Virus record (IMG/VR): IMGVR_UViG_3300028886_000082
Location: 10,243-74,242 of that record
DNA length: 64,000 nt
Strand: one strand, 5' to 3'
Origin: a virus
Taxonomy: Duplodnaviria; Caudoviricetes
Both the position numbers and the translations under genes were made by a program. Each line of letters starts with the position of its first letter. Positions within the stretch are counted from its first letter, which is position 1. The notes below the pieces were generated by a model, which made no database searches, was not told where the DNA came from, and worked only from the letters and a program-made list of their open reading frames with translations. Shown here piece after piece: positions 1 through 64,000 of the stretch.

Positions 1-1
1 C

Positions 2-1726
2 CTCAAACGCTCCATTAAGGAGGTATGGGTTAAGAAACGTGGGTCTGAGGAATCGGTATTCAAGAACAATACCTGCGAATACTATGTCAATGGTGAGTCA
101 TACACCAAGGCCGACTACGAGAAATATATCTCCAACCTTGTTGACGAACGTGTGTTCCGTGCCATCACCAACCCGAACTACTTCCCGTCTCTCAAATGGC
201 AAGACCAACGTGAATTTCTCACACGGATGGTTGGCAGCATAGAGCCTGAGTGCATCGCCAATACAGACGAACTTGTTGCCCTGGTTCACGCTCTCGACAA
301 TTCAAACGACGATATTGTTTCTTATCTGAAACACCTCAAATATCAAATCAAGCAGATTAAGGACAAGCTTGATAAGATACCTGTCCGTCTCGAAGAGCAG
401 TTTAAAGCCTTGCCAGAACGTCTTGATTGGGATAATATAAAGGAGAAGGTCGATGAAGCAAAGTATGAAATAGGTGAACTCGACAAAAAAGTTGGAGGGT
501 TGCTGAACGGTAATGGTGCCGACATCAAGCGTACAGAACTCCGGGTTGCCATTGAGAAACTGCGTAAGCAGATGAACGACATCGAGGATAAAGCTCGTGA
601 CGCTATCCGCAAGGAAACAAGCGAACATAATCAGCGTGTTTCCGACTTACTTATTAAGTTCAATAACGAACTGAATAATCAGAAACTCATGGAGCAGACC
701 ATCGAGGCCGACAAACGGATGATCGAACGCTGCGAGCAATCCATCAAGGATTTTGATGACGAACTGGAGCGTCTGCGTATTGCATGGCCTACTCGCAAGT
801 TCGAGGTTAAAGAGGGTGATAACATCTGCCCAAGATGTGGCCAATACCTCTCTCCCGACACGTTTGCAAGCAGGGTCGCTGTAATGAGAATGAGGTTCAA
901 TGAGGCACTTGAAGCAGAGAAGCAGTCACTCCGTGACAAGGCGGCAAAGGTAAAGAAGGATAAGGAAGATGCCGAGAAAGAGCTTGAAACCACTAAGCAG
1001 AAACTTGCTACAGATACATCTTCTCTTGGAGTAATCAAGGAGAATATCAACACCATCTTCTCCGAGAAAGCCAAAGAGGAAAAGAAGCCACTACCAACAT
1101 TGGATGATTTCTTGCCTTGCAATGAAGAGTATCAGGAAGCACTTCGTGAAAAGACCAACCTCGAATGTGAACTTAATTCTGTCACAGACTCTGATGATAA
1201 CAAGGAAATGCTTGCCGACCTAAGAGAGAAGCGTGAGAAACTGGTACAACTCGCTTCTGATTGGCAGACACAACTCGCCACACGTCAGCAATACGACAAG
1301 ATTACTTCGCTTATCAAAGGTATCAACGAAGAGCAGAAAGACCTTGTTAAGCAACTCTCAGAACTGGAGAAGCAGGAGGATGTCGCCCGTCAGTATCAGT
1401 TCCGTCAGAACCAGTTGTTAGAAGAGCGTATCAACAAGCATTTCTCTCTCGTTCAGTGGCGACTCTTCCGCACGGTCAACAATGGCGGTGACTCCTTTGA
1501 GGAACCATTCTGCGAGTGCTACGTCAACGGCATTCCATATCACGCAGGTCTCAACCAGGCAGCACGACTTAATGCGGGATTAGATATAATCAATGCATTA
1601 TGCAAGTTCTACAATGTTGCAGCACCGATATGCCTTGACAACTCAGAAAGTTGTATTAATATCATGCAGACAGCCGGACAACAAGTGCGCCTGCAAGTGA
1701 CAGATACAGATTTACAATTAGTATGA
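2..1726 (+). CDS. SMC/Rad50-like AAA ATPase (phage recombination module), 5'-truncated by the window edge
   Basis: Frame is open from nt 2 (LKRSIKEVWVKKRG...YYVNG). Long coiled coil, central CPRCGQ hook, C-terminal signature and Walker B-like region (LNQAARLNAGLDIINAL...PICLDNSE). Lies upstream of recT. Confidence 0.8.
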   Translation, partial: LKRSIKEVWVKKRGSEESVFKNNTCEYYVNGESYTKADYEKYISNLVDERVFRAITNPNYFPSLKWQDQREFLTRMVGSIEPECIANTDELVALVHALDNSNDDIVSYLKHLKYQIKQIKDKLDKIPVRLEEQFKALPERLDWDNIKEKVDEAKYEIGELDKKVGGLLNGNGADIKRTELRVAIEKLRKQMNDIEDKARDAIRKETSEHNQRVSDLLIKFNNELNNQKLMEQTIEADKRMIERCEQSIKDFDDELERLRIAWPTRKFEVKEGDNICPRCGQYLSPDTFASRVAVMRMRFNEALEAEKQSLRDKAAKVKKDKEDAEKELETTKQKLATDTSSLGVIKENINTIFSEKAKEEKKPLPTLDDFLPCNEEYQEALREKTNLECELNSVTDSDDNKEMLADLREKREKLVQLASDWQTQLATRQQYDKITSLIKGINEEQKDLVKQLSELEKQEDVARQYQFRQNQLLEERINKHFSLVQWRLFRTVNNGGDSFEEPFCECYVNGIPYHAGLNQAARLNAGLDIINALCKFYNVAAPICLDNSESCINIMQTAGQQVRLQVTDTDLQLV

Positions 1727-1863
1727 TTGAAGTTACACCAGACAAGAAATCATCCTCTCTGATTATCACACGTACTGACGGTGAAGGTTTTCATCGTCAG
1801 TTACAGATAACAAAGGACGAAGCTTACGAACTATATTCAATATTACACAAGAAATTATTTTAA
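1723..1863 (+). CDS. small hypothetical protein (46 aa)
   Basis: ATG overlaps the upstream stop (ATGA); MIEVTPDKKSSSLIITRTDGEGF... fills the gap before recT. Confidence 0.6.
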   Translation: MIEVTPDKKSSSLIITRTDGEGFHRQLQITKDEAYELYSILHKKLF

Positions 1864-1865
1864 TT

Positions 1866-2837
1866 ATGGCAGAAAATCAATTAGCAACGACTGGCGCAGG
1901 GGCTTTAACCCCTGCCCAGAAAAACATCACCGCTTTCAAAAAAATGGTCGATGGCAACTACGTGCAGACGCAGTTAAAGCAAGTCCTTAAAGAGAACGCA
2001 GGCACTTTTGCCACTTCTCTGATGGAAGTCTATACCAACGACAAGCAGCTACAGACTTGCGAGCCTAAGTTGGTAGTGCAGGAGGCAATCAAGGCCGCAT
2101 CCCTCAAACTCCCACTCAACAAGCAGTTAGGTTACGGCTACGTGGTAGTCTACAACAATTGGGATAAGACCACCCACACTAAGATTCCAACTCCTACGCT
2201 TGTTATCGGCTATAAGGGCTATATCCAGTTGGCTATGCGTACCGGCCAGTACCGCAATATCAATGCCGATGTGGTGTACGAAGGAGAACTCCGTCAGACC
2301 GACAAACTTACAGGTGCTATCGACCTTAACGGCACTAAGACCTCAGAGAAGATTATCGGCTACTTCGCTCACTTCGAACTGATCAATGGCTTCGCCAAGA
2401 CACTCTACATGACAGTCGAGGAAATGGCCAACTACGCTTTGAAGTTTGCGCCTACCTTCCGACCCACCAAGGATAAGCCAGCCCCCAAGGTCGACGAACT
2501 CATTGATACAGCCCAGGAGCAGGCACAGAACGGCCCCGTTCAAGGTCAGGTAGGATGGAAAGGCGATTTCAACGCTATGGCACAGAAGACAGTACTTCGC
2601 CGCTTGCTCAGTAAGTATGGCTTCCTCTCTATCGAAATGATGAACGCCCTCTCCGACGACGAACAGCCTCAGTTCAATGCCGAGGCCATCCGTGACGAAG
2701 AGAATCACGAAGCCCGTCCGGTTATCGATGCCTCTCAGATGGTAAACAATCAGCCTGCCGTTGACGCACAAGCCGAAGAGGTTAAGGATGAAGCGCCAGC
2801 AAGTCAACCAGAACAAGAGGACAAACCAGATTTCTAA
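1866..2837 (+). CDS. recT: RecT-family single-strand annealing protein
   Basis: ASLKLPLNKQLGYGYVV, IGYKGYIQLAMRTGQY, INADVVYEGE, MAQKTVLRRLLSKYG motifs; acidic tail. Confidence 0.92.
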   Translation: MAENQLATTGAGALTPAQKNITAFKKMVDGNYVQTQLKQVLKENAGTFATSLMEVYTNDKQLQTCEPKLVVQEAIKAASLKLPLNKQLGYGYVVVYNNWDKTTHTKIPTPTLVIGYKGYIQLAMRTGQYRNINADVVYEGELRQTDKLTGAIDLNGTKTSEKIIGYFAHFELINGFAKTLYMTVEEMANYALKFAPTFRPTKDKPAPKVDELIDTAQEQAQNGPVQGQVGWKGDFNAMAQKTVLRRLLSKYGFLSIEMMNALSDDEQPQFNAEAIRDEENHEARPVIDASQMVNNQPAVDAQAEEVKDEAPASQPEQEDKPDF

Positions 2838-2849
2838 TTCTCACGTGCG

Positions 2850-2912
2850 AGGGGTGGTGTGGCTTACGTGATGCCTACCGTCTGCAAACGGTTCATCAAC
2901 ATCACCCCTTTT
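2850..2912 (+). other. intergenic structured element (three-way junction followed by a short U-tract; possible attenuator/terminator)
   Basis: AGGGGTGGTGT (2850-2860) pairs with ACATCACCCCT (2899-2909); internal ACCGT/ACGGT hairpin. Confidence 0.5.
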
Positions 2913-2928
2913 ATAAACTATATAGCGT

Positions 2929-3666
2929 ATGAAACTAATAGTAGTAAACAGCAATAGTGCAGGCAACGCCTACGCTCTTGACTCCGGCAACGAGATATTA
3001 CTGATCGAAGCTGGCTGCAAGATGGCAGAAGTGAAACGGGCCGTCGACTACCGATTGGCCGATGTGGTAGGCTGCATAGCGAGCCATCGGCATGGTGATC
3101 ATTCTAAATATGCTGTTGAATATGCCAAGTTTGGCGTGAAGATGTATTGTAATAAAGATACTGCAGATAATAAATCATTCCCATACGACACATGCAAGGT
3201 TATAGAAGGTGGTAAAACTTATCGTGTCGGCAAGTATTCCGTTGTACCGTTCAATGTCGAGCATGATGTTCCGTGCTATGGATTTATCATAAGGCATCCC
3301 GAAATGGGGATTATGTTGTTTGCAACAGATACATTCAAAATACCTATAACGATAACTGGTATTAACCACTTCTTAATCGAAGCCAACTACGAGGATTCCA
3401 TGTTGAAAGAGAATGTCCGCAACGGCTCAATCTCCAAGGCTCAGTCAGACAGAATCATGCTCTCTCACATGAGTCTCAACTACTGCATTGAATATCTCCG
3501 TGACTGCGAGGCCGACAAGTCTGCAAAGACTATAACCCTCTGTCACCTCTCCGAACGCAACAGCAATCCAAAAGTTTTCCGCGATACAGTTGCCGGAGTA
3601 TTTGGTATTCCCACATACATAGCCCATAAAGGCACAATAGTCGAACTTAATAAAGATGGTATATAA
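2929..3666 (+). CDS. metallo-beta-lactamase-fold hydrolase (nuclease-like, recombination module)
   Basis: SHRHGDHS (HxHxDH), VEHD, FATDT, IEANY, HMS, LCHLSERN motifs. Confidence 0.9.
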   Translation: MKLIVVNSNSAGNAYALDSGNEILLIEAGCKMAEVKRAVDYRLADVVGCIASHRHGDHSKYAVEYAKFGVKMYCNKDTADNKSFPYDTCKVIEGGKTYRVGKYSVVPFNVEHDVPCYGFIIRHPEMGIMLFATDTFKIPITITGINHFLIEANYEDSMLKENVRNGSISKAQSDRIMLSHMSLNYCIEYLRDCEADKSAKTITLCHLSERNSNPKVFRDTVAGVFGIPTYIAHKGTIVELNKDGI

Positions 3667-4106
3667 TGGCACGATATAGTCCACAAGATCCCAGAGATTA
3701 TCTTGAAGCCCTCGACTTCATCAACCAGGCCAAAGAGCAAGGCTTTGAAATTGAGCTTGGAAAGTACAGACCCAAACGAAGTGGCAAACAGAATCGTTAC
3801 CTGCACGTTGCACTCGGTTACTTTGCTCACTGCTACGGATGCACGCTAACGGAAGCAAAGGAAATATATTTCAAGAGATATGCATGTCCTCACATCTTCC
3901 GCATCGACATCAACGACAAGGAAGGTAATCACTCTTTTTATTATCGCTCAACTACCGACCTCACAACCGTAGAAATGGCATCTGCCATCAAGAATTTCCA
4001 GTCGTGGGCAAGTGCAAGAGGAGTTGAGATACCAGACCCGCAAGACGAATTTGCAATTCGGTATTGTGAACGGCAGATTGAAAAAACGAAAATTTATGGA
4101 ACTTGA
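3666..4106 (+). CDS. NinB/Orf-like recombination accessory protein
   Basis: RSGKQNRYLH near the N-terminus and RSTTDLTTVEMASAI near the C-terminus resemble the NinB family; context fits. Confidence 0.6.
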   Translation: MARYSPQDPRDYLEALDFINQAKEQGFEIELGKYRPKRSGKQNRYLHVALGYFAHCYGCTLTEAKEIYFKRYACPHIFRIDINDKEGNHSFYYRSTTDLTTVEMASAIKNFQSWASARGVEIPDPQDEFAIRYCERQIEKTKIYGT

Positions 4107-4344
4107 AACATACAAAAAGGCTGAAAGACTTATAAAGGAGCGCGAACAATTAGAAAGCGCCTCGAAAAGTATACTTGAAGCTATTAGGACGCCTACGTTT
4201 AGGCGTATCATTTTTGAATGGGATAGTGATTATTGTTTATTCGTTTTTGCTTCAAACGAAGTCCAAATCAAGATTTTGGAAAGTATGAAGAATATAGTAG
4301 AAACAAGACTGGAAGAAATAAACAAAGAATTTAAAAAGTTATGA
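4096..4344 (+). CDS. hypothetical protein
   Basis: ATG at 4096 inside ORF 4012-4344; overlaps both neighbours. Confidence 0.6.
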   Translation: MELETYKKAERLIKEREQLESASKSILEAIRTPTFRRIIFEWDSDYCLFVFASNEVQIKILESMKNIVETRLEEINKEFKKL

Positions 4345-4745
4345 TCATAGCACAGATAATAGGAAACCTCGGACGAGACGCAGAGGTTAAGACCATCAAC
4401 GACAAGCAATATATGTCGTTCTCTGTAGCAAGTACGGAGAAAAGAAACAACGAAGAGTGTACAACATGGGTGTCAGTCCTATATCCATATCAGGAGGCTT
4501 TGCTTCCATACTTAAAGAAAGGTCAGCAGGTGTTTGTTTCTGGACGAATGTCAGCCAAACTATTTCAGAATCAGAACAGCTTTGGTATCGACATTTCGGT
4601 ATTCGCAAATACTCTGCAATTATGTGGAGCGAAACGGGAAGGCGAGCAACAACAGAACTTGCAGGCTACACCGACTCCGCAGCCAGTACAGACACCCTTC
4701 CCGCCTGAACAGCCAGAAGATGTTGACTCCCAACTTCCCTTCTAA
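4341..4745 (+). CDS. ssb: single-stranded DNA-binding protein
   Basis: IIGNLGRDAEV, FSVA, TTWV, LKKGQQVFVSGR OB-fold motifs; C-terminal DSQLPF tail. Confidence 0.93.
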   Translation: MIIAQIIGNLGRDAEVKTINDKQYMSFSVASTEKRNNEECTTWVSVLYPYQEALLPYLKKGQQVFVSGRMSAKLFQNQNSFGIDISVFANTLQLCGAKREGEQQQNLQATPTPQPVQTPFPPEQPEDVDSQLPF

Positions 4746-4748
4746 CCT

Positions 4749-4949
4749 ATGGCATACAAGAAGAAACCAAGAATACTGCATAGGTGTGGAGATTGTGCAA
4801 ACGTGACTCCAGTCCTCGACAAGCATCACCTTCTTGATCTGCAAGGCAACCCGACGATGGGAACCTGCCCATACTGGACTGAAAGCCGTTGCACTCTCCT
4901 ATCTTGGGAAAGCAATTGCAGTCATTATATACCTAGATTAAGCCCGTGA
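4749..4949 (+). CDS. small Cys-rich (putative Zn-binding) protein
   Basis: CGDC...GTCPY...C...C spacing. Confidence 0.65.
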   Translation: MAYKKKPRILHRCGDCANVTPVLDKHHLLDLQGNPTMGTCPYWTESRCTLLSWESNCSHYIPRLSP

Positions 4950-5005
4950 GGGTCACTTTTTTATTCATAGATTAGTAGTTTATCAGCCCACAGCGGTGGG
5001 CACAT

Positions 5006-5118
5006 GGGTGGATAGCTCAGTTGGTAGAGCATGCTGGAGGTGGAGCTGAAACCACGTTAATCATTAGCTTTAATCCAATAATATAGCAAGGTCAGTGGTT
5101 CGAGTCCACTTCCACCAA
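5006..5118 (+). tRNA. tRNA-like RNA with a 47-nt loop in place of the anticodon loop (pseudo-tRNA, isotype undetermined)
   Basis: Acceptor GGTGGA/TCCACC, U8-A9, D arm GCTC-AGTTGGTA-GAGC, anticodon stem TGCTG/TAGCA, variable loop AGGTC, T arm AGTGG-TTCGAGT-CCACT. Confidence 0.7.
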
Positions 5119-5141
5119 CTAATTAGTAACAATTAAAACAA

Positions 5142-5390
5142 ATGTGTATGAAATATGATATTTGGGCAGAAGGATTCCTTGACCAAGGAATGGAAGGAAT
5201 ACCACAAAAAGCGTCTTATGTAGGCCAAGCAGATGGCAGTACTTTTGCGGAAGCCTGTGAGAACTGGTATAAAAAGAATGTGCCTGCTGATGAGTTTAGA
5301 AGATTCTTCCACATTGATTCTAATGGAAATCCACGATTTTGGGTTAGGTTATTTGACAATCCAGAAGATGCAAGAAAAAGTTTTGGATGA
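5142..5390 (+). CDS. hypothetical protein
   Basis: 82-aa ORF co-oriented in a compact operon. Confidence 0.7.
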   Translation: MCMKYDIWAEGFLDQGMEGIPQKASYVGQADGSTFAEACENWYKKNVPADEFRRFFHIDSNGNPRFWVRLFDNPEDARKSFG

Positions 5391-5405
5391 TAAAAAGTAA
5401 AGCGT

Positions 5406-5597
5406 ATGAAAAGTATAGAAGATTTTTCAGTAGAGTATGCACAGGATAAGTATCTTCCTGTACAGACCTCACAAGCAGTAAAGGCAGGTGCAAACTATGT
5501 GCTTGAGCAGATAGAGCAGCTGATTTACGAAAAGCATGTTGAAGGTAATCTTCCGCTGTTTGACTTGACACATCTTATTGATAAATTAAAGAAATAA
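5406..5597 (+). CDS. hypothetical protein
   Basis: 63-aa ORF, tight spacing. Confidence 0.65.
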   Translation: MKSIEDFSVEYAQDKYLPVQTSQAVKAGANYVLEQIEQLIYEKHVEGNLPLFDLTHLIDKLKK

Positions 5598-5599
5598 CT

Positions 5600-5857
5600 A
5601 TGGCAACAATTACAGAAGATAATGAGGTAATGTGTGAAATGAGACAAAATCTTGCACAAAAAATACAACATGATATTCTTGCTCTTTTGGAAAAATACAA
5701 AGAACCTTGCTTGGCTCTTAAAATGAGTATTGACATTGATGCAAGTGTTAATATTGTACATTATAGTGGAAATGGTAGAAGAAGTAAACCTCCTATGACC
5801 ATTGCAGAGACTAAAGCAAATTATAGTACACATGGTATAATAAATTGGAACGATTAG
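5600..5857 (+). CDS. hypothetical protein
   Basis: 85-aa ORF, tight spacing. Confidence 0.65.
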   Translation: MATITEDNEVMCEMRQNLAQKIQHDILALLEKYKEPCLALKMSIDIDASVNIVHYSGNGRRSKPPMTIAETKANYSTHGIINWND

Positions 5858-5859
5858 CT

Positions 5860-6213
5860 ATGGCAACAATTAGAGCATACACAACCATAGAGCAAAGCCG
5901 TAAGTTGTCTGAAATACTTCCGCTTGAAAGTGCGGATATGTATTATATATTAATGCCTGATGGTGTATACAATCATTTTCCGTTAACTGGAAGGAAAACC
6001 GAATTGGCTGAAAATACTGACATCCTTTGTTGGAGTCTTGCCGCATTGCTTGATGTGCTACCTTATCCTTCATTACATAAAACATTTGCAGGCTGGCGAT
6101 GTGATTCTTACGACAAAGAAGGAAAGACTTGCAAGTTAGGTGAAAATGCAGACAACCCTATTGATGCTTGCTACGAAATGACATTAAAGTTAAATGAATT
6201 AAATTTATTGTGA
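5860..6213 (+). CDS. hypothetical protein
   Basis: ATG at 5860, 2 nt after the previous stop; ATIRAYTTIEQSRKL...LCWSLAALLDVLP. Confidence 0.7.
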   Translation: MATIRAYTTIEQSRKLSEILPLESADMYYILMPDGVYNHFPLTGRKTELAENTDILCWSLAALLDVLPYPSLHKTFAGWRCDSYDKEGKTCKLGENADNPIDACYEMTLKLNELNLL

Positions 6214-6215
6214 TT

Positions 6216-6353
6216 ATGGAAGTAGTAAAGTATCTATGTGAGTTTTTCTTCGAGGACATCTGGCATTTTCTTGAACTTGCTTTCCTTTTATATATAATAT
6301 TTGGAGATAAACCATCAATTATAATTAGAGATAAAAATGTAAAAAATAAGTGA
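6216..6353 (+). CDS. small hypothetical membrane protein (45 aa)
   Basis: MEVVKYLCEFFFEDIWHFLELAFLLYIIFG...; fills the gap with the tgattATG start context seen in neighbours. Confidence 0.55.
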   Translation: MEVVKYLCEFFFEDIWHFLELAFLLYIIFGDKPSIIIRDKNVKNK

Positions 6354-6355
6354 TT

Positions 6356-8002
6356 ATGAAAGAACTATCGATAGAACAAAAAGCCCGTAGATATGACGAG
6401 GCTATTGAAAGAGCAAATAATCTTCATAAAGATGCAGTTGAAATGGAGAATAACATGACAACTAAAACTTGTGAAATTATATTCCCCGAACTCAAAGAGA
6501 GTGAGGATGAGAGGATAAGAAAAGCATTAATTAAGTATTTTACTCTAAGTGATGATAATGCAGACTATCAATATTGTGGTGTTCCTTGTAAAGATATAGT
6601 TGCTTGGTTGGAAAAGCAAGGCAAAGAAACAAGTTGGAAACCATCTAAAGAAGAGATGGATGTTTTATATGGTTTAGCGTATATTACAAACCAATATGAT
6701 GAACACAAAGAAGAAGTTATTACTCGTCTTTATCAAGACTTAAAACGAGAATTTTTTAACGGTTCAAGTTATGAGAATATGTTTCCTAATACAGAAGATG
6801 GTGTAAGACGTAGAAGTACAATACAAGTACTTGAATATGCAAGAAGTCTTGATGCCTATAATCAATATGGCAAGGCAGACATTGATAAAAATATTGCTTG
6901 GCTTGAAAAGCAAGGTAAGCAAAGGTCTGATGATATTGATAATAAATTTATTAGAATGCGTGAAACCAAACCAGCTAATATCGCAGAGTTCTTAGATAGA
7001 CTTACAACCGTTGAGCAAGAGTTCCTTTGGGAACATATTGCTAAAATCAGAGAATTGGATAAAGAAGAGCAGAAGCCTGCTGATATTAGAACTACAGGAT
7101 ATTGGAATGTTCAGGATATTGAAATTCCATTTGGAGCAAAGGACAGTGAGTTGCAAGAAGCATCCTATTATATACCAGAAGGATTTCATGCGGAGATTAA
7201 TGGTAATAGAGTTATCATTAAAAAGGGTGAGCAAAAGCCTACTGAAACAGTAAAATGGAGTCCACAAGAAGAGAGTTGTATCTGCCAGCTTGAATCACTT
7301 GTTAAAGAACAGTGGAGACAAGCAGAGAGAATGCATAATAGTGTAAATATAAAAAAGACGTCAGAACTTATGTTCTTCCTAAAAACTCTTAACCCCAACA
7401 AGAAACCTGCTGATAAAGTTGAACCAAAATTTAAGGTTGGCCAGATGATTAAGAAAGAAGGCTTTAATTTGGGATTTATTATTGTAAAGATTGAGGATGG
7501 TTTTTACTATAATGATATGGGTGACTATTTTCCTTTTACTGACCAAGATAACTGGGAACTTGTAGAGCAGAAGCCTGTTGAGTGGAGCGAAGAGGATGAA
7601 AGAATGTATAGAGGATTACATAATTTAATTTATTCTACTCCATATTGTGATTCAAGAAAAGAACTCTCTGATTGGTTCAAATCCCTCAAAGATAGAGTAC
7701 AACCGCAGCCAAAGCAAGAGTGGAATTACAATGATGAAATAATTATTGGAACTATTATTCAAGAAATCGAAAAAATTCCATCAGAAAAATTTATTGATAA
7801 TGCCAAATACAGATGTTTAGATTGGCTTAAATATAGAACAAAATCCCTCAAACCTCAGAACACTTGGAAGCCGAGTAAAAAGCAACTTGAAGCACTTGAG
7901 CATTCTTTAGGTGATTACAATATTAAGGTTTTTGAGGATAGGTATGAAATATTAAAATCACTCTATAAAAACTTAAAGAAACTAAGGGAGGGTAAGTTAT
8001 GA
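6356..8002 (+). CDS. modular/mosaic hypothetical protein with repeated short motifs
   Basis: Repeats AWLEKQGK x2, EQKP x3, W(K)PS x2, KSLK x2, with matching DNA microhomologies. Confidence 0.8.
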   Translation: MKELSIEQKARRYDEAIERANNLHKDAVEMENNMTTKTCEIIFPELKESEDERIRKALIKYFTLSDDNADYQYCGVPCKDIVAWLEKQGKETSWKPSKEEMDVLYGLAYITNQYDEHKEEVITRLYQDLKREFFNGSSYENMFPNTEDGVRRRSTIQVLEYARSLDAYNQYGKADIDKNIAWLEKQGKQRSDDIDNKFIRMRETKPANIAEFLDRLTTVEQEFLWEHIAKIRELDKEEQKPADIRTTGYWNVQDIEIPFGAKDSELQEASYYIPEGFHAEINGNRVIIKKGEQKPTETVKWSPQEESCICQLESLVKEQWRQAERMHNSVNIKKTSELMFFLKTLNPNKKPADKVEPKFKVGQMIKKEGFNLGFIIVKIEDGFYYNDMGDYFPFTDQDNWELVEQKPVEWSEEDERMYRGLHNLIYSTPYCDSRKELSDWFKSLKDRVQPQPKQEWNYNDEIIIGTIIQEIEKIPSEKFIDNAKYRCLDWLKYRTKSLKPQNTWKPSKKQLEALEHSLGDYNIKVFEDRYEILKSLYKNLKKLREGKL

Positions 8003-8250
8003 AAGCAAACGAAGCACCAGAGAAGATATATATTCAGCCAAATGCACATGATGGTTGGTTTGAAACTAACAACCTCACTGAATCACTTACTGAATATATC
8101 CGCACTGATGCCTTTATCGAGAAGGCAACGCAGTTTTTGTATGATTACAATCAAAAGCAAGTTCTAAAGCATGGAGCAAGGGCAACTCTTGGTTGCGGCG
8201 AATATACTATCAATGTTGATGAATTTAGAAAATATCTGAAAGGAGAATAA
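7999..8250 (+). CDS. hypothetical protein
   Basis: ATGA overlap with the upstream gene. Confidence 0.7.
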   Translation: MKANEAPEKIYIQPNAHDGWFETNNLTESLTEYIRTDAFIEKATQFLYDYNQKQVLKHGARATLGCGEYTINVDEFRKYLKGE

Positions 8251-8254
8251 AGTT

Positions 8255-8413
8255 ATGAAATGTCCAGAACCAAGCATTAAAGACCCCTGCTATTTCTGCT
8301 ACAACGGAGTGTGCTATGCCACACACTGGTGGGAGTGTGCCAAAGGGTTTAAAAAGCCCCATGAAGGAAAGAAAGGTAATAAGAATAATAGATATTGTAA
8401 GAAAGGAAAATAG
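8255..8413 (+). CDS. small Cys-rich hypothetical protein (52 aa)
   Basis: MKCPEPSIKDPCYFCYNGVCYATHWWEC...; fills the gap between neighbours. Confidence 0.55.
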   Translation: MKCPEPSIKDPCYFCYNGVCYATHWWECAKGFKKPHEGKKGNKNNRYCKKGK

Positions 8414-8414
8414 T

Positions 8415-8945
8415 ATGTCAGACAAAGAGAAACTAAAAGAGATTAAGAAACTTGCAGATGCAATGTACTATGCTGCACAGTATCTTACTACTGATGCTTC
8501 AAGGTTGCACAAGGCTATGGATGACTACCATCAATTCATTATTAATGAGTATCACAAAGAAGAGCCTGTAAGCGAGGATTTAGAAGACTTTGCAAAAAGG
8601 CAGGCAAATGTGTTTGCAGAACGTGAATATGAAGTTACTTATGATAAAGCTTACCTTTTCAAAGGTTACTATTGGGGTTGCAAGGCTGGTGCTGAGTGGC
8701 AGAAAAAACATCTTTGGAAGCCTGTCGATGGTGATGAACTACCAGAAATTGACAGAGAGGTTATTGCATTGCTTGACAATGGCAAGGTAGTGTTTGCACA
8801 TAGACCTCCAGAGTATTGGGATGGTAAGGATATTGTTACAGGTAAGGTTACAAGAAACTATCCTAAGACCTATGACAAAGGTGGATGGAATATCCCGAAT
8901 GTTAAGTATTGGTTAGATTGTTCGTTACCAAATATGGAGGATTGA
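8415..8945 (+). CDS. hypothetical protein
   Basis: ATG at 8415 in ORF 8316-8945; C-terminal LWKPVDGDELPEIDREVIAL...VKYWLD. Confidence 0.7.
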   Translation: MSDKEKLKEIKKLADAMYYAAQYLTTDASRLHKAMDDYHQFIINEYHKEEPVSEDLEDFAKRQANVFAEREYEVTYDKAYLFKGYYWGCKAGAEWQKKHLWKPVDGDELPEIDREVIALLDNGKVVFAHRPPEYWDGKDIVTGKVTRNYPKTYDKGGWNIPNVKYWLDCSLPNMED

Positions 8946-8947
8946 TT

Positions 8948-9097
8948 ATGAAATGGGAATATAAGAAAACGGGAGGATTAGATGAGGCTGCTATGAATGA
9001 ACTTGGAAAACTCGGATGGGAACTTGTTGCAGTTATCGGACAGAGTACAGGTTTAACAGCAACAATGTTTTTTAAAAGACAGATTAAGGAGGATTGA
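8948..9097 (+). CDS. DUF4177-like small protein
   Basis: MKWEYK...MNELGKLGWELVAV...FFKR pattern. Confidence 0.7.
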   Translation: MKWEYKKTGGLDEAAMNELGKLGWELVAVIGQSTGLTATMFFKRQIKED

Positions 9098-9100
9098 ACT

Positions 9101-9367
9101 ATGAGTAAGGCAGAAAAATTTATCAGCGATTGCACAAGGAATTGTAGCAATTATACGGGAGTGATTAACAAGAAAACTTACGAGGGTTATTACGTCCATT
9201 GGCTAACCCCTGACCAAGCAAGAAGGGCTGTGGAGATTGCAAGAGAAAAAGCTATTGAGAAAGTAAAAGAACTGCTGCTTTCAGAAGTTTTACCATGCTT
9301 CATGCACGGTGGAGAAGCTGATGAAGTGGTTGCAATGTTGGACTATAAAATAATGAAAGATGAGTAA
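9101..9367 (+). CDS. hypothetical protein
   Basis: 88-aa ORF in operon. Confidence 0.7.
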   Translation: MSKAEKFISDCTRNCSNYTGVINKKTYEGYYVHWLTPDQARRAVEIAREKAIEKVKELLLSEVLPCFMHGGEADEVVAMLDYKIMKDE

Positions 9368-9650
9368 GGCGAAAGATTTAGCAAAAGAGTCATATCCAGA
9401 TTGGGAAATGACTGGTGTTCCTAATTTTGATGGTCAAGAGGAATCAATGGTCAGAGTCCAAAGAGTAGCTTATGTTGAAGGCTACCACCAAGCAGAGAAA
9501 GAACTGATTGATAAAGCTGTCGGGTGGATTAAAGAAATCAACAACCATCACCACATTATGAGATATTCAGATTCTTGCGAGCCACCTCTTAGTGAATTGA
9601 TTGAATGGTTCAAGAATTATATGAAGGAAGAAAGCATTAACTCAAAATAA
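9360..9650 (+). CDS. hypothetical protein
   Basis: 96-aa ORF overlapping the previous gene. Confidence 0.7.
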   Translation: MSKAKDLAKESYPDWEMTGVPNFDGQEESMVRVQRVAYVEGYHQAEKELIDKAVGWIKEINNHHHIMRYSDSCEPPLSELIEWFKNYMKEESINSK

Positions 9651-9652
9651 TT

Positions 9653-11326
9653 ATGGGAATAGCAATTTTAGTAGTAGCAGTCCTTGCAATAGCAGGAGCA
9701 GTAGTGTGGTTCTTCTTGAAGAACAAGAAAGAGCCAAGTGTTAAACCAGAGAAGCCCTCAGAGCCCGTCTCACAGCCTTCCAACCCACCTGTGGATGAAG
9801 TGCCAGCAGAAGAGGAGAAAGAGCCTGAGAAGCCAAAGGATGAGGAGATTAAGCCAGTGGAGGAAGAGAAGCCAGTAATCTCCAAACCAAAGCCTGATGC
9901 GCCAAAGCCTCCTGTTGTAGAGGAAAAGCCAAAGTATGACGAGGAGTTTGAGTCTTATATAGGTAAGTATAGCAAATTTGCCAAAATAGAGAGGGATTCT
10001 TCAACGTATAAATGGTTCTATGAGTTGTTCCGTGAGGCAAAGAGCCAATTGAGAATAGACACCTGTCATGGTTTGCCTATCCTTTTGAAACAAGAGAATT
10101 TCCCCACTCTCTATGAATGGGGAGACGAGGGTGATGCACAAAAGGCACAAGATACTCTTATTGGTTGGCTGTTCTCACTGCAACTTGCAGAATTGAAGCC
10201 CTATTACAGGGCTGACATCTTCAAGGTAGGCTATGAGATGGGTGGCTATGACAGGTATTCCAATATCTATGGTTGGAAATTTGAGTATGACCCCAACATC
10301 ATGCGTATATTGGCAGGTGCTATCTACCCTGCAATGAAAGGCTACTGTAAACCTGTGACAGAGACTTTAAGAAGAGAGGTGGAAGGCACTCGATATAACA
10401 GCACCTTACAGCAGCTCTATGACAACAATAGCCGTGACAATGTTGCTCCAAATGCTTTCTTCACTGACTTCAGAGTATTCATGCCCACAGCCCCTGCTCC
10501 TTATGCCCCTGCTTACTCAAAGAGACCTGACAGGACATACCCCAATGAAGAGAGGGATGAGTATGACAACCTCAAAGTGGATAGGCAGATTCATGAAATG
10601 ATTGTAGAAGCTTATAACCTCAATCAGCCAGAACATTATCAAGAGACTGTGCAGGCAATAGCTGACAAGGAAGTAGAAGCCAAACACATGTTTGGCAAGA
10701 ATAGACAGACCAAGAACTATCAGTTCCACCCTGTATTTGGTGAAGATACCATTGGTATTGAATTGCCAGATGAAGGGGAACTTGCCTCATTTGCCTACCT
10801 TGCATTCAGGACTGGCAGCTCTTCAAGAGGAATCATGCAGAGTGCAACAACCAATCCAGTGCAGTATGGAAGATTAAGACCTGGGTGCAGTTGGAATCAG
10901 GAGGGAAAGAAGAACTCAACAACAGATGATAGAAGGAATATCCTCACCAACTTTGAGATTGAGGATGGTGACGGCTCTCCAACAGGCTACTACGATGCAA
11001 ATGGTAATTGGGTCTATATGGACAATATCCACAACCCCGAAGAGTATGAGGAATACCAGAAGAATGCTCTCTATGCCAACTCATACCCAAGTGGTCATTC
11101 AAGTGGTATGTTCTGTGCTGCTATGCTTCTGGTGGAACTCATGCCAGACAAAGCAGATTTAATCCTGAGAGCTGCAAACCAGTATGCAGTGAACAGGACT
11201 ATATGCAGGTATCACTGGACAAGTGATACTATCAATGGAAGGGTGTTGGGTTCTGCTACCAATGCAGTCTGTCATGCAGCATCTGATTATTACTCAATGC
11301 TTGATAAGATAAAGAAGGAACTATGA
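9653..11326 (+). CDS. membrane-anchored PAP2/class A acid phosphatase-like protein
   Basis: N-terminal TM helix (IAILVVAVLAIAGAVVWFFL), Pro/Glu/Lys linker, C1 YGRLRP, C2 SYPSGHS, C3 NRTICRYHWTSD motifs. Confidence 0.85.
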   Translation: MGIAILVVAVLAIAGAVVWFFLKNKKEPSVKPEKPSEPVSQPSNPPVDEVPAEEEKEPEKPKDEEIKPVEEEKPVISKPKPDAPKPPVVEEKPKYDEEFESYIGKYSKFAKIERDSSTYKWFYELFREAKSQLRIDTCHGLPILLKQENFPTLYEWGDEGDAQKAQDTLIGWLFSLQLAELKPYYRADIFKVGYEMGGYDRYSNIYGWKFEYDPNIMRILAGAIYPAMKGYCKPVTETLRREVEGTRYNSTLQQLYDNNSRDNVAPNAFFTDFRVFMPTAPAPYAPAYSKRPDRTYPNEERDEYDNLKVDRQIHEMIVEAYNLNQPEHYQETVQAIADKEVEAKHMFGKNRQTKNYQFHPVFGEDTIGIELPDEGELASFAYLAFRTGSSSRGIMQSATTNPVQYGRLRPGCSWNQEGKKNSTTDDRRNILTNFEIEDGDGSPTGYYDANGNWVYMDNIHNPEEYEEYQKNALYANSYPSGHSSGMFCAAMLLVELMPDKADLILRAANQYAVNRTICRYHWTSDTINGRVLGSATNAVCHAASDYYSMLDKIKKEL

Positions 11327-11398
11327 TGTCAAGTGGCTTGTTTAGGGTGTTTTTTGTCACCATAGTATTAATTATTATATTTTTTATATTTGATAGAA

Positions 11399-11914
11399 AT
11401 GAACCAGACAGACATTGATAAAGCATTCGAAGGAAGATGGCGAATGAAGGGGTATATCCTCGAAAATATAGACGGAAAAGCTGCAATGGAAATAGCAAGA
11501 GATTTCTTTGAGGCAGGAATTTTACTTGCAGGAGAAGAAGAACTTCCAGTCTGGAGAAAGCCCACTACAATAGTTGAAGCTGATATACCACCGGAATGCC
11601 TAGTAAGAGAGTCTGACATACTTACAGTTGAGGACACTTTTAACAAGTGGTGGGATCTCTACGACCTTAAATGTGGCAAGGAGAACTGCATGAAAAAGTG
11701 GAAAAAGCTTACTGCATCGGAACAAATTGATTGTATTAAGGCAACTCCGGCTTACGTTGCATCTACCCCTGACAAACAATTCAGAAAGCGACCTCTTACA
11801 TATCTCAATCAGAAAGCATGGAACGACGAAATAATAATTAAAAACAATGGAACAAACAAACCTACCGCAGACCAGCAGCGCCTTGACCGCCTTGCCGACA
11901 TCCTCTCTGAGTAG
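11399..11914 (+). CDS. phage replication initiator/replisome-organiser-like protein
   Basis: FNKWWDLYDLKCGKENCMKKWKKL...RKRPLTYLNQKAWNDE C-terminal domain typical of phage initiators. Confidence 0.65.
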   Translation: MNQTDIDKAFEGRWRMKGYILENIDGKAAMEIARDFFEAGILLAGEEELPVWRKPTTIVEADIPPECLVRESDILTVEDTFNKWWDLYDLKCGKENCMKKWKKLTASEQIDCIKATPAYVASTPDKQFRKRPLTYLNQKAWNDEIIIKNNGTNKPTADQQRLDRLADILSE

Positions 11915-12479
11915 CCCGGATAAGATTGCCCGTGCCATTCAGTCTTTTGGTGACGATTACCGCGAAATGGTTTTTTGCAAATACCAGAAGCCGATGGGAA
12001 TCACCAAGGCTGTAGAGGCTAAGGCCCCTACCTTCCACGATGTATCTGCATTTTGGGGTGAAAGTAGTACCAGGTTTTGGCTGCGTTTCCATATTGCTGA
12101 GACCTTTGCTTTCCTTGGTATTTACGATACCGCTTCAAAGTACCAAGTGCAACATACTGCCGATCTTATCATGCAGCATGAAATTTACGGTCAGCTTACG
12201 CTCTCTGAATTCCTCTGCTTTCTACAGCGCTTCAAAATGGGGGCTTACGGAAAGATTTACAATTCGGCTCGCCCTAACCCGCAGGAGTTCTTGATGTGCC
12301 TGCAACCTTTCTGGAATGAACTATGTCACGAACGTGCCAAGGCAGCAGAGAAAGCTCGCCAAGAACGTATATCCCGCGAACTCCATAACCCAGATAATAT
12401 GACAAGGGAAGAGTACGACGAAATCATGATGCTGCAGCGAATGTACGAAATGGTGATACCAGGAAGAAAGAATCCCTAA
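11847..12479 (+). CDS. putative helicase loader (DUF6633-like)
   Basis: Follows and overlaps the initiator; LTLSEFLCFLQRFKMGAYGKIY motif recalled from Bacteroidales phage proteins. Confidence 0.5.
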   Translation: MEQTNLPQTSSALTALPTSSLSSPDKIARAIQSFGDDYREMVFCKYQKPMGITKAVEAKAPTFHDVSAFWGESSTRFWLRFHIAETFAFLGIYDTASKYQVQHTADLIMQHEIYGQLTLSEFLCFLQRFKMGAYGKIYNSARPNPQEFLMCLQPFWNELCHERAKAAEKARQERISRELHNPDNMTREEYDEIMMLQRMYEMVIPGRKNP

Positions 12480-12482
12480 AAC

Positions 12483-12520
12483 AAAGCCCAACTACCTTTA
12501 TTGGTGGCTGGGCTTTTTTT
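12483..12520. terminator. bidirectional intrinsic terminator
   Basis: AAAGCCCA-A-CTACC-loop-GGTGG-C-TGGGCTTT followed by a T-run, between convergent genes. Confidence 0.8.
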
Positions 12521-12920
12521 ATTCGTGACACTTCGGACAAACCGCCATAGCTACCGCCGGAAATAGATTCCTGGCGATTTCCCCTTGTAGATAAGCAGCA
12601 GTTTCACTCTTGGGGTTTACGCCATAATAGTCGCTAATATGCTCCACACAATGCTTTAGTTCGTGCATGATGGTATCAAACATTTCGTCAGCTGATGTGG
12701 TCTCGCTGGCGAATAACAACGTAAACTGCCCCTCTGGAGAAGTAAACGCATAGCCGTTGTTCTTCCTTGAAAGTACCATGCAGGCATGACGTGCTTCATC
12801 ATCCGGGCAACCACTTGCCATCAATGCATTATAGATATCACCAAGGTTCTTTTCCTTGATGTCGAAGCTGGCCATGATCCACCAGTCACGTTCGCCTATA
12901 TAAAACCCAGTCTGTATCAT
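12519..12920 (-). CDS. small HExxH putative zinc metallopeptidase
   Basis: TIMHELKHCVEH...SETAAYLQG; ATG at 12920 overlaps the upstream TGA. Confidence 0.65.
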   Translation of the reverse strand: MIQTGFYIGERDWWIMASFDIKEKNLGDIYNALMASGCPDDEARHACMVLSRKNNGYAFTSPEGQFTLLFASETTSADEMFDTIMHELKHCVEHISDYYGVNPKSETAAYLQGEIARNLFPAVAMAVCPKCHE

Positions 12921-13306
12921 AGCATTCTTTCCCACATAATAGGGATTCCCTTTACGTCCATTTTTGCCCTAAAACACGCAAAAACAAACTCCGTGGAACC
13001 ATCCGGATCACAAAGAGTGTCCTTTACGTATAGGGCAACGTGGGTTTTGTCGGATAAACTGCTGCCTAAGAAATCGGCTCGCGCCATATTGGCGACATAC
13101 CAACAATCATAAATACACTCCTCTCCTATCTTGTTTCGGAAAGGTGCAATCATGCTCTCCACCTCTTCTATTGTATATGGCTCTATTCTCTTTCCATCAC
13201 GCTCCATCATGGATATGGCCCACTCTGCCATCTTCTTCGAGAAATGGCCTTTATAGTGATCCATATACTGAGCCTCTTCTTCTGTAATGATATATCTTAC
13301 TTCCAT
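12917..13306 (-). CDS. conserved phage hypothetical protein
   Basis: YKGHFSKKMAEWAISMM...YDCWYVANMARADF...DPDG. Confidence 0.75.
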   Translation of the reverse strand: MEVRYIITEEEAQYMDHYKGHFSKKMAEWAISMMERDGKRIEPYTIEEVESMIAPFRNKIGEECIYDCWYVANMARADFLGSSLSDKTHVALYVKDTLCDPDGSTEFVFACFRAKMDVKGIPIMWERML

Positions 13307-13357
13307 ATCAAAAACGCATTTATTCCAATTTTAAACCTTGATTTTGTAACTTTTCCG

Positions 13358-13400
13358 CAAAAAGGGCAGATACAAACCCCGAAAAGTCATATCTGCCCTC
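13358..13400 (-). terminator. intrinsic terminator
   Basis: 10-bp stem AGGGCAGATA/TATCTGCCCT followed by TTTTT on the minus strand. Confidence 0.7.
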
Positions 13401-13407
13401 ATTTTGT

Positions 13408-13674
13408 CTATCGTCCATAACGGGAATGAGAAGAACCCATTCTCATACCAGACTCACTGCCCTGCGAAATCTGTTCTTGAGCGTCTTCGAAGCCGTGCTT
13501 GTAACCCTCACAGTAACCTTCCTCGTACTTATCGTCCTTGTAGTTACCCATGCGGTAGTCACCTGCACCTGGGTTGCCATCCATACGACGGAAACCGTTC
13601 TGCATCATTTTCTCACGCATTTTCTCACGCATCTCGTCGCTACCGTTTTTGCTGTCTACAATGATATAACTCAT
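13408..13674 (-). CDS. small Gly/Met/Arg-rich protein
   Basis: MREKMREKMM, YEEGYCEGYKHGFEDA. Confidence 0.7.
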   Translation of the reverse strand: MSYIIVDSKNGSDEMREKMREKMMQNGFRRMDGNPGAGDYRMGNYKDDKYEEGYCEGYKHGFEDAQEQISQGSESGMRMGSSHSRYGR

Positions 13675-13704
13675 AGTTTTGTCCTTTCTTTACTTTAGTG
13701 GATA

Positions 13705-14217
13705 TTAAGGAGCCTTGGGGGCAATCTTCTGCACCAGTGCGTAGATGTCTGATAGCATTTTCTCTTGCTTGTCTGCACGTTCCTGCAAGTCTTGAATGGT
13801 TTTTGCCTGCTGCTTGTTCTCAGCGTACTGAGGATTCAGGGTTTCCATCATCTTCTCGCTTTCTGCAATTACATTCTCGTGGTAGGGTATTTGCTCCAAG
13901 GCCTTCTTTGAGGTCTGCAGCATGGCATCTACGGCTTGCAGCATAGCCTCACGGCTTCCGCTGAAGGTGACGTTACCTCTTTGTGCTATTTCTACATTGA
14001 TAGGAATCTCACCAAAGGTTTCATCCTTGCCGTTGATGGTCGCTACCACGTCAATCACTTGCTGCATCTGCATACCTTGCATGAGGTTTGGGGTCTGCGT
14101 AGGGAACTTTGCCCTCGGTTGACCCTTTGACTTTACTACACCGACTTCTAGCACCGGCTTTTCTCCTTGACGGAGAATATAGAACGGACTGCCTTGTCCT
14201 AAACTCTGAAAATCCAT
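13705..14217 (-). CDS. hypothetical protein (beta-rich N-terminus, coiled-coil C-terminus)
   Basis: 170-aa ORF in the minus-strand operon. Confidence 0.75.
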   Translation of the reverse strand: MDFQSLGQGSPFYILRQGEKPVLEVGVVKSKGQPRAKFPTQTPNLMQGMQMQQVIDVVATINGKDETFGEIPINVEIAQRGNVTFSGSREAMLQAVDAMLQTSKKALEQIPYHENVIAESEKMMETLNPQYAENKQQAKTIQDLQERADKQEKMLSDIYALVQKIAPKAP

Positions 14218-14248
14218 AATTCTATACTTTTTGATTGATAACTCTTTT

Positions 14249-14587
14249 TTACGCTGGTACGTTCATCAACTGGAGCACCCCATTGAATCTGTCATTGAAT
14301 ATCAGAAGTACACCCGTCCCCGTGATGTCGGCAGCTGTTACGGCTGATCCGTCCATATTCGTAAGGTTGCGTGTAGAACCGTTCAATGTGATAGTAATGG
14401 GTAGTGTGCCAGTCGTGCCCGTAGGAATGGCATTGGTGATGCGTACCGTAAAGTAGCCCACAGGGGGCAGGGGGCGACGGATGAAGCCAAGAGCAAAATC
14501 AACGGCCTCTGTTCCTACAGTCGTGTTTGTAGTTGAGATATAGGGAATGCCGCCCATATTGGTTATGAAGCTATTGTTGCAATTCAT
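14249..14587 (-). CDS. small beta-rich hypothetical protein
   Basis: 112-aa Thr/Gly-rich ORF in operon. Confidence 0.75.
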   Translation of the reverse strand: MNCNNSFITNMGGIPYISTTNTTVGTEAVDFALGFIRRPLPPVGYFTVRITNAIPTGTTGTLPITITLNGSTRNLTNMDGSAVTAADITGTGVLLIFNDRFNGVLQLMNVPA

Positions 14588-14604
14588 AATCCTGCCCTCC
14601 TTTC

Positions 14605-15495
14605 TTAGAACGTACCGAATCCGTATCCGTAGGCACCCATATACGGAGTGTTGTTCACAGCCGTAAGGTTAGGCCACTGAACAGGTACGGTGTTAGGCTG
14701 CTTGTCGGCAATCTCGGTCACCTTAGCTGCAAGTGGAGCAATCAGTGAGTTCACGTAACCAGTGATCTGTGCGGTCTGCTGGGCGTTGTCAATCTGTCCG
14801 CGAAGCTGGGTGATAATCTCTGCCTGCGTGTCAATCTTGGCCTGCATATCACGCTCACGGGCCTGACAGAACTGATCGTTCATGGCTACGGTCTGCGCGT
14901 TAATAGCTGCAATCACAGCGTTGTTGTTGCGGTCTGCCTGACTTGACAGCTGGTTCGTCTGATTCAGAGTTGCAATCTGACTCTCATAACCCTGCTGAGT
15001 CACGAGCAGCTTGTTCTCGCAGCAACACTGAGCAAACTTCGAGGCTAGGTCACAGTTGCCTGCCTGGATAGAGTTGATGACCTGCAGTGTGCTCATGCCC
15101 TGCTGTGCGGCAAGTGTAGCGAGCGAACTCTGAACGTTCTGAACTGCGCTGTTCACGGTTGCATAGTCTTGACCAAGCATGGTTGCAAGGTTCTGGATGG
15201 CTGATCGTGAAGCCTCACCATTGCTGTTGATGGCGTTCATGATCAACTCACGGCCAGAATCGTTGTTCAACTGGTTGCTGATAAAGCCTGCGCCGCCTGC
15301 ATTACCTCCCCAGCCGCCACCGAAGCCGCCGTTGTTCCAACCGAAGATGGAGGCAATGATTGCCAGTCCGAACAAGTCTACGATACCATTCATGCCGTTG
15401 CCGAAGCCGAAGCCTCCGTTACCCATACCGCCAATGGGGATGGTGAATTGTGGCGTATTGCCCGAATTTTCGGGAATCTGATAAATATCTGCCAT
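14605..15495 (-). CDS. conserved gut-phage protein with Gly-rich N-terminus, hydrophobic segment, CCC motif and coiled coil
   Basis: GLAIIASIFGWNNGGFGGG, KFAQCCCENKLL, coiled-coil C-terminal half, ends YGYGFGTF. Confidence 0.8.
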   Translation of the reverse strand: MADIYQIPENSGNTPQFTIPIGGMGNGGFGFGNGMNGIVDLFGLAIIASIFGWNNGGFGGGWGGNAGGAGFISNQLNNDSGRELIMNAINSNGEASRSAIQNLATMLGQDYATVNSAVQNVQSSLATLAAQQGMSTLQVINSIQAGNCDLASKFAQCCCENKLLVTQQGYESQIATLNQTNQLSSQADRNNNAVIAAINAQTVAMNDQFCQARERDMQAKIDTQAEIITQLRGQIDNAQQTAQITGYVNSLIAPLAAKVTEIADKQPNTVPVQWPNLTAVNNTPYMGAYGYGFGTF

Positions 15496-15564
15496 AATGT
15501 TTTGTTGTTTTTAATTTTGTAAATTGTTGAAAAACTCTCGTGGTGTCGTTGCGCATTGACCCCA

Positions 15565-15572
15565 CAAAGATA
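15565..15572 (-). promoter_or_regulatory. Bacteroidetes -7 promoter element for the 15.5-13.4 kb operon
   Basis: TATCTTTG on the minus strand about 70 nt upstream of the ATG at 15495. Confidence 0.6.
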
Positions 15573-15635
15573 CCGCTAAACATTATGGTTTCTGTTACCC
15601 TTGCAACCCTTTAAGACCTCGTTTGGTGAGGTCAT

Positions 15636-15863
15636 TTAACATTCCGAATCTAACCTTTTGATAGCCCTTTCAACCGTTTCTCTGCCTATGTGGTAGTCTT
15701 CCGCTAACAATCTGACACATTCGCGGTACTTCACACCGTTCCGTCTCATTATCTGGAACTCTTCATACATCTTCACGAATCGCCAATCATCCCTGTTGAC
15801 CTCATTTTCTGACATCAACTTTAACATTTCACCACCGATTTTCAATAATTCTACCACTTTCAT
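15636..15863 (-). CDS. small HTH DNA-binding protein
   Basis: MKVVELLKIG...YRECVRLLAEDYHIGRETVERAIKRL, C-terminal HTH pattern. Confidence 0.75.
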   Translation of the reverse strand: MKVVELLKIGGEMLKLMSENEVNRDDWRFVKMYEEFQIMRRNGVKYRECVRLLAEDYHIGRETVERAIKRLDSEC

Positions 15864-15910
15864 AGTGCAAAATTTTGGTTGTCTCAATTATTATCTTTAA
15901 CTTTGCACCT

Positions 15911-16040
15911 GCTTCACTTTATCTGCAATACATAAATATACCGCTGAGTAGGTCACAGGGCATACGTCCCCCGGCACCCGCTCAGCGGTTTCATTGTAGG
16001 AAAGTGAAGCGTCTTATTATGAAAGCCGGGGGACTTTTTT
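15911..16040 (+). ncRNA. candidate structured small RNA (long hairpin plus 10-bp loop-tail pairing, ending in a U-tract)
   Basis: TAACTTTG at 15898-15905; stems 15911-20/16001-10 and 15940-48/15981-89; loop 15966-75 is perfectly complementary to 16025-34; T6 follows. Confidence 0.65.
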
Positions 16041-16055
16041 ATTTCCCCCGATTTC

Positions 16056-16373
16056 TCAAGTTTGCCCTACTGCATAACCCTTAGTATTGGCAAACTGTAT
16101 CATTGTTGGCTCTTCCGTCAGATAAATCCTTACGTATCTGTACTTCGTCGAGCCGTATATCCTTATTCTAAACTCTGGGCCGCTCCAAGGGGTTATTTTA
16201 GCCTTTGGCCAAGGGCCATCAAGTGTTTCTGCCTTTTTGATAACAAGCCTGCCCTTATCAGGCAGAGTAACTTCGAGCCAGCAGTCACCAGTTAGGCACC
16301 ATATTTCCGACACCCAAGCGTTACTTTCTTCGCTCCAGGCACCGTTGATAGTAGTGATTTCTCCGTTCCTCAT
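16056..16373 (-). CDS. hypothetical virion-module protein
   Basis: ATG at 16373 adjacent to the upstream stop; beta-rich. Confidence 0.7.
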   Translation of the reverse strand: MRNGEITTINGAWSEESNAWVSEIWCLTGDCWLEVTLPDKGRLVIKKAETLDGPWPKAKITPWSGPEFRIRIYGSTKYRYVRIYLTEEPTMIQFANTKGYAVGQT

Positions 16374-16374
16374 G

Positions 16375-17097
16375 CTATTGTCTCTGTTTATCCTCAGTCC
16401 TGCCAAGATTCAGTGTAGCTACATCATACATTCCCTTTGCCCTTGCGTCTCCGTATGCGGTAAGAAGCAGATAGGCTAGGTAATAGATGAAGCTGGTCTC
16501 TACCTGCGTCGGAATCCCAACCTCTGTGGAGTCGTTGTTGAGGTTTCCCAAGTCAGAAGTGGAGAGTGCCTTGATATAGGTTATGGTAAACGTTCCCGTT
16601 CCAGGCCACACCTCCACCTTCTTCGTCTTTGTATTCATCAGCGATGCCTGCGGACGGTCAACGGTGGCTTCTGCTCCATTTGTATCATGTACCTGCAGAT
16701 ATTCGTCGCTGTCTTCTTTGATAAGCGAGTCACCAAGAATGGCCCTGTGCCAACCCGTGCCCTTCACGCGCACCACCCTTACAAGCGTTTCCGTAGGTGT
16801 AAGTACGTTGTTGGTCGCGGTAAGGCTGTCCTCGTGGATGATGTCTATGACGTTTGATGATGATCCTGAGCCGGAACCCGAACCACTAACGCCACTTAGC
16901 TGTTCGGCAGGTGCATATAGGCATACCCATCTGAGTGCGGCAGGTATCTTGTTGCGGATGATGTTATTCATCAGCCCAAGATCTGTATGTGTACCGCCAT
17001 CAAAGTCGTATGCTGATACATCTTCGATGTTGGCTGCATTTACAGCTTCCTCGTCGATGCACCAGCGCACAGCCTTAATGATTTGTCCTACGGTCAT
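16375..17097 (-). CDS. putative head-tail adaptor
   Basis: Downstream of the capsid gene; MTVGQIIKAVR... start and IYYLAYLLLTAYGD C-terminal helix typical of adaptors. Confidence 0.5.
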   Translation of the reverse strand: MTVGQIIKAVRWCIDEEAVNAANIEDVSAYDFDGGTHTDLGLMNNIIRNKIPAALRWVCLYAPAEQLSGVSGSGSGSGSSSNVIDIIHEDSLTATNNVLTPTETLVRVVRVKGTGWHRAILGDSLIKEDSDEYLQVHDTNGAEATVDRPQASLMNTKTKKVEVWPGTGTFTITYIKALSTSDLGNLNNDSTEVGIPTQVETSFIYYLAYLLLTAYGDARAKGMYDVATLNLGRTEDKQRQ

Positions 17098-17100
17098 AGA

Positions 17101-17439
17101 TTACTCGCTCTTTGCTTCGTAACGTCCGTCGGCCCATGTCTCAATAGTGCCACCTTCACCAATACCAGCCGTGATAGCCGAACTGATTGCACTTGTGATA
17201 GCACCCTCTGAACCAAGGGCTGCAGTGATAGCGCCACTGATAGCGGTTGTAATGGCTCCATTCTCACCAAGTGCGGAAGTAATCTCTAAGGCCACAAGCT
17301 GCGAGAATGTTTTCTTTCCATCCTCGTCAGCAAGCATGGTGAGAATCTCCTTCAAGCTGTCAAACTTACTATCTGAATTAACGGCATTAAGCAAGGCGTC
17401 GTTAGCCTCTTCATGCTTCTTGTCTGAAAACTTTCCCAT
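17101..17439 (-). CDS. small structural protein with AIT-rich repeats
   Basis: ITSALGENGAITTAISGAITAALGSEGAITSAISSAITAGIGEGG. Confidence 0.65.
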   Translation of the reverse strand: MGKFSDKKHEEANDALLNAVNSDSKFDSLKEILTMLADEDGKKTFSQLVALEITSALGENGAITTAISGAITAALGSEGAITSAISSAITAGIGEGGTIETWADGRYEAKSE

Positions 17440-17447
17440 TGTCGTAC

Positions 17448-17870
17448 TTAGTTATCGTTGGTTTTTTCTTTCATATTTGGAAACTCAACACCCTTCTGAT
17501 ATGCGATCTTAACGGCCTGCTTTGCGGTCTTTACCACGATACCCCATGTGTTAAACACATATTCGATGGCCTGATCTGGCGAAGTAATGTTGTCAATCTG
17601 AACCTTGCTTGGCTTTTCTGCGGCCTTTGCAGTCTTTGGTTCGTCATCAATCACGCGCTCAAGCTGGATAATGCCACGCTTGAACAGGTCGTTATTCTCC
17701 AGCAAGTCCTGATAGAATGGGTCTCTAAGAGTGCAACGTGCAGGCATATTCGGCATGAACTGATTGCCGTCCTTGAACGTGTAGGTCACCGTCATCTTTC
17801 CACCGTTTACGGGAATGTCGAAGATGGCGATGTTTCTCTTCTGATTAAGCTTATAAATCTTTGTTGCCAT
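17448..17870 (-). CDS. hypothetical head-module protein
   Basis: 140-aa ORF immediately after the capsid terminator. Confidence 0.7.
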   Translation of the reverse strand: MATKIYKLNQKRNIAIFDIPVNGGKMTVTYTFKDGNQFMPNMPARCTLRDPFYQDLLENNDLFKRGIIQLERVIDDEPKTAKAAEKPSKVQIDNITSPDQAIEYVFNTWGIVVKTAKQAVKIAYQKGVEFPNMKEKTNDN

Positions 17871-17891
17871 AACTTATTGTGTTAAAAACAA

Positions 17892-17921
17892 GGTAGGCCA
17901 CACCCTTTTGTGTAGCCTACC
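17892..17921 (-). terminator. intrinsic terminator after the major capsid gene
   Basis: GGTAGGC...GCCTACC stem with inner CACA/TGTG pairing, followed by TTGTTTTT on the minus strand. Confidence 0.7.
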
Positions 17922-17932
17922 ATTATTAGGAT

Positions 17933-19651
17933 TTATACGGCTGAGGTATAGCCCGTGTACTCTACCCAAGCATTGGTCTGGTACTGCCATACCGTACCTG
18001 CCTTATAGGTAACGTCTGGATCGCCGCTTACGGTGAAGTCTGCGGTCAGAGCAACGATAGTACCGTTTGCTGGGTTAGATGGAAGCTCTGCGCTTGATAC
18101 AACCTGTGTACGTGAAGCGGTGTCAGGCAGCGAGTAGATGATGCTGCTTGGGCCTACGATGATAGAGTTGTAACCGCGAAGTGCGATACAGTCTGCCTCG
18201 TAGTGAATCTCGCGTTTTGCATCGCGAATCTCGCCTGCGCCCTTTGTCATGTCGTTGGTAAACTCCTTCTCGCCAATCTTCACATAACGGGTAGCACCCT
18301 CAAGGTCGAGAACTACGCAGACCTTATCCATGCCGATGGCATCTAGACCCTGATCCCAAGTGAAATCGGTTGTACCGAATGTGGTCTTGAGGCGCTTGAA
18401 GTCGATATCCAGCTCCTTAACATCCTCCATCTTGATGATGCGCTTGTTGTCGCCCATGTCGAGGTTCAACAGCCACTGCATAAAGGTAGAACCGCAGAAT
18501 GCGTATGAATGAGAGTTCTGAGAGAATGTGGTGTGCTGCAGCTTGGAGATAGCGATCAGGTCACCCACGGTGATGTGGCCATCCTCTACAGAGTAAGAGT
18601 TGGTTACCTGCCACAGAATACCCTTAGAGCCGTATGCATCCTCAACACTCTGGTCACCGTTGATAACTGGGAATCTGGTCTTTGCACCCATCCAGTAGGT
18701 ACGCTCTGCACGGAGGTTGTAGTTGCGGATGGCGTTGGCCTTTACGTCTGCAATGTGCCAAGGCATCTTCTTCTTCACCTTCTCGAAGTCGTTAGTCCAA
18801 ACGATGTTTAGCAACTTCTTCTGTACGGTGAATTCCTCGTAACGTGGCTGGTAGTTCTCAGGAGTAATGAGCAACTGGCTCTCACCTGCGATACTTGCAC
18901 CTGCGCAGAGGTAAGCGTTTGCGGGCAGACCCTTATTTGAGCTTACACCATTTGCGCCAAACTCACGTACCTCGTAGGTGTCGCCTGCGGTTGCACCACT
19001 CTTCAGCGGGCCGTTGATAGGAACAACGAGCACATAGCTTGTGGTAACGTCAACAACAAACAACTCCAAGCAACCCTCTACGGTTGTACCATCCTCAGCG
19101 TAACCATCGATGAACGGACAGAAGATCGTAGTGCCCTTGTAGAATGCCTTGAGAGAACCTGTAAAGTTAGAGGTTGTCAGCTTCAAACTTCCGTCAGTCT
19201 CTTGTGTGATGGCACTTGAAGTACGACCATCCAGTGTATCACCACCAATGCGTGCATGCTTTATCGACCAGTTCTGAATCTGGACTTTGCGTGCGACACG
19301 ACGCGCAATGGATAGTAAGGGCGTACGCCACGGCTGAAACTGTGTAATACCCTTATCCCACTCGTCGTCGATGTTGTCCTCGCGGCGCTGCTGCGAAGAA
19401 CTCAGCTGTGTTCCGTTCAAGGTCTCACCTACAGTACCGTCACCGGGAATGTGAAGGTCATTGTTGGCAGGGTTTGCCGGCTCGTTGGCAGCGACCTCAG
19501 AAGCCGTTGCTGGAAGTGCGCCCTCATCGCCAATAGGTGCATCATTCACTACGGTAGCGGTTGCCATTGCTCCACCACCACTGACTACGGCAAGGACAAA
19601 CAGCGCAAAGCTGAGGACTTGCCAAATGTTCACGTTCTTAATCTTTTTCAT
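17933..19651 (-). CDS. major capsid protein with signal-peptide/TM-like N-terminus
   Basis: Size, position after the scaffold, strong terminator; TPLLSIA, AERTYWMGAK, KGILWQV segments resemble HK97-fold capsid proteins. Confidence 0.75.
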   Translation of the reverse strand: MKKIKNVNIWQVLSFALFVLAVVSGGGAMATATVVNDAPIGDEGALPATASEVAANEPANPANNDLHIPGDGTVGETLNGTQLSSSQQRREDNIDDEWDKGITQFQPWRTPLLSIARRVARKVQIQNWSIKHARIGGDTLDGRTSSAITQETDGSLKLTTSNFTGSLKAFYKGTTIFCPFIDGYAEDGTTVEGCLELFVVDVTTSYVLVVPINGPLKSGATAGDTYEVREFGANGVSSNKGLPANAYLCAGASIAGESQLLITPENYQPRYEEFTVQKKLLNIVWTNDFEKVKKKMPWHIADVKANAIRNYNLRAERTYWMGAKTRFPVINGDQSVEDAYGSKGILWQVTNSYSVEDGHITVGDLIAISKLQHTTFSQNSHSYAFCGSTFMQWLLNLDMGDNKRIIKMEDVKELDIDFKRLKTTFGTTDFTWDQGLDAIGMDKVCVVLDLEGATRYVKIGEKEFTNDMTKGAGEIRDAKREIHYEADCIALRGYNSIIVGPSSIIYSLPDTASRTQVVSSAELPSNPANGTIVALTADFTVSGDPDVTYKAGTVWQYQTNAWVEYTGYTSAV

Positions 19652-19681
19652 TTTACTAGGATTTTTATTTTGTTCTCGGAT

Positions 19682-20464
19682 TTAATATCCCCATTTCTTC
19701 ATATCACCAAAGTCCATTGACATGCTCTTTTTCTTCTGCTTCGGAGCAACCGACTGACCGCCATTCTGCGAGAATGAAGGTGGAACCTGCTGCTCGTCGA
19801 AAGTCTTGAGCTTGTTGGTATGCTTCTCGTTACGTGCCTGCATAGCAGCCTCTTCACGTGCATTGGCCATGTCCTGATTGTAGTTCATGGCGTGCATGAT
19901 GGCAGTCCATGTATCTTTGCTTACCTCTCCGCTGAATGCAGGAAGCCAAACCTCATCCCAGAAGTATTCGAACATACGGTTTTTCTGCTCGTCACTCAGA
20001 CCTACTTCGGCCTGCAGTGCGTCAAGCTCTTCGATACTTCTTGCGATGGCCTCGTCCTTTGCCTGCTCTGCGGCTTCTCCTTCGGCCTGCTTCTTCGTCC
20101 ATTCGTCAAAAGCACCCGTGACTTTATCCATCACCTCCGGGTCTTCTAGTGCGGCCTTGATGTCGATGCCGTTCTTGGCCATCCATACAAGTGGGTTCTC
20201 TTCATCATCCATCAGCATAGCGCCAATCCAACGATGCTTGTCTAGGATGCCGGAAAGCTTCTTGCCCGATTCACGTAGTCCGCGATAACGCTCACGTTCT
20301 TCTGCCATGCGTCCGTAGCGTGCCTCCTTATCCTCAAAGTCCACATCGGGATTATCCTCTGCAAACATCGAAGAATAGCGGTCACGGTTAGGCCTTGCTG
20401 GCTGCTCGGTAGGCTGCTGTGCTACAGCGGCTCCCTGCTCCAATGGTTTCTTTTCTTCTGCCAT
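19682..20464 (-). CDS. putative capsid scaffolding protein
   Basis: Acidic, helical, immediately upstream of the capsid gene. Confidence 0.55.
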   Translation of the reverse strand: MAEEKKPLEQGAAVAQQPTEQPARPNRDRYSSMFAEDNPDVDFEDKEARYGRMAEERERYRGLRESGKKLSGILDKHRWIGAMLMDDEENPLVWMAKNGIDIKAALEDPEVMDKVTGAFDEWTKKQAEGEAAEQAKDEAIARSIEELDALQAEVGLSDEQKNRMFEYFWDEVWLPAFSGEVSKDTWTAIMHAMNYNQDMANAREEAAMQARNEKHTNKLKTFDEQQVPPSFSQNGGQSVAPKQKKKSMSMDFGDMKKWGY

Positions 20465-20488
20465 ATAATATTGTGAAAATTTTCACGG

Positions 20489-20588
20489 CAAATATATAAT
20501 ATGTCGTGAAAGTCTTTTCCGTTTCCGAACCTCTGATTTGTGCTAACTTCGGACTCGGAATAAAAAGAGTGTCTTTCGCCTATTTTTG
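20489..20588. promoter_or_regulatory. divergent late promoters (capsid operon and portal operon)
   Basis: Minus: TCGGAAACGGA-N21-TATATTTG (20528-20489). Plus: TCGGACTCGGA-N21-TATTTTTG (20549-20588). Confidence 0.75.
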
Positions 20589-20610
20589 CGGCATAAATCA
20601 GAGATAAGAA

Positions 20611-22593
20611 ATGGCTAAGATAAGAGCTTTATCATCGGTAATGCCAAAGGGCGCAATCCACGATTCGGTACGCAACCGCAAGCGTCAGTCGGTTGTGTCG
20701 AATGGCTTGCGTGTCAGAAAGCGCCGCCGCAAGGATTATGACTTCTTTCTACGCTGTCAGCAGGCTTGGAATAATCTTGAAGATGTCCGCCAGACCCGTG
20801 AACGTGTAAAGCAGTATGTCTATGGCGACCAGTGGAGTGACGTGATTCAATATCGTTACGGGCAGATAACAGAGCGCAAGTATATACAGCTTAAAGGCAA
20901 CGTACCACTGCAGAACAACATCATGATTTCGATCCTGAACTCTGTTGTCGGCCTTTATGCAAAGCAGGCAGGCGAACCAAACTGTTTCGCAGTAAAGAAA
21001 AACGCGCAGTGGCTATCAGATATGATGAGCGCAACGATGCAGATGTGCTGGCAGAAAACCTACATGAGCGATGCGCTTAAAACAGCTTTTGAAGATTTCC
21101 TTTTAGGAGGTGTTGCCGTATCAAGAGAGACGTATGAAGAAAATTTCGGATACAAGGACGCATGGACTGGCTTCATAAACCCAAACAAGGCTTTCTGGGA
21201 GGCTGGCTCCGATGTAAGGATGTCTGACTTGCGGCTTGTAGGTGCTCTCTATGATGTTGCGCCAGGCGAACTATACAGAAAGTTCTGTAACAGCAAGTAT
21301 GGATGGACGGTAGAAGAGATTAACGATGTCTTTGACATTGACAAAACCGACTATCATAGATATTACCGTTCTTCCGGCTTGCAGCAGAATGAAGAGGAAA
21401 GCCTAGACATGCTGAGTTTTGACAAGCCTTCTAACGACTCAATGTGCCGACTTATAGAGGTTTGGACGAAGGAGAGCAAGACGCGCTACCAATGCTACGA
21501 CCCACTGGCCGAGAATGGCGACGAAGTGGAGTATCGCGTAGAGGTAAAGGATATATGGCATGTGGATCAGGAGAACCAGCTTCGCATACAACAATATAAG
21601 GAGGTTGGAGTACCAGAAGAGGAATGGGCACTGATAGAATACGAGCTTATAGAAGATGAATATTGGTACTACACCTACATGGCTCCAGATGGTACAATCA
21701 TAGCCGAGGGTGAAAATCCATATGAGACGAAAGACCAGCCGTTCACTATCAAGCTATATCCATACGTAAACAGCGAGGTACACCCGTTCATGGGCAATAT
21801 CATCGACCAGCAGCGTTACATCAACCGCCTTATCATTATGCACGACATGGCGGCACGCTCTGCTGCAAAGGGACTCACAATCTTCCCGATTGAGTCTATA
21901 CCAGACGGTATGACAAAAGAGGATATTGCAGACGAAATGACGGAGTACGACGGAATCCTATTCTTCGAGACAAACAGGATGAACCCGAACCTGCGCCCAG
22001 AGATCATTTCTTCTGGTGCAGTGCAACTTGGTACGCAGGAACTCTTGCAGATGCAGCTTAACCTTGCCAGAGATATTACCAATGTATCTGGAGCACTCCA
22101 AGGCAAGACACCTTCTGCGGGAACATCAGCTGCGCGTTACATGCAGGAAACACAGAACGCCACTACCTCGCTAGAATCTATCATGCAGGACTTCACTTCA
22201 TTCTCCGAGCAGATTGCAAGGAAGAAATGTATGTTCATCAAGCAGTTCTACCGCAACGGGCGACTTGTCACAAACAAGGACAACACGGTACTGTTCGACT
22301 ATGACCGCATGTCATGCCGTGACGTGGATTTCTCAATCAACATCAAGGATTCTGCCAAGACTGCAGCCTTCCAGACCTATGCCAACGATACGGCACTACA
22401 ACTTCTGCAGGGCGGCTTCATAAACATCAAGCAGTATCTCTCTTCTGTCACCATTCCGTTTGCAGACGATCTCTTGCAGCTTATCGAGCGCGACGAGGCA
22501 CAGCAGATGGCTATTCAGCAGCAGTTGGCCGCAATGGGTGGAGCCGACCAGCAGCAAGTCGCTAACGCACAACAAATGTTACAAGCAGCATGA
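20611..22593 (+). CDS. portal protein (P22-like)
   Basis: 660 aa; YVYGDQWS, LQNNI, HPFMGNIIDQQRYINRLI, ITNVSGALQG, Gln-rich C-terminus. Confidence 0.85.
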   Translation: MAKIRALSSVMPKGAIHDSVRNRKRQSVVSNGLRVRKRRRKDYDFFLRCQQAWNNLEDVRQTRERVKQYVYGDQWSDVIQYRYGQITERKYIQLKGNVPLQNNIMISILNSVVGLYAKQAGEPNCFAVKKNAQWLSDMMSATMQMCWQKTYMSDALKTAFEDFLLGGVAVSRETYEENFGYKDAWTGFINPNKAFWEAGSDVRMSDLRLVGALYDVAPGELYRKFCNSKYGWTVEEINDVFDIDKTDYHRYYRSSGLQQNEEESLDMLSFDKPSNDSMCRLIEVWTKESKTRYQCYDPLAENGDEVEYRVEVKDIWHVDQENQLRIQQYKEVGVPEEEWALIEYELIEDEYWYYTYMAPDGTIIAEGENPYETKDQPFTIKLYPYVNSEVHPFMGNIIDQQRYINRLIIMHDMAARSAAKGLTIFPIESIPDGMTKEDIADEMTEYDGILFFETNRMNPNLRPEIISSGAVQLGTQELLQMQLNLARDITNVSGALQGKTPSAGTSAARYMQETQNATTSLESIMQDFTSFSEQIARKKCMFIKQFYRNGRLVTNKDNTVLFDYDRMSCRDVDFSINIKDSAKTAAFQTYANDTALQLLQGGFINIKQYLSSVTIPFADDLLQLIERDEAQQMAIQQQLAAMGGADQQQVANAQQMLQAA

Positions 22594-23057
22594 CAATAAC
22601 AGTAGCAACAGTTATATCGGCAATCAAGCGCCACCTCTCTATCATTGGAAAGCGGCTCTACTCTAAGGACGGAAAGAACATGTTTTCGGACATCACGCTT
22701 TCATCAGCCGAAGAAACGCAGATTCTCACGCAGTACATCAATGCCTCTGCACAAGACGTAGAGGCCGTGTTGAAGCAGTTTATCACGGCTTCTACCTATT
22801 CGGCTTCTACCATTAGCATGACGATTGCAAATACCCGTGGCGATTCTGATTTTGAGGCTCGCTCGCAATCACTTGGCGAGTCGTACATCACCCTAAATTC
22901 CGTTGGCGAATACCTCTCCATGATGCACCCTGACCTTGCAGCAAAGTATCAGCGCGATGCTCGTCAACGCATTGAATCTCTGGTAGAATATGTGTTCTAC
23001 AAAAAACCGCCTACAGCTACGGCTAGCCAAACAAGCGGAACAGCAACAGTATCATAA
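22590..23057 (+). CDS. virion protein, paralogue 1 of a tandem family
   Basis: Ends KKPPTATASQTSGTATVS, similar to the next gene. Confidence 0.75.
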   Translation: MTITVATVISAIKRHLSIIGKRLYSKDGKNMFSDITLSSAEETQILTQYINASAQDVEAVLKQFITASTYSASTISMTIANTRGDSDFEARSQSLGESYITLNSVGEYLSMMHPDLAAKYQRDARQRIESLVEYVFYKKPPTATASQTSGTATVS

Positions 23058-23075
23058 TAAAAACAATATTTCAAT

Positions 23076-23600
23076 ATGGCAACTCTTACTATTACATTGG
23101 ACAAAGCGGCTGTAATCGAAGCCGTGAAGGGCGATACATACATCACCAGCAGCGTAGATCGTGGCGCCGACTCCGTAAAGAACGCTGGCGTAGCATATAA
23201 CGAGGCTGCAGGTGATGATGCTCACCACGACAAGAAAATTGAACGTTTCATTAAGTCGGCTGTGTCGAAGTTTGCTGCAGAACTGGCAGAGTTTATTGAT
23301 ACGGCTTCGGGCGGTAGTATTACGACATCTATTCCAACGAGTGCGACTGGAAATATTACTATTGCTTTGACTGTTACAAGCCGATATAACTCTGGACTGG
23401 CTGATCCACTTTCCGGTATCGCACAGGAGTATATCGTCAATATGACGCTCTATGGATGGTGGATGTCTATCAAACCGGAACTGGCCAAGAACTTTGCCGC
23501 TCTAGCTACCGACGCTCTCGTCTATGTCCGCAAGTGCTTCGCAAAGACCGCACCAACGGCAACAGCATCTCAAACATCAGCAACTGGTTCAGTAGCATAA
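23076..23600 (+). CDS. virion protein, paralogue 2
   Basis: EAAGDD, YIVNMTLYGWW, KCFAKTAP shared with paralogue 3. Confidence 0.75.
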   Translation: MATLTITLDKAAVIEAVKGDTYITSSVDRGADSVKNAGVAYNEAAGDDAHHDKKIERFIKSAVSKFAAELAEFIDTASGGSITTSIPTSATGNITIALTVTSRYNSGLADPLSGIAQEYIVNMTLYGWWMSIKPELAKNFAALATDALVYVRKCFAKTAPTATASQTSATGSVA

Positions 23601-23603
23601 GGT

Positions 23604-24365
23604 ATGAATAAGACTATCACATTAACATTAGTAAAGTCTGTTATTCTTGCTAACGTCAAGAATGAGACTTTCTTTCGTGGGCAAGTCGTAAAAGCGGCTG
23701 ACCAGAAGCTTATCACAGAAGCCTATCACGAACAGGCAGGTGATGAGGCTTATCAGGAAGCGATTCTCAACCGAGGTCTCTATACGAACCTCGAAGAGTT
23801 GAAGACACATTTCTCCGACTATCTCACATCAACGGGACAGTCGTCTGGGGATAACATCAACTCCGAGGAATCTGACGGAAATATTGTTCTTCAACTCAAA
23901 GTAAGCGACCGCTTCAATGGTGGGTATGTAGACTCACTTGCAAAGCTTTCCGCAAAGTATATCGAGGAATCTATGCTGATGGATTGGTGGAAACCCATCA
24001 ACGAAAAGCAGTCTGCCCTTTATGCCCAATTCGTAGAACGTGACTTAGCCGCCATTAAACGATGCTTCAACAAGACAGCCCCCGTCGCTCCTACCTACAG
24101 ATATACTACCTCGCTCAATGTCGTTGGCTCCGCAATAGATATAGGCATTGGCGAAGAGCATACCGTCACCTACTCAATATCGGATGGCGCTATCGACGAT
24201 ATTGAAGTACGTATTGAGGATACGCACATCTGCCAGGCAGGACGCACACAAGAAGGCTTTACAGTTATCGGCAAGCAGCTTGGCCATACCTATATCCAGA
24301 TGTATTCACGTCACGACGAACAGCTCACAAAGACTATTCACGTCTATGTCACTGACCAGTCTTAA
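23604..24365 (+). CDS. virion protein, paralogue 3, with C-terminal Ig-like domain
   Basis: EQAGDE, YIEESMLMDWW, RCFNKTAP, then a beta-rich Big2-like extension. Confidence 0.75.
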   Translation: MNKTITLTLVKSVILANVKNETFFRGQVVKAADQKLITEAYHEQAGDEAYQEAILNRGLYTNLEELKTHFSDYLTSTGQSSGDNINSEESDGNIVLQLKVSDRFNGGYVDSLAKLSAKYIEESMLMDWWKPINEKQSALYAQFVERDLAAIKRCFNKTAPVAPTYRYTTSLNVVGSAIDIGIGEEHTVTYSISDGAIDDIEVRIEDTHICQAGRTQEGFTVIGKQLGHTYIQMYSRHDEQLTKTIHVYVTDQS

Positions 24366-24374
24366 TATATAATA

Positions 24375-25022
24375 ATGTATATGGATTTACTTCATAGCAA
24401 AGAACAGGGAGGCTACAAGCCTATCGACCTGTATCAAGGCCGACCCAAGCCTAACGACAATTGGCCTTATCACAATCACCCAACGACTCCGCACGACCGT
24501 GAGTTTGGTGTCAAAGACCCGAAGTTTGAGCGTCATATCTTCATCGGGCGCGACGATTTGTTTTTTGATATAAACTCACAAGTGCAGATGGTGGCTGAGG
24601 CACGTCCAAAGCAGGACGGTTCGATAGACAATACGCTTGTTGAGGGTGTAGAGAAGTTCCGTTCGATGTTCTACCGCTGGATCGACACGTATATCGGTAA
24701 GGCCAAAACCATCATGTCTGCGTTTGTTCTGGAGAAATTCCGTGAGATTGCCATCAACTCCATCAAGGATGTGGATGAGGTGGATATCACGATGCTCATG
24801 CCCGAATGGTACGACGATACTACGTGGCAGCAACTATGCAATGAGGTCCATAGTTATGTGGTAAACGCCACGCTTTTCGAGTACTTCAAACTAAAACTTA
24901 CGTCAAAAGACCCGGTAACGGTCGATAAGAACGAGGCCATGATGTTCGGAGAGTCCGAAATCCGCAAGCTTTGTAATGCTAACAAGGCAGGAACTATCCA
25001 TAAAAAGTTTAAGCCATTTTGA
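24375..25022 (+). CDS. virion protein, likely paralogue 4
   Basis: HSYVVNATLFEYF resembles the YIVN..L.GWW helix of paralogues 2 and 3. Confidence 0.7.
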   Translation: MYMDLLHSKEQGGYKPIDLYQGRPKPNDNWPYHNHPTTPHDREFGVKDPKFERHIFIGRDDLFFDINSQVQMVAEARPKQDGSIDNTLVEGVEKFRSMFYRWIDTYIGKAKTIMSAFVLEKFREIAINSIKDVDEVDITMLMPEWYDDTTWQQLCNEVHSYVVNATLFEYFKLKLTSKDPVTVDKNEAMMFGESEIRKLCNANKAGTIHKKFKPF

Positions 25023-25537
25023 TGAAAGATAAGGTTATAAGGTTAGTAGTTAGTTTGTTGTTGGTGGGGTCGTATTTCTTTCTTCCGAAGTACGGCTTCA
25101 CCGCTTTTGATGGTTCTGTAAACGCACATATCATAGCCACCCATCTGCTATACCCGTTTTCTCATGCCAACATCTGGCATTTGGCTGCAAATATTCTTTG
25201 CCTTTGGATGATTCCTTGCCGACTTTATATATTCGCAACATACGTAATAGCGGTTTTGTGTTCATTCCTTCCGTCATTCTGTATTTACGACAGCATCGTC
25301 CAAGGTGGTTTTGCTGCCTTGAAAAGTCCCACCTACGGATTCTCCGGGGTACTATTTGCAATAGTTGGCATCTCATGGGGTAAGGTTCACAGATTCCGTG
25401 ATATGATTTGGAAGAACAGGTGGTATCTTGTCGTACCAGCCTTCCTTCCTCACGTCAACTTTCTCATACACACCTACTGCCTCCTTGCAGGCTATCTATA
25501 TGGAACGTTATGCGCAAAGAAATCAAAGAACTCATAG
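25022..25537 (+). CDS. rhomboid-family intramembrane serine protease
   Basis: Several TM helices; HANIWHLAAN, catalytic YGFSG, C-terminal H...LLAG. Confidence 0.8.
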   Translation: MKDKVIRLVVSLLLVGSYFFLPKYGFTAFDGSVNAHIIATHLLYPFSHANIWHLAANILCLWMIPCRLYIFATYVIAVLCSFLPSFCIYDSIVQGGFAALKSPTYGFSGVLFAIVGISWGKVHRFRDMIWKNRWYLVVPAFLPHVNFLIHTYCLLAGYLYGTLCAKKSKNS

Positions 25538-27678
25538 ACGAGAATCATAACCGCCGTATGAAGATTTACGGCCCCTATGACCAGCTATCGGGCATAGGCT
25601 GCTATGGTTTCGCCGAAGGTATGCGCACACACGTCAGCATCCCCGACTTCTTTCTTGGCGACCAGGAGATAACGGATATGTGGGTGCATAAGGAAACGCT
25701 TGAAACGGCCATTTGGTACAATGTCCTGCAGTATGGCTCCATACAGAAGTTCGTAGAGAATCATCTTCATCGTGACTTCGACGAAGAGTATCATTTCGAG
25801 GTGATTACCGCTCTTCTGCAGGCGCGTGCATACGATGATCCTGAATTGGCCTTTATTATCTGCGACAAGATTGTACACAAGCTGACTGGTAGCCTTACGC
25901 CTTTCACGCCTCGATATGCCCAGCGTGTGCTCATTGCTCTGCTTGAAGGCCTGCGCCGCAGTGGAGTGCCTATCCTTGTAGTGCTTCTGAAAGCCCGTCA
26001 GTGGGGAGGCTCCACCCTTGTTCAGATGTACATCAAGTGGATGCAGGAGTATCGCCACCCGAGCGGATGGAATGCAGCTATCGTTGCGCAGGCAGATTCC
26101 ACCGCCAAGAAGATCAAGGCTATGTACCGCAAGGCCGTTGAGTCTCAGCCGGGATGGACGATAGGCATGCCAGGCACTAAGCTTGAAATGTCTCCTTATG
26201 AGCGTTCCGATTCAGACTTCCAGATATCCGACGGTAAGTTCCTCGCCCGTACCTCACTGCTTTCAATCGCTTCGTTCAACTCGTTTGAAAAGTGCCGTGG
26301 CGATAACTACAAGCTGGTACACTATTCAGAGGTGGCCTCATGGAAGAAGACACCCGAACACGACCCAGAGGAAGTGATCTCCAACCTTGAAGGTGGATTC
26401 CTTGGTCTGCCCGACGAATTGGCGGTCTTCGAATCTACTGGCAAGGGTAATTCGGGCTTCTTCTATGACTTGTGTCAAGATGCAATGCGAGAGGATTCCA
26501 CCTCTGCTTATAAGTTCCTGTTCATTCCTTGCTACATGATTGAGAATGACATGGAGCCAAAAGGCCCGAACGGGTTCAACCCTGAGCAGGAAGAGAGTTT
26601 CGCAATCTGGCTCTTCGATAATCGCAATAAGGATACGTGCCCACCAGGATGGAGAGAGAGCGGAAAGTTCTTTTGGAAGATGTGGAAGATGGGCGCTTGC
26701 TTTGAGGCTATCAACTGGTATCGCATCAATCGTAACAAGCACCGTGATCACGGCCACTTCGCTTCCGAGGCTCCTATCGACCCCGTTGAGGCTTTCCGTA
26801 ATTCGGGTAACGCAGTCTTCGATCCCTATGCCATTGATGAACTTAAGGAGGATTGCGATGCACCAAAGAAACCGCTCTATTACGCCGACATTATCTTGAA
26901 GCCGTTTGAGCAACGCTCACGCTCCGTCTATCGTGAGGCTACCATCCGTCAGCGTGAAGATAACCAAGGCGAATTGAAGGTGTGGGCAGCACCAAACAAT
27001 CGGATCTTCAAGGTCAAGAACCGTTACGTGGTGTCAGTGGATATAGGCGGCGCTTCCGACAAGGCCGACTATACCGTTATGACTGTTATCGACCAGATGG
27101 GATTGTGCCGTGAGGTCAAAGGACGCCCGCGTGTCGTAGCCAGGTGGAGAGGCCATGTCCGTCACGACATTCTCGCATGGAAGGCTGCTGCCTTGGCACA
27201 CTTCTACGACGATGCCTTGCTGATTATCGAATCCAATACCGCCGACAGAGAGAAAGATACCAATACCGAAGGCGACCACTTTGGAACCATCATCAATGAG
27301 ATAGCAAAGTTCTATCCTAATCTCTATCAGCGCAACAAGACGCCCGAATCCGTGCAGGAAGGTATCGAACCTATCTACGGATTTCAGACCAATGTCAAAA
27401 CCAAACAGTGGATCATCGACAACCTCATTGCCTGCGTGGATGATAAGCTTTGGGAAGAGCCCGACGAGCAGATGTATGCGGAATTAGGCTGGTACGAGCG
27501 TGACCCAGATACGGGAAAGATGGGCAACCAGCCTGGCTCAAACCGCCATGATGACGTACTCATGTCAACCGCTATCGGCCTCTATGTCTGCTACAATAAC
27601 GACATCTACCGCCCATCATGGAACAACGAGCGTCCACGTCAGCGCGACCACACTCTCCCCATCGAGTCCACTTTCTAA
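25510..27678 (+). CDS. terL: terminase large subunit
   Basis: Walker A LKARQWGGST, Walker B VHYSEVA, VFESTGKG, RNase H-like SVDIGG, HDDVLM. Confidence 0.92.
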   Translation: MRKEIKELIDENHNRRMKIYGPYDQLSGIGCYGFAEGMRTHVSIPDFFLGDQEITDMWVHKETLETAIWYNVLQYGSIQKFVENHLHRDFDEEYHFEVITALLQARAYDDPELAFIICDKIVHKLTGSLTPFTPRYAQRVLIALLEGLRRSGVPILVVLLKARQWGGSTLVQMYIKWMQEYRHPSGWNAAIVAQADSTAKKIKAMYRKAVESQPGWTIGMPGTKLEMSPYERSDSDFQISDGKFLARTSLLSIASFNSFEKCRGDNYKLVHYSEVASWKKTPEHDPEEVISNLEGGFLGLPDELAVFESTGKGNSGFFYDLCQDAMREDSTSAYKFLFIPCYMIENDMEPKGPNGFNPEQEESFAIWLFDNRNKDTCPPGWRESGKFFWKMWKMGACFEAINWYRINRNKHRDHGHFASEAPIDPVEAFRNSGNAVFDPYAIDELKEDCDAPKKPLYYADIILKPFEQRSRSVYREATIRQREDNQGELKVWAAPNNRIFKVKNRYVVSVDIGGASDKADYTVMTVIDQMGLCREVKGRPRVVARWRGHVRHDILAWKAAALAHFYDDALLIIESNTADREKDTNTEGDHFGTIINEIAKFYPNLYQRNKTPESVQEGIEPIYGFQTNVKTKQWIIDNLIACVDDKLWEEPDEQMYAELGWYERDPDTGKMGNQPGSNRHDDVLMSTAIGLYVCYNNDIYRPSWNNERPRQRDHTLPIESTF

Positions 27679-27713
27679 TGAATATCTTCGGTTCAATTAA
27701 ATACAAATAAGCT

Positions 27714-30413
27714 ATGAACGAGAAACAACAACAGCTCACATTCGACAAGGGAATCACCAATGTCCCTTCCGATATCCTATGCTCAGACAATGCGCTTGAA
27801 GAGTCCGTCGGTATGATTTATGACGATGGAGAGCATCGGGTGATACAAAAGCCAGTGGTGAAGATTACGGGGACTCCCAATATAGTTCTGTATATTCATA
27901 AGTTTGGCAACGAGCCTGATAGATATATCTGTACGGCTGGAGAAGGACAGAGTATTGTTTACGGCACAGTTTCTTCAGGAGCATATTCAACTCTTAATAA
28001 TCTCGGAAATGAAGTATATAGCGCCGCAAATACTAAAATAACTTCTATTGGCAAGACTCTGATTGTTACAAGTGCAAGTGGCATGCATTATTTCCTATGG
28101 CAACCAGGCAACGGGCAAAATCCGCCATCATACAAATATTTGGGCGACCACATTCCGGAACCATATATAAGATTTTGGCTATATGGCGATGATAAGGTCT
28201 TAACTCCGACGGAATACAACAACTGGAAATATACACAGCGGTTCGGTTTGTGGGAAATTGAAAAATTCGTATCGAGTACGGGATCGTCGTATGAGATATT
28301 GTCAAATGAAAACTACCACCCAAAGATAGATTCGTCAGATGTTTATAACGATCTCGTTGTTGGTCTTTATGCTAAAAATAAAAAGCAGATTGCTCATAAG
28401 AAGTGTTTTTGCAATCCTTTCTTTGTGCGGTATGCACTTGAAATGTACGATGGCACATACACTTATATATCCAACCCCGTACTTCTAATGCCAAGCTGCA
28501 AGCGCAACTCTTATGCGTATTGGGATTTTGAAGATAACAATCTTTCAGTTTTCACATGCTATAAGAAGCTGTTTTATCAGATGACTTTTTTGGAGGGTAC
28601 TCAACTTGCGGAGTTCAGTGATATTGTGAAAGATGTGGTGGTGTTCATAAGCGATGGCATAGAACTATACGACACTGTTTGTGACCAACCTTGCGGACAT
28701 ATCACATCCATTACCGATACCGAAGATCAACCAATTATGGCCGTTGATGGCATATATCGAGAGCTTATATCACTGAATAATCTTAGCTTATACCGTGATA
28801 AAAATTTTAGCGCAGTTTACACTGGTGGAACTTCACCGTACACCGTGTCTGTACTAAAAGAAAAGAGTGAGGATGATATCTTGAACGATATCAAGTCGGC
28901 TTCTGTATTCTATAAGATATGTAGTTTGGGCTTGAAGCAGGCTGGTAATGATTATGGAGACCTTACATCTAGGATTCCGCTTAATGTGCTTGACAATCTT
29001 ACGACGCAGGAAATTCTTCCTAACGATGATTATTTCTCTCGTAGCAAGCTATACCCAAGTTTTATCTACGCCTACAATTCAAGACTTAATCTTGCCAATG
29101 TTGCTCGTTCATTTTTTGAGGGATTTGAGTTTTTCATAGCCTTTGATAAGTCAAACGGTGATAACTATCAATACACATTTGACGTCACGATACAGACTGA
29201 CACGGGCAATGTGCATGTATGGCACAATCTTTCGCAAAGTACAAATCATGGCATAACAGTCCAAGGGGTTTATTTTTATTACCCTGATTCAAGAGCAAAA
29301 CATGTCGTTATATACAATACGACCACCGAAAAAAAAATCCTAGATGCGGATTTGGAGACGCATTCAGGGTTGAACGGAGCATTCTATATAGCAGGACTGC
29401 CAGGCTATCGAGTTAAAGATGAACCTACGGGAACACCCGTAGCCCCAGAATCTTATTCATCTCCTTCATCTCCAGCACCTGAGAAACTGCCAAACTACAT
29501 CATAACGTCAGAGGTAAACAATCCTTGGGTGTTTCAGGCAGAAGGATATAACAGAGTGGGGGTTGGAGAGATCATCGGCATGTCAACTACCACAATGGCA
29601 TTATCACAAGACCAGTTCGGAGGTACAGACCTCATTGTGTTCACCGATAACGGCATCTGGGGTATGAAGGTAGATGGCACAGGTCTCTATCAAAGCATCC
29701 ACCCGTTCAGCCGTGAGGTGTGCAACAATCCAAAGTCCATCACGCAGACCGACGGAGCCGTGTTCTTCTCATCCGAAAAAGGGCTGATGATAGCATGGGA
29801 CGGTGGAGTGAAGTGTGTCAGCGAACAACTTAACGGAAAGGAGTCGCTGTTTTCGGGAGAAGTAGGGATGGGCAACTTCCGCAACTACATGGAAGATTGC
29901 TTTATCGCATACGACTATAGGGATTCGTTATTGTGGATATTCAACAAAAACCGTTTGTTCAATAGCAACTACTGTTATGTCTATTCCATTAAGACGGGGA
30001 CATTTGGAAAATACAAGTTCGATACCAGCATTACAAATATAGTAAACGACTATCCAGACTTCCTTCTGCAGACGGGAGGAACTTTGCTTTCATTGACGGG
30101 AAGAACAAATATCAATCTGGATGAAAATGATGATTACTTGGGGCTTATGATTACCCGTCCTATGAAGCTGGAAAACGGACTTGCCTTGAAGAGCATCATG
30201 CAGATTAGGAATATCAGCTATATGGAAGGTTCAATGACGCTCCGCATCTTTGCCAGCAACAACCTCAACGATTGGGTGGAACTCCATTCGCTGAGAGGCA
30301 TGCCTTGGAAATACTACCGCTTCCGATACGACCTGTCTGACATGAAGGCCACAGACAGATTCGGAGGCTCCGTGCTTATCACTCAGGAACGTAGAACAAA
30401 TAAACTCAGATAG
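27714..30413 (+). CDS. tail hub/DNA-stabilisation protein (P22 gp10-like) with variable central insert
   Basis: LTFDKGITNVP N-terminus, SEVNNPWVF, LIVFTDNGIW, SITQTDGAVFFSSEKGL beta-propeller-like C-terminus. Confidence 0.6.
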   Translation: MNEKQQQLTFDKGITNVPSDILCSDNALEESVGMIYDDGEHRVIQKPVVKITGTPNIVLYIHKFGNEPDRYICTAGEGQSIVYGTVSSGAYSTLNNLGNEVYSAANTKITSIGKTLIVTSASGMHYFLWQPGNGQNPPSYKYLGDHIPEPYIRFWLYGDDKVLTPTEYNNWKYTQRFGLWEIEKFVSSTGSSYEILSNENYHPKIDSSDVYNDLVVGLYAKNKKQIAHKKCFCNPFFVRYALEMYDGTYTYISNPVLLMPSCKRNSYAYWDFEDNNLSVFTCYKKLFYQMTFLEGTQLAEFSDIVKDVVVFISDGIELYDTVCDQPCGHITSITDTEDQPIMAVDGIYRELISLNNLSLYRDKNFSAVYTGGTSPYTVSVLKEKSEDDILNDIKSASVFYKICSLGLKQAGNDYGDLTSRIPLNVLDNLTTQEILPNDDYFSRSKLYPSFIYAYNSRLNLANVARSFFEGFEFFIAFDKSNGDNYQYTFDVTIQTDTGNVHVWHNLSQSTNHGITVQGVYFYYPDSRAKHVVIYNTTTEKKILDADLETHSGLNGAFYIAGLPGYRVKDEPTGTPVAPESYSSPSSPAPEKLPNYIITSEVNNPWVFQAEGYNRVGVGEIIGMSTTTMALSQDQFGGTDLIVFTDNGIWGMKVDGTGLYQSIHPFSREVCNNPKSITQTDGAVFFSSEKGLMIAWDGGVKCVSEQLNGKESLFSGEVGMGNFRNYMEDCFIAYDYRDSLLWIFNKNRLFNSNYCYVYSIKTGTFGKYKFDTSITNIVNDYPDFLLQTGGTLLSLTGRTNINLDENDDYLGLMITRPMKLENGLALKSIMQIRNISYMEGSMTLRIFASNNLNDWVELHSLRGMPWKYYRFRYDLSDMKATDRFGGSVLITQERRTNKLR

Positions 30414-30417
30414 GATT

Positions 30418-31134
30418 ATGACATACAATTGGACAACTTTCAATTTGCAGGATGCGCTTTCGGGGACTCTTGTAGGATTTCGTCAGACAAATGAATACGA
30501 CCTTTCAAAGACTGGCGTGTTTGAGCGCAACATGAATAAAGTACCCAATTACAAGGTGGTAATTGGTGGTGTGGTACTTGGTGTGAATAAAAATGGTGTT
30601 ATAGAAACGTCGCAACCGACATCAGCATATATAGGTCAAACCCTCCAAATGGTCACAGCCGAAATGGGTGACTATGGAGCCGTTGGCCGAAGTCTGACAC
30701 GTTCCTCCGGGTCATCGGGCGAAGGATTTAACGATGTAGCTGTTTTGGCTAACATCGAACCACGAGACCAGTTTGCCGTACAAGTACTGAATGCCATACT
30801 TATCCACACAGACCATCCGGAATCATTCGACGATGCCAAGTGCTTGATGTATAGCCGTGCTGCATACCGTTGGGCACAGGCCATGATGATTGCCGCAGCT
30901 GACTCACGCGATGGCGAGAGCACTACACAAAGCACTGCTGTTGATGTGAATTCAGGCGACTTACAGAGTAACACCGAAAAGCTGCTCTATAACATCGGAC
31001 AGTATCTAAAGGAAGGTGTTTCAATCAAAGGTTCTACGGAGTTTGGCGCGTCTCCCGTTCAAACGAGAATATTGGAAATGCCAACCGTGACGCTTGAAGA
31101 CGCTCCCTCTGAACCGGGTGGGGAAAATACATAA
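30418..31134 (+). CDS. hypothetical protein
   Basis: 238-aa ORF ending the portal operon. Confidence 0.7.
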   Translation: MTYNWTTFNLQDALSGTLVGFRQTNEYDLSKTGVFERNMNKVPNYKVVIGGVVLGVNKNGVIETSQPTSAYIGQTLQMVTAEMGDYGAVGRSLTRSSGSSGEGFNDVAVLANIEPRDQFAVQVLNAILIHTDHPESFDDAKCLMYSRAAYRWAQAMMIAAADSRDGESTTQSTAVDVNSGDLQSNTEKLLYNIGQYLKEGVSIKGSTEFGASPVQTRILEMPTVTLEDAPSEPGGENT

Positions 31135-31149
31135 AAGAAGAGGAAGAAA

Positions 31150-31509
31150 CTAATCTTCCTCTTCTCTCTTCAATGGTAAAGGTTCCGGCTTCACTTCCTC
31201 ATATGGCGTGTAGGCTCCCTTGTCTTGCAAAGGTATTCTGCTTCTTACCAATGCCTGCAGGTCGTCACGGTCTTTCTGTCTGCTGATGTTGATGTTGATC
31301 TCGCTCTGCTTCACGATACCCATCTTTACCGACTCCAGGTATAGCTTTGCCCACTGAACGGGCGCATTCTCGCGTATCAATTCCATCGTCTCGCTAAACA
31401 ATGAAAAGTTCTCTTCCGTCCAATTGGCCATCATCCCCTGAACAGTGTCCGACAACTTGGCTACTGCTCTCGAACCTCGGTTCCTTCTGACATCTTTTCC
31501 AACATCCAT
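31150..31509 (-). CDS. hypothetical protein (possible small terminase subunit)
   Basis: Small helical protein; function inferred only from size and the absence of another terS candidate. Confidence 0.55.
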   Translation of the reverse strand: MDVGKDVRRNRGSRAVAKLSDTVQGMMANWTEENFSLFSETMELIRENAPVQWAKLYLESVKMGIVKQSEININISRQKDRDDLQALVRSRIPLQDKGAYTPYEEVKPEPLPLKREEED

Positions 31510-31997
31510 TTCTTTCTCTCCTTACTCTTTTTGCGATTTTTCTCACGGGTGTTAACGTATGATGGCAGCTTAGCATCTATCACCTTTCCGTTTTCATCGA
31601 ACACGCCATTCTTGATAAAACCCCTGATGATGCTCCCTCTTATCGGACTGATAAAGAACTTGGGCGCAGGCTGTATCACTGCAAACTTCATGATGTAGCT
31701 TAGGCTCTTGCCTATAAACTCACGCTTCTCCGACAACTCCTGCACCACCTTGAACAGAGAGTAGTACATTTCCCGTCTCAGGGGAAGCATCATATCCACC
31801 CTGCTAAAATCACCCTTCACCATCAATGCAATGTTCTGACTGGCTTGCCGGGGCGAGATGTAGTAGCGTGGGGCTGGTTCATTGACCATGCGCTCGTAGG
31901 CCTGATGTTGCGACCAGCAATTGCCGCATACGCGCTTGTAAGCGGCTATGAGGTCTTGCTGCATCTGCTTCGATATGTCGTAATTCACTTTGCCCAT
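31461..31997 (-). CDS. two-repeat hypothetical protein (candidate late transcription regulator)
   Basis: Internal duplication PAPRYYISP / PAPKFFISP; basic C-terminus. Confidence 0.7.
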   Translation of the reverse strand: MGKVNYDISKQMQQDLIAAYKRVCGNCWSQHQAYERMVNEPAPRYYISPRQASQNIALMVKGDFSRVDMMLPLRREMYYSLFKVVQELSEKREFIGKSLSYIMKFAVIQPAPKFFISPIRGSIIRGFIKNGVFDENGKVIDAKLPSYVNTREKNRKKSKERKKWMLEKMSEGTEVREQ

Positions 31998-32115
31998 GAT
32001 GCAAAATTACGGAAAATGTTCCGTTTATGAGCATTTCACGACTTTACACTATTAAAGACTAACAAAGATTGGTAATGATTATAGTCCGTTTCCGATTATC
32101 GGCCGCCGCAGGATT

Positions 32116-32155
32116 TCGGAATCGGAATAACCAATAGACCAATATGATATATTTG
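32116..32155 (+). promoter_or_regulatory. late promoter of the tail-fibre operon
   Basis: TCGGAATCGGA-N21-TATATTTG, 22 nt upstream of the ATG at 32178. Confidence 0.75.
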
Positions 32156-32177
32156 CGTGCAATAAAACGTTTTATTT

Positions 32178-33365
32178 ATGCCTACATTTAGAGAAGATTT
32201 ACACTTAGGTCATGAGGTTGCCCTTTGGGAAACTGATGACATAAGGGATAGGGCGATAACCTCACAGAAGATTGCGCTAAAGGCCATCATAACCGAGCTT
32301 ATTGCCGACCTTGCCGTGACTACAGAGAAGTTGGCCAACTTATCGGTAACTACCCCGAAGATAGCAGAACTTGCCGTAGTAACATCAAAGCTTGCCGAAC
32401 TAGCAGTAACCACCGAGAAGGTTGCTGAGCAGGCTATTACCACAGAGAAGATTCACGACCTTGCGGTTGTCACCGAGAAAATCGCTGAACTCGCTGTTAC
32501 TACGGGAAAGATTGCTGATTTGGCGGTGACTACAGAGAAACTGGCAGACGGGGCCGTGACCAATGAGAAAATTCATGATCTTACTATTAGTTGGCTAAAG
32601 CTTGACGCTGACCTTCAAAACATTATTGCTTCGAGAGAAGAAGGTGGCGTAGCCCTCAGTAATGAGTGGGGAAACAGCACTTTGATTGGCCTTACCCAGA
32701 AGATGCTATCAGAGGCTTTAGGCAATGTGCATAAGGATGGAAACAACTTCATTTCACTACAGCAGCAGATAGACCAGATAGTATCTGGTGGCGCAACAGT
32801 TAATCTTACTGCAAGCCCGACTACAGTATTCGTAGGAGTACATCGCAATATTACTTTGAATGCTACTACCAATGCTCAGGCTTCAAGTATCAAGATATTC
32901 AAGAATGGCGTCGCCTCTCCTATTGCTACAGGAAGTGGCACAAGCAAGTCATATACAGATGCTATTACACCAGCAGCAAGAGGCAATTCCCAGTATTATG
33001 CGGAGTTCGTGATAAGCGGTATTGCAAAGAGATACCCCACAAGCGGTTTTGTCAATGTACAGGCTGTGGATAAGATATACACAGGTGCTGGTGCTACTTA
33101 TGGTGATACTACAATGGTTGAAGAGACCAGCCCGCATGCAGCAGGAACATTCAACAAGCAGATTTCCACTGCTGATGGTGACTATCTGTTTATTGAGGTA
33201 CCCGACAATTTCAACCTTACAAGTATTAAACTTGTAAGCACTTATGAGACAAGCCTTGCATTCACTCAGATTGAATCTACAAGGACCGGCTATAAGGCTT
33301 ATAAGAATGATGAGCCAAGAGGTGCTGGTACATACACATATAAATTCACTATTGCTAACGCTTAA
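32178..33365 (+). CDS. tail fibre-associated protein with 10-aa repeats
   Basis: About nine LAVTTEKIA(D/E)-type repeats, then beta-rich domains. Confidence 0.75.
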   Translation: MPTFREDLHLGHEVALWETDDIRDRAITSQKIALKAIITELIADLAVTTEKLANLSVTTPKIAELAVVTSKLAELAVTTEKVAEQAITTEKIHDLAVVTEKIAELAVTTGKIADLAVTTEKLADGAVTNEKIHDLTISWLKLDADLQNIIASREEGGVALSNEWGNSTLIGLTQKMLSEALGNVHKDGNNFISLQQQIDQIVSGGATVNLTASPTTVFVGVHRNITLNATTNAQASSIKIFKNGVASPIATGSGTSKSYTDAITPAARGNSQYYAEFVISGIAKRYPTSGFVNVQAVDKIYTGAGATYGDTTMVEETSPHAAGTFNKQISTADGDYLFIEVPDNFNLTSIKLVSTYETSLAFTQIESTRTGYKAYKNDEPRGAGTYTYKFTIANA

Positions 33366-33377
33366 AGAATAGAAGAT

Positions 33378-36300
33378 ATGGCAGATATATTTGAAATAGC
33401 AGGTAGAATACATTCTACAAGTCAGGAAGAAGTTACTACTGTAGCTGGTGAGATACTTGACGAAAACAAGGGCATGAAGCAGAGTCAGATAAACACTGAA
33501 ACTGATGCTGCACTTGATGATAGATATACAAAGGAACAAACTTACAGCAAATCTGAGCTTAATAACTTAATTACTACTCCGAATCAGCAGTATGTAAACG
33601 TTACAGCAAATTCTCAGACTACTGCTGTTACAGATGTGCTACCTGCTACTGGCGAGGCTGATACTACTTACCGTGTTGGTAACTGGGATGGAACGCAATA
33701 TAATGATTCTGTATTTAGCGAGTATGCTTGGAATGGCAGTGCTTATATAAAGCTTAGTACGAAATCACAGGTAGGAGAGGTTTACGATATTTCAGCAAAT
33801 CATGCTGATACTAAGTATGCCGATCTTGCTGCAGCTCTTAATGGCGGTGCTAATATTCCTCAGTCACTTCAGAAGGGTGGAATGTCAGTTAAATATGTAT
33901 GTAGTTATGACAATAAGTATGTGCAGTATAGGTTGACAAAAGATACATGGTCAACTACTGTTAGCGATTGGCAGGGTATAGACGATATTGTAGATAACCT
34001 GAACTACATTAATAATATAGTCAGATTTAAGGTAGGTAGTCTTAATTCAGAAACAGGTGCTGAGGTTGTTGTAAATACAAGAGCAAGGACGGCATTTATC
34101 AAATCACCGTTTATTTTAGAATTGAATGAGGGATATAAGATTCAAATGATATGCAAGTATCAACAGAATCCTGATGGTACTACTACATTTATTGATTTAT
34201 CTGGTGTCAGAAGCAATCTTACTAAATACTTTGGTACTTCTGATGATGGTTATGTATATCGCCTGACAGTTTCCAAGGATGTTGCGACAGATACTATTTC
34301 AGAAAGTGACCTTAATGATATTATCAAGACATTCAAGTCATGTGTTGTGTTTGAAGACACCAATAATCTGTTGGGTCTTGCAGGCAAGAAAGTGTCTGTA
34401 TGCGGTGCATCCAATGAATGCTTTGAAGGAGTGTCTGTTGGAAGAAGTTTAAGATATTATCCTGGAAGCAATATAGTCGGTGATATGGATAACACCTATT
34501 GGGGCATGCTGATTAAAACCTGTGGTGCTGTTTTAGAAGAGAATATTAGTGTTGGCAGTTCTGGTGTTACGGATAATGAATACTATCATCAGAATTGTTT
34601 CAGAAAGAGAGTTGCAAACGGTGGTCTTGGTAGTCCTGATGTCGTGCTTCTTGGCGGTGGTCAGAATGAGCCTCCTATCGGTGATGAAGAAGGACAGATG
34701 CAAGTTGGCACTTTTGACCCCACGAAGCCAACCGAGGAACTTAACCTCTATGAGTTCTGTGATGCCTATGATAATCTTATCAGACTTATCAATAGTGAGT
34801 GCAGTAATCCTCGTATTATTATCTACATTCATCCTAAAACTGATTACAGGCTTGCCTCTGTAATGACAGGTATCGGCCGTTATTATGGTGCTGATATTAT
34901 CAATGCAGTTTCTCAACTTGATAAGTTTGAGTTATTGCAAGAAGTGGGTATTTCACCTAGTCATTATACTCAGCATGATATGACGCTTGTGTACAATCTT
35001 ATTGTCAACACTCTGCTTGAAAAAGGCAAGCATATACAGAGTGTGTATGGTACTAATGGTAAGGTGAGTGAACTGTATTTTGAAGGCATTGATACAACAA
35101 AACACTATAGTTTCCAACAGTTGAGATATGTCAGTGGTACGGGTGTACGTATATTTATCAAAGATGAGTATGGAGAGACTTTGAGCAACACAACAATTGC
35201 ACAACTTAATCATAATGTGAATGCTCTCAATATGCCAGAAGGTATGAAGGGTTATATTACCCTGAATATGACGGAGGATGACACTATTGATATTCAGGCT
35301 ACCATCAATAATGACATTGCAACCTCACTTGACGAGAATCCTTCCATCCATGCTTTTCTGATTGAGAACGGTATTATCCCTGTCATACAAGACAATAAAG
35401 CTGACAAAGGTGGTATAACATGGATTAACAGAGTCATCATTAGAAGTAACGGCCTTCTTGGAAATTATAATTCTGATACTATATTCACAAGTGGTCTTTT
35501 ACTCATAGACAAAAGTGAGGATATTAAAGTTAAGAATGGCTGGTATAACAAAGATAATGCTATTGTGCCACTTTATTTTTATGACGAGAATGGTATTGCT
35601 ATTTCTGGCTATCTGGATGACCTTAGTGACCCGACAACTGGTAGAAAGAGTTTCACTATTCAGAAAGATAACATTCCTGCTAATGCCAAGTACATTAGGA
35701 TTTGCTCTAATTACGGCTCTACTGTTGGATATGCTGATGTATTAAGTGGTATTAGTCTCTACTCTGTTGCTAATGAAGTTTTTAAAATCAGTAGAAAGAA
35801 TACAAAACGGGAGAGCACTAATGAGTATGAATTGTATGGTGAGGAAACGTTCAATGAGCATTATTATATCAACTCTACGTCAGGGGCAATTACAGGTAGC
35901 AACAATTATATTGCCACACCGTTCTTAAACATCAAAGGTGCTGCGAGTCTTGAGGTTGCACTGTTTTTCAATAGTGTCACCTCTAACAATAACGGTCTTG
36001 GATTTTATGATAAGGACAAGAATTTTATCAGCGGAGTAGCTAACCACGATACAGTGCCTTATGCTGTCTTAACGATTAATGTCCCGCAGAACGCTGAGTA
36101 TATCGCAGTATGTATGCCTACAGAAAATAATAGTTTCTACAGTTATAATACATCTGTGAATGGTGTTCCATGCTATATCAAAGTGAATTACAGATATGTA
36201 GAAAAGAGAGGTTTTACAGAAGGGAACTTTGACACTCAGGGTTCATATACAACTCCGTCATCTACTTATAATAATAATACAGGGCAGATAAATATATCTG

Positions 36301-38096
36301 AAGGAGAGGTTCTGGAATACAGAGCATTTTCTAATCTTAATGACGTAATTGCTGTAATATATGACGATAACAATAACATACTGTTGCAAGGAACTAATCT
36401 TGTAAGTAGAGGTATTATACATGAAACGCTTGTTGCTCCAGCAGGCGCATCCTATGCCATTGTATATACAAGAAATACATCTTGGTCATTTACTCCAGCG
36501 AATTTCATTCCTCTTGCAAAGATATACAGGAAAAGATATGGCAGGAATATTGATATAGATGCCTTTGATGAAGCTATCGCGGAAATGAGAAAAGGAACTC
36601 TTTCTGAGGCTCAGGAGAAGAAGATTGAAGATATGGTATTTGGTAATAACGCTGATTTTGAGAATGCGAGTGTTATTGACTATAATCCTCCTGTTGTTGC
36701 TTCTGTTAGCAGCGATGATGCTCTTGAAGGGTATATTCAGCATACTCCAAATAGCGTTGTCAGTCAAGGCGGCTTCTTCTCTCGTCTCTATCCTGTATGT
36801 GAGACTGCTGGTCAGATTCCTTCTTGTGAGGCTGTAGAGTACCAAAGAGTCGTAGATGATGTGGAGTCAGGAATGATTAACAATGCAGGCAAGGCTATGA
36901 GGGCTTTGTGTGTCGCAAAGGGTTGGGAGGCAATGAACCACTCAATGACAGCAAGGTTTACTGCTGCTTATGCTTTTGATACTTTTGCTGATGCTATGAC
37001 TGCTGTAAGTAATCATACCATCAATCCTGTCGGAGAGGGTGTTAAGAGTAATGGAACAACTCATATTTATATCAGAGATAGGAAAGCCAATTATTACTAC
37101 ACAAAGGCTGCTGGTACTTATAGTACTGACGCTTCTGACTGGCTGATTGTTCCTTATCAGTATATTAAGCCTAAGTTGTGGAATACATCTGGCACCTATA
37201 TCTCCCTTAATCCTACATATCCTTATGACTATCAGACAAGGGTTGCACAAAAGAGAATAAGTGAGGTTCTTGATACTTCCGTAGAAACTTATGTAGCTGC
37301 AAGTGATTCCAATTCTTATAAATTGAGAAAATATGCTTTAACAACACATAAGCAGTCTGTATTCAGTGCAACTCGTTCAGACATAGACTTCACTTACAAA
37401 AACGGTATTGTAAAAATGCCTCTTGTATCAAATATTGCTCGTATAGGTGGCTATGACTTAGGGGAGGATTCAAGGATTGTAGTTGCAAGTAATACTGAAT
37501 ACAATACATGGAAAGACAAGTTTGATGAGCTTGTAAGACGTGGGACAAAGGCTTTTATAAACGCTTTCCACATCTACAGATATTGCTGGGAGAATAGGGT
37601 TCCTGATGATGCAGATGTTCCTACTGCTGCAAAGGTTGATACTGTCAGCGGTGGTACTTATCCTGAGTCTTGGATTCTTCCTGTCAGAAAGCCACAAGAC
37701 TTTCCTGATGATTTCCTTCCACCACATCCTAATACAGGTCTTGATAGATGGGGTTCTTTCACCATGCAAGATGATGGAAGTATTGTTGACGAAGCAGGTG
37801 TTAAGGTGATGGATGAGAACGGTGACTTTGTTCAGTATTCCACTACTTGTTGGATGCCGTGCTATGGCACAAGATTGTTCCAGTTCTGGAGATTCCTCTT
37901 GTATATTCATTCAACAGGTGTTGAGTTTATGACTATAAGGGATAATGTGGCAAGGCTTTATAACAGGCTTTCTGTTGGAAGCTTCCCTTATGCCTACAAT
38001 AACGCAGCATTCAAAGTTTCTGATGAGCCTGCTGATATGTCATACTACTTTATAGGTGCTGATGGCAGTAAGTTGTACCATAAGGCAACTTTATAA
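33378..38096 (+). CDS. tail spike/receptor-binding protein with SGNH-like and polysaccharide-deacetylase-like domains
   Basis: VSVCGASN, VLLGGGQNE, SPSHY (SGNH blocks); GWEAMNHSMT in the C-terminal part; AT-rich. Confidence 0.65.
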   Translation: MADIFEIAGRIHSTSQEEVTTVAGEILDENKGMKQSQINTETDAALDDRYTKEQTYSKSELNNLITTPNQQYVNVTANSQTTAVTDVLPATGEADTTYRVGNWDGTQYNDSVFSEYAWNGSAYIKLSTKSQVGEVYDISANHADTKYADLAAALNGGANIPQSLQKGGMSVKYVCSYDNKYVQYRLTKDTWSTTVSDWQGIDDIVDNLNYINNIVRFKVGSLNSETGAEVVVNTRARTAFIKSPFILELNEGYKIQMICKYQQNPDGTTTFIDLSGVRSNLTKYFGTSDDGYVYRLTVSKDVATDTISESDLNDIIKTFKSCVVFEDTNNLLGLAGKKVSVCGASNECFEGVSVGRSLRYYPGSNIVGDMDNTYWGMLIKTCGAVLEENISVGSSGVTDNEYYHQNCFRKRVANGGLGSPDVVLLGGGQNEPPIGDEEGQMQVGTFDPTKPTEELNLYEFCDAYDNLIRLINSECSNPRIIIYIHPKTDYRLASVMTGIGRYYGADIINAVSQLDKFELLQEVGISPSHYTQHDMTLVYNLIVNTLLEKGKHIQSVYGTNGKVSELYFEGIDTTKHYSFQQLRYVSGTGVRIFIKDEYGETLSNTTIAQLNHNVNALNMPEGMKGYITLNMTEDDTIDIQATINNDIATSLDENPSIHAFLIENGIIPVIQDNKADKGGITWINRVIIRSNGLLGNYNSDTIFTSGLLLIDKSEDIKVKNGWYNKDNAIVPLYFYDENGIAISGYLDDLSDPTTGRKSFTIQKDNIPANAKYIRICSNYGSTVGYADVLSGISLYSVANEVFKISRKNTKRESTNEYELYGEETFNEHYYINSTSGAITGSNNYIATPFLNIKGAASLEVALFFNSVTSNNNGLGFYDKDKNFISGVANHDTVPYAVLTINVPQNAEYIAVCMPTENNSFYSYNTSVNGVPCYIKVNYRYVEKRGFTEGNFDTQGSYTTPSSTYNNNTGQINISEGEVLEYRAFSNLNDVIAVIYDDNNNILLQGTNLVSRGIIHETLVAPAGASYAIVYTRNTSWSFTPANFIPLAKIYRKRYGRNIDIDAFDEAIAEMRKGTLSEAQEKKIEDMVFGNNADFENASVIDYNPPVVASVSSDDALEGYIQHTPNSVVSQGGFFSRLYPVCETAGQIPSCEAVEYQRVVDDVESGMINNAGKAMRALCVAKGWEAMNHSMTARFTAAYAFDTFADAMTAVSNHTINPVGEGVKSNGTTHIYIRDRKANYYYTKAAGTYSTDASDWLIVPYQYIKPKLWNTSGTYISLNPTYPYDYQTRVAQKRISEVLDTSVETYVAASDSNSYKLRKYALTTHKQSVFSATRSDIDFTYKNGIVKMPLVSNIARIGGYDLGEDSRIVVASNTEYNTWKDKFDELVRRGTKAFINAFHIYRYCWENRVPDDADVPTAAKVDTVSGGTYPESWILPVRKPQDFPDDFLPPHPNTGLDRWGSFTMQDDGSIVDEAGVKVMDENGDFVQYSTTCWMPCYGTRLFQFWRFLLYIHSTGVEFMTIRDNVARLYNRLSVGSFPYAYNNAAFKVSDEPADMSYYFIGADGSKLYHKATL

Positions 38097-38195
38097 ATAC
38101 TTCTTGTAATAAGTAGGTACAAAAAGACAACAGGTTTTTTCATAAAGTAATATTGTTTTAGGTTAGTTAGTTATTTAAGTATTTGTTTAGTGAGG

Positions 38196-38230
38196 GCAGT
38201 CTGCATGAGAATGTAGGCTGCTTTTATTTT
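38196..38230 (+). terminator. intrinsic terminator of the tail operon
   Basis: GCAGTCTGCAT-GAGA-ATGTAGGCTGC followed by TTTTATTTT. Confidence 0.8.
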
Positions 38231-38238
38231 AACCATAC

Positions 38239-38322
38239 AAAAAGGGGAGACCTCAGCCTCCCCACTACAAATACTAATCTATAGAGAGCTGCTGCCCTCG
38301 TATATATGATAGCACCAGAATG
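38239..38322 (-). ncRNA. candidate small RNA (~85 nt)
   Basis: TACCTTTG at 38336-38329 and terminator GGGGAG-loop-CTCCCC-TTTTT at about 38263-38239, with no ATG-initiated ORF between. Confidence 0.4.
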
Positions 38323-38400
38323 CAGATGCAAAGGTAAAGAAAATCGGGACAAGTTGTATCAACTGCCCCGAAATCTTAGGATTATTTAAGGATTACTTTT

Positions 38401-41400
38401 CTACTCAATTTGGCCTATCTTGTCAAGCTCTTCAACGACCAATTGCATCTGACTGTTATAGAGCGCACGAAGATTCTTGCGGTCTCTTCCAGTAGATTGG
38501 TTGGCTGCTGTATTAATTTGCTTGAGTACCTTATCTGCTCTCTTCACAAACTCCATACGGACAGCATCATTGGTACTTGCCATCTCCATAGCCTTCATAT
38601 AGTGGTCTGGGTTGGTGTCAGCGTCTCTCATGTATCCTTTGAAGTCGTGGGCAAACTTGTTAGCTTCTTGCTGGTACTTATGATACTTTGCCTTTGTGCG
38701 GTAAATCTCGGTACGCTCGTCGCCCTGCTGCCAGAACGCTCTTGCAAACTCTATCTTACGGATATTAAAGTCAGGTTCTTCGTCCGTGAAGATTACGTTG
38801 TATGCATCTCTTATGGCGGAGCCTGTATTCATAAAGAACTTGCCAGGGCCTCCTGCATACTGTTCGAAGATGTACTGCATTGCGCCTGGGTTTATTTGAG
38901 CCCATCCTGCATGAACATCATCGCCACCGCTGACATCGTTCAACCACTTTGAAAGAGATATATAGGCAGAGTTGGTATTACCGTATGTCATTTGATACTC
39001 TGGTGTGTATTCGTCACCGTTGTATTTGTCCTGACGGAAAATCTGTCTACCCGTCCAAGAAAGGTTTTCTCCTACGGCTACTAATGGAGCCAGAGGCGAG
39101 CAGACTCTTCCTACCACTTCATGCACTGGGTCGTAGTTTGATGTAACCTTTGTCTCAAAGTCTACAGGTGAGAACACATTGAAGAATCCTATCATCTCGT
39201 CCATGAAGTCTTTGTCTACTGGCTTCAAGTTGGGATAGAGCGTGTTTCCTGCTATCATGTCTCCAAGTGTATAGAAGGCTGCAAGTTCCTGACCCATCGG
39301 TATCACCAAGAAGTCATTCTTCTTACCAGTTGCCCACCCAGTATAGATACATAGGTTCTTTCTGCGCACCCATTCAGGGAGGTTTGCGTATGGATCATCG
39401 TCATCACCGCCTCCAGCAAGACCGTAAAGCAAGTCGTTGATAACAGGCATCAGCATACCTAATGCAAATGGTGGTATTGCGTAGTAACCTACGAGTTTAC
39501 CGACATACGACTTGTTGATGCTGCCGTCTGAATTCCTGATGTTGCGGAAGATGTTGCAAATGCCTTGTACGGTGGCATTGAAAAACATCTTATTAGCCAA
39601 AAGAATCTGTGATACGTTTCCTGCTAACTTCGCAGTACGTGCCACCCATTTCTGTTCGGTCTTGAATCCAGCCGTATTCTTTCCTGCGCCACGCTTGTTG
39701 AAGTTTACCGTCACTTCCTTTGCATCGTAGGCAGAACGTGCCTTCGTGCGGCCTGCCACATGTCTTGATGCCCTATAGGTGGCAAAGCGGGCATTGTTCT
39801 CTATTGCTTCGTTGGCTGCTTCAAGTGCGCCAAGCGTCTTATCCCAGAAAGCGCTGCCCACCTTCTTGACTTTGCCTGGCGTGCTTATCATCTTCTGGAT
39901 ATCCCTCTGCAGCTCTTCTACCTTTTTCATGTGAACGAATCCCGTGATACCTCCACTATCCATGAAGTCCTTGAAGTCACGTTCCATTTCGTTCCTCATG
40001 TCAAGCTTACCCTCACGATACTTCTTGAAGAGTGATATCATCTTTGGAAGCTGTTCAAAGTAATAGCCTTGTGCTGCCTTTTCGTAGTTTCCACCTTCAC
40101 GGGCCATGAGAATAGCGCCGAAGTGAGTCCAGTCGCGAGCCATGTTTCGCCCCAAGAATGTAACGTTATAGGATGTACTTACAGACTGCATATAATACTT
40201 TGCATCGGCAATGAAAGAATCAAGTGGGCCATCGCCATGCTTGTATCTGAGCTGACCGTTAAGCGCCTGAGCCATTCTCGGATTGCCCATCACGACCATA
40301 GTCTTGCGGTTGCCGTTCATCATCACCTCAACGATGTGTTCTCGTTTATGCTCCTTATCCACCTTGTAATCGAATTTGGCATCACTCTTAACCTTCTTGG
40401 CCTTGCCTTCAAGTTCTAATTTGTTCATGCGTTCATAGAACTCTTTCGTCCTAGCCTCAACCTCCTGCGGCTTCATATCCTCATTAATCTGTGGATAGTC
40501 TGTTACCCATTCATCGGTAGTCGGGTCAAGAACTGCCCAAGTGTCGTTTATTTCCACAAGGTCATTTGGATTGGCCTGGCAGAGACGGTAGAACTTCTGC
40601 TTTACCATGTTCTGCTCTCCGTCCGAAATTGCTTTATAGGTCATGGCAAACAGCGTAGCGAGCGGATATCCTGCCTCGCTCTTACGGCCAGCGGCATTTT
40701 TCAGCAGACCACCTAATCTGCTTGCTCCGTCTTTGACGGTCATATATTGCCAATGGTCTTCAGATGATGTGTCATTAGAATAGCCTCTCATCGGAACGTA
40801 GAAGTGGAACATATTCGTGACACGTTTGTAGGTCGAGTCGCTTATCATGCCCGACTCACGATACTTGTCAAGGCCAAGCTGAGAGCAGAGGTTTATCTTG
40901 CTCCACATCTTATCCATGAGTTCCTTGCCCATCTTCTGCTCGTCATTCATAAGTTTATCAAGGATATCCTTCTCCTTGAAATCCTCACCGAACATTTCTG
41001 TGAAACCTGATGCGTCGTGTTCTTCGGCATCAAACTCTTCATCTATATTGTCGTGAATGAAATTATCGATGGCATCCAGATATTCGGGGAAGGTTTTCTT
41101 GCCTTCCATCAAGTCTTGGTAGGCTTGCTCCTTGGCTTCTACATAACTGTTCTCCAACTTGTCAAGCTGCTCCTGCCATAGCTTATCCAGAGCCTGATCG
41201 AGTTTCTTGTTCTTCTGTTCTTCGGTGATGTCACCATCCTCGAACTGCTCTTCAAGCCGTTCGGCAATCTTGTCGTAGGCTTCTTGCTGTTCATCGTCCA
41301 GATCGTCATAAGTGACATTCTTTCTTCGCTGACCCTTTAGCCAGTCTCTTACGAACAACTCACGATTGCGCTCAAATCCATGCTTGGTGAATAGGTATCG

Positions 41401-44400
41401 GTCAACATCGCCAGTCTGCCAGCCCATTTTTCGGCACACCTCATAAACGGTTTCCTCTAATGGTCGCTTGTAGATGTCCGTGAATTGCTCTTGCTGATTG
41501 TAAATCCTACCATACGAAAGATTCATTGCTTGGTAGGCATTCTGCGAATCGGGTATATCCTTATCTTTGGCAATGGCATTCTGACCATGCTTAAAGGTTA
41601 CCATATCATCCTGAGCGGCCTCTTGCATCATCGTGCTCGCCCTGTTGATACGGTCATGATATACCGCCTTTGCGGAATTCTTGTCTATCTCCTTGACACC
41701 TTCCTTCTGTTCTTTACGGAACTTGATCCAGCGTTTAGCGGATTGCTCTATTGCTTGGATGGGGTCTTCCGGTAGTTCGGATTCCTCTTCAGGGCGTATG
41801 ACGTTATCTCCCCGTCCTTGTCCCTGTTGACTACTTCCACGAACCTCGGTTGCTGATGTCTGTTCTCCTTCGCCAATTCGTCGAAGTTGATTGTTTCCTG
41901 CGTTTGTACTTTCTTGTCTGCCATTTTTAATATGATTTCTTAGTTCGTTTGCAAAGTTACAAATTTCTGGATTACCAACAAAGTTTCCATTCAAAAACTT
42001 TTCAGTTCCATAGCTATCAATGGCTACGTTACCTATTAGGAATGCACATGATTCATTGAACCAGTCGTATCTCTCGTAGTTGCCAGGCTTTGTGATATGA
42101 TTGAATATATCAGGACGGTTTACCCTCAACCATTCATAGCAAGCCTCTCCAAACTTACGGCGTACATCTTCGGGCATTTTCTGCCAGAAGCTATGCGTCT
42201 GCTCATGCCACCATGCAGCCTCTGCCTCCTTTGCATCCTCCAGATGTTCTCCGAATACGACTACTATACCCGCTCTTGGTATGTAAGCCGCTCCGTTGTC
42301 TGGGTCGCTGTAAAGCCTCTCTATCTCTCTATACACACGTCTGCTGACCTTATCTTTGAGAGCTTCAAGGTCTTGTGGGCTATTGATAGTATATGTCGGT
42401 GCGCTACCCTTCAAATCCTCACGGCTTGCAAGGCTATTCACCATATCAGATATTTCCTGCAATTTGCTATTGGTGGGAGTTTTGCCATTAGACTGCCGCC
42501 AACTCTCTGCTGCTTGATTGATAGCTTCTATCGGATCAGAGGTTGTTATCATGCGCTTGGGAGCGTCGCTGTCTTCCTTGGCACTCTCAACGGTCACGCC
42601 TAGCTCGTCGAGACGCTTTAAGATGGCATCGAGGTTCCTTGCAGGGAAGTCTGCGCTCATCTTTGTGCTTCCCTCAAACTGACCATCAACGAAGCTAAGG
42701 AGCGTTTCGTCATTAAAATACTTCTCACCTTTTTTCTTTGATTTAGGAACTTGAAGCGTATATCCATACGCATCATTGCGCCAATCGTATCTACCTCGTT
42801 TGACTGTTACGTCACCATCGGCAGAAACAATCTTGTTGTCCTTTTCAAAATCGTCTAGGTCATTCTTAGCAGAAGATATAGGATTCTTGCTCGTCAGCGC
42901 CTTCGGGTCGAACTGATCTGACATCAGGATACCTTGACGGATCTCGCCCGTATCTGTAGTATATGAAATCAGTTTACCGCCTTTTCCTTGACTACGGAGT
43001 GAGGTAAGTGCTTTCAGCAGATTACCCGTGATAATGTGTCCTTTCTTTCTGGTTGCCGTTGAAGTAAGTTTATCCCAGTTATCTACGTTCTGCTCCAATA
43101 CCTTTTGCATGTTGGCAAGGTTAGAGCCAAACATTCCGTTTCTAGTCTGTGCTGTCTGCTGAACAATGATAGGCTTGATGTCACGCTTCTCTCCATTATT
43201 CTGCTTAACCATGCCGCTAATAGGAATGGTAATCTTTCTGCGCCCGTCGAGCGTAGCAAACGTAATTGTACTAGCAGTGGTAGAATAGTTATCTTCCTTT
43301 ATATTGATGTCTATCACCTTACCAAAACTTGGTTCAAAGGTCAACTGTGAAAGGTCGTAGATGTCAGTAGGCAATGCATACACACCATCGGTAGAGAAAG
43401 TTTCAAGTGCATCTACGAATGCTTGCTTCTGTTTATCAACAGCTTCAAGAGCATTCTGCAGTTTCTCCATCTCTTGCTTATAGAAGGTGTCATACTGATA
43501 CTGAGAGTTCTTCTCTATCTCAGCATCTGTCATGCCATTCTTCTCCTGAGCTTTCTTAGCACCCTTTGCATACTTTTCTTTCTCGGCCTCGGCTTTCTTT
43601 TCGGCTCTCTCGGAAATTGTCTGTGTAGCCTCGGCTTTCTTTTTCTCAGCCCACTTATCTACCTTATCAAGTACACCCTGCTTGTATTCATCCCATGTCT
43701 TACCTCCAAGGAGTCTAGTCTGAGACTTCTTCACCTCTTCTGCCTTCATCGGCTTGCGAAGTACATCCATCTCCACTTCCTCAACGTATGAATTGTCGGC
43801 AAATGGATTCTTGCCTCCTGGCTCTACACCTGCTTCCCATACGTCCTTCTTTAAGGTCTTGGCACGGAGTGGCATTTCTGTAATCTCCAAGTCGTTCTCG
43901 CCCATCTCGTTCAGACGGTCTATCTCGGCTTGGTATAGGTCGCCGATTTCTTTCAGCATCTTCTCCTGCTCTTTAACGGTCAATAGTGCCATACGGCCAA
44001 GAACCTTGCTTGCGGTTGCTCCATCACCTTGTGCTTTCTGCGCCTGACTAACGAGCGTTTCTGCAGGAAGTGTCTCTGCTCCCTCTCCCCATTTCAGCGG
44101 GTCACACATCTTCATTGCCAAGTCAACGTGCTCTGAAAGATACTGGATAACGATGTCGTCACCATACTTATTAATAATGTCCTGCACCTGCATCTCGTTA
44201 AACTTCGACTTCTGCGAGGATGTGGTATTAGCATCTAGCGAGCGGAGTTTTGCTTTCAACATCATCAACAAGCGCTGCTCTGATGGAATCTGAGAGACTA
44301 CATATTCGTACATACCTCTCAGCACCTGTCCGGTTCTGTCGATACGTCCACGAATCTGAACCTCATCGTTCACGTCACCTTGCGCCTGCGCCACAATCAT

Positions 44401-47400
44401 GATTCGCTGGCGCTGATCCTTGAACGTAGATGATGCATGGAGTGAGATGCCAGTTCCTGCACTACGGTTGAGTATCAATGCATCAAGCTTGCCGTTATTG
44501 AAGTCTGCTGCAATCTTCTTCTTGTCGGTGTCCTGACGCTTTACACGCTTAACGGTTCCGTCATCATTGTAGACAAATTCGGCTTTGCGCCCCGTCAACT
44601 CGCCCACCTTATAGCCAGCTTTCTTCAACTCATTCTTGATGACGTCAATCGGTGACAAACTCAGACCACTTGAAGCATTCTCGATGGCATCCATGATTTC
44701 GGCATAACGTTTCTGGCCTTCCTCACTGAGTCTGTCGAAAGGTATCATCTCATTCACGGTATTGCCGAAGGCATCTTTCTTCGTGATACGCATCGTACCC
44801 TGCAATCCCTTCTTCAAGTTCACGCTCAGGTCTGGCATCTCCATAGACTCTCCGTCTGCGCCCGCTACCTCATCAGCTGCACCCTCGTTGGTGTTAGCCA
44901 CGGTTATCACTGGTTTACGGCCAAGCTTCAGGTGTTCAATGGCACGTTTGGCTGCTTCCTCGGCTTTTAGCGAAAGAAGTACTTGCTGCACCATGTTATA
45001 TGTACGTGAGGCAAACGGGGTGTTGTTAATACCCATATCACGGGTTCCTGGTGTGTGGTCTACTTCGCCCTGCTCCTCAGCTGCAGCATCGTTCAAGCCA
45101 TTCACAATAGGGTCAACATAAGTACGTTGGAACTGAATGATGTCGTTGAACAATCCGATAATGGTATCATACTGCTCGCGCTGCTTCTGAATGATGTCCT
45201 CATCCTCAATACCCTTCCAGTCGATGGTTACACCAGTCATGTCGCGCTCACGGCGAATCATCTGTCCTGCCTCGGTAAGAGCCTTAGACATAATCTCTTG
45301 GAAAGTAGCACCGCCACGCTTTACGGCATCAATCAGTTCTCCCACCTTTACACCAGCCTTACTGATGGCGGTCTTGAGCGAATAGATAGGCATGTTGCCC
45401 GGACGCTTGGCAAAGGTGGCCGAAAGGAATGTTAATCCCTTGGCCTTGGTTGTAATATACTGCAGATAGTTGCTTACGTTACTGCCTTCACCGCCTGCAT
45501 TATGGCTCTCGTCCATAATAACATAGCTATTGCCAGCAAGTGTCTCTAACGCATCGCGCTTAGCCTGCCCGTTTATATGAACTGGACCTGCTTTCTTCTT
45601 ACCAAAGTTTCGTGCTTTTTTGTTTCCGTCATCGTAGTCCATCGTACCACTCTTGAACGAGTCGTATGTGGTCAGCACATAGTCGTACTCTGGTGGGAGT
45701 TTCCCATTTTTATTGATGTAATCAACTACACGCTTTTGCTCTTTTGCATTAGGGGTCTGATAGATAACGTTGCCGTTCTTGTCGGTCACGTTGCCTGAGT
45801 GCTCGGTATCGTCTGCGCTCCAAATAAACGGCCTCAACTTGGGACTGCCAATATCGCAGAGGTCGCGGTACATATCAGAGAACAATGCTTTCTTGACGGT
45901 AATGAACACGGGGAAGCCTCCCTTCTTCACGCCATAGCGGATAAGGGCTGCTGCCTGTCTGCCTTTACCGATACCAGTCTGGTCGCCGATGATAAAGGCA
46001 TTACCTTGGTTCATCTGATGGATGGCAAGTGCTACGGAGTCAATCTGCTCTGCTGCAAGTGCCTGATGCAGTTCTTCCTTACTTGAATAACCAAGCTCGT
46101 CAACAAGGAACTGGTCTACATCGCCCAGCTCTTCGAGCGCACTCTTTACCACGTCGGCCTGCTCTGCGGGCATCAACGACTGAAGGGTAAAGGGGTTGCC
46201 GCTCTGCTTTCTGTAGGGTACTTTCTCGGTGCCTAAGCCTCGCTTGACTGCGGGCTGCTCAGGTTGCTGTGCAGGTTCGGCCCCTCGCTGTCCCACTCGC
46301 TGGCTATTGTCAGTTGTGGCAGCAGGTCGCTCAGTGTCATTTCCTCCAGGTTCATTTCGTTTTTCCCCTGCTTGCTCAGTGGTGCTCCTACCTGGTTGAG
46401 AAGCCTCTGTCCTGCTTCCGACTCCAGTAGGTCTTGTATCCACAGCTGGCTGGCTTGTGGTGTCAGTTCCTCTGGTGGCGTTACTACTTCCCGAAACACT
46501 TGATCCGTTTGAAGTACGTCCTGCAGGTTGCTTTTGGCTTCCTGCGGGCTGTACGTTTCGTACTCCCGTTTCAGTAGAAGCTCCAGCATTGCTGGTATCA
46601 TCCACTCTTCCACTCTTTCCGCTTTCTGTGTCGTGAACACTAGTGGGTTTGTTGCTGTCAGATAATATGTCATCGTTTACTCGTTTAAATAATTCGTCAT
46701 AACTGTTAACTCGCTCGGCTCTTGCCTTCTGTATGGTCGGCGCAAAGCTTCTTGGGTTGAACTCCTTGCGTCCGTTGATGAGTATCATTCTCACGGGGAA
46801 GCCTGTTCCCTGACGTGAATACAGCTCATGGCCGTTCATGTTGATCACGTCTACCACATTATAGTGTGCATAGAGGTAGTTCAAGAAGGCTCTGTCTTTG
46901 CCCTTGATGCTGCCGTTCTGATTGTACTCGGTGTTGCCTCCGATGATAATGGCGGCACGGCCATCATCCTTCATCGACTCCAGGGCATTGAGAGCCATCT
47001 GATGCTCCAAGCCAGAAATCTCATAGATGCCGTCGTACACCTTCGGGGTGACATTGCCAAACGGCGGGTTGGTGACTACCACATCAAACTTCTTCTCGCC
47101 GAACGACTGCAATCCATCTTGGCTCGTCACTTCACCGAATCCCTGCTTCTGAAGGTTGGAGAGCCGCATTTCGTCAATGTCGTTGACGTGCATCTTCTCC
47201 TTGGGCAGATTGATAGTCAGCATTCCGTTTCCTGCTGATGGCTCCAGTCCGCTCTCTACCTTCTTGCCTGCTGACAGGAACTGCCCCATCAGGAATGCCA
47301 TCGGTGCAGGCGTAGAGTACTGCTGCTTGTTGATGCGGTCATTATCTCTTGCGTTGAGGCTGGGCTGACCTTCATACAGCTTCACTATCTTCTGAAACTT

Positions 47401-50400
47401 CTTTTCGTCCGTCAATCCTTCCTTGTTGGCTATCTCTCTGGCAAGGCTTACAACCTCTGTCTCAATCAGCTCCTGTAGGTCTGTATCTGAAAGGTTCTCA
47501 ATCCCAAGTTCCTTTGCAATCTGCTTATAGACACTAAGTGGCTTTGGCTGGTCGCCCCAATTCATAATGCCCTGCAACTTGGCGCGTATCTTCTTGCTCA
47601 GTTGTTCAATCTTATACTGCCTATCTGCAAACTCTGCCGAGTCGCCTTCCAGCTCACTCGCTGGTTTCTGCTGCAAAGATAAGTCTTTTTCCGGCTCGTT
47701 GTCCTCCTTTTTGTTATCGTTCACAGTCTGGTCGGCAGGCTTAGTATTATTTAACCTTTCAGCATGCTCGCTGAGCCTCATGCGCTGTCCGTCAACGGTG
47801 TATTTCTGATTCCATACCTCATTGACAAACTCACCGATGATTGCATCATCCCAACCAAGAACCTCTCTCAGTTTTGCACCGATGGATTCAGACATCTTCT
47901 TACTCCATGCCTGCACGTCATGCACGCCACTCTTGATATAGGCATAGCCTACCTTTGAAGCCAGTCGGAGCAAGTCTTTCAGGAACATACGCTGCGCATC
48001 GTTTGTAAGCGTAAAGGCATCGAGCAAGCTGGCCTGCGCCTTGTCGTTACCCTCCAAGCCCTTGCGCATGAACTTGTCAAGCACATTGGATCCCTTGGCA
48101 TTATCTAAGAAGTCGTTGAACTCCTTCAAGGCATCGTCAATGTCCTTCTGGTCTTTGGATTTCTGCTGCTCTCTGCGGAAATCTCCTGCTGCACGCTCGA
48201 TTGCCTCCATTGGGTCACTCTCACCACGCAACCGAGATGATGTTACCTCATAAAATGTTTTTGTGTATGAACCTTTTGCACGGGAACTAATATATTCTTC
48301 TGATAGATCAAGAAACTGCTTTGCGAGAATCTTATCTGCTTCTGGAACATTGCTTGACTCAATTTCTTCAACCGTAAGAGGATGCTCTTTTATATATTGT
48401 TCTCGCCAATTTAAAATTGAAGCGTTTGAAGAAGCCTCTGCTGGCTTCGCCTTCTGCGCTCTCTCATAAATCTGGTCGTAGTAGAAACGGGAGATAACGC
48501 TATCCTCGCCATTGAGGAAGTCGATGGCATTCAGCTTCTCGTCCTCATTGGCTTCTGTGTCAGCCATAATCTGCTCTTCCGTCAGAGGATGGCTTGCAAG
48601 ATAATCTTCACGGCTCTGCGTCTTAGGCTGCTCTTCGGTATCAATCTTAGTCTGCCTGCGATAGTTATCCAAGGCACCACGGATGCGACTATTGCGCTCT
48701 TCAATGGATTGCAGTCGGTTAAGCTTGTTGGTGGCTTCCTGCAGTTTCTCACGCTGTGCAGCGGTTCTGTGCTCTACTCCCTCTGCAGAGGTATCAAGTC
48801 CCATTTCCTCTTGTGAGAAGATGGCATCAGGTTCTGCAAAGGTCTCGTCGTTGGCAAACAGGTCTGTTGCACGCTCGCTTTCCTTTGCCCGTGCCTTTTC
48901 AAGTTCTGTACGCGCTTTATTGGCATCTTCTACTGCATCACCAATCTCTTGCTGCAACTGCGCAAGTACATTGGCAATGATCTGTTCCTCCTCTGCATTT
49001 CGAGGCTGGAGATACGGGTCTTCTACTGATTCAGGACTTCTTTGGCCTTCTGGCTCATTTGTTCCTTCTGCTGCTGGAGTCTCTGCGCTTTCTCCATCCT
49101 GCATTTCGTCACGAAGTCCTTCATTGTCGGTATCGGATAATTCTTCTGTTTCATTATATGCATGTTTAAATTGTTCAAGATTCTCTCTCAATGATTCTGG
49201 TGTAACTGCACCAGAGAATACGATAAGCGTGTCTGTTGCGTCATTATATACGATGCCCATTTCAAATGCATTGCTTCGAACTGTATTGACATCCTCTTCG
49301 CTAACAAATGCACCATCAAATACCTCAGATGCAAAGTCTATCCAATCGCCGTCGGTCATCTGGTCTGTGTCAACCATTCTGACTGCAGGCATACCGCCAT
49401 CCTGCGATACTTCCCTTATAACTGCCCAAAGAGCATTAATCGGGTTTTCTGGTATATCAACTCCATCTTCAGGTCTTGCGAACGGAAGGCTAGCTTCTAT
49501 CTGTGCCTGCTCTTCATCTGTGATTGGCGCAACCTCTTCCGTTGGATTTTGTGCCTCTTCTTCAGCTCTCTGCCTTTGTTCCTGCAAAGCGGCCTCTGCT
49601 TTGGCAATTCGACTATTGAGGGCATAATCCACGACATCACTCTTGCTCTGTGCTGATTTGATAAGATCAAGCAAGGCCTCCTTGATTTCCTCGGTAGTGA
49701 ATCTTGGATTGCCATCAGCTCCCATATTTTCCTCACTCTGCCAGACCATGTGAACGAACTCGTCAATACCGATACCTTCGCCATTCTTGGCAAGTAGGGT
49801 CTCAATGTACTTGGTGTCGCCACCAATCCTACGAGTCCAACCCAGCTCCTTCTGCAGTCCACGTTTACCATTGACATCTTCCCATGCAAGGTTACGCTTA
49901 CGGCCTACCCACATGGAAGCAAGTTCGAATGCGTCTTCTGCTTTCGTGAAGTCATCATCAAACAACTCACCATACTTTGCCTTGGCCTCCGCAATCCGCT
50001 GCTGCTTCTGTTCCTCGACGGTGAGATTCGACTGCGAAGATACGGGTTTTTCCTTAACAATAGGCGCTTCTGGCTGAACATTTACGGTTTCTTCACTTTT
50101 GGCAGGTGCTTCCGGCTGATTCATCTCTGCCCAGCGTGCCTTTACATTATTATAATAGTCTATGGTTGCCTGGGCCTTCTTTCGCTTCTCAATATCTAAG
50201 CGGGTTTTAACCTGCTTATTATTTATCTTGTCGATAACCTCTTGAGCCTCAGCGATTGACGCATTAGATATTTCGTTCACATCATCGCCATCGTTCTGAA
50301 TGTCGGCAATGGCATCATCTACCGCAATGCCATTCTCATAGCGTTTGATTCCGTCCTTGTCTATCACGCTCTCGATGGTCACGGCTGGCTGCTGAGGCTG

Positions 50401-53400
50401 TGCAGCATCTTCTTGTGCAGCCTCAACAGAAGGGGCTGGCTGTGCTTCGTTTGCTCCAGTGACACTATTTGCACCTGCCTCTGCACTAGCCTGTCCCTCT
50501 GATGGCTGTTCTTGTAATGGTTGGTTTGTGGCTATAATCGGGCTCCATGCTTCCTGTAATCTTGTGCGTTCCGCTTCTTCAAACTGGGCAGCAGGGATTA
50601 CGTTTGGCATAAGGCTATAACCATCTGTCTCGTTCAGCTGAACAAAGCTACCATCTAAATCCATTCCGATGATAAGTCCAGAGTTGGAGCCCGTGATACG
50701 CCCAGTTGCGGGATCTGTAGTTATATTACCCGAAACAAGATAATATTCATTCGTTCCGTCGGAAATCGTGTAGATATTACCAAGGTCTGCATTTCCGTTA
50801 ATGGTTCCCTTCATTGTGTGGCGCTGGGTAGAGTCTGCGGCTTCTTCGTCTATCTTGTTTCCCATCTGATTGACAAACGCCTCATACTGGGCCTTCTGAT
50901 TGTAGTAGTCAATCATCGCCTGCTGTTCAATTGGTAGGAAAGTTTCCAGACGAGAAAGTATTTCCTGATGAGACAGACCTTCCCATTCCATACGAGTAAC
51001 TTCCTGCTTCAGTTCTTCGTTGGAATCAAATGCAATGCGGCGTTTGCCTTGCGCCTCCATCCACTTCGCCTTTATTTCTGATCCTGCTTCAGGGTTTGGA
51101 TTCTCAATTTCTAGGGATGCATTATCCGCTTCCTTCTGTCCGTCCTCCGCACTTTGTTCCTCATGGAGCATAGTGTTGTCATAGACGGTATTATGAACTG
51201 CCTTTGCAAAGCCAGTGACTAGTTGTTGCTCTACGTCCGTCCGCTCCATTGATGGTTTAGAGAGAGCTTCTTCCATTACCGATGGTTCCACTCCAACCTC
51301 AACACTATAGTCAATAAGCATCTTGTCGTAATCAAAGCCACCGTTTGGTCTGGACTTCATCACGCTTATGTCTGCGTTCAGGTCGTTGTCGAAGCGTGTC
51401 TGCTGTGCCTCATAAAGACCAGCTTCCATATCATCCCTATTTTCGTAGTCATGATGGGCTATCACGTTTCCGTTCTCGTCAAGCTCATCAAATGAATTAC
51501 CGCTAACACGATAGCTAGCCACTCTTGGAGTGATGTCTGCCACACGGGATGCCGAAAGCACGGTTCCTATATTATATCCACGCAGGTTGATAAGGTCTTG
51601 CGCATAAAACATCACGGCCTCTTTTTCCTGGTCTGACAGTTGGCCTTGGCGCACAAGCTGATTGATGACGTTGCCTATGTTGGCGTTGGTAGAACCATCA
51701 AGCATAGATTTGATGGTGTTGTACCTATCTATATCGGCCAACGTTTCTTCCAGTCTGTTGTCGCTCTGGTTAAGGTTGTATTTATATCCATAGTAGTGAG
51801 CCCGACCATATCCACTTGCAACCATCTGAGGCGCACGGAGCAATGCACCTGTCAGTCCTACGGTTGCCCATGTGTTAAGCTGAGTATCAAGGTCGGTGAT
51901 ACTCTCTGCGTTTGGATCGAACTCGCCACCAGTGATTGAGTTAAGTATAGATGTGCGGAGCATACCGTACTCTTCTTCCATACCTTCACCGAATACACTC
52001 TGAATACCCATGAAGTCAAGTGCTTTCTCACCGCCTCTCCAGAACTTGTTGCTTGTAATCTTCTTCAAAAGTTCACCACCAACCTTGTTTCTGATAACAC
52101 GTCCAAGCATACCTGGTATGATGTCAAATGCAGGGCCTACAAGTTCGGAAGCATTCTCGCCTGGATTTTTCAACTCACCATAAAGGATTGCTTTGCCCAA
52201 GTCCTCGCTGTCACGCATTGAAAGTTTTCCTTCTTTGTCAACTGACAACGTTCCGATGCTCCGGTTTGCTATATCAGAGAAAGTCTTTGCCACACCGACA
52301 GTATTGGCTTGCATGGCTCCACCTATTTCAGCACCTGCAGCCAGACCTCCGAACTTAGTACCATACTGCATAGTCTTTGTGAGAGCTTTGCCTGCAAGTC
52401 CGAGGTTTTTGGTAAGATACTTAGCCATTCCACTTTCGGCAATCTTCAAACCTCCCTTAGTTCCCAGACGATAACCCGCCTTTGCTACATTAGCAAAACC
52501 ACCTCCAGTAACGGCAAAGTCCTTCATGAAGTCAAGCGTCTGTCCGAATCCTTGTCCGGTTGTGTATAGCCATCCACGGTTATTGTTAAGCGTCTGCGCT
52601 TCTTGGTTCATCAGATAGTTGCGCACAAACAACTTTTCGTTGTTGGTAAGGTTAGGCACTCCGCCATTGGCAGCATCTATCTTCTTGGATATGGAATCAA
52701 GAAGTTTCATGTCGGCTGCATCGCTCAACCCGAAACTCAGGCTTGAATCGTCTGTAAGAACATCTGCAGTACCCTGCCAGAATCCTGCATTGTCTCTTTC
52801 TGCCTCCAAAGCCTTGATGCGACGTTCGAGCATTCTCCTTGCAGATAGTATGTAGTCTTGCTGTTGGGCATTATCCATGTCGCCGCTTGCAAGTCCAGAA
52901 CCACCGGCAAGCCCCATTCCTCTAGCAAGACGTGCAGCCTGTCCCAGTCTTCCCTTATCTATTTCTACATCCAAGGCTTCAAGTTCTGCGTATGCATTCT
53001 TGATCCTTTCGTTGATGTCTTTGTCACTCTCACCAGTTATATCACCAATGCCAAGCTTTTCCATGTTTTCCTTGAACTGAGCCATCTCGCCCTGATAGTC
53101 CATGAAGTCCTGCATATTGCTTGCTTCTCCAGGGTTGGTATAGCTTTTTCCGTCGGTGGTCATGTAGGTGTCTTCGAATTGGCCAGTCTCTGCATTGAAG
53201 GATTTCTGTCCCTTTCTGAGATTCTTGTTGAACACTAACCCGGTCTGACCGTCTCCAACAGGAGAAGCGTTCTTTCTGTTTTTCTCCTGCTCATCTATGC
53301 CTTTTGTGACATTCTTTGCTGTGTTCTGTGCGGAATTCATTGTCATGCCAAACCCCATAAGCTCCTGCTCCGTAGGCTTGTAGGGCCCAGACTGGTTTTT

Positions 53401-53670
53401 TTGAGGTTGAGGAGTTGGCTCTTGGGCAGTTACCGTTGGTTGTTCCACCTGCGGTTGTGTCGGCTGAGGTGCGGGCTGCTTGGGTTGTTGTCCTTCAAGA
53501 ACTGCATCAGGGTATTTCTTTAGAAATCCATCACGCTTACTTAATGGGATGCCATAGGTCTTCCCGTTAGCTTGATAGTTTACCGTTGCATTAGGATTAT
53601 CTTTCTCAAAGTTTGATGCTACATTGTCGGGAATATTATAGGTTTTCCCATTAAGTTTGTATATCGGCAT
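38401..53670 (-). CDS. giant polyvalent virion protein (DarB-like): N6-adenine MTase, Strawberry-notch SF2 helicase, HExxH metallopeptidase, LPD38-like C-terminus
   Basis: EPSAGNG and NPPFG (~47.25-47.06 kb); GDQTGIGKGRQ, DESH, SAGTGISLH, GRIDRTGQ (~46.0-44.3 kb); WWHEQTH (~42.2 kb); LPEWVRRKN...IPMGQEL (~39.4-39.3 kb). Confidence 0.9.
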   Translation of the reverse strand: MPIYKLNGKTYNIPDNVASNFEKDNPNATVNYQANGKTYGIPLSKRDGFLKKYPDAVLEGQQPKQPAPQPTQPQVEQPTVTAQEPTPQPQKNQSGPYKPTEQELMGFGMTMNSAQNTAKNVTKGIDEQEKNRKNASPVGDGQTGLVFNKNLRKGQKSFNAETGQFEDTYMTTDGKSYTNPGEASNMQDFMDYQGEMAQFKENMEKLGIGDITGESDKDINERIKNAYAELEALDVEIDKGRLGQAARLARGMGLAGGSGLASGDMDNAQQQDYILSARRMLERRIKALEAERDNAGFWQGTADVLTDDSSLSFGLSDAADMKLLDSISKKIDAANGGVPNLTNNEKLFVRNYLMNQEAQTLNNNRGWLYTTGQGFGQTLDFMKDFAVTGGGFANVAKAGYRLGTKGGLKIAESGMAKYLTKNLGLAGKALTKTMQYGTKFGGLAAGAEIGGAMQANTVGVAKTFSDIANRSIGTLSVDKEGKLSMRDSEDLGKAILYGELKNPGENASELVGPAFDIIPGMLGRVIRNKVGGELLKKITSNKFWRGGEKALDFMGIQSVFGEGMEEEYGMLRTSILNSITGGEFDPNAESITDLDTQLNTWATVGLTGALLRAPQMVASGYGRAHYYGYKYNLNQSDNRLEETLADIDRYNTIKSMLDGSTNANIGNVINQLVRQGQLSDQEKEAVMFYAQDLINLRGYNIGTVLSASRVADITPRVASYRVSGNSFDELDENGNVIAHHDYENRDDMEAGLYEAQQTRFDNDLNADISVMKSRPNGGFDYDKMLIDYSVEVGVEPSVMEEALSKPSMERTDVEQQLVTGFAKAVHNTVYDNTMLHEEQSAEDGQKEADNASLEIENPNPEAGSEIKAKWMEAQGKRRIAFDSNEELKQEVTRMEWEGLSHQEILSRLETFLPIEQQAMIDYYNQKAQYEAFVNQMGNKIDEEAADSTQRHTMKGTINGNADLGNIYTISDGTNEYYLVSGNITTDPATGRITGSNSGLIIGMDLDGSFVQLNETDGYSLMPNVIPAAQFEEAERTRLQEAWSPIIATNQPLQEQPSEGQASAEAGANSVTGANEAQPAPSVEAAQEDAAQPQQPAVTIESVIDKDGIKRYENGIAVDDAIADIQNDGDDVNEISNASIAEAQEVIDKINNKQVKTRLDIEKRKKAQATIDYYNNVKARWAEMNQPEAPAKSEETVNVQPEAPIVKEKPVSSQSNLTVEEQKQQRIAEAKAKYGELFDDDFTKAEDAFELASMWVGRKRNLAWEDVNGKRGLQKELGWTRRIGGDTKYIETLLAKNGEGIGIDEFVHMVWQSEENMGADGNPRFTTEEIKEALLDLIKSAQSKSDVVDYALNSRIAKAEAALQEQRQRAEEEAQNPTEEVAPITDEEQAQIEASLPFARPEDGVDIPENPINALWAVIREVSQDGGMPAVRMVDTDQMTDGDWIDFASEVFDGAFVSEEDVNTVRSNAFEMGIVYNDATDTLIVFSGAVTPESLRENLEQFKHAYNETEELSDTDNEGLRDEMQDGESAETPAAEGTNEPEGQRSPESVEDPYLQPRNAEEEQIIANVLAQLQQEIGDAVEDANKARTELEKARAKESERATDLFANDETFAEPDAIFSQEEMGLDTSAEGVEHRTAAQREKLQEATNKLNRLQSIEERNSRIRGALDNYRRQTKIDTEEQPKTQSREDYLASHPLTEEQIMADTEANEDEKLNAIDFLNGEDSVISRFYYDQIYERAQKAKPAEASSNASILNWREQYIKEHPLTVEEIESSNVPEADKILAKQFLDLSEEYISSRAKGSYTKTFYEVTSSRLRGESDPMEAIERAAGDFRREQQKSKDQKDIDDALKEFNDFLDNAKGSNVLDKFMRKGLEGNDKAQASLLDAFTLTNDAQRMFLKDLLRLASKVGYAYIKSGVHDVQAWSKKMSESIGAKLREVLGWDDAIIGEFVNEVWNQKYTVDGQRMRLSEHAERLNNTKPADQTVNDNKKEDNEPEKDLSLQQKPASELEGDSAEFADRQYKIEQLSKKIRAKLQGIMNWGDQPKPLSVYKQIAKELGIENLSDTDLQELIETEVVSLAREIANKEGLTDEKKFQKIVKLYEGQPSLNARDNDRINKQQYSTPAPMAFLMGQFLSAGKKVESGLEPSAGNGMLTINLPKEKMHVNDIDEMRLSNLQKQGFGEVTSQDGLQSFGEKKFDVVVTNPPFGNVTPKVYDGIYEISGLEHQMALNALESMKDDGRAAIIIGGNTEYNQNGSIKGKDRAFLNYLYAHYNVVDVINMNGHELYSRQGTGFPVRMILINGRKEFNPRSFAPTIQKARAERVNSYDELFKRVNDDILSDSNKPTSVHDTESGKSGRVDDTSNAGASTETGVRNVQPAGSQKQPAGRTSNGSSVSGSSNATRGTDTTSQPAVDTRPTGVGSRTEASQPGRSTTEQAGEKRNEPGGNDTERPAATTDNSQRVGQRGAEPAQQPEQPAVKRGLGTEKVPYRKQSGNPFTLQSLMPAEQADVVKSALEELGDVDQFLVDELGYSSKEELHQALAAEQIDSVALAIHQMNQGNAFIIGDQTGIGKGRQAAALIRYGVKKGGFPVFITVKKALFSDMYRDLCDIGSPKLRPFIWSADDTEHSGNVTDKNGNVIYQTPNAKEQKRVVDYINKNGKLPPEYDYVLTTYDSFKSGTMDYDDGNKKARNFGKKKAGPVHINGQAKRDALETLAGNSYVIMDESHNAGGEGSNVSNYLQYITTKAKGLTFLSATFAKRPGNMPIYSLKTAISKAGVKVGELIDAVKRGGATFQEIMSKALTEAGQMIRRERDMTGVTIDWKGIEDEDIIQKQREQYDTIIGLFNDIIQFQRTYVDPIVNGLNDAAAEEQGEVDHTPGTRDMGINNTPFASRTYNMVQQVLLSLKAEEAAKRAIEHLKLGRKPVITVANTNEGAADEVAGADGESMEMPDLSVNLKKGLQGTMRITKKDAFGNTVNEMIPFDRLSEEGQKRYAEIMDAIENASSGLSLSPIDVIKNELKKAGYKVGELTGRKAEFVYNDDGTVKRVKRQDTDKKKIAADFNNGKLDALILNRSAGTGISLHASSTFKDQRQRIMIVAQAQGDVNDEVQIRGRIDRTGQVLRGMYEYVVSQIPSEQRLLMMLKAKLRSLDANTTSSQKSKFNEMQVQDIINKYGDDIVIQYLSEHVDLAMKMCDPLKWGEGAETLPAETLVSQAQKAQGDGATASKVLGRMALLTVKEQEKMLKEIGDLYQAEIDRLNEMGENDLEITEMPLRAKTLKKDVWEAGVEPGGKNPFADNSYVEEVEMDVLRKPMKAEEVKKSQTRLLGGKTWDEYKQGVLDKVDKWAEKKKAEATQTISERAEKKAEAEKEKYAKGAKKAQEKNGMTDAEIEKNSQYQYDTFYKQEMEKLQNALEAVDKQKQAFVDALETFSTDGVYALPTDIYDLSQLTFEPSFGKVIDINIKEDNYSTTASTITFATLDGRRKITIPISGMVKQNNGEKRDIKPIIVQQTAQTRNGMFGSNLANMQKVLEQNVDNWDKLTSTATRKKGHIITGNLLKALTSLRSQGKGGKLISYTTDTGEIRQGILMSDQFDPKALTSKNPISSAKNDLDDFEKDNKIVSADGDVTVKRGRYDWRNDAYGYTLQVPKSKKKGEKYFNDETLLSFVDGQFEGSTKMSADFPARNLDAILKRLDELGVTVESAKEDSDAPKRMITTSDPIEAINQAAESWRQSNGKTPTNSKLQEISDMVNSLASREDLKGSAPTYTINSPQDLEALKDKVSRRVYREIERLYSDPDNGAAYIPRAGIVVVFGEHLEDAKEAEAAWWHEQTHSFWQKMPEDVRRKFGEACYEWLRVNRPDIFNHITKPGNYERYDWFNESCAFLIGNVAIDSYGTEKFLNGNFVGNPEICNFANELRNHIKNGRQESTNAGNNQLRRIGEGEQTSATEVRGSSQQGQGRGDNVIRPEEESELPEDPIQAIEQSAKRWIKFRKEQKEGVKEIDKNSAKAVYHDRINRASTMMQEAAQDDMVTFKHGQNAIAKDKDIPDSQNAYQAMNLSYGRIYNQQEQFTDIYKRPLEETVYEVCRKMGWQTGDVDRYLFTKHGFERNRELFVRDWLKGQRRKNVTYDDLDDEQQEAYDKIAERLEEQFEDGDITEEQKNKKLDQALDKLWQEQLDKLENSYVEAKEQAYQDLMEGKKTFPEYLDAIDNFIHDNIDEEFDAEEHDASGFTEMFGEDFKEKDILDKLMNDEQKMGKELMDKMWSKINLCSQLGLDKYRESGMISDSTYKRVTNMFHFYVPMRGYSNDTSSEDHWQYMTVKDGASRLGGLLKNAAGRKSEAGYPLATLFAMTYKAISDGEQNMVKQKFYRLCQANPNDLVEINDTWAVLDPTTDEWVTDYPQINEDMKPQEVEARTKEFYERMNKLELEGKAKKVKSDAKFDYKVDKEHKREHIVEVMMNGNRKTMVVMGNPRMAQALNGQLRYKHGDGPLDSFIADAKYYMQSVSTSYNVTFLGRNMARDWTHFGAILMAREGGNYEKAAQGYYFEQLPKMISLFKKYREGKLDMRNEMERDFKDFMDSGGITGFVHMKKVEELQRDIQKMISTPGKVKKVGSAFWDKTLGALEAANEAIENNARFATYRASRHVAGRTKARSAYDAKEVTVNFNKRGAGKNTAGFKTEQKWVARTAKLAGNVSQILLANKMFFNATVQGICNIFRNIRNSDGSINKSYVGKLVGYYAIPPFALGMLMPVINDLLYGLAGGGDDDDPYANLPEWVRRKNLCIYTGWATGKKNDFLVIPMGQELAAFYTLGDMIAGNTLYPNLKPVDKDFMDEMIGFFNVFSPVDFETKVTSNYDPVHEVVGRVCSPLAPLVAVGENLSWTGRQIFRQDKYNGDEYTPEYQMTYGNTNSAYISLSKWLNDVSGGDDVHAGWAQINPGAMQYIFEQYAGGPGKFFMNTGSAIRDAYNVIFTDEEPDFNIRKIEFARAFWQQGDERTEIYRTKAKYHKYQQEANKFAHDFKGYMRDADTNPDHYMKAMEMASTNDAVRMEFVKRADKVLKQINTAANQSTGRDRKNLRALYNSQMQLVVEELDKIGQIE
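41748..41924 (-). CDS. putative nested +1-frame small protein (58 aa)
   Basis: MADKKVQTQETINFDELAKENRHQQPRFVEVVNRDKDGEITSYALKRNPNYRKTPSKQ; AT-rich start context (catattaaaaATG). Confidence 0.45.
   Translation of the reverse strand: MADKKVQTQETINFDELAKENRHQQPRFVEVVNRDKDGEITSYALKRNPNYRKTPSKQ
46233..46601 (-). CDS. putative nested +1-frame protein (122 aa; alternative start at 46673)
   Basis: Leu/Glu-rich, helical-looking sequence under a G/R/S/T-rich linker of the giant ORF. Confidence 0.6.
   Translation of the reverse strand: MIPAMLELLLKREYETYSPQEAKSNLQDVLQTDQVFREVVTPPEELTPQASQLWIQDLLESEAGQRLLNQVGAPLSKQGKNEMNLEEMTLSDLLPQLTIASEWDSEGPNLHSNLSSPQSSEA
49023..49154 (-). CDS. putative nested +1-frame small protein (43 aa)
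   Basis: MKQKNYPIPTMKDFVTKCRMEKAQRLQQQKEQMSQKAKEVLNQ; AT-rich start context (gcatataATG). Confidence 0.35.
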   Translation of the reverse strand: MKQKNYPIPTMKDFVTKCRMEKAQRLQQQKEQMSQKAKEVLNQ

Positions 53671-53674
53671 ATCT

Positions 53675-54922
53675 TTAGTCTATTATGTATGATTCGTAAT
53701 CGTCCTCTTCTTCATCATCATCTGCACTGTTCGGATTGACGACATATTTAGCATAAGCATCCTTCTTGTCATTCGGTGTCTGCTCATGCCATTCAAAACC
53801 ATGTTTGTGGTGAAGCTGAACTGCAGCATCGTCATGCTCCATAATCATCTTATCAACGGCTTCACGCTTAGAGACATCGGAAATCTTTTTTCCACCAAGA
53901 ATGTCGGGGCTTATGCCAGCCAAGATACCACCCTCGTCTATGTACGGATGGAGCTTTCCGTCTTTGCCTCGATACTTCTTATTCTTACCCCATTCGTACA
54001 TATTGTCGTATATGCGCTTTAGGTCTGCTTCGTTTGCGCCTGCCTTTGTCAGATAGCCGCGACGTGAATAGATGGTGTTCTGCGACTTGTTACCACTTCC
54101 ACCTCCATTCTTCATCTTAAATTGGCGATAGTTATCAGCACTCCTTGCGTTGGCTGCCTGTATTCCTATAGACTGACTTCTTAATGCGTTCTGCGTATCA
54201 TACTGTTTCTGTCTCTGATTTCTGTTGGCCTCGTCGTTCTGCGCCTTATAAGCAAGACCCGCCTTCCATTGATCTTCAGCATTCTTTAATCGGGCTGCGT
54301 CACGGGCTGCATTATACCTGAAAGTGGCATTCCATTGGTCTGATTTCTGTTTCTGCTCTGCCTCCCATTGTCTTGCCTTCTGATCTTGTGCTGCCTTGGC
54401 CTGCTGATAGGTGTAGTATTTAAGATTGGCTGCATCCCGCAATGCCTTTCCCTTCTGGTAGCGCTGCTCTTCCTCGACAACGGGGTTTGTGAACTGCTGG
54501 GATGGGGCATAGTTGACGGTGTTGGCAATATTCCCGATATGACGGAGCGCATCGCCTATGGCCAATATACGTTGATTGGCTACGCTGGCCTTGCGGAGCC
54601 GTTCTTCTTCTTGCGGTGAGGTGTAGCCCATTGCCCTTGCAAGGTCTTCCATGCTGGTGATAGGTGTAGTTTTCATCTGACTTCCACCAGTATTCTGTAC
54701 TGTCTGTGTTTCCTTCGGTGCGGGCTGTGTGATTGGTGTAGTGTGTACTACTCCTGCCTCTCCCGCCATTCGAGGCCCAGCCTGCGGCGTATTCACACCC
54801 GGGTAGCCTGCCTGCTTCTGCTGCGCAAAGAGGTTGTAAGGCTGCTGCACGACTGCTGGCTGCTGCTGGACGGCCATCTGAGCTGCAGCCCTGTCTGCAT
54901 AGGGATTAACTGTTATTGCCAT
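53675..54922 (-). CDS. putative internal virion/ejection protein
   Basis: Gln/Ala-rich coiled coil with ILAIGDALRHIGN; directly upstream of the giant protein. Confidence 0.55.
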   Translation of the reverse strand: MAITVNPYADRAAAQMAVQQQPAVVQQPYNLFAQQKQAGYPGVNTPQAGPRMAGEAGVVHTTPITQPAPKETQTVQNTGGSQMKTTPITSMEDLARAMGYTSPQEEERLRKASVANQRILAIGDALRHIGNIANTVNYAPSQQFTNPVVEEEQRYQKGKALRDAANLKYYTYQQAKAAQDQKARQWEAEQKQKSDQWNATFRYNAARDAARLKNAEDQWKAGLAYKAQNDEANRNQRQKQYDTQNALRSQSIGIQAANARSADNYRQFKMKNGGGSGNKSQNTIYSRRGYLTKAGANEADLKRIYDNMYEWGKNKKYRGKDGKLHPYIDEGGILAGISPDILGGKKISDVSKREAVDKMIMEHDDAAVQLHHKHGFEWHEQTPNDKKDAYAKYVVNPNSADDDEEEDDYESYIID

Positions 54923-54925
54923 AGC

Positions 54926-55405
54926 TTATCTCTTTTTGATGTTATTCTTATCGTCAAGGTAGTATTTGTCGTAGCCAAGAAACATATTCGCCTCAGCAAT
55001 ACGACGTTTCTTCAATCCTACAAGGGGTTTGCCTGCGGCATTCACCCACTTTACCATCTGGTCGGTGATTTCCACATCGTCGGCATCCGAAATAATGAGT
55101 TTCAGCATGGTTGAGTGCTGGAAGTTACCTGATCCAAGGTTGAATATCCAAGAAACAAGCGCATCGAACTGCTCTTGACGGAAATTGACGCCAATCTTGT
55201 TCAACAAATGCTCAATCGGGCCTATGTCCTCTACCAGATAGTCGTCTGCTTGCATATGGTCTATCACCTGACCCTGCCTGACACCCTTGGTATGGCCGTA
55301 GCCTATAGTCCATACACCTGCAGGACACTTGTAGGCACCCAATAGCAGACCCTCAAACTCCTTTATCAACTGCAAGCCCTTACGGCTCAATGTCATCTTC
55401 CTCAT
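54926..55405 (-). CDS. endolysin, GH24 lysozyme
   Basis: IKEFEG...YKCPAGVWTIGYGHT, QFDALVSWIFNLG, GLKKRRIAE. Confidence 0.95.
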   Translation of the reverse strand: MRKMTLSRKGLQLIKEFEGLLLGAYKCPAGVWTIGYGHTKGVRQGQVIDHMQADDYLVEDIGPIEHLLNKIGVNFRQEQFDALVSWIFNLGSGNFQHSTMLKLIISDADDVEITDQMVKWVNAAGKPLVGLKKRRIAEANMFLGYDKYYLDDKNNIKKR

Positions 55406-55410
55406 ACTTC

Positions 55411-55899
55411 TCAGTTATTGTCTTTATCCAGAATGGTATTATGGTTCTCATGCTCGACCTCTTCCCTCCATTTCTTCACAAAGTCGAACTTCTCGATGAA
55501 CTTCACGCTCAATGTGTAGTAGCAGAGGTCAAACAGCTTGTACCACGCAGTGTCCTTCGGCGCAATATGCCTCAGATTGCGGAATATATTCGTCCCGAAG
55601 ATGTAAACGGCAATATAGCACAGTATCTTCACCACCGCAACGGCCTGCTCATGCTCGCCCATCAGGTGGCCTATGACAAACGACATGCTCGCTATCACAA
55701 GGAAGATGGCCACATACACGAAAAACATCAATGCCTTCTTCGTGCTCCACTTCTCTTCCTTCATCCTCGCCGCAATCAGGCCGAAGAAGAAGTTGATGCC
55801 AAACAATATCAGCATGGCATACATGAAATTCTGTATCGGAGCGAGTAACGTCATGATTGCACCTACGGCATACACGACAACAGTCTTGATATCATTCAT
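55411..55899 (-). CDS. holin
   Basis: Three to four TM helices, charged C-terminus, adjacent to the lysozyme. Confidence 0.75.
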   Translation of the reverse strand: MNDIKTVVVYAVGAIMTLLAPIQNFMYAMLILFGINFFFGLIAARMKEEKWSTKKALMFFVYVAIFLVIASMSFVIGHLMGEHEQAVAVVKILCYIAVYIFGTNIFRNLRHIAPKDTAWYKLFDLCYYTLSVKFIEKFDFVKKWREEVEHENHNTILDKDNN

Positions 55900-55901
55900 A
55901 A

Positions 55902-56363
55902 CTATCTCAATTTTTGTCTAATCAACACAAAACACAACAAGCCAGCCATGATCAACACAGCCAGCTCGCCAAACTCTATCTTCTTCTCCTGCCACCAGGT
56001 AAGCTCTTTCTCAACAGGGTAGGGGACTGCGATACTGTCAACCTTCGACTGATAAAGCGTATCCGTCTTTATCCTCTCAACATACTGAGTGTGCCATCTG
56101 TCACGGTCTCTATAGACCGTATCACCCTTCTGCCACTCCTTCACGTAGATACTATCGTGCCTGAAAACGGAATCACGCTCAACCCTCACCTTATAGACCG
56201 TATCTGTACGCAATGTTTCAACCGGAACGTACTTTGTGGTCGTACAACCGCTGAACAACAGCGAAAGCAATAAAAACACCACTATACCGACCAGACACCA
56301 ACCACACGACCTATAGCCGTAAACACTCCGCTCAAACTTATCGTCGTAGTAATCCTTCTCCAT
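55902..56363 (-). CDS. spanin-like lipoprotein
   Basis: Lipobox LLFSGC, DTVY/DSIY beta repeats, C-terminal TM helix; in the lysis cassette. Confidence 0.65.
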   Translation of the reverse strand: MEKDYYDDKFERSVYGYRSCGWCLVGIVVFLLLSLLFSGCTTTKYVPVETLRTDTVYKVRVERDSVFRHDSIYVKEWQKGDTVYRDRDRWHTQYVERIKTDTLYQSKVDSIAVPYPVEKELTWWQEKKIEFGELAVLIMAGLLCFVLIRQKLR

Positions 56364-56364
56364 A

Positions 56365-56646
56365 TCAGTGAATCTTACAATAGCCAACAACAAAATCTAT
56401 AGCCTCACCAATTGCCTTCACGTCCAGATCATTCTTCGTGCCAATGTTCTCATGCAAACACCTCTGACACTTCCTCAACATCGCCAGATGATGACGCTTC
56501 TCTTCCTCAGAGACAAAACTGTCATGAATACAAGCACCAGAACAATGAGTCATACCAGCACCAGTAGGGTCTTTCACACAACAGCCCCAACCGTCAGTGC
56601 CCTCAAACCTGAAATGACAACATGAACCACATACCCGCTCACTCAT
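56365..56646 (-). CDS. Cys-rich hypothetical protein
   Basis: CGSCCH...WGCC...CSGAC. Confidence 0.65.
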   Translation of the reverse strand: MSERVCGSCCHFRFEGTDGWGCCVKDPTGAGMTHCSGACIHDSFVSEEEKRHHLAMLRKCQRCLHENIGTKNDLDVKAIGEAIDFVVGYCKIH

Positions 56647-57035
56647 ACCGCTGACCTCCCTTCATCCAAATGACGATACGACTTCACATAACGCTTGTAA
56701 TACTTGCGCACATCATAATCCGAAGCCTTCTTCAAACCTAACTCGTAAGCCTTGGTACGCACAGTCTGAGAACTTATACCTAACGCATCCGCTATATCAA
56801 CAGAAGACTCATGAGGAAAATGCTCACGCAAATATGATAACTCAGAATCACTCCACTCACGGCTCTTGTTCTTTCCACCATGAACAACTCCCAATCCCAT
56901 ACGGCGCAACTGCAATGATACACTCGGAGCACTCACACCAAGATACAAACTCATATCCATACAACTGTCAGTCTTGTAATGAGACAACAGATAACCACAC
57001 ATCTCCTTCGTCCAATCTATCTTCCTCCTCGGCAT
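56643..57035 (-). CDS. tandem-HTH DNA-binding protein
   Basis: Two W(T/S)xxExxYLxxH...IAxxLGxS...LG repeats. Confidence 0.7.
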   Translation of the reverse strand: MPRRKIDWTKEMCGYLLSHYKTDSCMDMSLYLGVSAPSVSLQLRRMGLGVVHGGKNKSREWSDSELSYLREHFPHESSVDIADALGISSQTVRTKAYELGLKKASDYDVRKYYKRYVKSYRHLDEGRSAV

Positions 57036-57037
57036 AA

Positions 57038-57247
57038 TCAAACCCTCTCTATAGTACAATAAACAACATCAGGACGTACTCCATCGAAAGTGCGCCACAA
57101 AACAACATACTCCTCAATATCCTCATTATGGTCACCCCAATGAAGAAGAACATGATCACCAACGTTCGGAATACCATGCTCAGCATACTCCACATTAGGC
57201 CAACTCTTTATGAAATTTCCATCCTTGTCTGTAAATGTTATACTCAT
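57038..57247 (-). CDS. hypothetical protein
   Basis: 69-aa ORF (IPNVGDHVLL). Confidence 0.65.
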   Translation of the reverse strand: MSITFTDKDGNFIKSWPNVEYAEHGIPNVGDHVLLHWGDHNEDIEEYVVLWRTFDGVRPDVVYCTIERV

Positions 57248-57278
57248 TCTACAATAATACTATAAGCTATGTTACTTT

Positions 57279-57400
57279 TTCGGGTGGTAAGTACCCCGGT
57301 GGGTAAAAAACGTGTGTCTGTCTGTACTCTTTTCTGCTGTACCTCGTTCGGGTGGTCAACACCCCCGCCCCCTTGGGGTCACCCCACCGCACCGCCATCA
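57279..57400. repeat. GC-rich intergenic tract with C-runs and a 10-bp direct repeat (candidate pac/ori region)
   Basis: TTCGGGTGGT at 57279 and 57347; CCCCCGCCCCC and CCCCACCGCACC runs. Confidence 0.45.
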
Positions 57401-57402
57401 CA

Positions 57403-58125
57403 TCAGCCAATGACGGCACGACGGAAGTGCTCTCGCTCTGCCTCGCTTGCATTAGCGTACATCTCCATCGGTGTCACGGGGTCGGCTGTCTTCTCAACCG
57501 CAGGAGCATTGAACTCTATACCATTATTATATCCTCCCTGCAGGTTCGTTGGCTTGACACTGGCTTGGTCTATGGCTGCACCTGCCTGCATAATGGCATT
57601 GGATGCGGATTGCGCTGCATTTGTTATATTCTGCGCTCTCTGCATCTCCCTATTCATATCCATTTGGGCGAATCTCTGCTGCGCCTGCTCATGTTGGCGG
57701 TCTGCGGAGTCCTTTCTGGCCGTGTCTGTGGCTGCAATATTGGCAATGGTATCACCAACCATCTTGTTTCCTGCATCCTTGGCCATCTGTGCGGCTGCAT
57801 CCGTTCCTCCTGCTACGGCCTGCGCTCCTGCTGCCTTCTTCCATTGGCGGTTGGCGAAGTCCTTGGCACGTCTGACGAGGTTCTGCCCTGCTGCGGTATC
57901 CACATAGTTCTCGTTATACCTTCTTGTATATCGTGCATTCTCCTCGGCCTCCTGCCTTCTCTGCCTTGCTTCTGCGGCTTTGGCGGCCTGTGAGGCTTGA
58001 TTCCCACCGATAAGACTACTGGCGAGTCCTGCGGCTGCACCAATCGCAGACATAATCCATTCTTTTCGCGATGGAGAGTAAGACACCATCCCTATTGGCT
58101 GATTTACTACTGCTGAAATCTTCAT
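57403..58125 (-). CDS. putative DNA pilot/ejection protein
   Basis: SAIGAAAGLASSLIGG followed by an Ala/Gln-rich coiled coil. Confidence 0.6.
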   Translation of the reverse strand: MKISAVVNQPIGMVSYSPSRKEWIMSAIGAAAGLASSLIGGNQASQAAKAAEARQRRQEAEENARYTRRYNENYVDTAAGQNLVRRAKDFANRQWKKAAGAQAVAGGTDAAAQMAKDAGNKMVGDTIANIAATDTARKDSADRQHEQAQQRFAQMDMNREMQRAQNITNAAQSASNAIMQAGAAIDQASVKPTNLQGGYNNGIEFNAPAVEKTADPVTPMEMYANASEAEREHFRRAVIG

Positions 58126-58256
58126 AATGTTACCAATTTGTTACTAATTCTTTGCTCTGATGCGCTGAAAAGCCCTATTTAAAGGCTTTTGGAGGGGTTT
58201 TTTGTTAATCCGTTAAGGATTCGAACCCTGCCCATTTTCAGGCCTCTTCTCGGGCG

Positions 58257-58296
58257 CAAATATAAGGGTTTGTGGGAGACCTTTGTCCGTCTCCGA
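58257..58296 (-). promoter_or_regulatory. late promoter of the pilot/lysis/giant-protein operon
   Basis: TCGGAGACGGA-N21-TATATTTG. Confidence 0.7.
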
Positions 58297-58611
58297 TGTC
58301 AGCAACAAAGTTTAACACTTATGTTTTTCGGCGGAAATGGCCGCAATTTGTGCAATCTTTTGCACACCTTATTGTTTTGTCAAACTCTCTTACTTTTTGC
58401 TTAAAAATATAACTCAGTCATTTAGAGCGAGTTAGTCTCCTTGATTCCATAAGGGGAAACACCTAATTTTTGTGGAGATATTTTACTTTGCTTTCTTGGT
58501 ATTAAATTTTTGTTAACGGACAATTGTGTTTAACAAACAGATGTTAAATAAAGGCGAGGTAATTGCATATTTGCAACCAAATACTGGTTGTATTGTTAAT
58601 ATGTTAATTTC

Positions 58612-58836
58612 TCACCTTGTCTTATAGCAATATCCGCAGGGTCTTCTGTGATATTTGGCTTTTGCTTCTTCTATTGTTACTTTTATGATGTCCTTGGAGC
58701 AGTTTTTAAGGCCTCTGCACGTTTCTTTCTTGTGGTAGCACTCGGAGGACTTGCCCATGCAGAGATATACGTATGTTTCGTTATTCTGCTGTGGGGAAAG
58801 GATAAGGAGGAAGAGAGAGATTAAGAGAGGTTTCAT
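58612..58836 (-). CDS. small exported protein with Cys/His metal-binding motif
   Basis: Signal-like N-terminus; VYLC...YH...C..L..C...PCGYC. Confidence 0.7.
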   Translation of the reverse strand: MKPLLISLFLLILSPQQNNETYVYLCMGKSSECYHKKETCRGLKNCSKDIIKVTIEEAKAKYHRRPCGYCYKTR

Positions 58837-58839
58837 AAG

Positions 58840-59265
58840 CTATTTACGCTTTACGATATATTCTGCCGTTTCGCAAATTCCCTCTAATATAGTGCCTGGT
58901 TTAGCATAGAACCAACTAGTGTCATCCATACTATCGAAAGCGTATAGAACTTTCCCTTCTGTGTCGTAGTAGGCATAATTTAAACTTTTAGTCCTATATA
59001 CCTCCAAATCTGCCAATTCTGTGACTATCATATAAGAATACTTATACCATTTTGATTCACCAGTCTCTCTAACACGGTTATTCCTTTCTGCTGATATGTT
59101 TTTAGGAACACATTTCTCAAAGATAATATAGTTATTACCTCTTTGTCTAATAGTGCTGCTTACGTAATAAATATCATTGTCGCTTTCTGCTGCTTTCAAC
59201 CATTCTTGAGCAAAAGAGAATGCAGATATGAGGCACAGAGCCAATAAAACAATATATCTCTTCAT
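58840..59265 (-). CDS. exported protein, surface-adhesin-E-like
   Basis: Signal peptide ending AFSFA; W...DIYY...YYDTEGKVL...W...PGT pattern. Confidence 0.55.
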   Translation of the reverse strand: MKRYIVLLALCLISAFSFAQEWLKAAESDNDIYYVSSTIRQRGNNYIIFEKCVPKNISAERNNRVRETGESKWYKYSYMIVTELADLEVYRTKSLNYAYYDTEGKVLYAFDSMDDTSWFYAKPGTILEGICETAEYIVKRK

Positions 59266-59411
59266 AATTGTCTGCTTTTAGTTATTGATACAAAGAACTG
59301 ATGGCAAAGATAGCAAATAATAGTGAGTAATGATGCGTTTGTGGTTGAGATTTAGGATAAATTAAAAGAAGAGAGCCATTTTAGCCCTCCTCAATTCTTC
59401 GTTAAGACACA

Positions 59412-59660
59412 TCACCCGATTTTGACGTGAATCTTCTTACCGCAGTGTGGACAAGTAATCGTACCTGCATCCTCAAATAACTCTGGAATGCTCACACCCA
59501 ATGCGTCGGCAATTTGGTCTAACTTATCCATACTGAATACATTTCTAGACATTGCTTGCGCTAAAGACGTTCTTTCAATGCCAAGTCGCTTTGCAAGTGT
59601 ATCAAGTGTTATTCCCTTGTCCTTGCAGATCTGTTTAATCACTAGACTTTTATTTGCCAT
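59412..59660 (-). CDS. XRE-family HTH repressor with C-terminal Zn ribbon
   Basis: IKQICKDKGITLDTLAKRLGI...LDQIADALGVSIPELF, CPHCGK. Confidence 0.9.
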   Translation of the reverse strand: MANKSLVIKQICKDKGITLDTLAKRLGIERTSLAQAMSRNVFSMDKLDQIADALGVSIPELFEDAGTITCPHCGKKIHVKIG

Positions 59661-59664
59661 GCTG

Positions 59665-59843
59665 CAAAGGTAAGCAATATTTTTGTATTTGCGAACATTT
59701 TAGCCGTTAATTATACTTAAATGTAGATTTTTTGTGAAATTCTGTTAAATGTGTTATGTGATTGTTAATAATATCTATATTTGCGAACTTTTTCTTGCAA
59801 TTATCTACATATTTGTATATCTTTGCACCGAGTTCTTTGACAT
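59665..59843. promoter_or_regulatory. divergent immunity switch: repressor promoter, early promoter, repeated operator-like boxes, boxA-like element
   Basis: TACCTTTG (59672-59665, minus), TATCTTTG (59818-59825, plus), TATTTGCGAAC at 59686 and 59778, GTTCTTTGACAT at 59832-59843. Confidence 0.65.
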
Positions 59844-60118
59844 GCTTACTTACAGAGAGACGAGGCAAGGATTCTAGGATAGGCAAGAGTATTGGTTACG
59901 AATGAACCGATTAGAAGAGGCTTGTGACACTGGCTTTGGCTAAATTACTCCCGTGAGTCGTGAGATTCCCGTATTGTTGAGGAAAAGCCGTAAAGGGCCA
60001 GTAGATTGGCAAGAGTTGTAATGTGGCTCACATACCTTATATATATGTGAAATGTTCCAAGCCATCAACACAGAGGACAACCTTATTGTTTAACAATTTA
60101 AATATAGGAGATTTTATT

Positions 60119-60409
60119 ATGTTATGTTCAAAGTTGATTATCGCCCTGTGCGATACGGATGACGAAGTTAACAAGTTCGTACACTTCAATCAGAGAGAAT
60201 CATTGGTGAGGTACATGCAGGATTTTACGTTTGGATACAAGCACGTATGCGGTACGCCTAAGCCTAATGCGAATTACCTCATGTGTGATGTCCAGTTGGA
60301 CGGAGCTGTTCCAGACCTGATGTTTGAGCACAAGTCAAAGAGGTATACGTCTTACTTCTACGGTTATCAGATGGAAGAGCCTGCCATACTGACTGGTACT
60401 GCAAGATAA
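60119..60409 (+). CDS. early hypothetical protein
   Basis: ATG after an ataggag-containing leader. Confidence 0.7.
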   Translation: MLCSKLIIALCDTDDEVNKFVHFNQRESLVRYMQDFTFGYKHVCGTPKPNANYLMCDVQLDGAVPDLMFEHKSKRYTSYFYGYQMEEPAILTGTAR

Positions 60410-60427
60410 ATTGAACGGCTTTCATAG

Positions 60428-60706
60428 CTAGGATAGCTTCACTTTCCACGGGGAAGCCTCCGTCTGATGGCTTGTTTTGTATTCAAGTGCATCTGCAATC
60501 GAATTGGGACGGAGGTGCGAGTTATTTACTATTAAAACAAAAGGATCATGAGGTATTTCAGTTATGTACACAAGACTTTCGGTGCAATTAGCATGAGGGT
60601 CAATACTTGGGAGATTGCTTCTTTGTTGAATGTCATTGCAGAGATCAACAAGGGCGGAGAGGTTATCAGTCATGTAACAGTCAAATCGGTTTGAGTTATG
60701 ACACAT
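60428..60706 (-). CDS. hypothetical protein antisense to the early operon
   Basis: 92-aa ORF filling a gap that lacks a plus-strand ORF of 60 aa or more. Confidence 0.5.
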   Translation of the reverse strand: MCHNSNRFDCYMTDNLSALVDLCNDIQQRSNLPSIDPHANCTESLVYITEIPHDPFVLIVNNSHLRPNSIADALEYKTSHQTEASPWKVKLS

Positions 60707-60799
60707 CTTACTTTATTTGAGTTAGTACTGGTGATTGCCAGTGCTATCTCTTACGTTTACGGAGTTTATAACATTATTAATAAATAGGAGGTAGGAAAA

Positions 60800-60946
60800 A
60801 TGAATTTTACTGAAGCAAACGAGATTTGGAAAGCATTAAACGATGTTATGACTAGGGATGCACGTTTTAACGGCTATCGCCCATCAATGACAAGAAACAA
60901 TGATTCCACTTACAAGGTAGAGATTAGAGAGTGTTTTTCTTTTTGA
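60800..60946 (+). CDS. small early hypothetical protein (48 aa)
   Basis: AGGAGGTAGG upstream; MNFTEANEIWKALNDV... Confidence 0.6.
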   Translation: MNFTEANEIWKALNDVMTRDARFNGYRPSMTRNNDSTYKVEIRECFSF

Positions 60947-60966
60947 GTTTAATAAGGAGATAAGTT

Positions 60967-61227
60967 ATGAAAAGAACGACTATTAAGAGCCTCGCTTTGC
61001 AGGCTAACGAGATTGAGAGTGCAGACTACATGGATATTCTTATCCTTGATGTGATTAACGGCAATTATAGCCAACTTCATGAGAGATTGTCAAGCATGAG
61101 CAAGAAAGACTTGCTACGTGTGATTGACGATGTTACATGGCATTTGTACAATAATGAGGGTTTCAATGGTGAGGAACTGATTCGCATCCACAAATATGCG
61201 GTTAAAGCAATGGAGGACAAGATATGA
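60967..61227 (+). CDS. early hypothetical protein
   Basis: AAGGAG upstream; 86 aa. Confidence 0.7.
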   Translation: MKRTTIKSLALQANEIESADYMDILILDVINGNYSQLHERLSSMSKKDLLRVIDDVTWHLYNNEGFNGEELIRIHKYAVKAMEDKI

Positions 61228-61331
61228 TTGACAAGAAATTGGTTTACGGATTGCTTCTGTGTATTGCAGGAGCAATCCTCCTTGTATATGGTCTGTTAGG
61301 TATGTACGTTCAGTTTAGAGTATTATTCTAG
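61224..61331 (+). CDS. 35-aa single-TM peptide
   Basis: ATGA overlap; MIDKKLVYGLLLCIAGAILLVYGLLGMYVQFRVLF. Confidence 0.55.
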   Translation: MIDKKLVYGLLLCIAGAILLVYGLLGMYVQFRVLF

Positions 61332-61348
61332 GCAAATGAGGATTGATT

Positions 61349-61615
61349 ATGGTAGTACAAATAGATTATGTATTTGAATGCCAAGACGGATTCAAGTACG
61401 TTCGTAACACGTTTGAGGAGATAAAAGAGATAGTTGACAAGAACTACAAGGCATTGCAGGAGATTGCAAGCAACGGAGATTCGGTCAACATGGTTTTCGA
61501 CTATTCCCACAAGTATTTCCCGAGTGCTAGGATTTCAGCCTGCATTGGTGGGGTTTGGAAATACTACACTCTACGCACGGAGGTCAAGGAGATAGGCACA
61601 AGGATGCAGGGTTAA
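61349..61615 (+). CDS. early hypothetical protein
   Basis: ORF in the early operon. Confidence 0.7.
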   Translation: MVVQIDYVFECQDGFKYVRNTFEEIKEIVDKNYKALQEIASNGDSVNMVFDYSHKYFPSARISACIGGVWKYYTLRTEVKEIGTRMQG

Positions 61616-61621
61616 AGGCTC

Positions 61622-61650
61622 GATGGCAGGTTCAACTCCTGCCCATCTGC
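61622..61650 (+). other. tRNA T-arm-like hairpin
   Basis: GGCAGG-TTCAACT-CCTGCC just after a stop codon. Confidence 0.55.
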
Positions 61651-61679
61651 AAACTTTTTATTTATTCAATTAATATTTT

Positions 61680-61979
61680 ATGATTATGGAAAAGATTGTA
61701 GACAAGAGTTATTATCGTACAGATGTTTTTGAACCAGTTACCGAAGTTCCTTTCGGCTATTTCGTTTGGGCTATCGGCCGTAAAAACTTTCAGCATGAGA
61801 GGTGCATACCTCTTGCAAAGGAGGGTGATGAGAAATATCACATTGACCCCGAAAGCCTAAAATACATCATGGTCGATACGGAAGACCTTGCTTTGGCAAT
61901 ACTGAAAGAAGCAATAATACATGGTGTTGACAGAGACAAGTTTTTGAAGATGGTCAGAAATAACGCAAAGGAGGGTTGA
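61680..61979 (+). CDS. early hypothetical protein
   Basis: 99-aa ORF. Confidence 0.7.
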   Translation: MIMEKIVDKSYYRTDVFEPVTEVPFGYFVWAIGRKNFQHERCIPLAKEGDEKYHIDPESLKYIMVDTEDLALAILKEAIIHGVDRDKFLKMVRNNAKEG

Positions 61980-61981
61980 TT

Positions 61982-62161
61982 ATGACATACGAGATTACCA
62001 TTTACACAAAGTTCGGGATTAAGTGCTATGACATGGAGGGAGAGAGCGACAAAGCAATGCTCTCTTTCTTCCGTGGGAAGATTGACCACCGCCAGTACAG
62101 AGAGCGAGTGACCATCTACAACAAGGAGACTAATCACGTTGAGTTTATACAGAACTTTTAA
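61982..62161 (+). CDS. early hypothetical protein
   Basis: 59-aa ORF. Confidence 0.6.
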   Translation: MTYEITIYTKFGIKCYDMEGESDKAMLSFFRGKIDHRQYRERVTIYNKETNHVEFIQNF

Positions 62162-62172
62162 TATTTACGACA

Positions 62173-62439
62173 ATGAAGACAAAGACAATTGACGGAATCC
62201 AGTATGAGGTCTATACCGACAATGACTGGTGGAACGACAGAGACTTATCTGTAAAGGTAGGGCAGCTGATTGAGCCGAGTGTATATTTCCAGTTACTTAA
62301 TAGCCTGCCTCCGCATCGTAACGACTGGCTTTTCCAAAGTGGAGAACCCGAAAGCCATGACAGAACTGGTAAGCCTCTGTACAAGACATTTGAGAGTATG
62401 GGAGGACGATACTACAAATATATCGGTCTGATGGCCTAA
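62173..62439 (+). CDS. early hypothetical protein
   Basis: 88 aa; FLNxLPP-like (LLNSLPP) and QSGEP motifs. Confidence 0.7.
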   Translation: MKTKTIDGIQYEVYTDNDWWNDRDLSVKVGQLIEPSVYFQLLNSLPPHRNDWLFQSGEPESHDRTGKPLYKTFESMGGRYYKYIGLMA

Positions 62440-62441
62440 CA

Positions 62442-62488
62442 ACCCTGCATTGGTGCTAGCGCAGGTTCGATTCCTGCGCAGGGTGCAA
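62442..62488 (+). ncRNA. tRNA minihelix mimic (7-bp acceptor stem plus 5-bp T arm, 12-nt connector)
   Basis: ACCCTGC/GCAGGGT and GCAGG-TTCGATT-CCTGC. Confidence 0.6.
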
Positions 62489-62524
62489 TATTTATTGTTT
62501 AACTTAATTATAGGAGATTTGATT

Positions 62525-62956
62525 ATGCCTTACGGAAAAGTGATGTTTTCATCAGCAAATGAGGTTTGGGGAACTCCGCAGGACTTCTTTGACAAACTCA
62601 ATGAAGAATTTCATTTTGATTTAGACCCGTGTGCGCTTCCCGAAAATGCAAAGTGCGAAATGTATTTCACACCCGAGCAGGACGGACTTATACAAGATTG
62701 GGGAGGACACAGAGTATTCTGCAATCCTCCTTATGGGCGGAAGTTAAAGACTTGGGTGCGCAAATGTTATGAAGAGGGACAGAAGCCTAACACAATTGTT
62801 GTTATGTTAATCCCTGCGAGAACTGACACCAGTTTCTTTCATGACTACATCTACCATCATGCAGAGATACGTTTTGTGCGAGGAAGATTAAAGTTTGGAG
62901 GATGCGACGACCCTGCACCATTTCCAAGCATGGTAGTTATATTTGGAAACAATTAA
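62525..62956 (+). CDS. dam: phage DNA N6-adenine methyltransferase (Dam family)
   Basis: WGTPQDFF, FDLDPCA, VFCNPPYG, MLIPARTDT, RGRLKFG, APFPS. Confidence 0.92.
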   Translation: MPYGKVMFSSANEVWGTPQDFFDKLNEEFHFDLDPCALPENAKCEMYFTPEQDGLIQDWGGHRVFCNPPYGRKLKTWVRKCYEEGQKPNTIVVMLIPARTDTSFFHDYIYHHAEIRFVRGRLKFGGCDDPAPFPSMVVIFGNN

Positions 62957-62969
62957 TTTAATATAGATT

Positions 62970-63299
62970 ATGGATTACAATCAATTCCAACCAGTAGAGA
63001 ACATGGACGAAGTAACCCATGTTTTCAAGAAGATTTTCGATGGTGGCAAGAGTTATGGTACGGACACCATCCGCATGGGATTCTACAAGGACTTTGCTCT
63101 AACGGCCAAGGTGGAGGGGAATAAGATATTCTTCTGTATGCCATATTGTGGGCCGATGGCTATGTTGCAGGAGACTTTGGGGAAGGCTCACTTCAACAAG
63201 ACCAATTCTATTATGGTAGTATGCGAGGTTAACGATGATAACACCATGCTTACCGCTACGTTCTATTCAAAGGAGTTTAAACTATTTACGGATTTATAA
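62970..63299 (+). CDS. hypothetical protein
   Basis: 109-aa ORF. Confidence 0.7.
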   Translation: MDYNQFQPVENMDEVTHVFKKIFDGGKSYGTDTIRMGFYKDFALTAKVEGNKIFFCMPYCGPMAMLQETLGKAHFNKTNSIMVVCEVNDDNTMLTATFYSKEFKLFTDL

Positions 63300-63302
63300 T
63301 TT

Positions 63303-63365
63303 ATGAAGAGACTTATATTGACCATCGTGTTTATCATCCTGTTCTTGATAGGACTTTTAGGATGA
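63303..63365 (+). CDS. 20-aa hydrophobic peptide
   Basis: MKRLILTIVFIILFLIGLLG, 3 nt after the upstream stop and followed by a terminator. Confidence 0.45.
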   Translation: MKRLILTIVFIILFLIGLLG

Positions 63366-63372
63366 AAACTTG

Positions 63373-63411
63373 AAATCGGCGACAAAACAAGCTATTTGCC
63401 ACCGATTTTTT
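63373..63411 (+). terminator. intrinsic terminator
   Basis: AAATCGG...CAAA-loop-TTTG...CCGATTT followed by a T-run. Confidence 0.6.
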
Positions 63412-63470
63412 GATTTCAGATTTGATTTTTCAATTTTAATGCTGCGCTATCGGCATGACGGGCAATCATT

Positions 63471-63644
63471 ATGGAAAAGAAGAATTTCGATATATCCTAC
63501 CGCAACGATAGCGGACAGATACTGGAGTGCAGGCAATGCAGCCACATGAGCCAATGGCAGGCTGCACATGAGGCTGAGTTGTATGTCGCATGGGCAGAGT
63601 ATCACTACGGATGCAAGGTATATTTCAGCATCCATGAACAATAA
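63471..63644 (+). CDS. small hypothetical protein (57 aa)
   Basis: MEKKNFDISYRNDSGQILECRQC...; co-oriented with neighbours. Confidence 0.55.
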   Translation: MEKKNFDISYRNDSGQILECRQCSHMSQWQAAHEAELYVAWAEYHYGCKVYFSIHEQ

Positions 63645-63670
63645 TTTATTAATGATTACGTTATACTAAT

Positions 63671-63907
63671 ATGGAAGAAGAACAGAAGATAACCAAACCA
63701 AAAGGCGGTTTCCGTCCGAATGCAGGCCGTAAGCCAAAGGATGGGGTAGGCACAGAATTTATCGGTGTCAAGCTAAACAAAAAGCACGTTCAACTCATAA
63801 AGGACAACTATAAAAACCTATCGGAGTTTATCTCCAAGGCTGTTAAAGAAAAGTTAAGGAGGGAGGGTCTCGTTGATGTGACCCCGAAAAGTTGGACATT
63901 AAATTAA
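63671..63907 (+). CDS. ribbon-helix-helix-like DNA-binding protein
   Basis: GGFRPNAGRKP hook, then IGVKL...NLSEFISKAVKEKL. Confidence 0.7.
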   Translation: MEEEQKITKPKGGFRPNAGRKPKDGVGTEFIGVKLNKKHVQLIKDNYKNLSEFISKAVKEKLRREGLVDVTPKSWTLN

Positions 63908-63936
63908 ACATTAATTATTCAACTCTCTATAGTAGT

Positions 63937-63969
63937 GAGCTCGGTATTGTGCCGGGCTCATTCCTTTTA
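63937..63969 (+). terminator. putative terminator hairpin
   Basis: GAGCTCGGTA-TTG-TGCCGGGCTC followed by a pyrimidine tract. Confidence 0.55.
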
Positions 63970-64000
63970 ACCTCAATTTTAGTCTTTTATTGTTATACCA

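Follow-up and report, generated by a model that had tools for sequence, protein, structure and literature searches.

A probable overlapping gene nested in the methylase–helicase linker of a giant polyvalent phage protein

Introduction

Small genes embedded in larger ones are known from several viruses. In phage lambda, the spanin gene Rz1 lies within Rz, in the +1 frame of the same strand, and the two products bind each other; gene E within gene D of phiX174 is a further overprinted phage gene, and in hepatitis B virus the spacer of the polymerase overlaps the preS envelope region. T7 Ocr and ArdA are small acidic DNA-mimic proteins with an anti-restriction function. Anti-restriction in phage P1 involves DarB, which depends on small co-packaged helpers, among them the virion-associated Ulx (146 aa, 17 kDa), which is encoded beside darB and "aids DarB localization" (PMC9024508; PMC12810830). 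DarB-like methylase–helicase dyads are also found, together with LPD-type domains, in polyvalent proteins of phages and conjugative elements that are delivered with the DNA (PMC5512222).

Here, we analyzed a stretch of 64,000 nucleotides from a tailed phage (the window) and describe a candidate gene in the linker of such a dyad. Like Rz1 in Rz, it is a small gene wholly enclosed by a larger one, with which it shares the strand and presumably the late transcript, and it occupies the +1 frame; in both pairs the two products are presumably needed simultaneously. Unlike in the spanin pair, the host segment here is a disordered inter-domain linker with the behavior of a neutral spacer, constraint being stronger on the nested frame; the predicted product is acidic and soluble-looking, unlike the lipoprotein Rz1. 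The arrangement also recalls hepatitis B virus, where a tolerant tether between enzymatic domains likewise carries a constrained gene in another frame, the overlapping frame bears the dominant selection and the spacer need only stay open; that virus, in contrast, infects animals and has a compact genome.

Results

A giant polyvalent gene with a DarB-like dyad

The host gene and the two domains that flank the linker are as follows.

38401–53670, minus strand: host gene, polyvalent virion-type protein of 5089 aa; a single open frame of 15 kb
46672–47508, minus strand: N6-adenine methyltransferase domain, aa 2055–2333 (Pfam MTS, N6_Mtase and Eco57I at aa ~2145–2253)
44701–46239, minus strand: N-terminal half of the Strawberry-notch/SNF2-type helicase, aa 2478–2990 (Pfam AAA_34 and SNF2-rel_dom; alignments A4 and A6)

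Besides the DarB-like dyad, the 5089-aa protein contains an HExxH region and LPD38. Pfam matched AAA_34 (2.6e-13), Helicase_C_4 (5e-26), LPD38 (1.4e-26) and MTS/N6_Mtase (2e-5 to 8e-4), as well as the Strawberry-notch C-terminal domain and SNF2-rel_dom, and the PHROGs match was phrog_14770 (4.8e-231). NPPF is invariant in the methylase alignment (A5) and GKGR in the helicase alignment (A6). One polypeptide thus carries an N6-adenine methylase, then an SF2/SNF2-type helicase, together with an LPD domain, as in the architecture of dyad and LPD-type domains described by Iyer, Burroughs, Anand, de Souza and Aravind in 2017. The words "overlapping", "frameshift" and "linker" do not occur in that paper (PMC5512222), and a nested gene lies outside the architecture it describes. 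The phage genome measures 74 kb and shows no obvious compaction pressure.

The linker DNA is open in two frames

Between methylase and helicase, the same DNA can be read in two ways.

46233–46673, minus strand: candidate nested +1-frame gene, 146 aa plus stop, overlapping main-frame aa 2334–2480 (open in 58 of 59 homologues; +1 pN/pS 0.27–0.59)
46236–46672, minus strand: main-frame linker, aa 2334–2479, a neutral-like G/R/S/T-rich spacer without stops (main-frame pN/pS 1.1–1.8)

An open stretch of 147 codons (46233–46676) in the +1 frame contains an ORF, complete from start to stop, that lies entirely within 38401–53670, on the same strand and at an offset of +1. The methylase domain lies directly upstream and overlaps slightly with its start region. 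The main frame had been described as G/R/S/T-rich in an earlier sequence-only reading, and its linker (aa 2332–2479) indeed is. T occupies position 2 in 12 of the 148 linker codons compared to 23% gene-wide, making the linker the stretch of the gene most depleted in T at this position. Viewed from the other frame, 5% of the nested codons have T in third position, compared to 26% for the gene. As a linker poor in codons with T at position 2 can hardly form +1 stops, the length of the nested ORF is within chance: synonymous shuffles reached 147 or more open +1 codons in a row in 19% of cases anywhere in the gene, and in 8% in the methylase–helicase linker. The case for a nested gene therefore rests on comparative evidence rather than on ORF length in one sequence.

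When the nested protein was recoded with the codon usage of the gene, a mean of 10.3 main-frame stops arose, and each of 20,000 trials introduced at least one. The giant frame is therefore likewise held open by selection, which makes the linker DNA dual-coding. The unusual wealth of G, R, S and T in the linker's main frame is best read as a shadow cast by the acidic, Leu-rich +1 frame. Among homologues, the pI of the main-frame linker segment ranges from 4.4 to 12.

The two-frame layout recurs in gut and rumen phages

To survey relatives, viral homologues were picked via the helicase N-terminus, a choice blind to the +1 frame, yielding 59 contigs at 32–91% identity. A +1 ORF of 109–221 codons was found at the same place in 58 of them, ending 11–95 nt before the helicase match, as well as in 15 of 16 readable Bacteroidales genome loci and in the cultured Bacteroides phage BS-TP4, a phage of Bacteroides salyersiae BG8 whose record PQ571277 has the nested ORF at 10044–10388. 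In these diverged relatives (58/59 viral, 15/16 genomic) both frames are open, and in all relatives the helicase begins 0–30 codons past the nested stop. By these sequence comparisons, the two-frame layout is kept by almost all related gut and rumen Bacteroidales phages. The nested proteins themselves have diverged widely: the likeness between clades A and C is modest (hhalign probability 56%, E 1e-4), and for those of clade B no resemblance in sequence to either could be detected. A distant methylase–helicase of an Acinetobacter phage has no nested ORF; in this relative, an acidic segment follows the methylase in the main frame.

A profile search of 1.84 billion representatives for stand-alone homologues returned 13 matches, all of 69–153 aa. 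The 42 called copies of the nested protein all lie on contigs shorter than 3.2 kb, and in seven short contigs that were read (L016, L076–L080) the giant frame runs without a stop across the nested ORF, with L076 showing stops elsewhere on the contig. The called copies are therefore nested copies, called because the contig cuts the big gene. A genome scan with the nested protein as query gave no matches. With no stand-alone homologue found, the earlier suggestion of a captured neighboring gene gained no support.

Selection acts on the nested frame

Over the nested region, the usual codon pattern of the host frame is inverted, with the third position least variable (0.25–0.28 vs 0.46 in the flanks) and the first position most variable. 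Synonymous codon differences at identical host residues amount to 19%, compared to 44–47% in the flanks. In the +1 frame, the variability at positions 1, 2 and 3 was 0.35, 0.30 and 0.47; 0.12, 0.11 and 0.25; and 0.32, 0.28 and 0.42. The pN/pS of the +1 frame was 0.59, 0.27 and 0.54 in clades A, B and C, and that of the host frame over the nested ORF 1.19, 1.50 and 1.14, bearing in mind that NG86 ratios are biased in overlapping frames. In 15 of 15, 28 of 28 and 324 of 325 pairs of the respective clades, +1 pN was below pS, although these pairs are not independent because sequences within a clade are related.

This signature is confined to one place in the 15-kb gene. Inverted codon-position variability occurs only at aa 2309–2475, the nested-ORF stretch is the only one with a collapse of synonymous variation, and the eight lowest of 199 +1 pN/pS windows over the gene all fall on the nested ORF (minimum 0.54, median 1.17). 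The alignments of all three clades thus speak firmly for purifying selection on the nested ORF, accompanied by a reduction of synonymous change in the host frame. That the +1 ORF of this linker is a genuine overlapping gene, as the sequence-only reading had proposed, is upheld by its conservation and selection, and the two properties by which the reading had suggested judging it, +1-frame conservation and synonymous-site suppression, were both found (58/59 contigs; 19% vs 44–47%). Among the population variants listed for the metatranscriptome run described below, a hand count placed 5 of 9 inside the ORF on host position 1 and 24 of 31 in the flanks on position 3. The tendency agrees with selection on the +1 frame, but we attach no weight to it.

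The reading had gone further and suggested a nested partner after each enzyme-like domain, pointing to two more +1 ORFs (41748–41924 and 49023–49178 in our analysis). Both ORFs exist; as nested genes they fail, showing stops in homologues and normal synonymous variation. The same holds for 49497–49889, correctly named as a shadow ORF. All three regions contain 2–22 stops in close homologues, so that no general pattern emerges and the other +1 ORFs are attributable to chance.

A likely start codon in an AT-rich context

The nested frame has two candidate start codons, the upstream one preceded by the following element.

46674–46713, minus strand: probable translation initiation region of the nested gene; AT-rich, inside the end of the methylase domain

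Reading from ATG 46601 gives exactly the 122 aa first reported for this ORF, with 15 Glu and 3 Arg among them. A second ATG farther upstream, at 46673 and with a +1-frame TAA two codons ahead of it, extends the protein to 146 aa, beginning Met-Thr-Tyr, and is the likely start; in the main frame it falls across two adjacent Asp codons. The AT content over −20 to −1 of ATG 46673 is 0.75, matching the average for 28 real starts in the window (0.75 ± 0.10), whereas ATG 46601 has 0.45; internal ATGs average 0.52, with 2.3% of 386 reaching 0.75. Across 38 distinct homologues, the mean upstream AT content is 0.70 against a background of 0.51. An SD-like GGAG/GAGG stands upstream of the nested ATG in the most distant clade, and in every clade the ATG lies at most 18 codons from the upstream +1 stop. 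Synonymous variation in the main frame is already suppressed from aa ~2309–2320. These sequence features point to a nested gene with its own translation start signal in a conserved AT-rich context.

As to an internal promoter, the Bacteroidetes TAnnTTTG box is absent within ~1 kb upstream on the minus strand. One metatranscriptome run contained two 151-nt contigs identical to the window, which may be of DNA origin and from which transcription is not demonstrable.

The nested product is predicted to fold and matches no known family

The nested protein has a pI of 4.26 and a net charge of −14. Acidity is shared by 42 of 44 distinct nested proteins (median pI 4.39; charge −9 to −24), as is, commonly, a C-terminus of the type (S/T)(E/D)W(D/Q).

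46266–46301, minus strand: conserved acidic-aromatic motif SEWDSEGP.LHS, residues 125–136, in the disordered C-terminal tail (from the alignment)

Within this motif E126 and D128 never vary and G131 hardly does; the C-termini of other clades read TEWD, ADWD or SDW(Q/R). AlphaFold2 gave a pLDDT of 80.6 and a pTM of 0.73 for the nested protein of the present clade, and 91.1 and 0.85 for that of the BS-TP4 clade, with the same order of secondary-structure elements. The residues from M1 onward are inside the confident fold, and pLDDT drops below 50 from residue 124. The models thus show a foldable product, with a mostly helical core (residues ~1–123) and a disordered tail.

Searches for relatives were negative throughout. 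No family was found in Pfam or PHROGs, no match of the sequence profile in the PDB, no fold match of the model by Foldseek in the PDB or BFVD, none of the folds by VIA-align wide (best Z 4.0 and 3.6), and no relative in the ESM Atlas by features or by shape. TnpV (PF14198) did not match any of 37 + 33 + 10 nested proteins from all clades at E up to 0.1–1; a search for TnpV in 201 Bacteroidota genomes gave no match either, a result that is uninformative given that the controls had none. By sequence, the predicted product is a new family.

Weighing the explanations

We consider 46233–46673 to be, very probably, a true embedded overlapping gene that is internally initiated and encodes a 146-aa acidic protein. 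A late mRNA would be common to it and the 5089-aa polyvalent gene; ribosomes would start at the internal ATG 46673 in its AT-rich Bacteroidota-type context and read the +1 frame into an acidic protein with a folded core and a tail bearing the acidic-aromatic motif. The giant-frame reading of the same DNA would provide a flexible hydrophilic tether from the DarB-like methylase to the helicase, whose sequence may drift freely as long as it stays stop-free. A programmed +1 (or −2) ribosomal frameshift after the methylase would instead yield a truncated protein of N-terminus and methylase with an acidic C-terminal domain, and no separate protein. It would equally entail selection on the +1 frame; the first ~20 nested codons are almost invariant at all three positions, as a recoding signal might be, and the Acinetobacter relative has its acidic segment after the methylase in the main frame. 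However, a frameshift would leave the start-like ATG of every clade, AT-rich or SD-bearing, superfluous, the residues from M1 are part of the confident fold, and no slippery or stop-stimulated site was recognized by eye in 46600–46720. To our knowledge, +1 frameshifting is also rare in phage structural genes. We regard this explanation as improbable and infer independent initiation at the nested ATG.

It is less probable again that the ORF is a mere shadow, open because so few main-frame codons (12/148) have T at position 2, with no protein made and its conservation a by-product. Runs of at least 147 codons in 8–19% of shuffles would fit such an origin, and the other +1 ORFs of this gene are indeed shadows. 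Yet the codon-position data contradict it, with conservation highest at host third positions and lowest at first positions, and it leaves unexplained a +1 pN/pS of 0.27–0.59 in three clades, a unique outlier among 199 windows, the start-like context and the confident AlphaFold2 folds obtained from alignments. Moreover, the +1 protein stays acidic while the host-frame pI runs from 4.4 to 12. The constraint might finally stem from an RNA or DNA element or an opposite-strand gene in the linker rather than from +1 coding. Synonymous-site suppression alone would suit any overlapping functional element, and some homologues have long antisense open stretches, but the three-base period is in register with the +1 sense frame, and indels and hydrophobic positions follow a protein-like pattern. 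The antisense frames are inconsistently open, covering 30–60% of the region in the present clade, with all antisense ORFs of the window here at 79 aa or less; neither a conserved covarying RNA structure nor an antisense ORF open in all clades was seen. We find this the hardest of the alternatives to credit.

Discussion

The position and charge of the nested protein and the analogy with P1 DarB helpers such as Ulx suggest that it might work with the methylase–helicase dyad when the giant protein is made and packaged, a role to which we give somewhat less than an even chance. It could then serve as a chaperone, help with packaging, or be an acidic partner that inhibits in the manner of a DNA mimic. 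More doubtful is the narrower idea of a dedicated dyad partner that sits as a DNA-mimic-like lid or packaging chaperone on the DNA-binding surface of methylase or helicase. Translated in cis from an mRNA shared with the giant protein, such a partner would bind the dyad, hold the enzyme in a silent or packaging-competent state in the producing cell and let it go in the next host.

Ulx resembles the nested protein in its equal size, its DarB-type linkage and an acidic-aromatic C-terminal tail. Its gene, however, is a separate, downstream, non-overlapping one, Ulx itself is far less acidic (pI 5.3, charge −4), and hhalign of the nested alignment (A3) against Ulx indicated no homology (probability 0.2%, E 0.29). 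We treat a common function as a lead only. The own +1 ORFs of P1 darB, seen in a single sequence without relatives, are basic and junk-like. With Ocr and ArdA, the nested protein shares small size, a strongly negative character (pI ~4.3) and a tie to an anti-restriction module. Unlike theirs, its gene would belong to a late virion-protein operon rather than an early one, and no fold or sequence match to solved DNA mimics of the Ocr/ArdA type was obtained.

We found no paper describing a gene nested in the methylase–helicase linker of a giant phage protein. Gene finders annotate the giant gene alone, as does every record examined, including that of the cultured BS-TP4, leaving databases blind to a conserved protein family of Bacteroidales phages that are common in the human gut and the rumen. 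With BS-TP4 and its host in culture, the nested gene is directly testable. It would constitute an unrecognized component of DarB-type anti-restriction machinery and a clean natural example of a disordered inter-domain tether hosting a second, more constrained gene, relevant both to the origin of new genes and to the interpretation of linker composition.

The giant gene and its nested frame

The virus record containing the window comprises 74,242 bases, and its phage is seen in bovine gut metagenomes from at least 11 studies. The giant protein matches Pfam models for an N6-adenine methylase, an AAA_34/SNF2-type helicase with a Strawberry-notch C-terminal domain, and LPD38, as well as phrog_14770 in PHROGs; it is a polyvalent protein, with the methylase-helicase dyad of DarB type that Iyer et al. 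described (PMC5512222). The following reading frames are considered:

38401-53670, minus strand: giant gene, a single 5089-codon frame
46233-46673, minus strand: nested ORF, +1 frame of the giant gene
41748-41924, minus strand: +1 ORF, chance
49023-49178, minus strand: +1 ORF, chance
49497-49889, minus strand: ORF, chance

G, R, S and T abound in the main-frame linker that joins methylase to helicase (aa 2332-2479), where the +1 frame is open over 147 codons. The sequence-only reading had translated 122 aa of this frame from 46601, which is exact, and had noticed the odd main-frame composition. The latter is a shadow of +1-frame Glu, Leu and Gln codons, since GAR in +1 imposes NGA-type codons on the host frame, and CTN imposes NCT-type ones. 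A +1 stop requires T at position 2 of a host codon, so a linker poor in such codons scarcely yields any; they reach the lowest density of the whole gene here (12 of 148). Of the synonymous shuffles, 19% produced a +1 run of at least 147 codons anywhere in the gene and 8% did so within the linker; the antisense frames of the giant gene stay open for up to 320 codons at a stretch. In the window's sequence alone, the nested ORF is not beyond chance. These shuffles and antisense runs justify the earlier caveat that +1 frames easily stay open in hydrophilic linkers, and the question therefore needed comparison with relatives.

Conservation and dual coding

Four viral contigs are close relatives, sharing 74-82% identity across the dyad. 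In each, the +1 frame runs open from a shared ATG to roughly the same end point; substitutions are conservative in that frame, while the main frame varies freely. Against ascertainment bias, we gathered 59 viral loci by alignment of the helicase N-terminus alone (32-91% identity). Of these, 58 have a +1 ORF that spans 109-221 codons and stops 11-95 nt ahead of the helicase; the one exception has 43 main-frame stops. The same layout was found in 15 of 16 readable loci from Bacteroidales genomes, presumably prophages, and in BS-TP4, a cultured temperate phage of Bacteroides salyersiae reported in 31% of one human gut virome set (PMC12694917). The proposed check of +1 conservation thus came out in favor of the nested frame. 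Among the relatives compared, the third sense frame is closed in every case, and the antisense frames are not consistently open.

Several homologous loci carry giant-frame stops (L021 and L072, 1 each; L059, 28; L066, 43; L101, 27; L103, 31), and the nested ORF is intact in L021, L072, L059 and L103; possible explanations of these loci are faulty assembly, decay of a prophage, or a small gene that outlives the giant one. Loci L086 and L095, from MAGs labelled Staphylococcus sp. and Bacillota bacterium, are near-identical to Bacteroidales-phage clades, most likely through mis-binning or mislabelling. In a contig from sequencing run X5, a 1-base insertion after 46589 is compensated by a 1-base deletion at 46596, seven bases apart within the overlap; the pair (depth 8.6 of 41.6) would alter two or three residues of each frame's product.

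Selection was read from codon-position variability. The host frame sets the pattern of variability in the flanks, with position 3 (0.46) well above positions 1 and 2, whereas inside the nested ORF the order is inverted, with host position 1 (nested position 3) most variable and host position 3 least. Codon differences at identical host residues drop from 44-47% in the flanks to 19% inside, bearing out the synonymous-site suppression that had been proposed as a check. Even in a whole-gene alignment built in the host frame, and hence biased against +1, aa 2309-2475 is the sole region with the inverted signature, and of 199 windows along the gene, the eight with the lowest +1 pN/pS all map to the nested ORF. 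In the window's clade, Nei-Gojobori pN/pS spans 0.30-0.69 for +1, compared with 0.73-1.80 for the host frame, and three separately analysed clades gave 0.59, 0.27 and 0.54 against 1.19, 1.50 and 1.14; despite the bias of such ratios for overlapping frames and the phylogenetic kinship of the sequence pairs, the +1 effect is large, unique within the gene and replicated. We conclude that 46233-46673 is very probably a real overlapping gene.

The host frame is selected too. Recoding the nested protein by the gene's codon usage gave a mean of 10.3 host-frame stops and no open frame in 20,000 recodings, and only 5% of nested codons end in T (26% gene-wide), which together indicate true dual coding. 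The host frame here is a tether needing only openness and hydrophilicity; across relatives its segment ranges in pI from 4.4 to 12, while the nested protein stays acidic.

The sequence-only reading had also proposed nested partners after other enzyme-like domains, and this generalization fails. The ORFs at 41748-41924, 49023-49178 and 49497-49889 contain 2-22 stops in the four close relatives and show normal synonymous variation (0.37-0.44 vs 0.47 gene-wide), so we reject them as chance ORFs; the last had already been called a shadow. Apart from the nested ORF, the giant gene shows a lowered synonymous-difference fraction (0.24 vs 0.47 gene-wide) at 47710-47829 (main-frame aa 1948-1987) only; codon-position order is normal there, no long alternative ORF exists, and either noise or some short constraint at the nucleotide level is the probable cause.

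Start and expression

The 122-aa reading from ATG 46601 is correct as sequence, but the likelier start is the upstream ATG 46673, which gives 146 aa. The 20 bases before ATG 46673 are 75% A+T, equal to the mean of 28 real starts in the window (0.75 ± 0.10) and reached by only 2.3% of 386 internal ATGs of the giant gene; ATG 46601 has 45%. The upstream +1 stop and the first ATG after it are 0-17 codons apart in 38 distinct relatives. The context of this ATG averages 70% A+T (background 51%), and motifs resembling GGAG or GAGG stand 6-9 nt before it in the most distant clade. Host-frame synonymous variation is suppressed already ~15-25 codons upstream of ATG 46673, as expected of an initiation region. 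A programmed frameshift, which would extend a truncated methylase protein by the acidic domain, would not need such conserved start features, and we consider it improbable. Since no Bacteroidetes -7 promoter box was found near the nested start, translation from the giant gene's own late mRNA is the simplest reading.

Predicted product

The nested protein (146 aa, pI 4.26, net charge -14) was modelled with AlphaFold2 from a 37-member family alignment (pLDDT 80.6, pTM 0.73) as a short N-terminal strand, five helices and a second short strand, with a tail disordered from residue 124. The BS-TP4-type clade (33 sequences; pLDDT 91.1, pTM 0.85) shows the same element order, and profile comparison of the two clades (probability 56%, E 1e-4) supports a distant relation; it gave no support for relating the third clade to either. 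Acidity is shared by 42 of 44 distinct nested proteins, most of which end in an acidic-aromatic motif (SEWD in the window's clade; TEWD, ADWD or SDWR elsewhere).

No match was found among families, solved structures or predicted-structure clusters; this is a new protein family. A link to TnpV was looked for as well, and the nested proteins gave no hit. A profile search of 1.84 billion representative proteins returned 13 short proteins only, never a segment of a large one. All 42 called copies lie on contigs below 3.2 kb, with the giant frame open through the nested ORF in each one read, so the suggested search for stand-alone homologues yielded none. For two called copies on short contigs (P0005 and P0010), JGI gives the name 'predicted transposase YdaD', to which Pfam lends no support; it is apparently an artefact of annotation and could propagate.

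Origin and possible role

Phages offer classical examples of embedded +1 genes (Rz1 in Rz, phiX174), and the overlap of the hepatitis B virus polymerase spacer with preS comes closest in logic to a linker-nested gene. The sequence-only reading knew of no description of such a gene; our literature searches likewise found none nested in a DarB-type dyad, and the BS-TP4 record annotates the giant gene only. The nested frame could have been born within a permissive tether, or a once-separate gene could have been bridged by fusion in another frame; it is now more constrained than the host frame, and no separate version was found. A distant Acinetobacter-phage dyad (L085, Acinetobacter phage MD-2021a, CAKLQH020000019.1; 29% identity) lacks the nested ORF, with no +1 or +2 ORF of at least 60 codons in its methylase-helicase. 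Its linker, at main-frame aa ~560-690 of the N-6 DNA methylase CDS, is acidic in its own right and dotted with hydrophobic residues; it loosely recalls the Bacteroidales-phage nested protein and may bear on how the overlap arose.

P1 provides a precedent, as DarB needs small co-packaged helpers, and Ulx (146 aa), encoded beside darB, 'aids DarB localization' (PMC9024508; PMC12810830). Ulx has no sequence likeness to the nested family and resembles it in size and tail character only, an analogy rather than membership; P1 ulx (L104, NC_005856, 9995-10435, minus strand) encodes exactly 146 aa with the acidic-aromatic tail ...DDQDYEFESYDLEVE... The strong negative charge and acidic-aromatic tail of the nested protein fit an occupant of a DNA-binding surface, such as an inhibitor, lid or chaperone, and fit a DNA-mimic effector equally well. 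The nested protein might partner the dyad directly, a tentative proposal to which we give somewhat less than even chances; the inhibitor model of the sequence-only reading would be one putative version of it. Because the gene keeps its place at the junction of methylase and helicase across the whole depth of the family and the giant protein is of a late, virion type, a role when the giant protein is made or packaged seems more likely than an early anti-host role.
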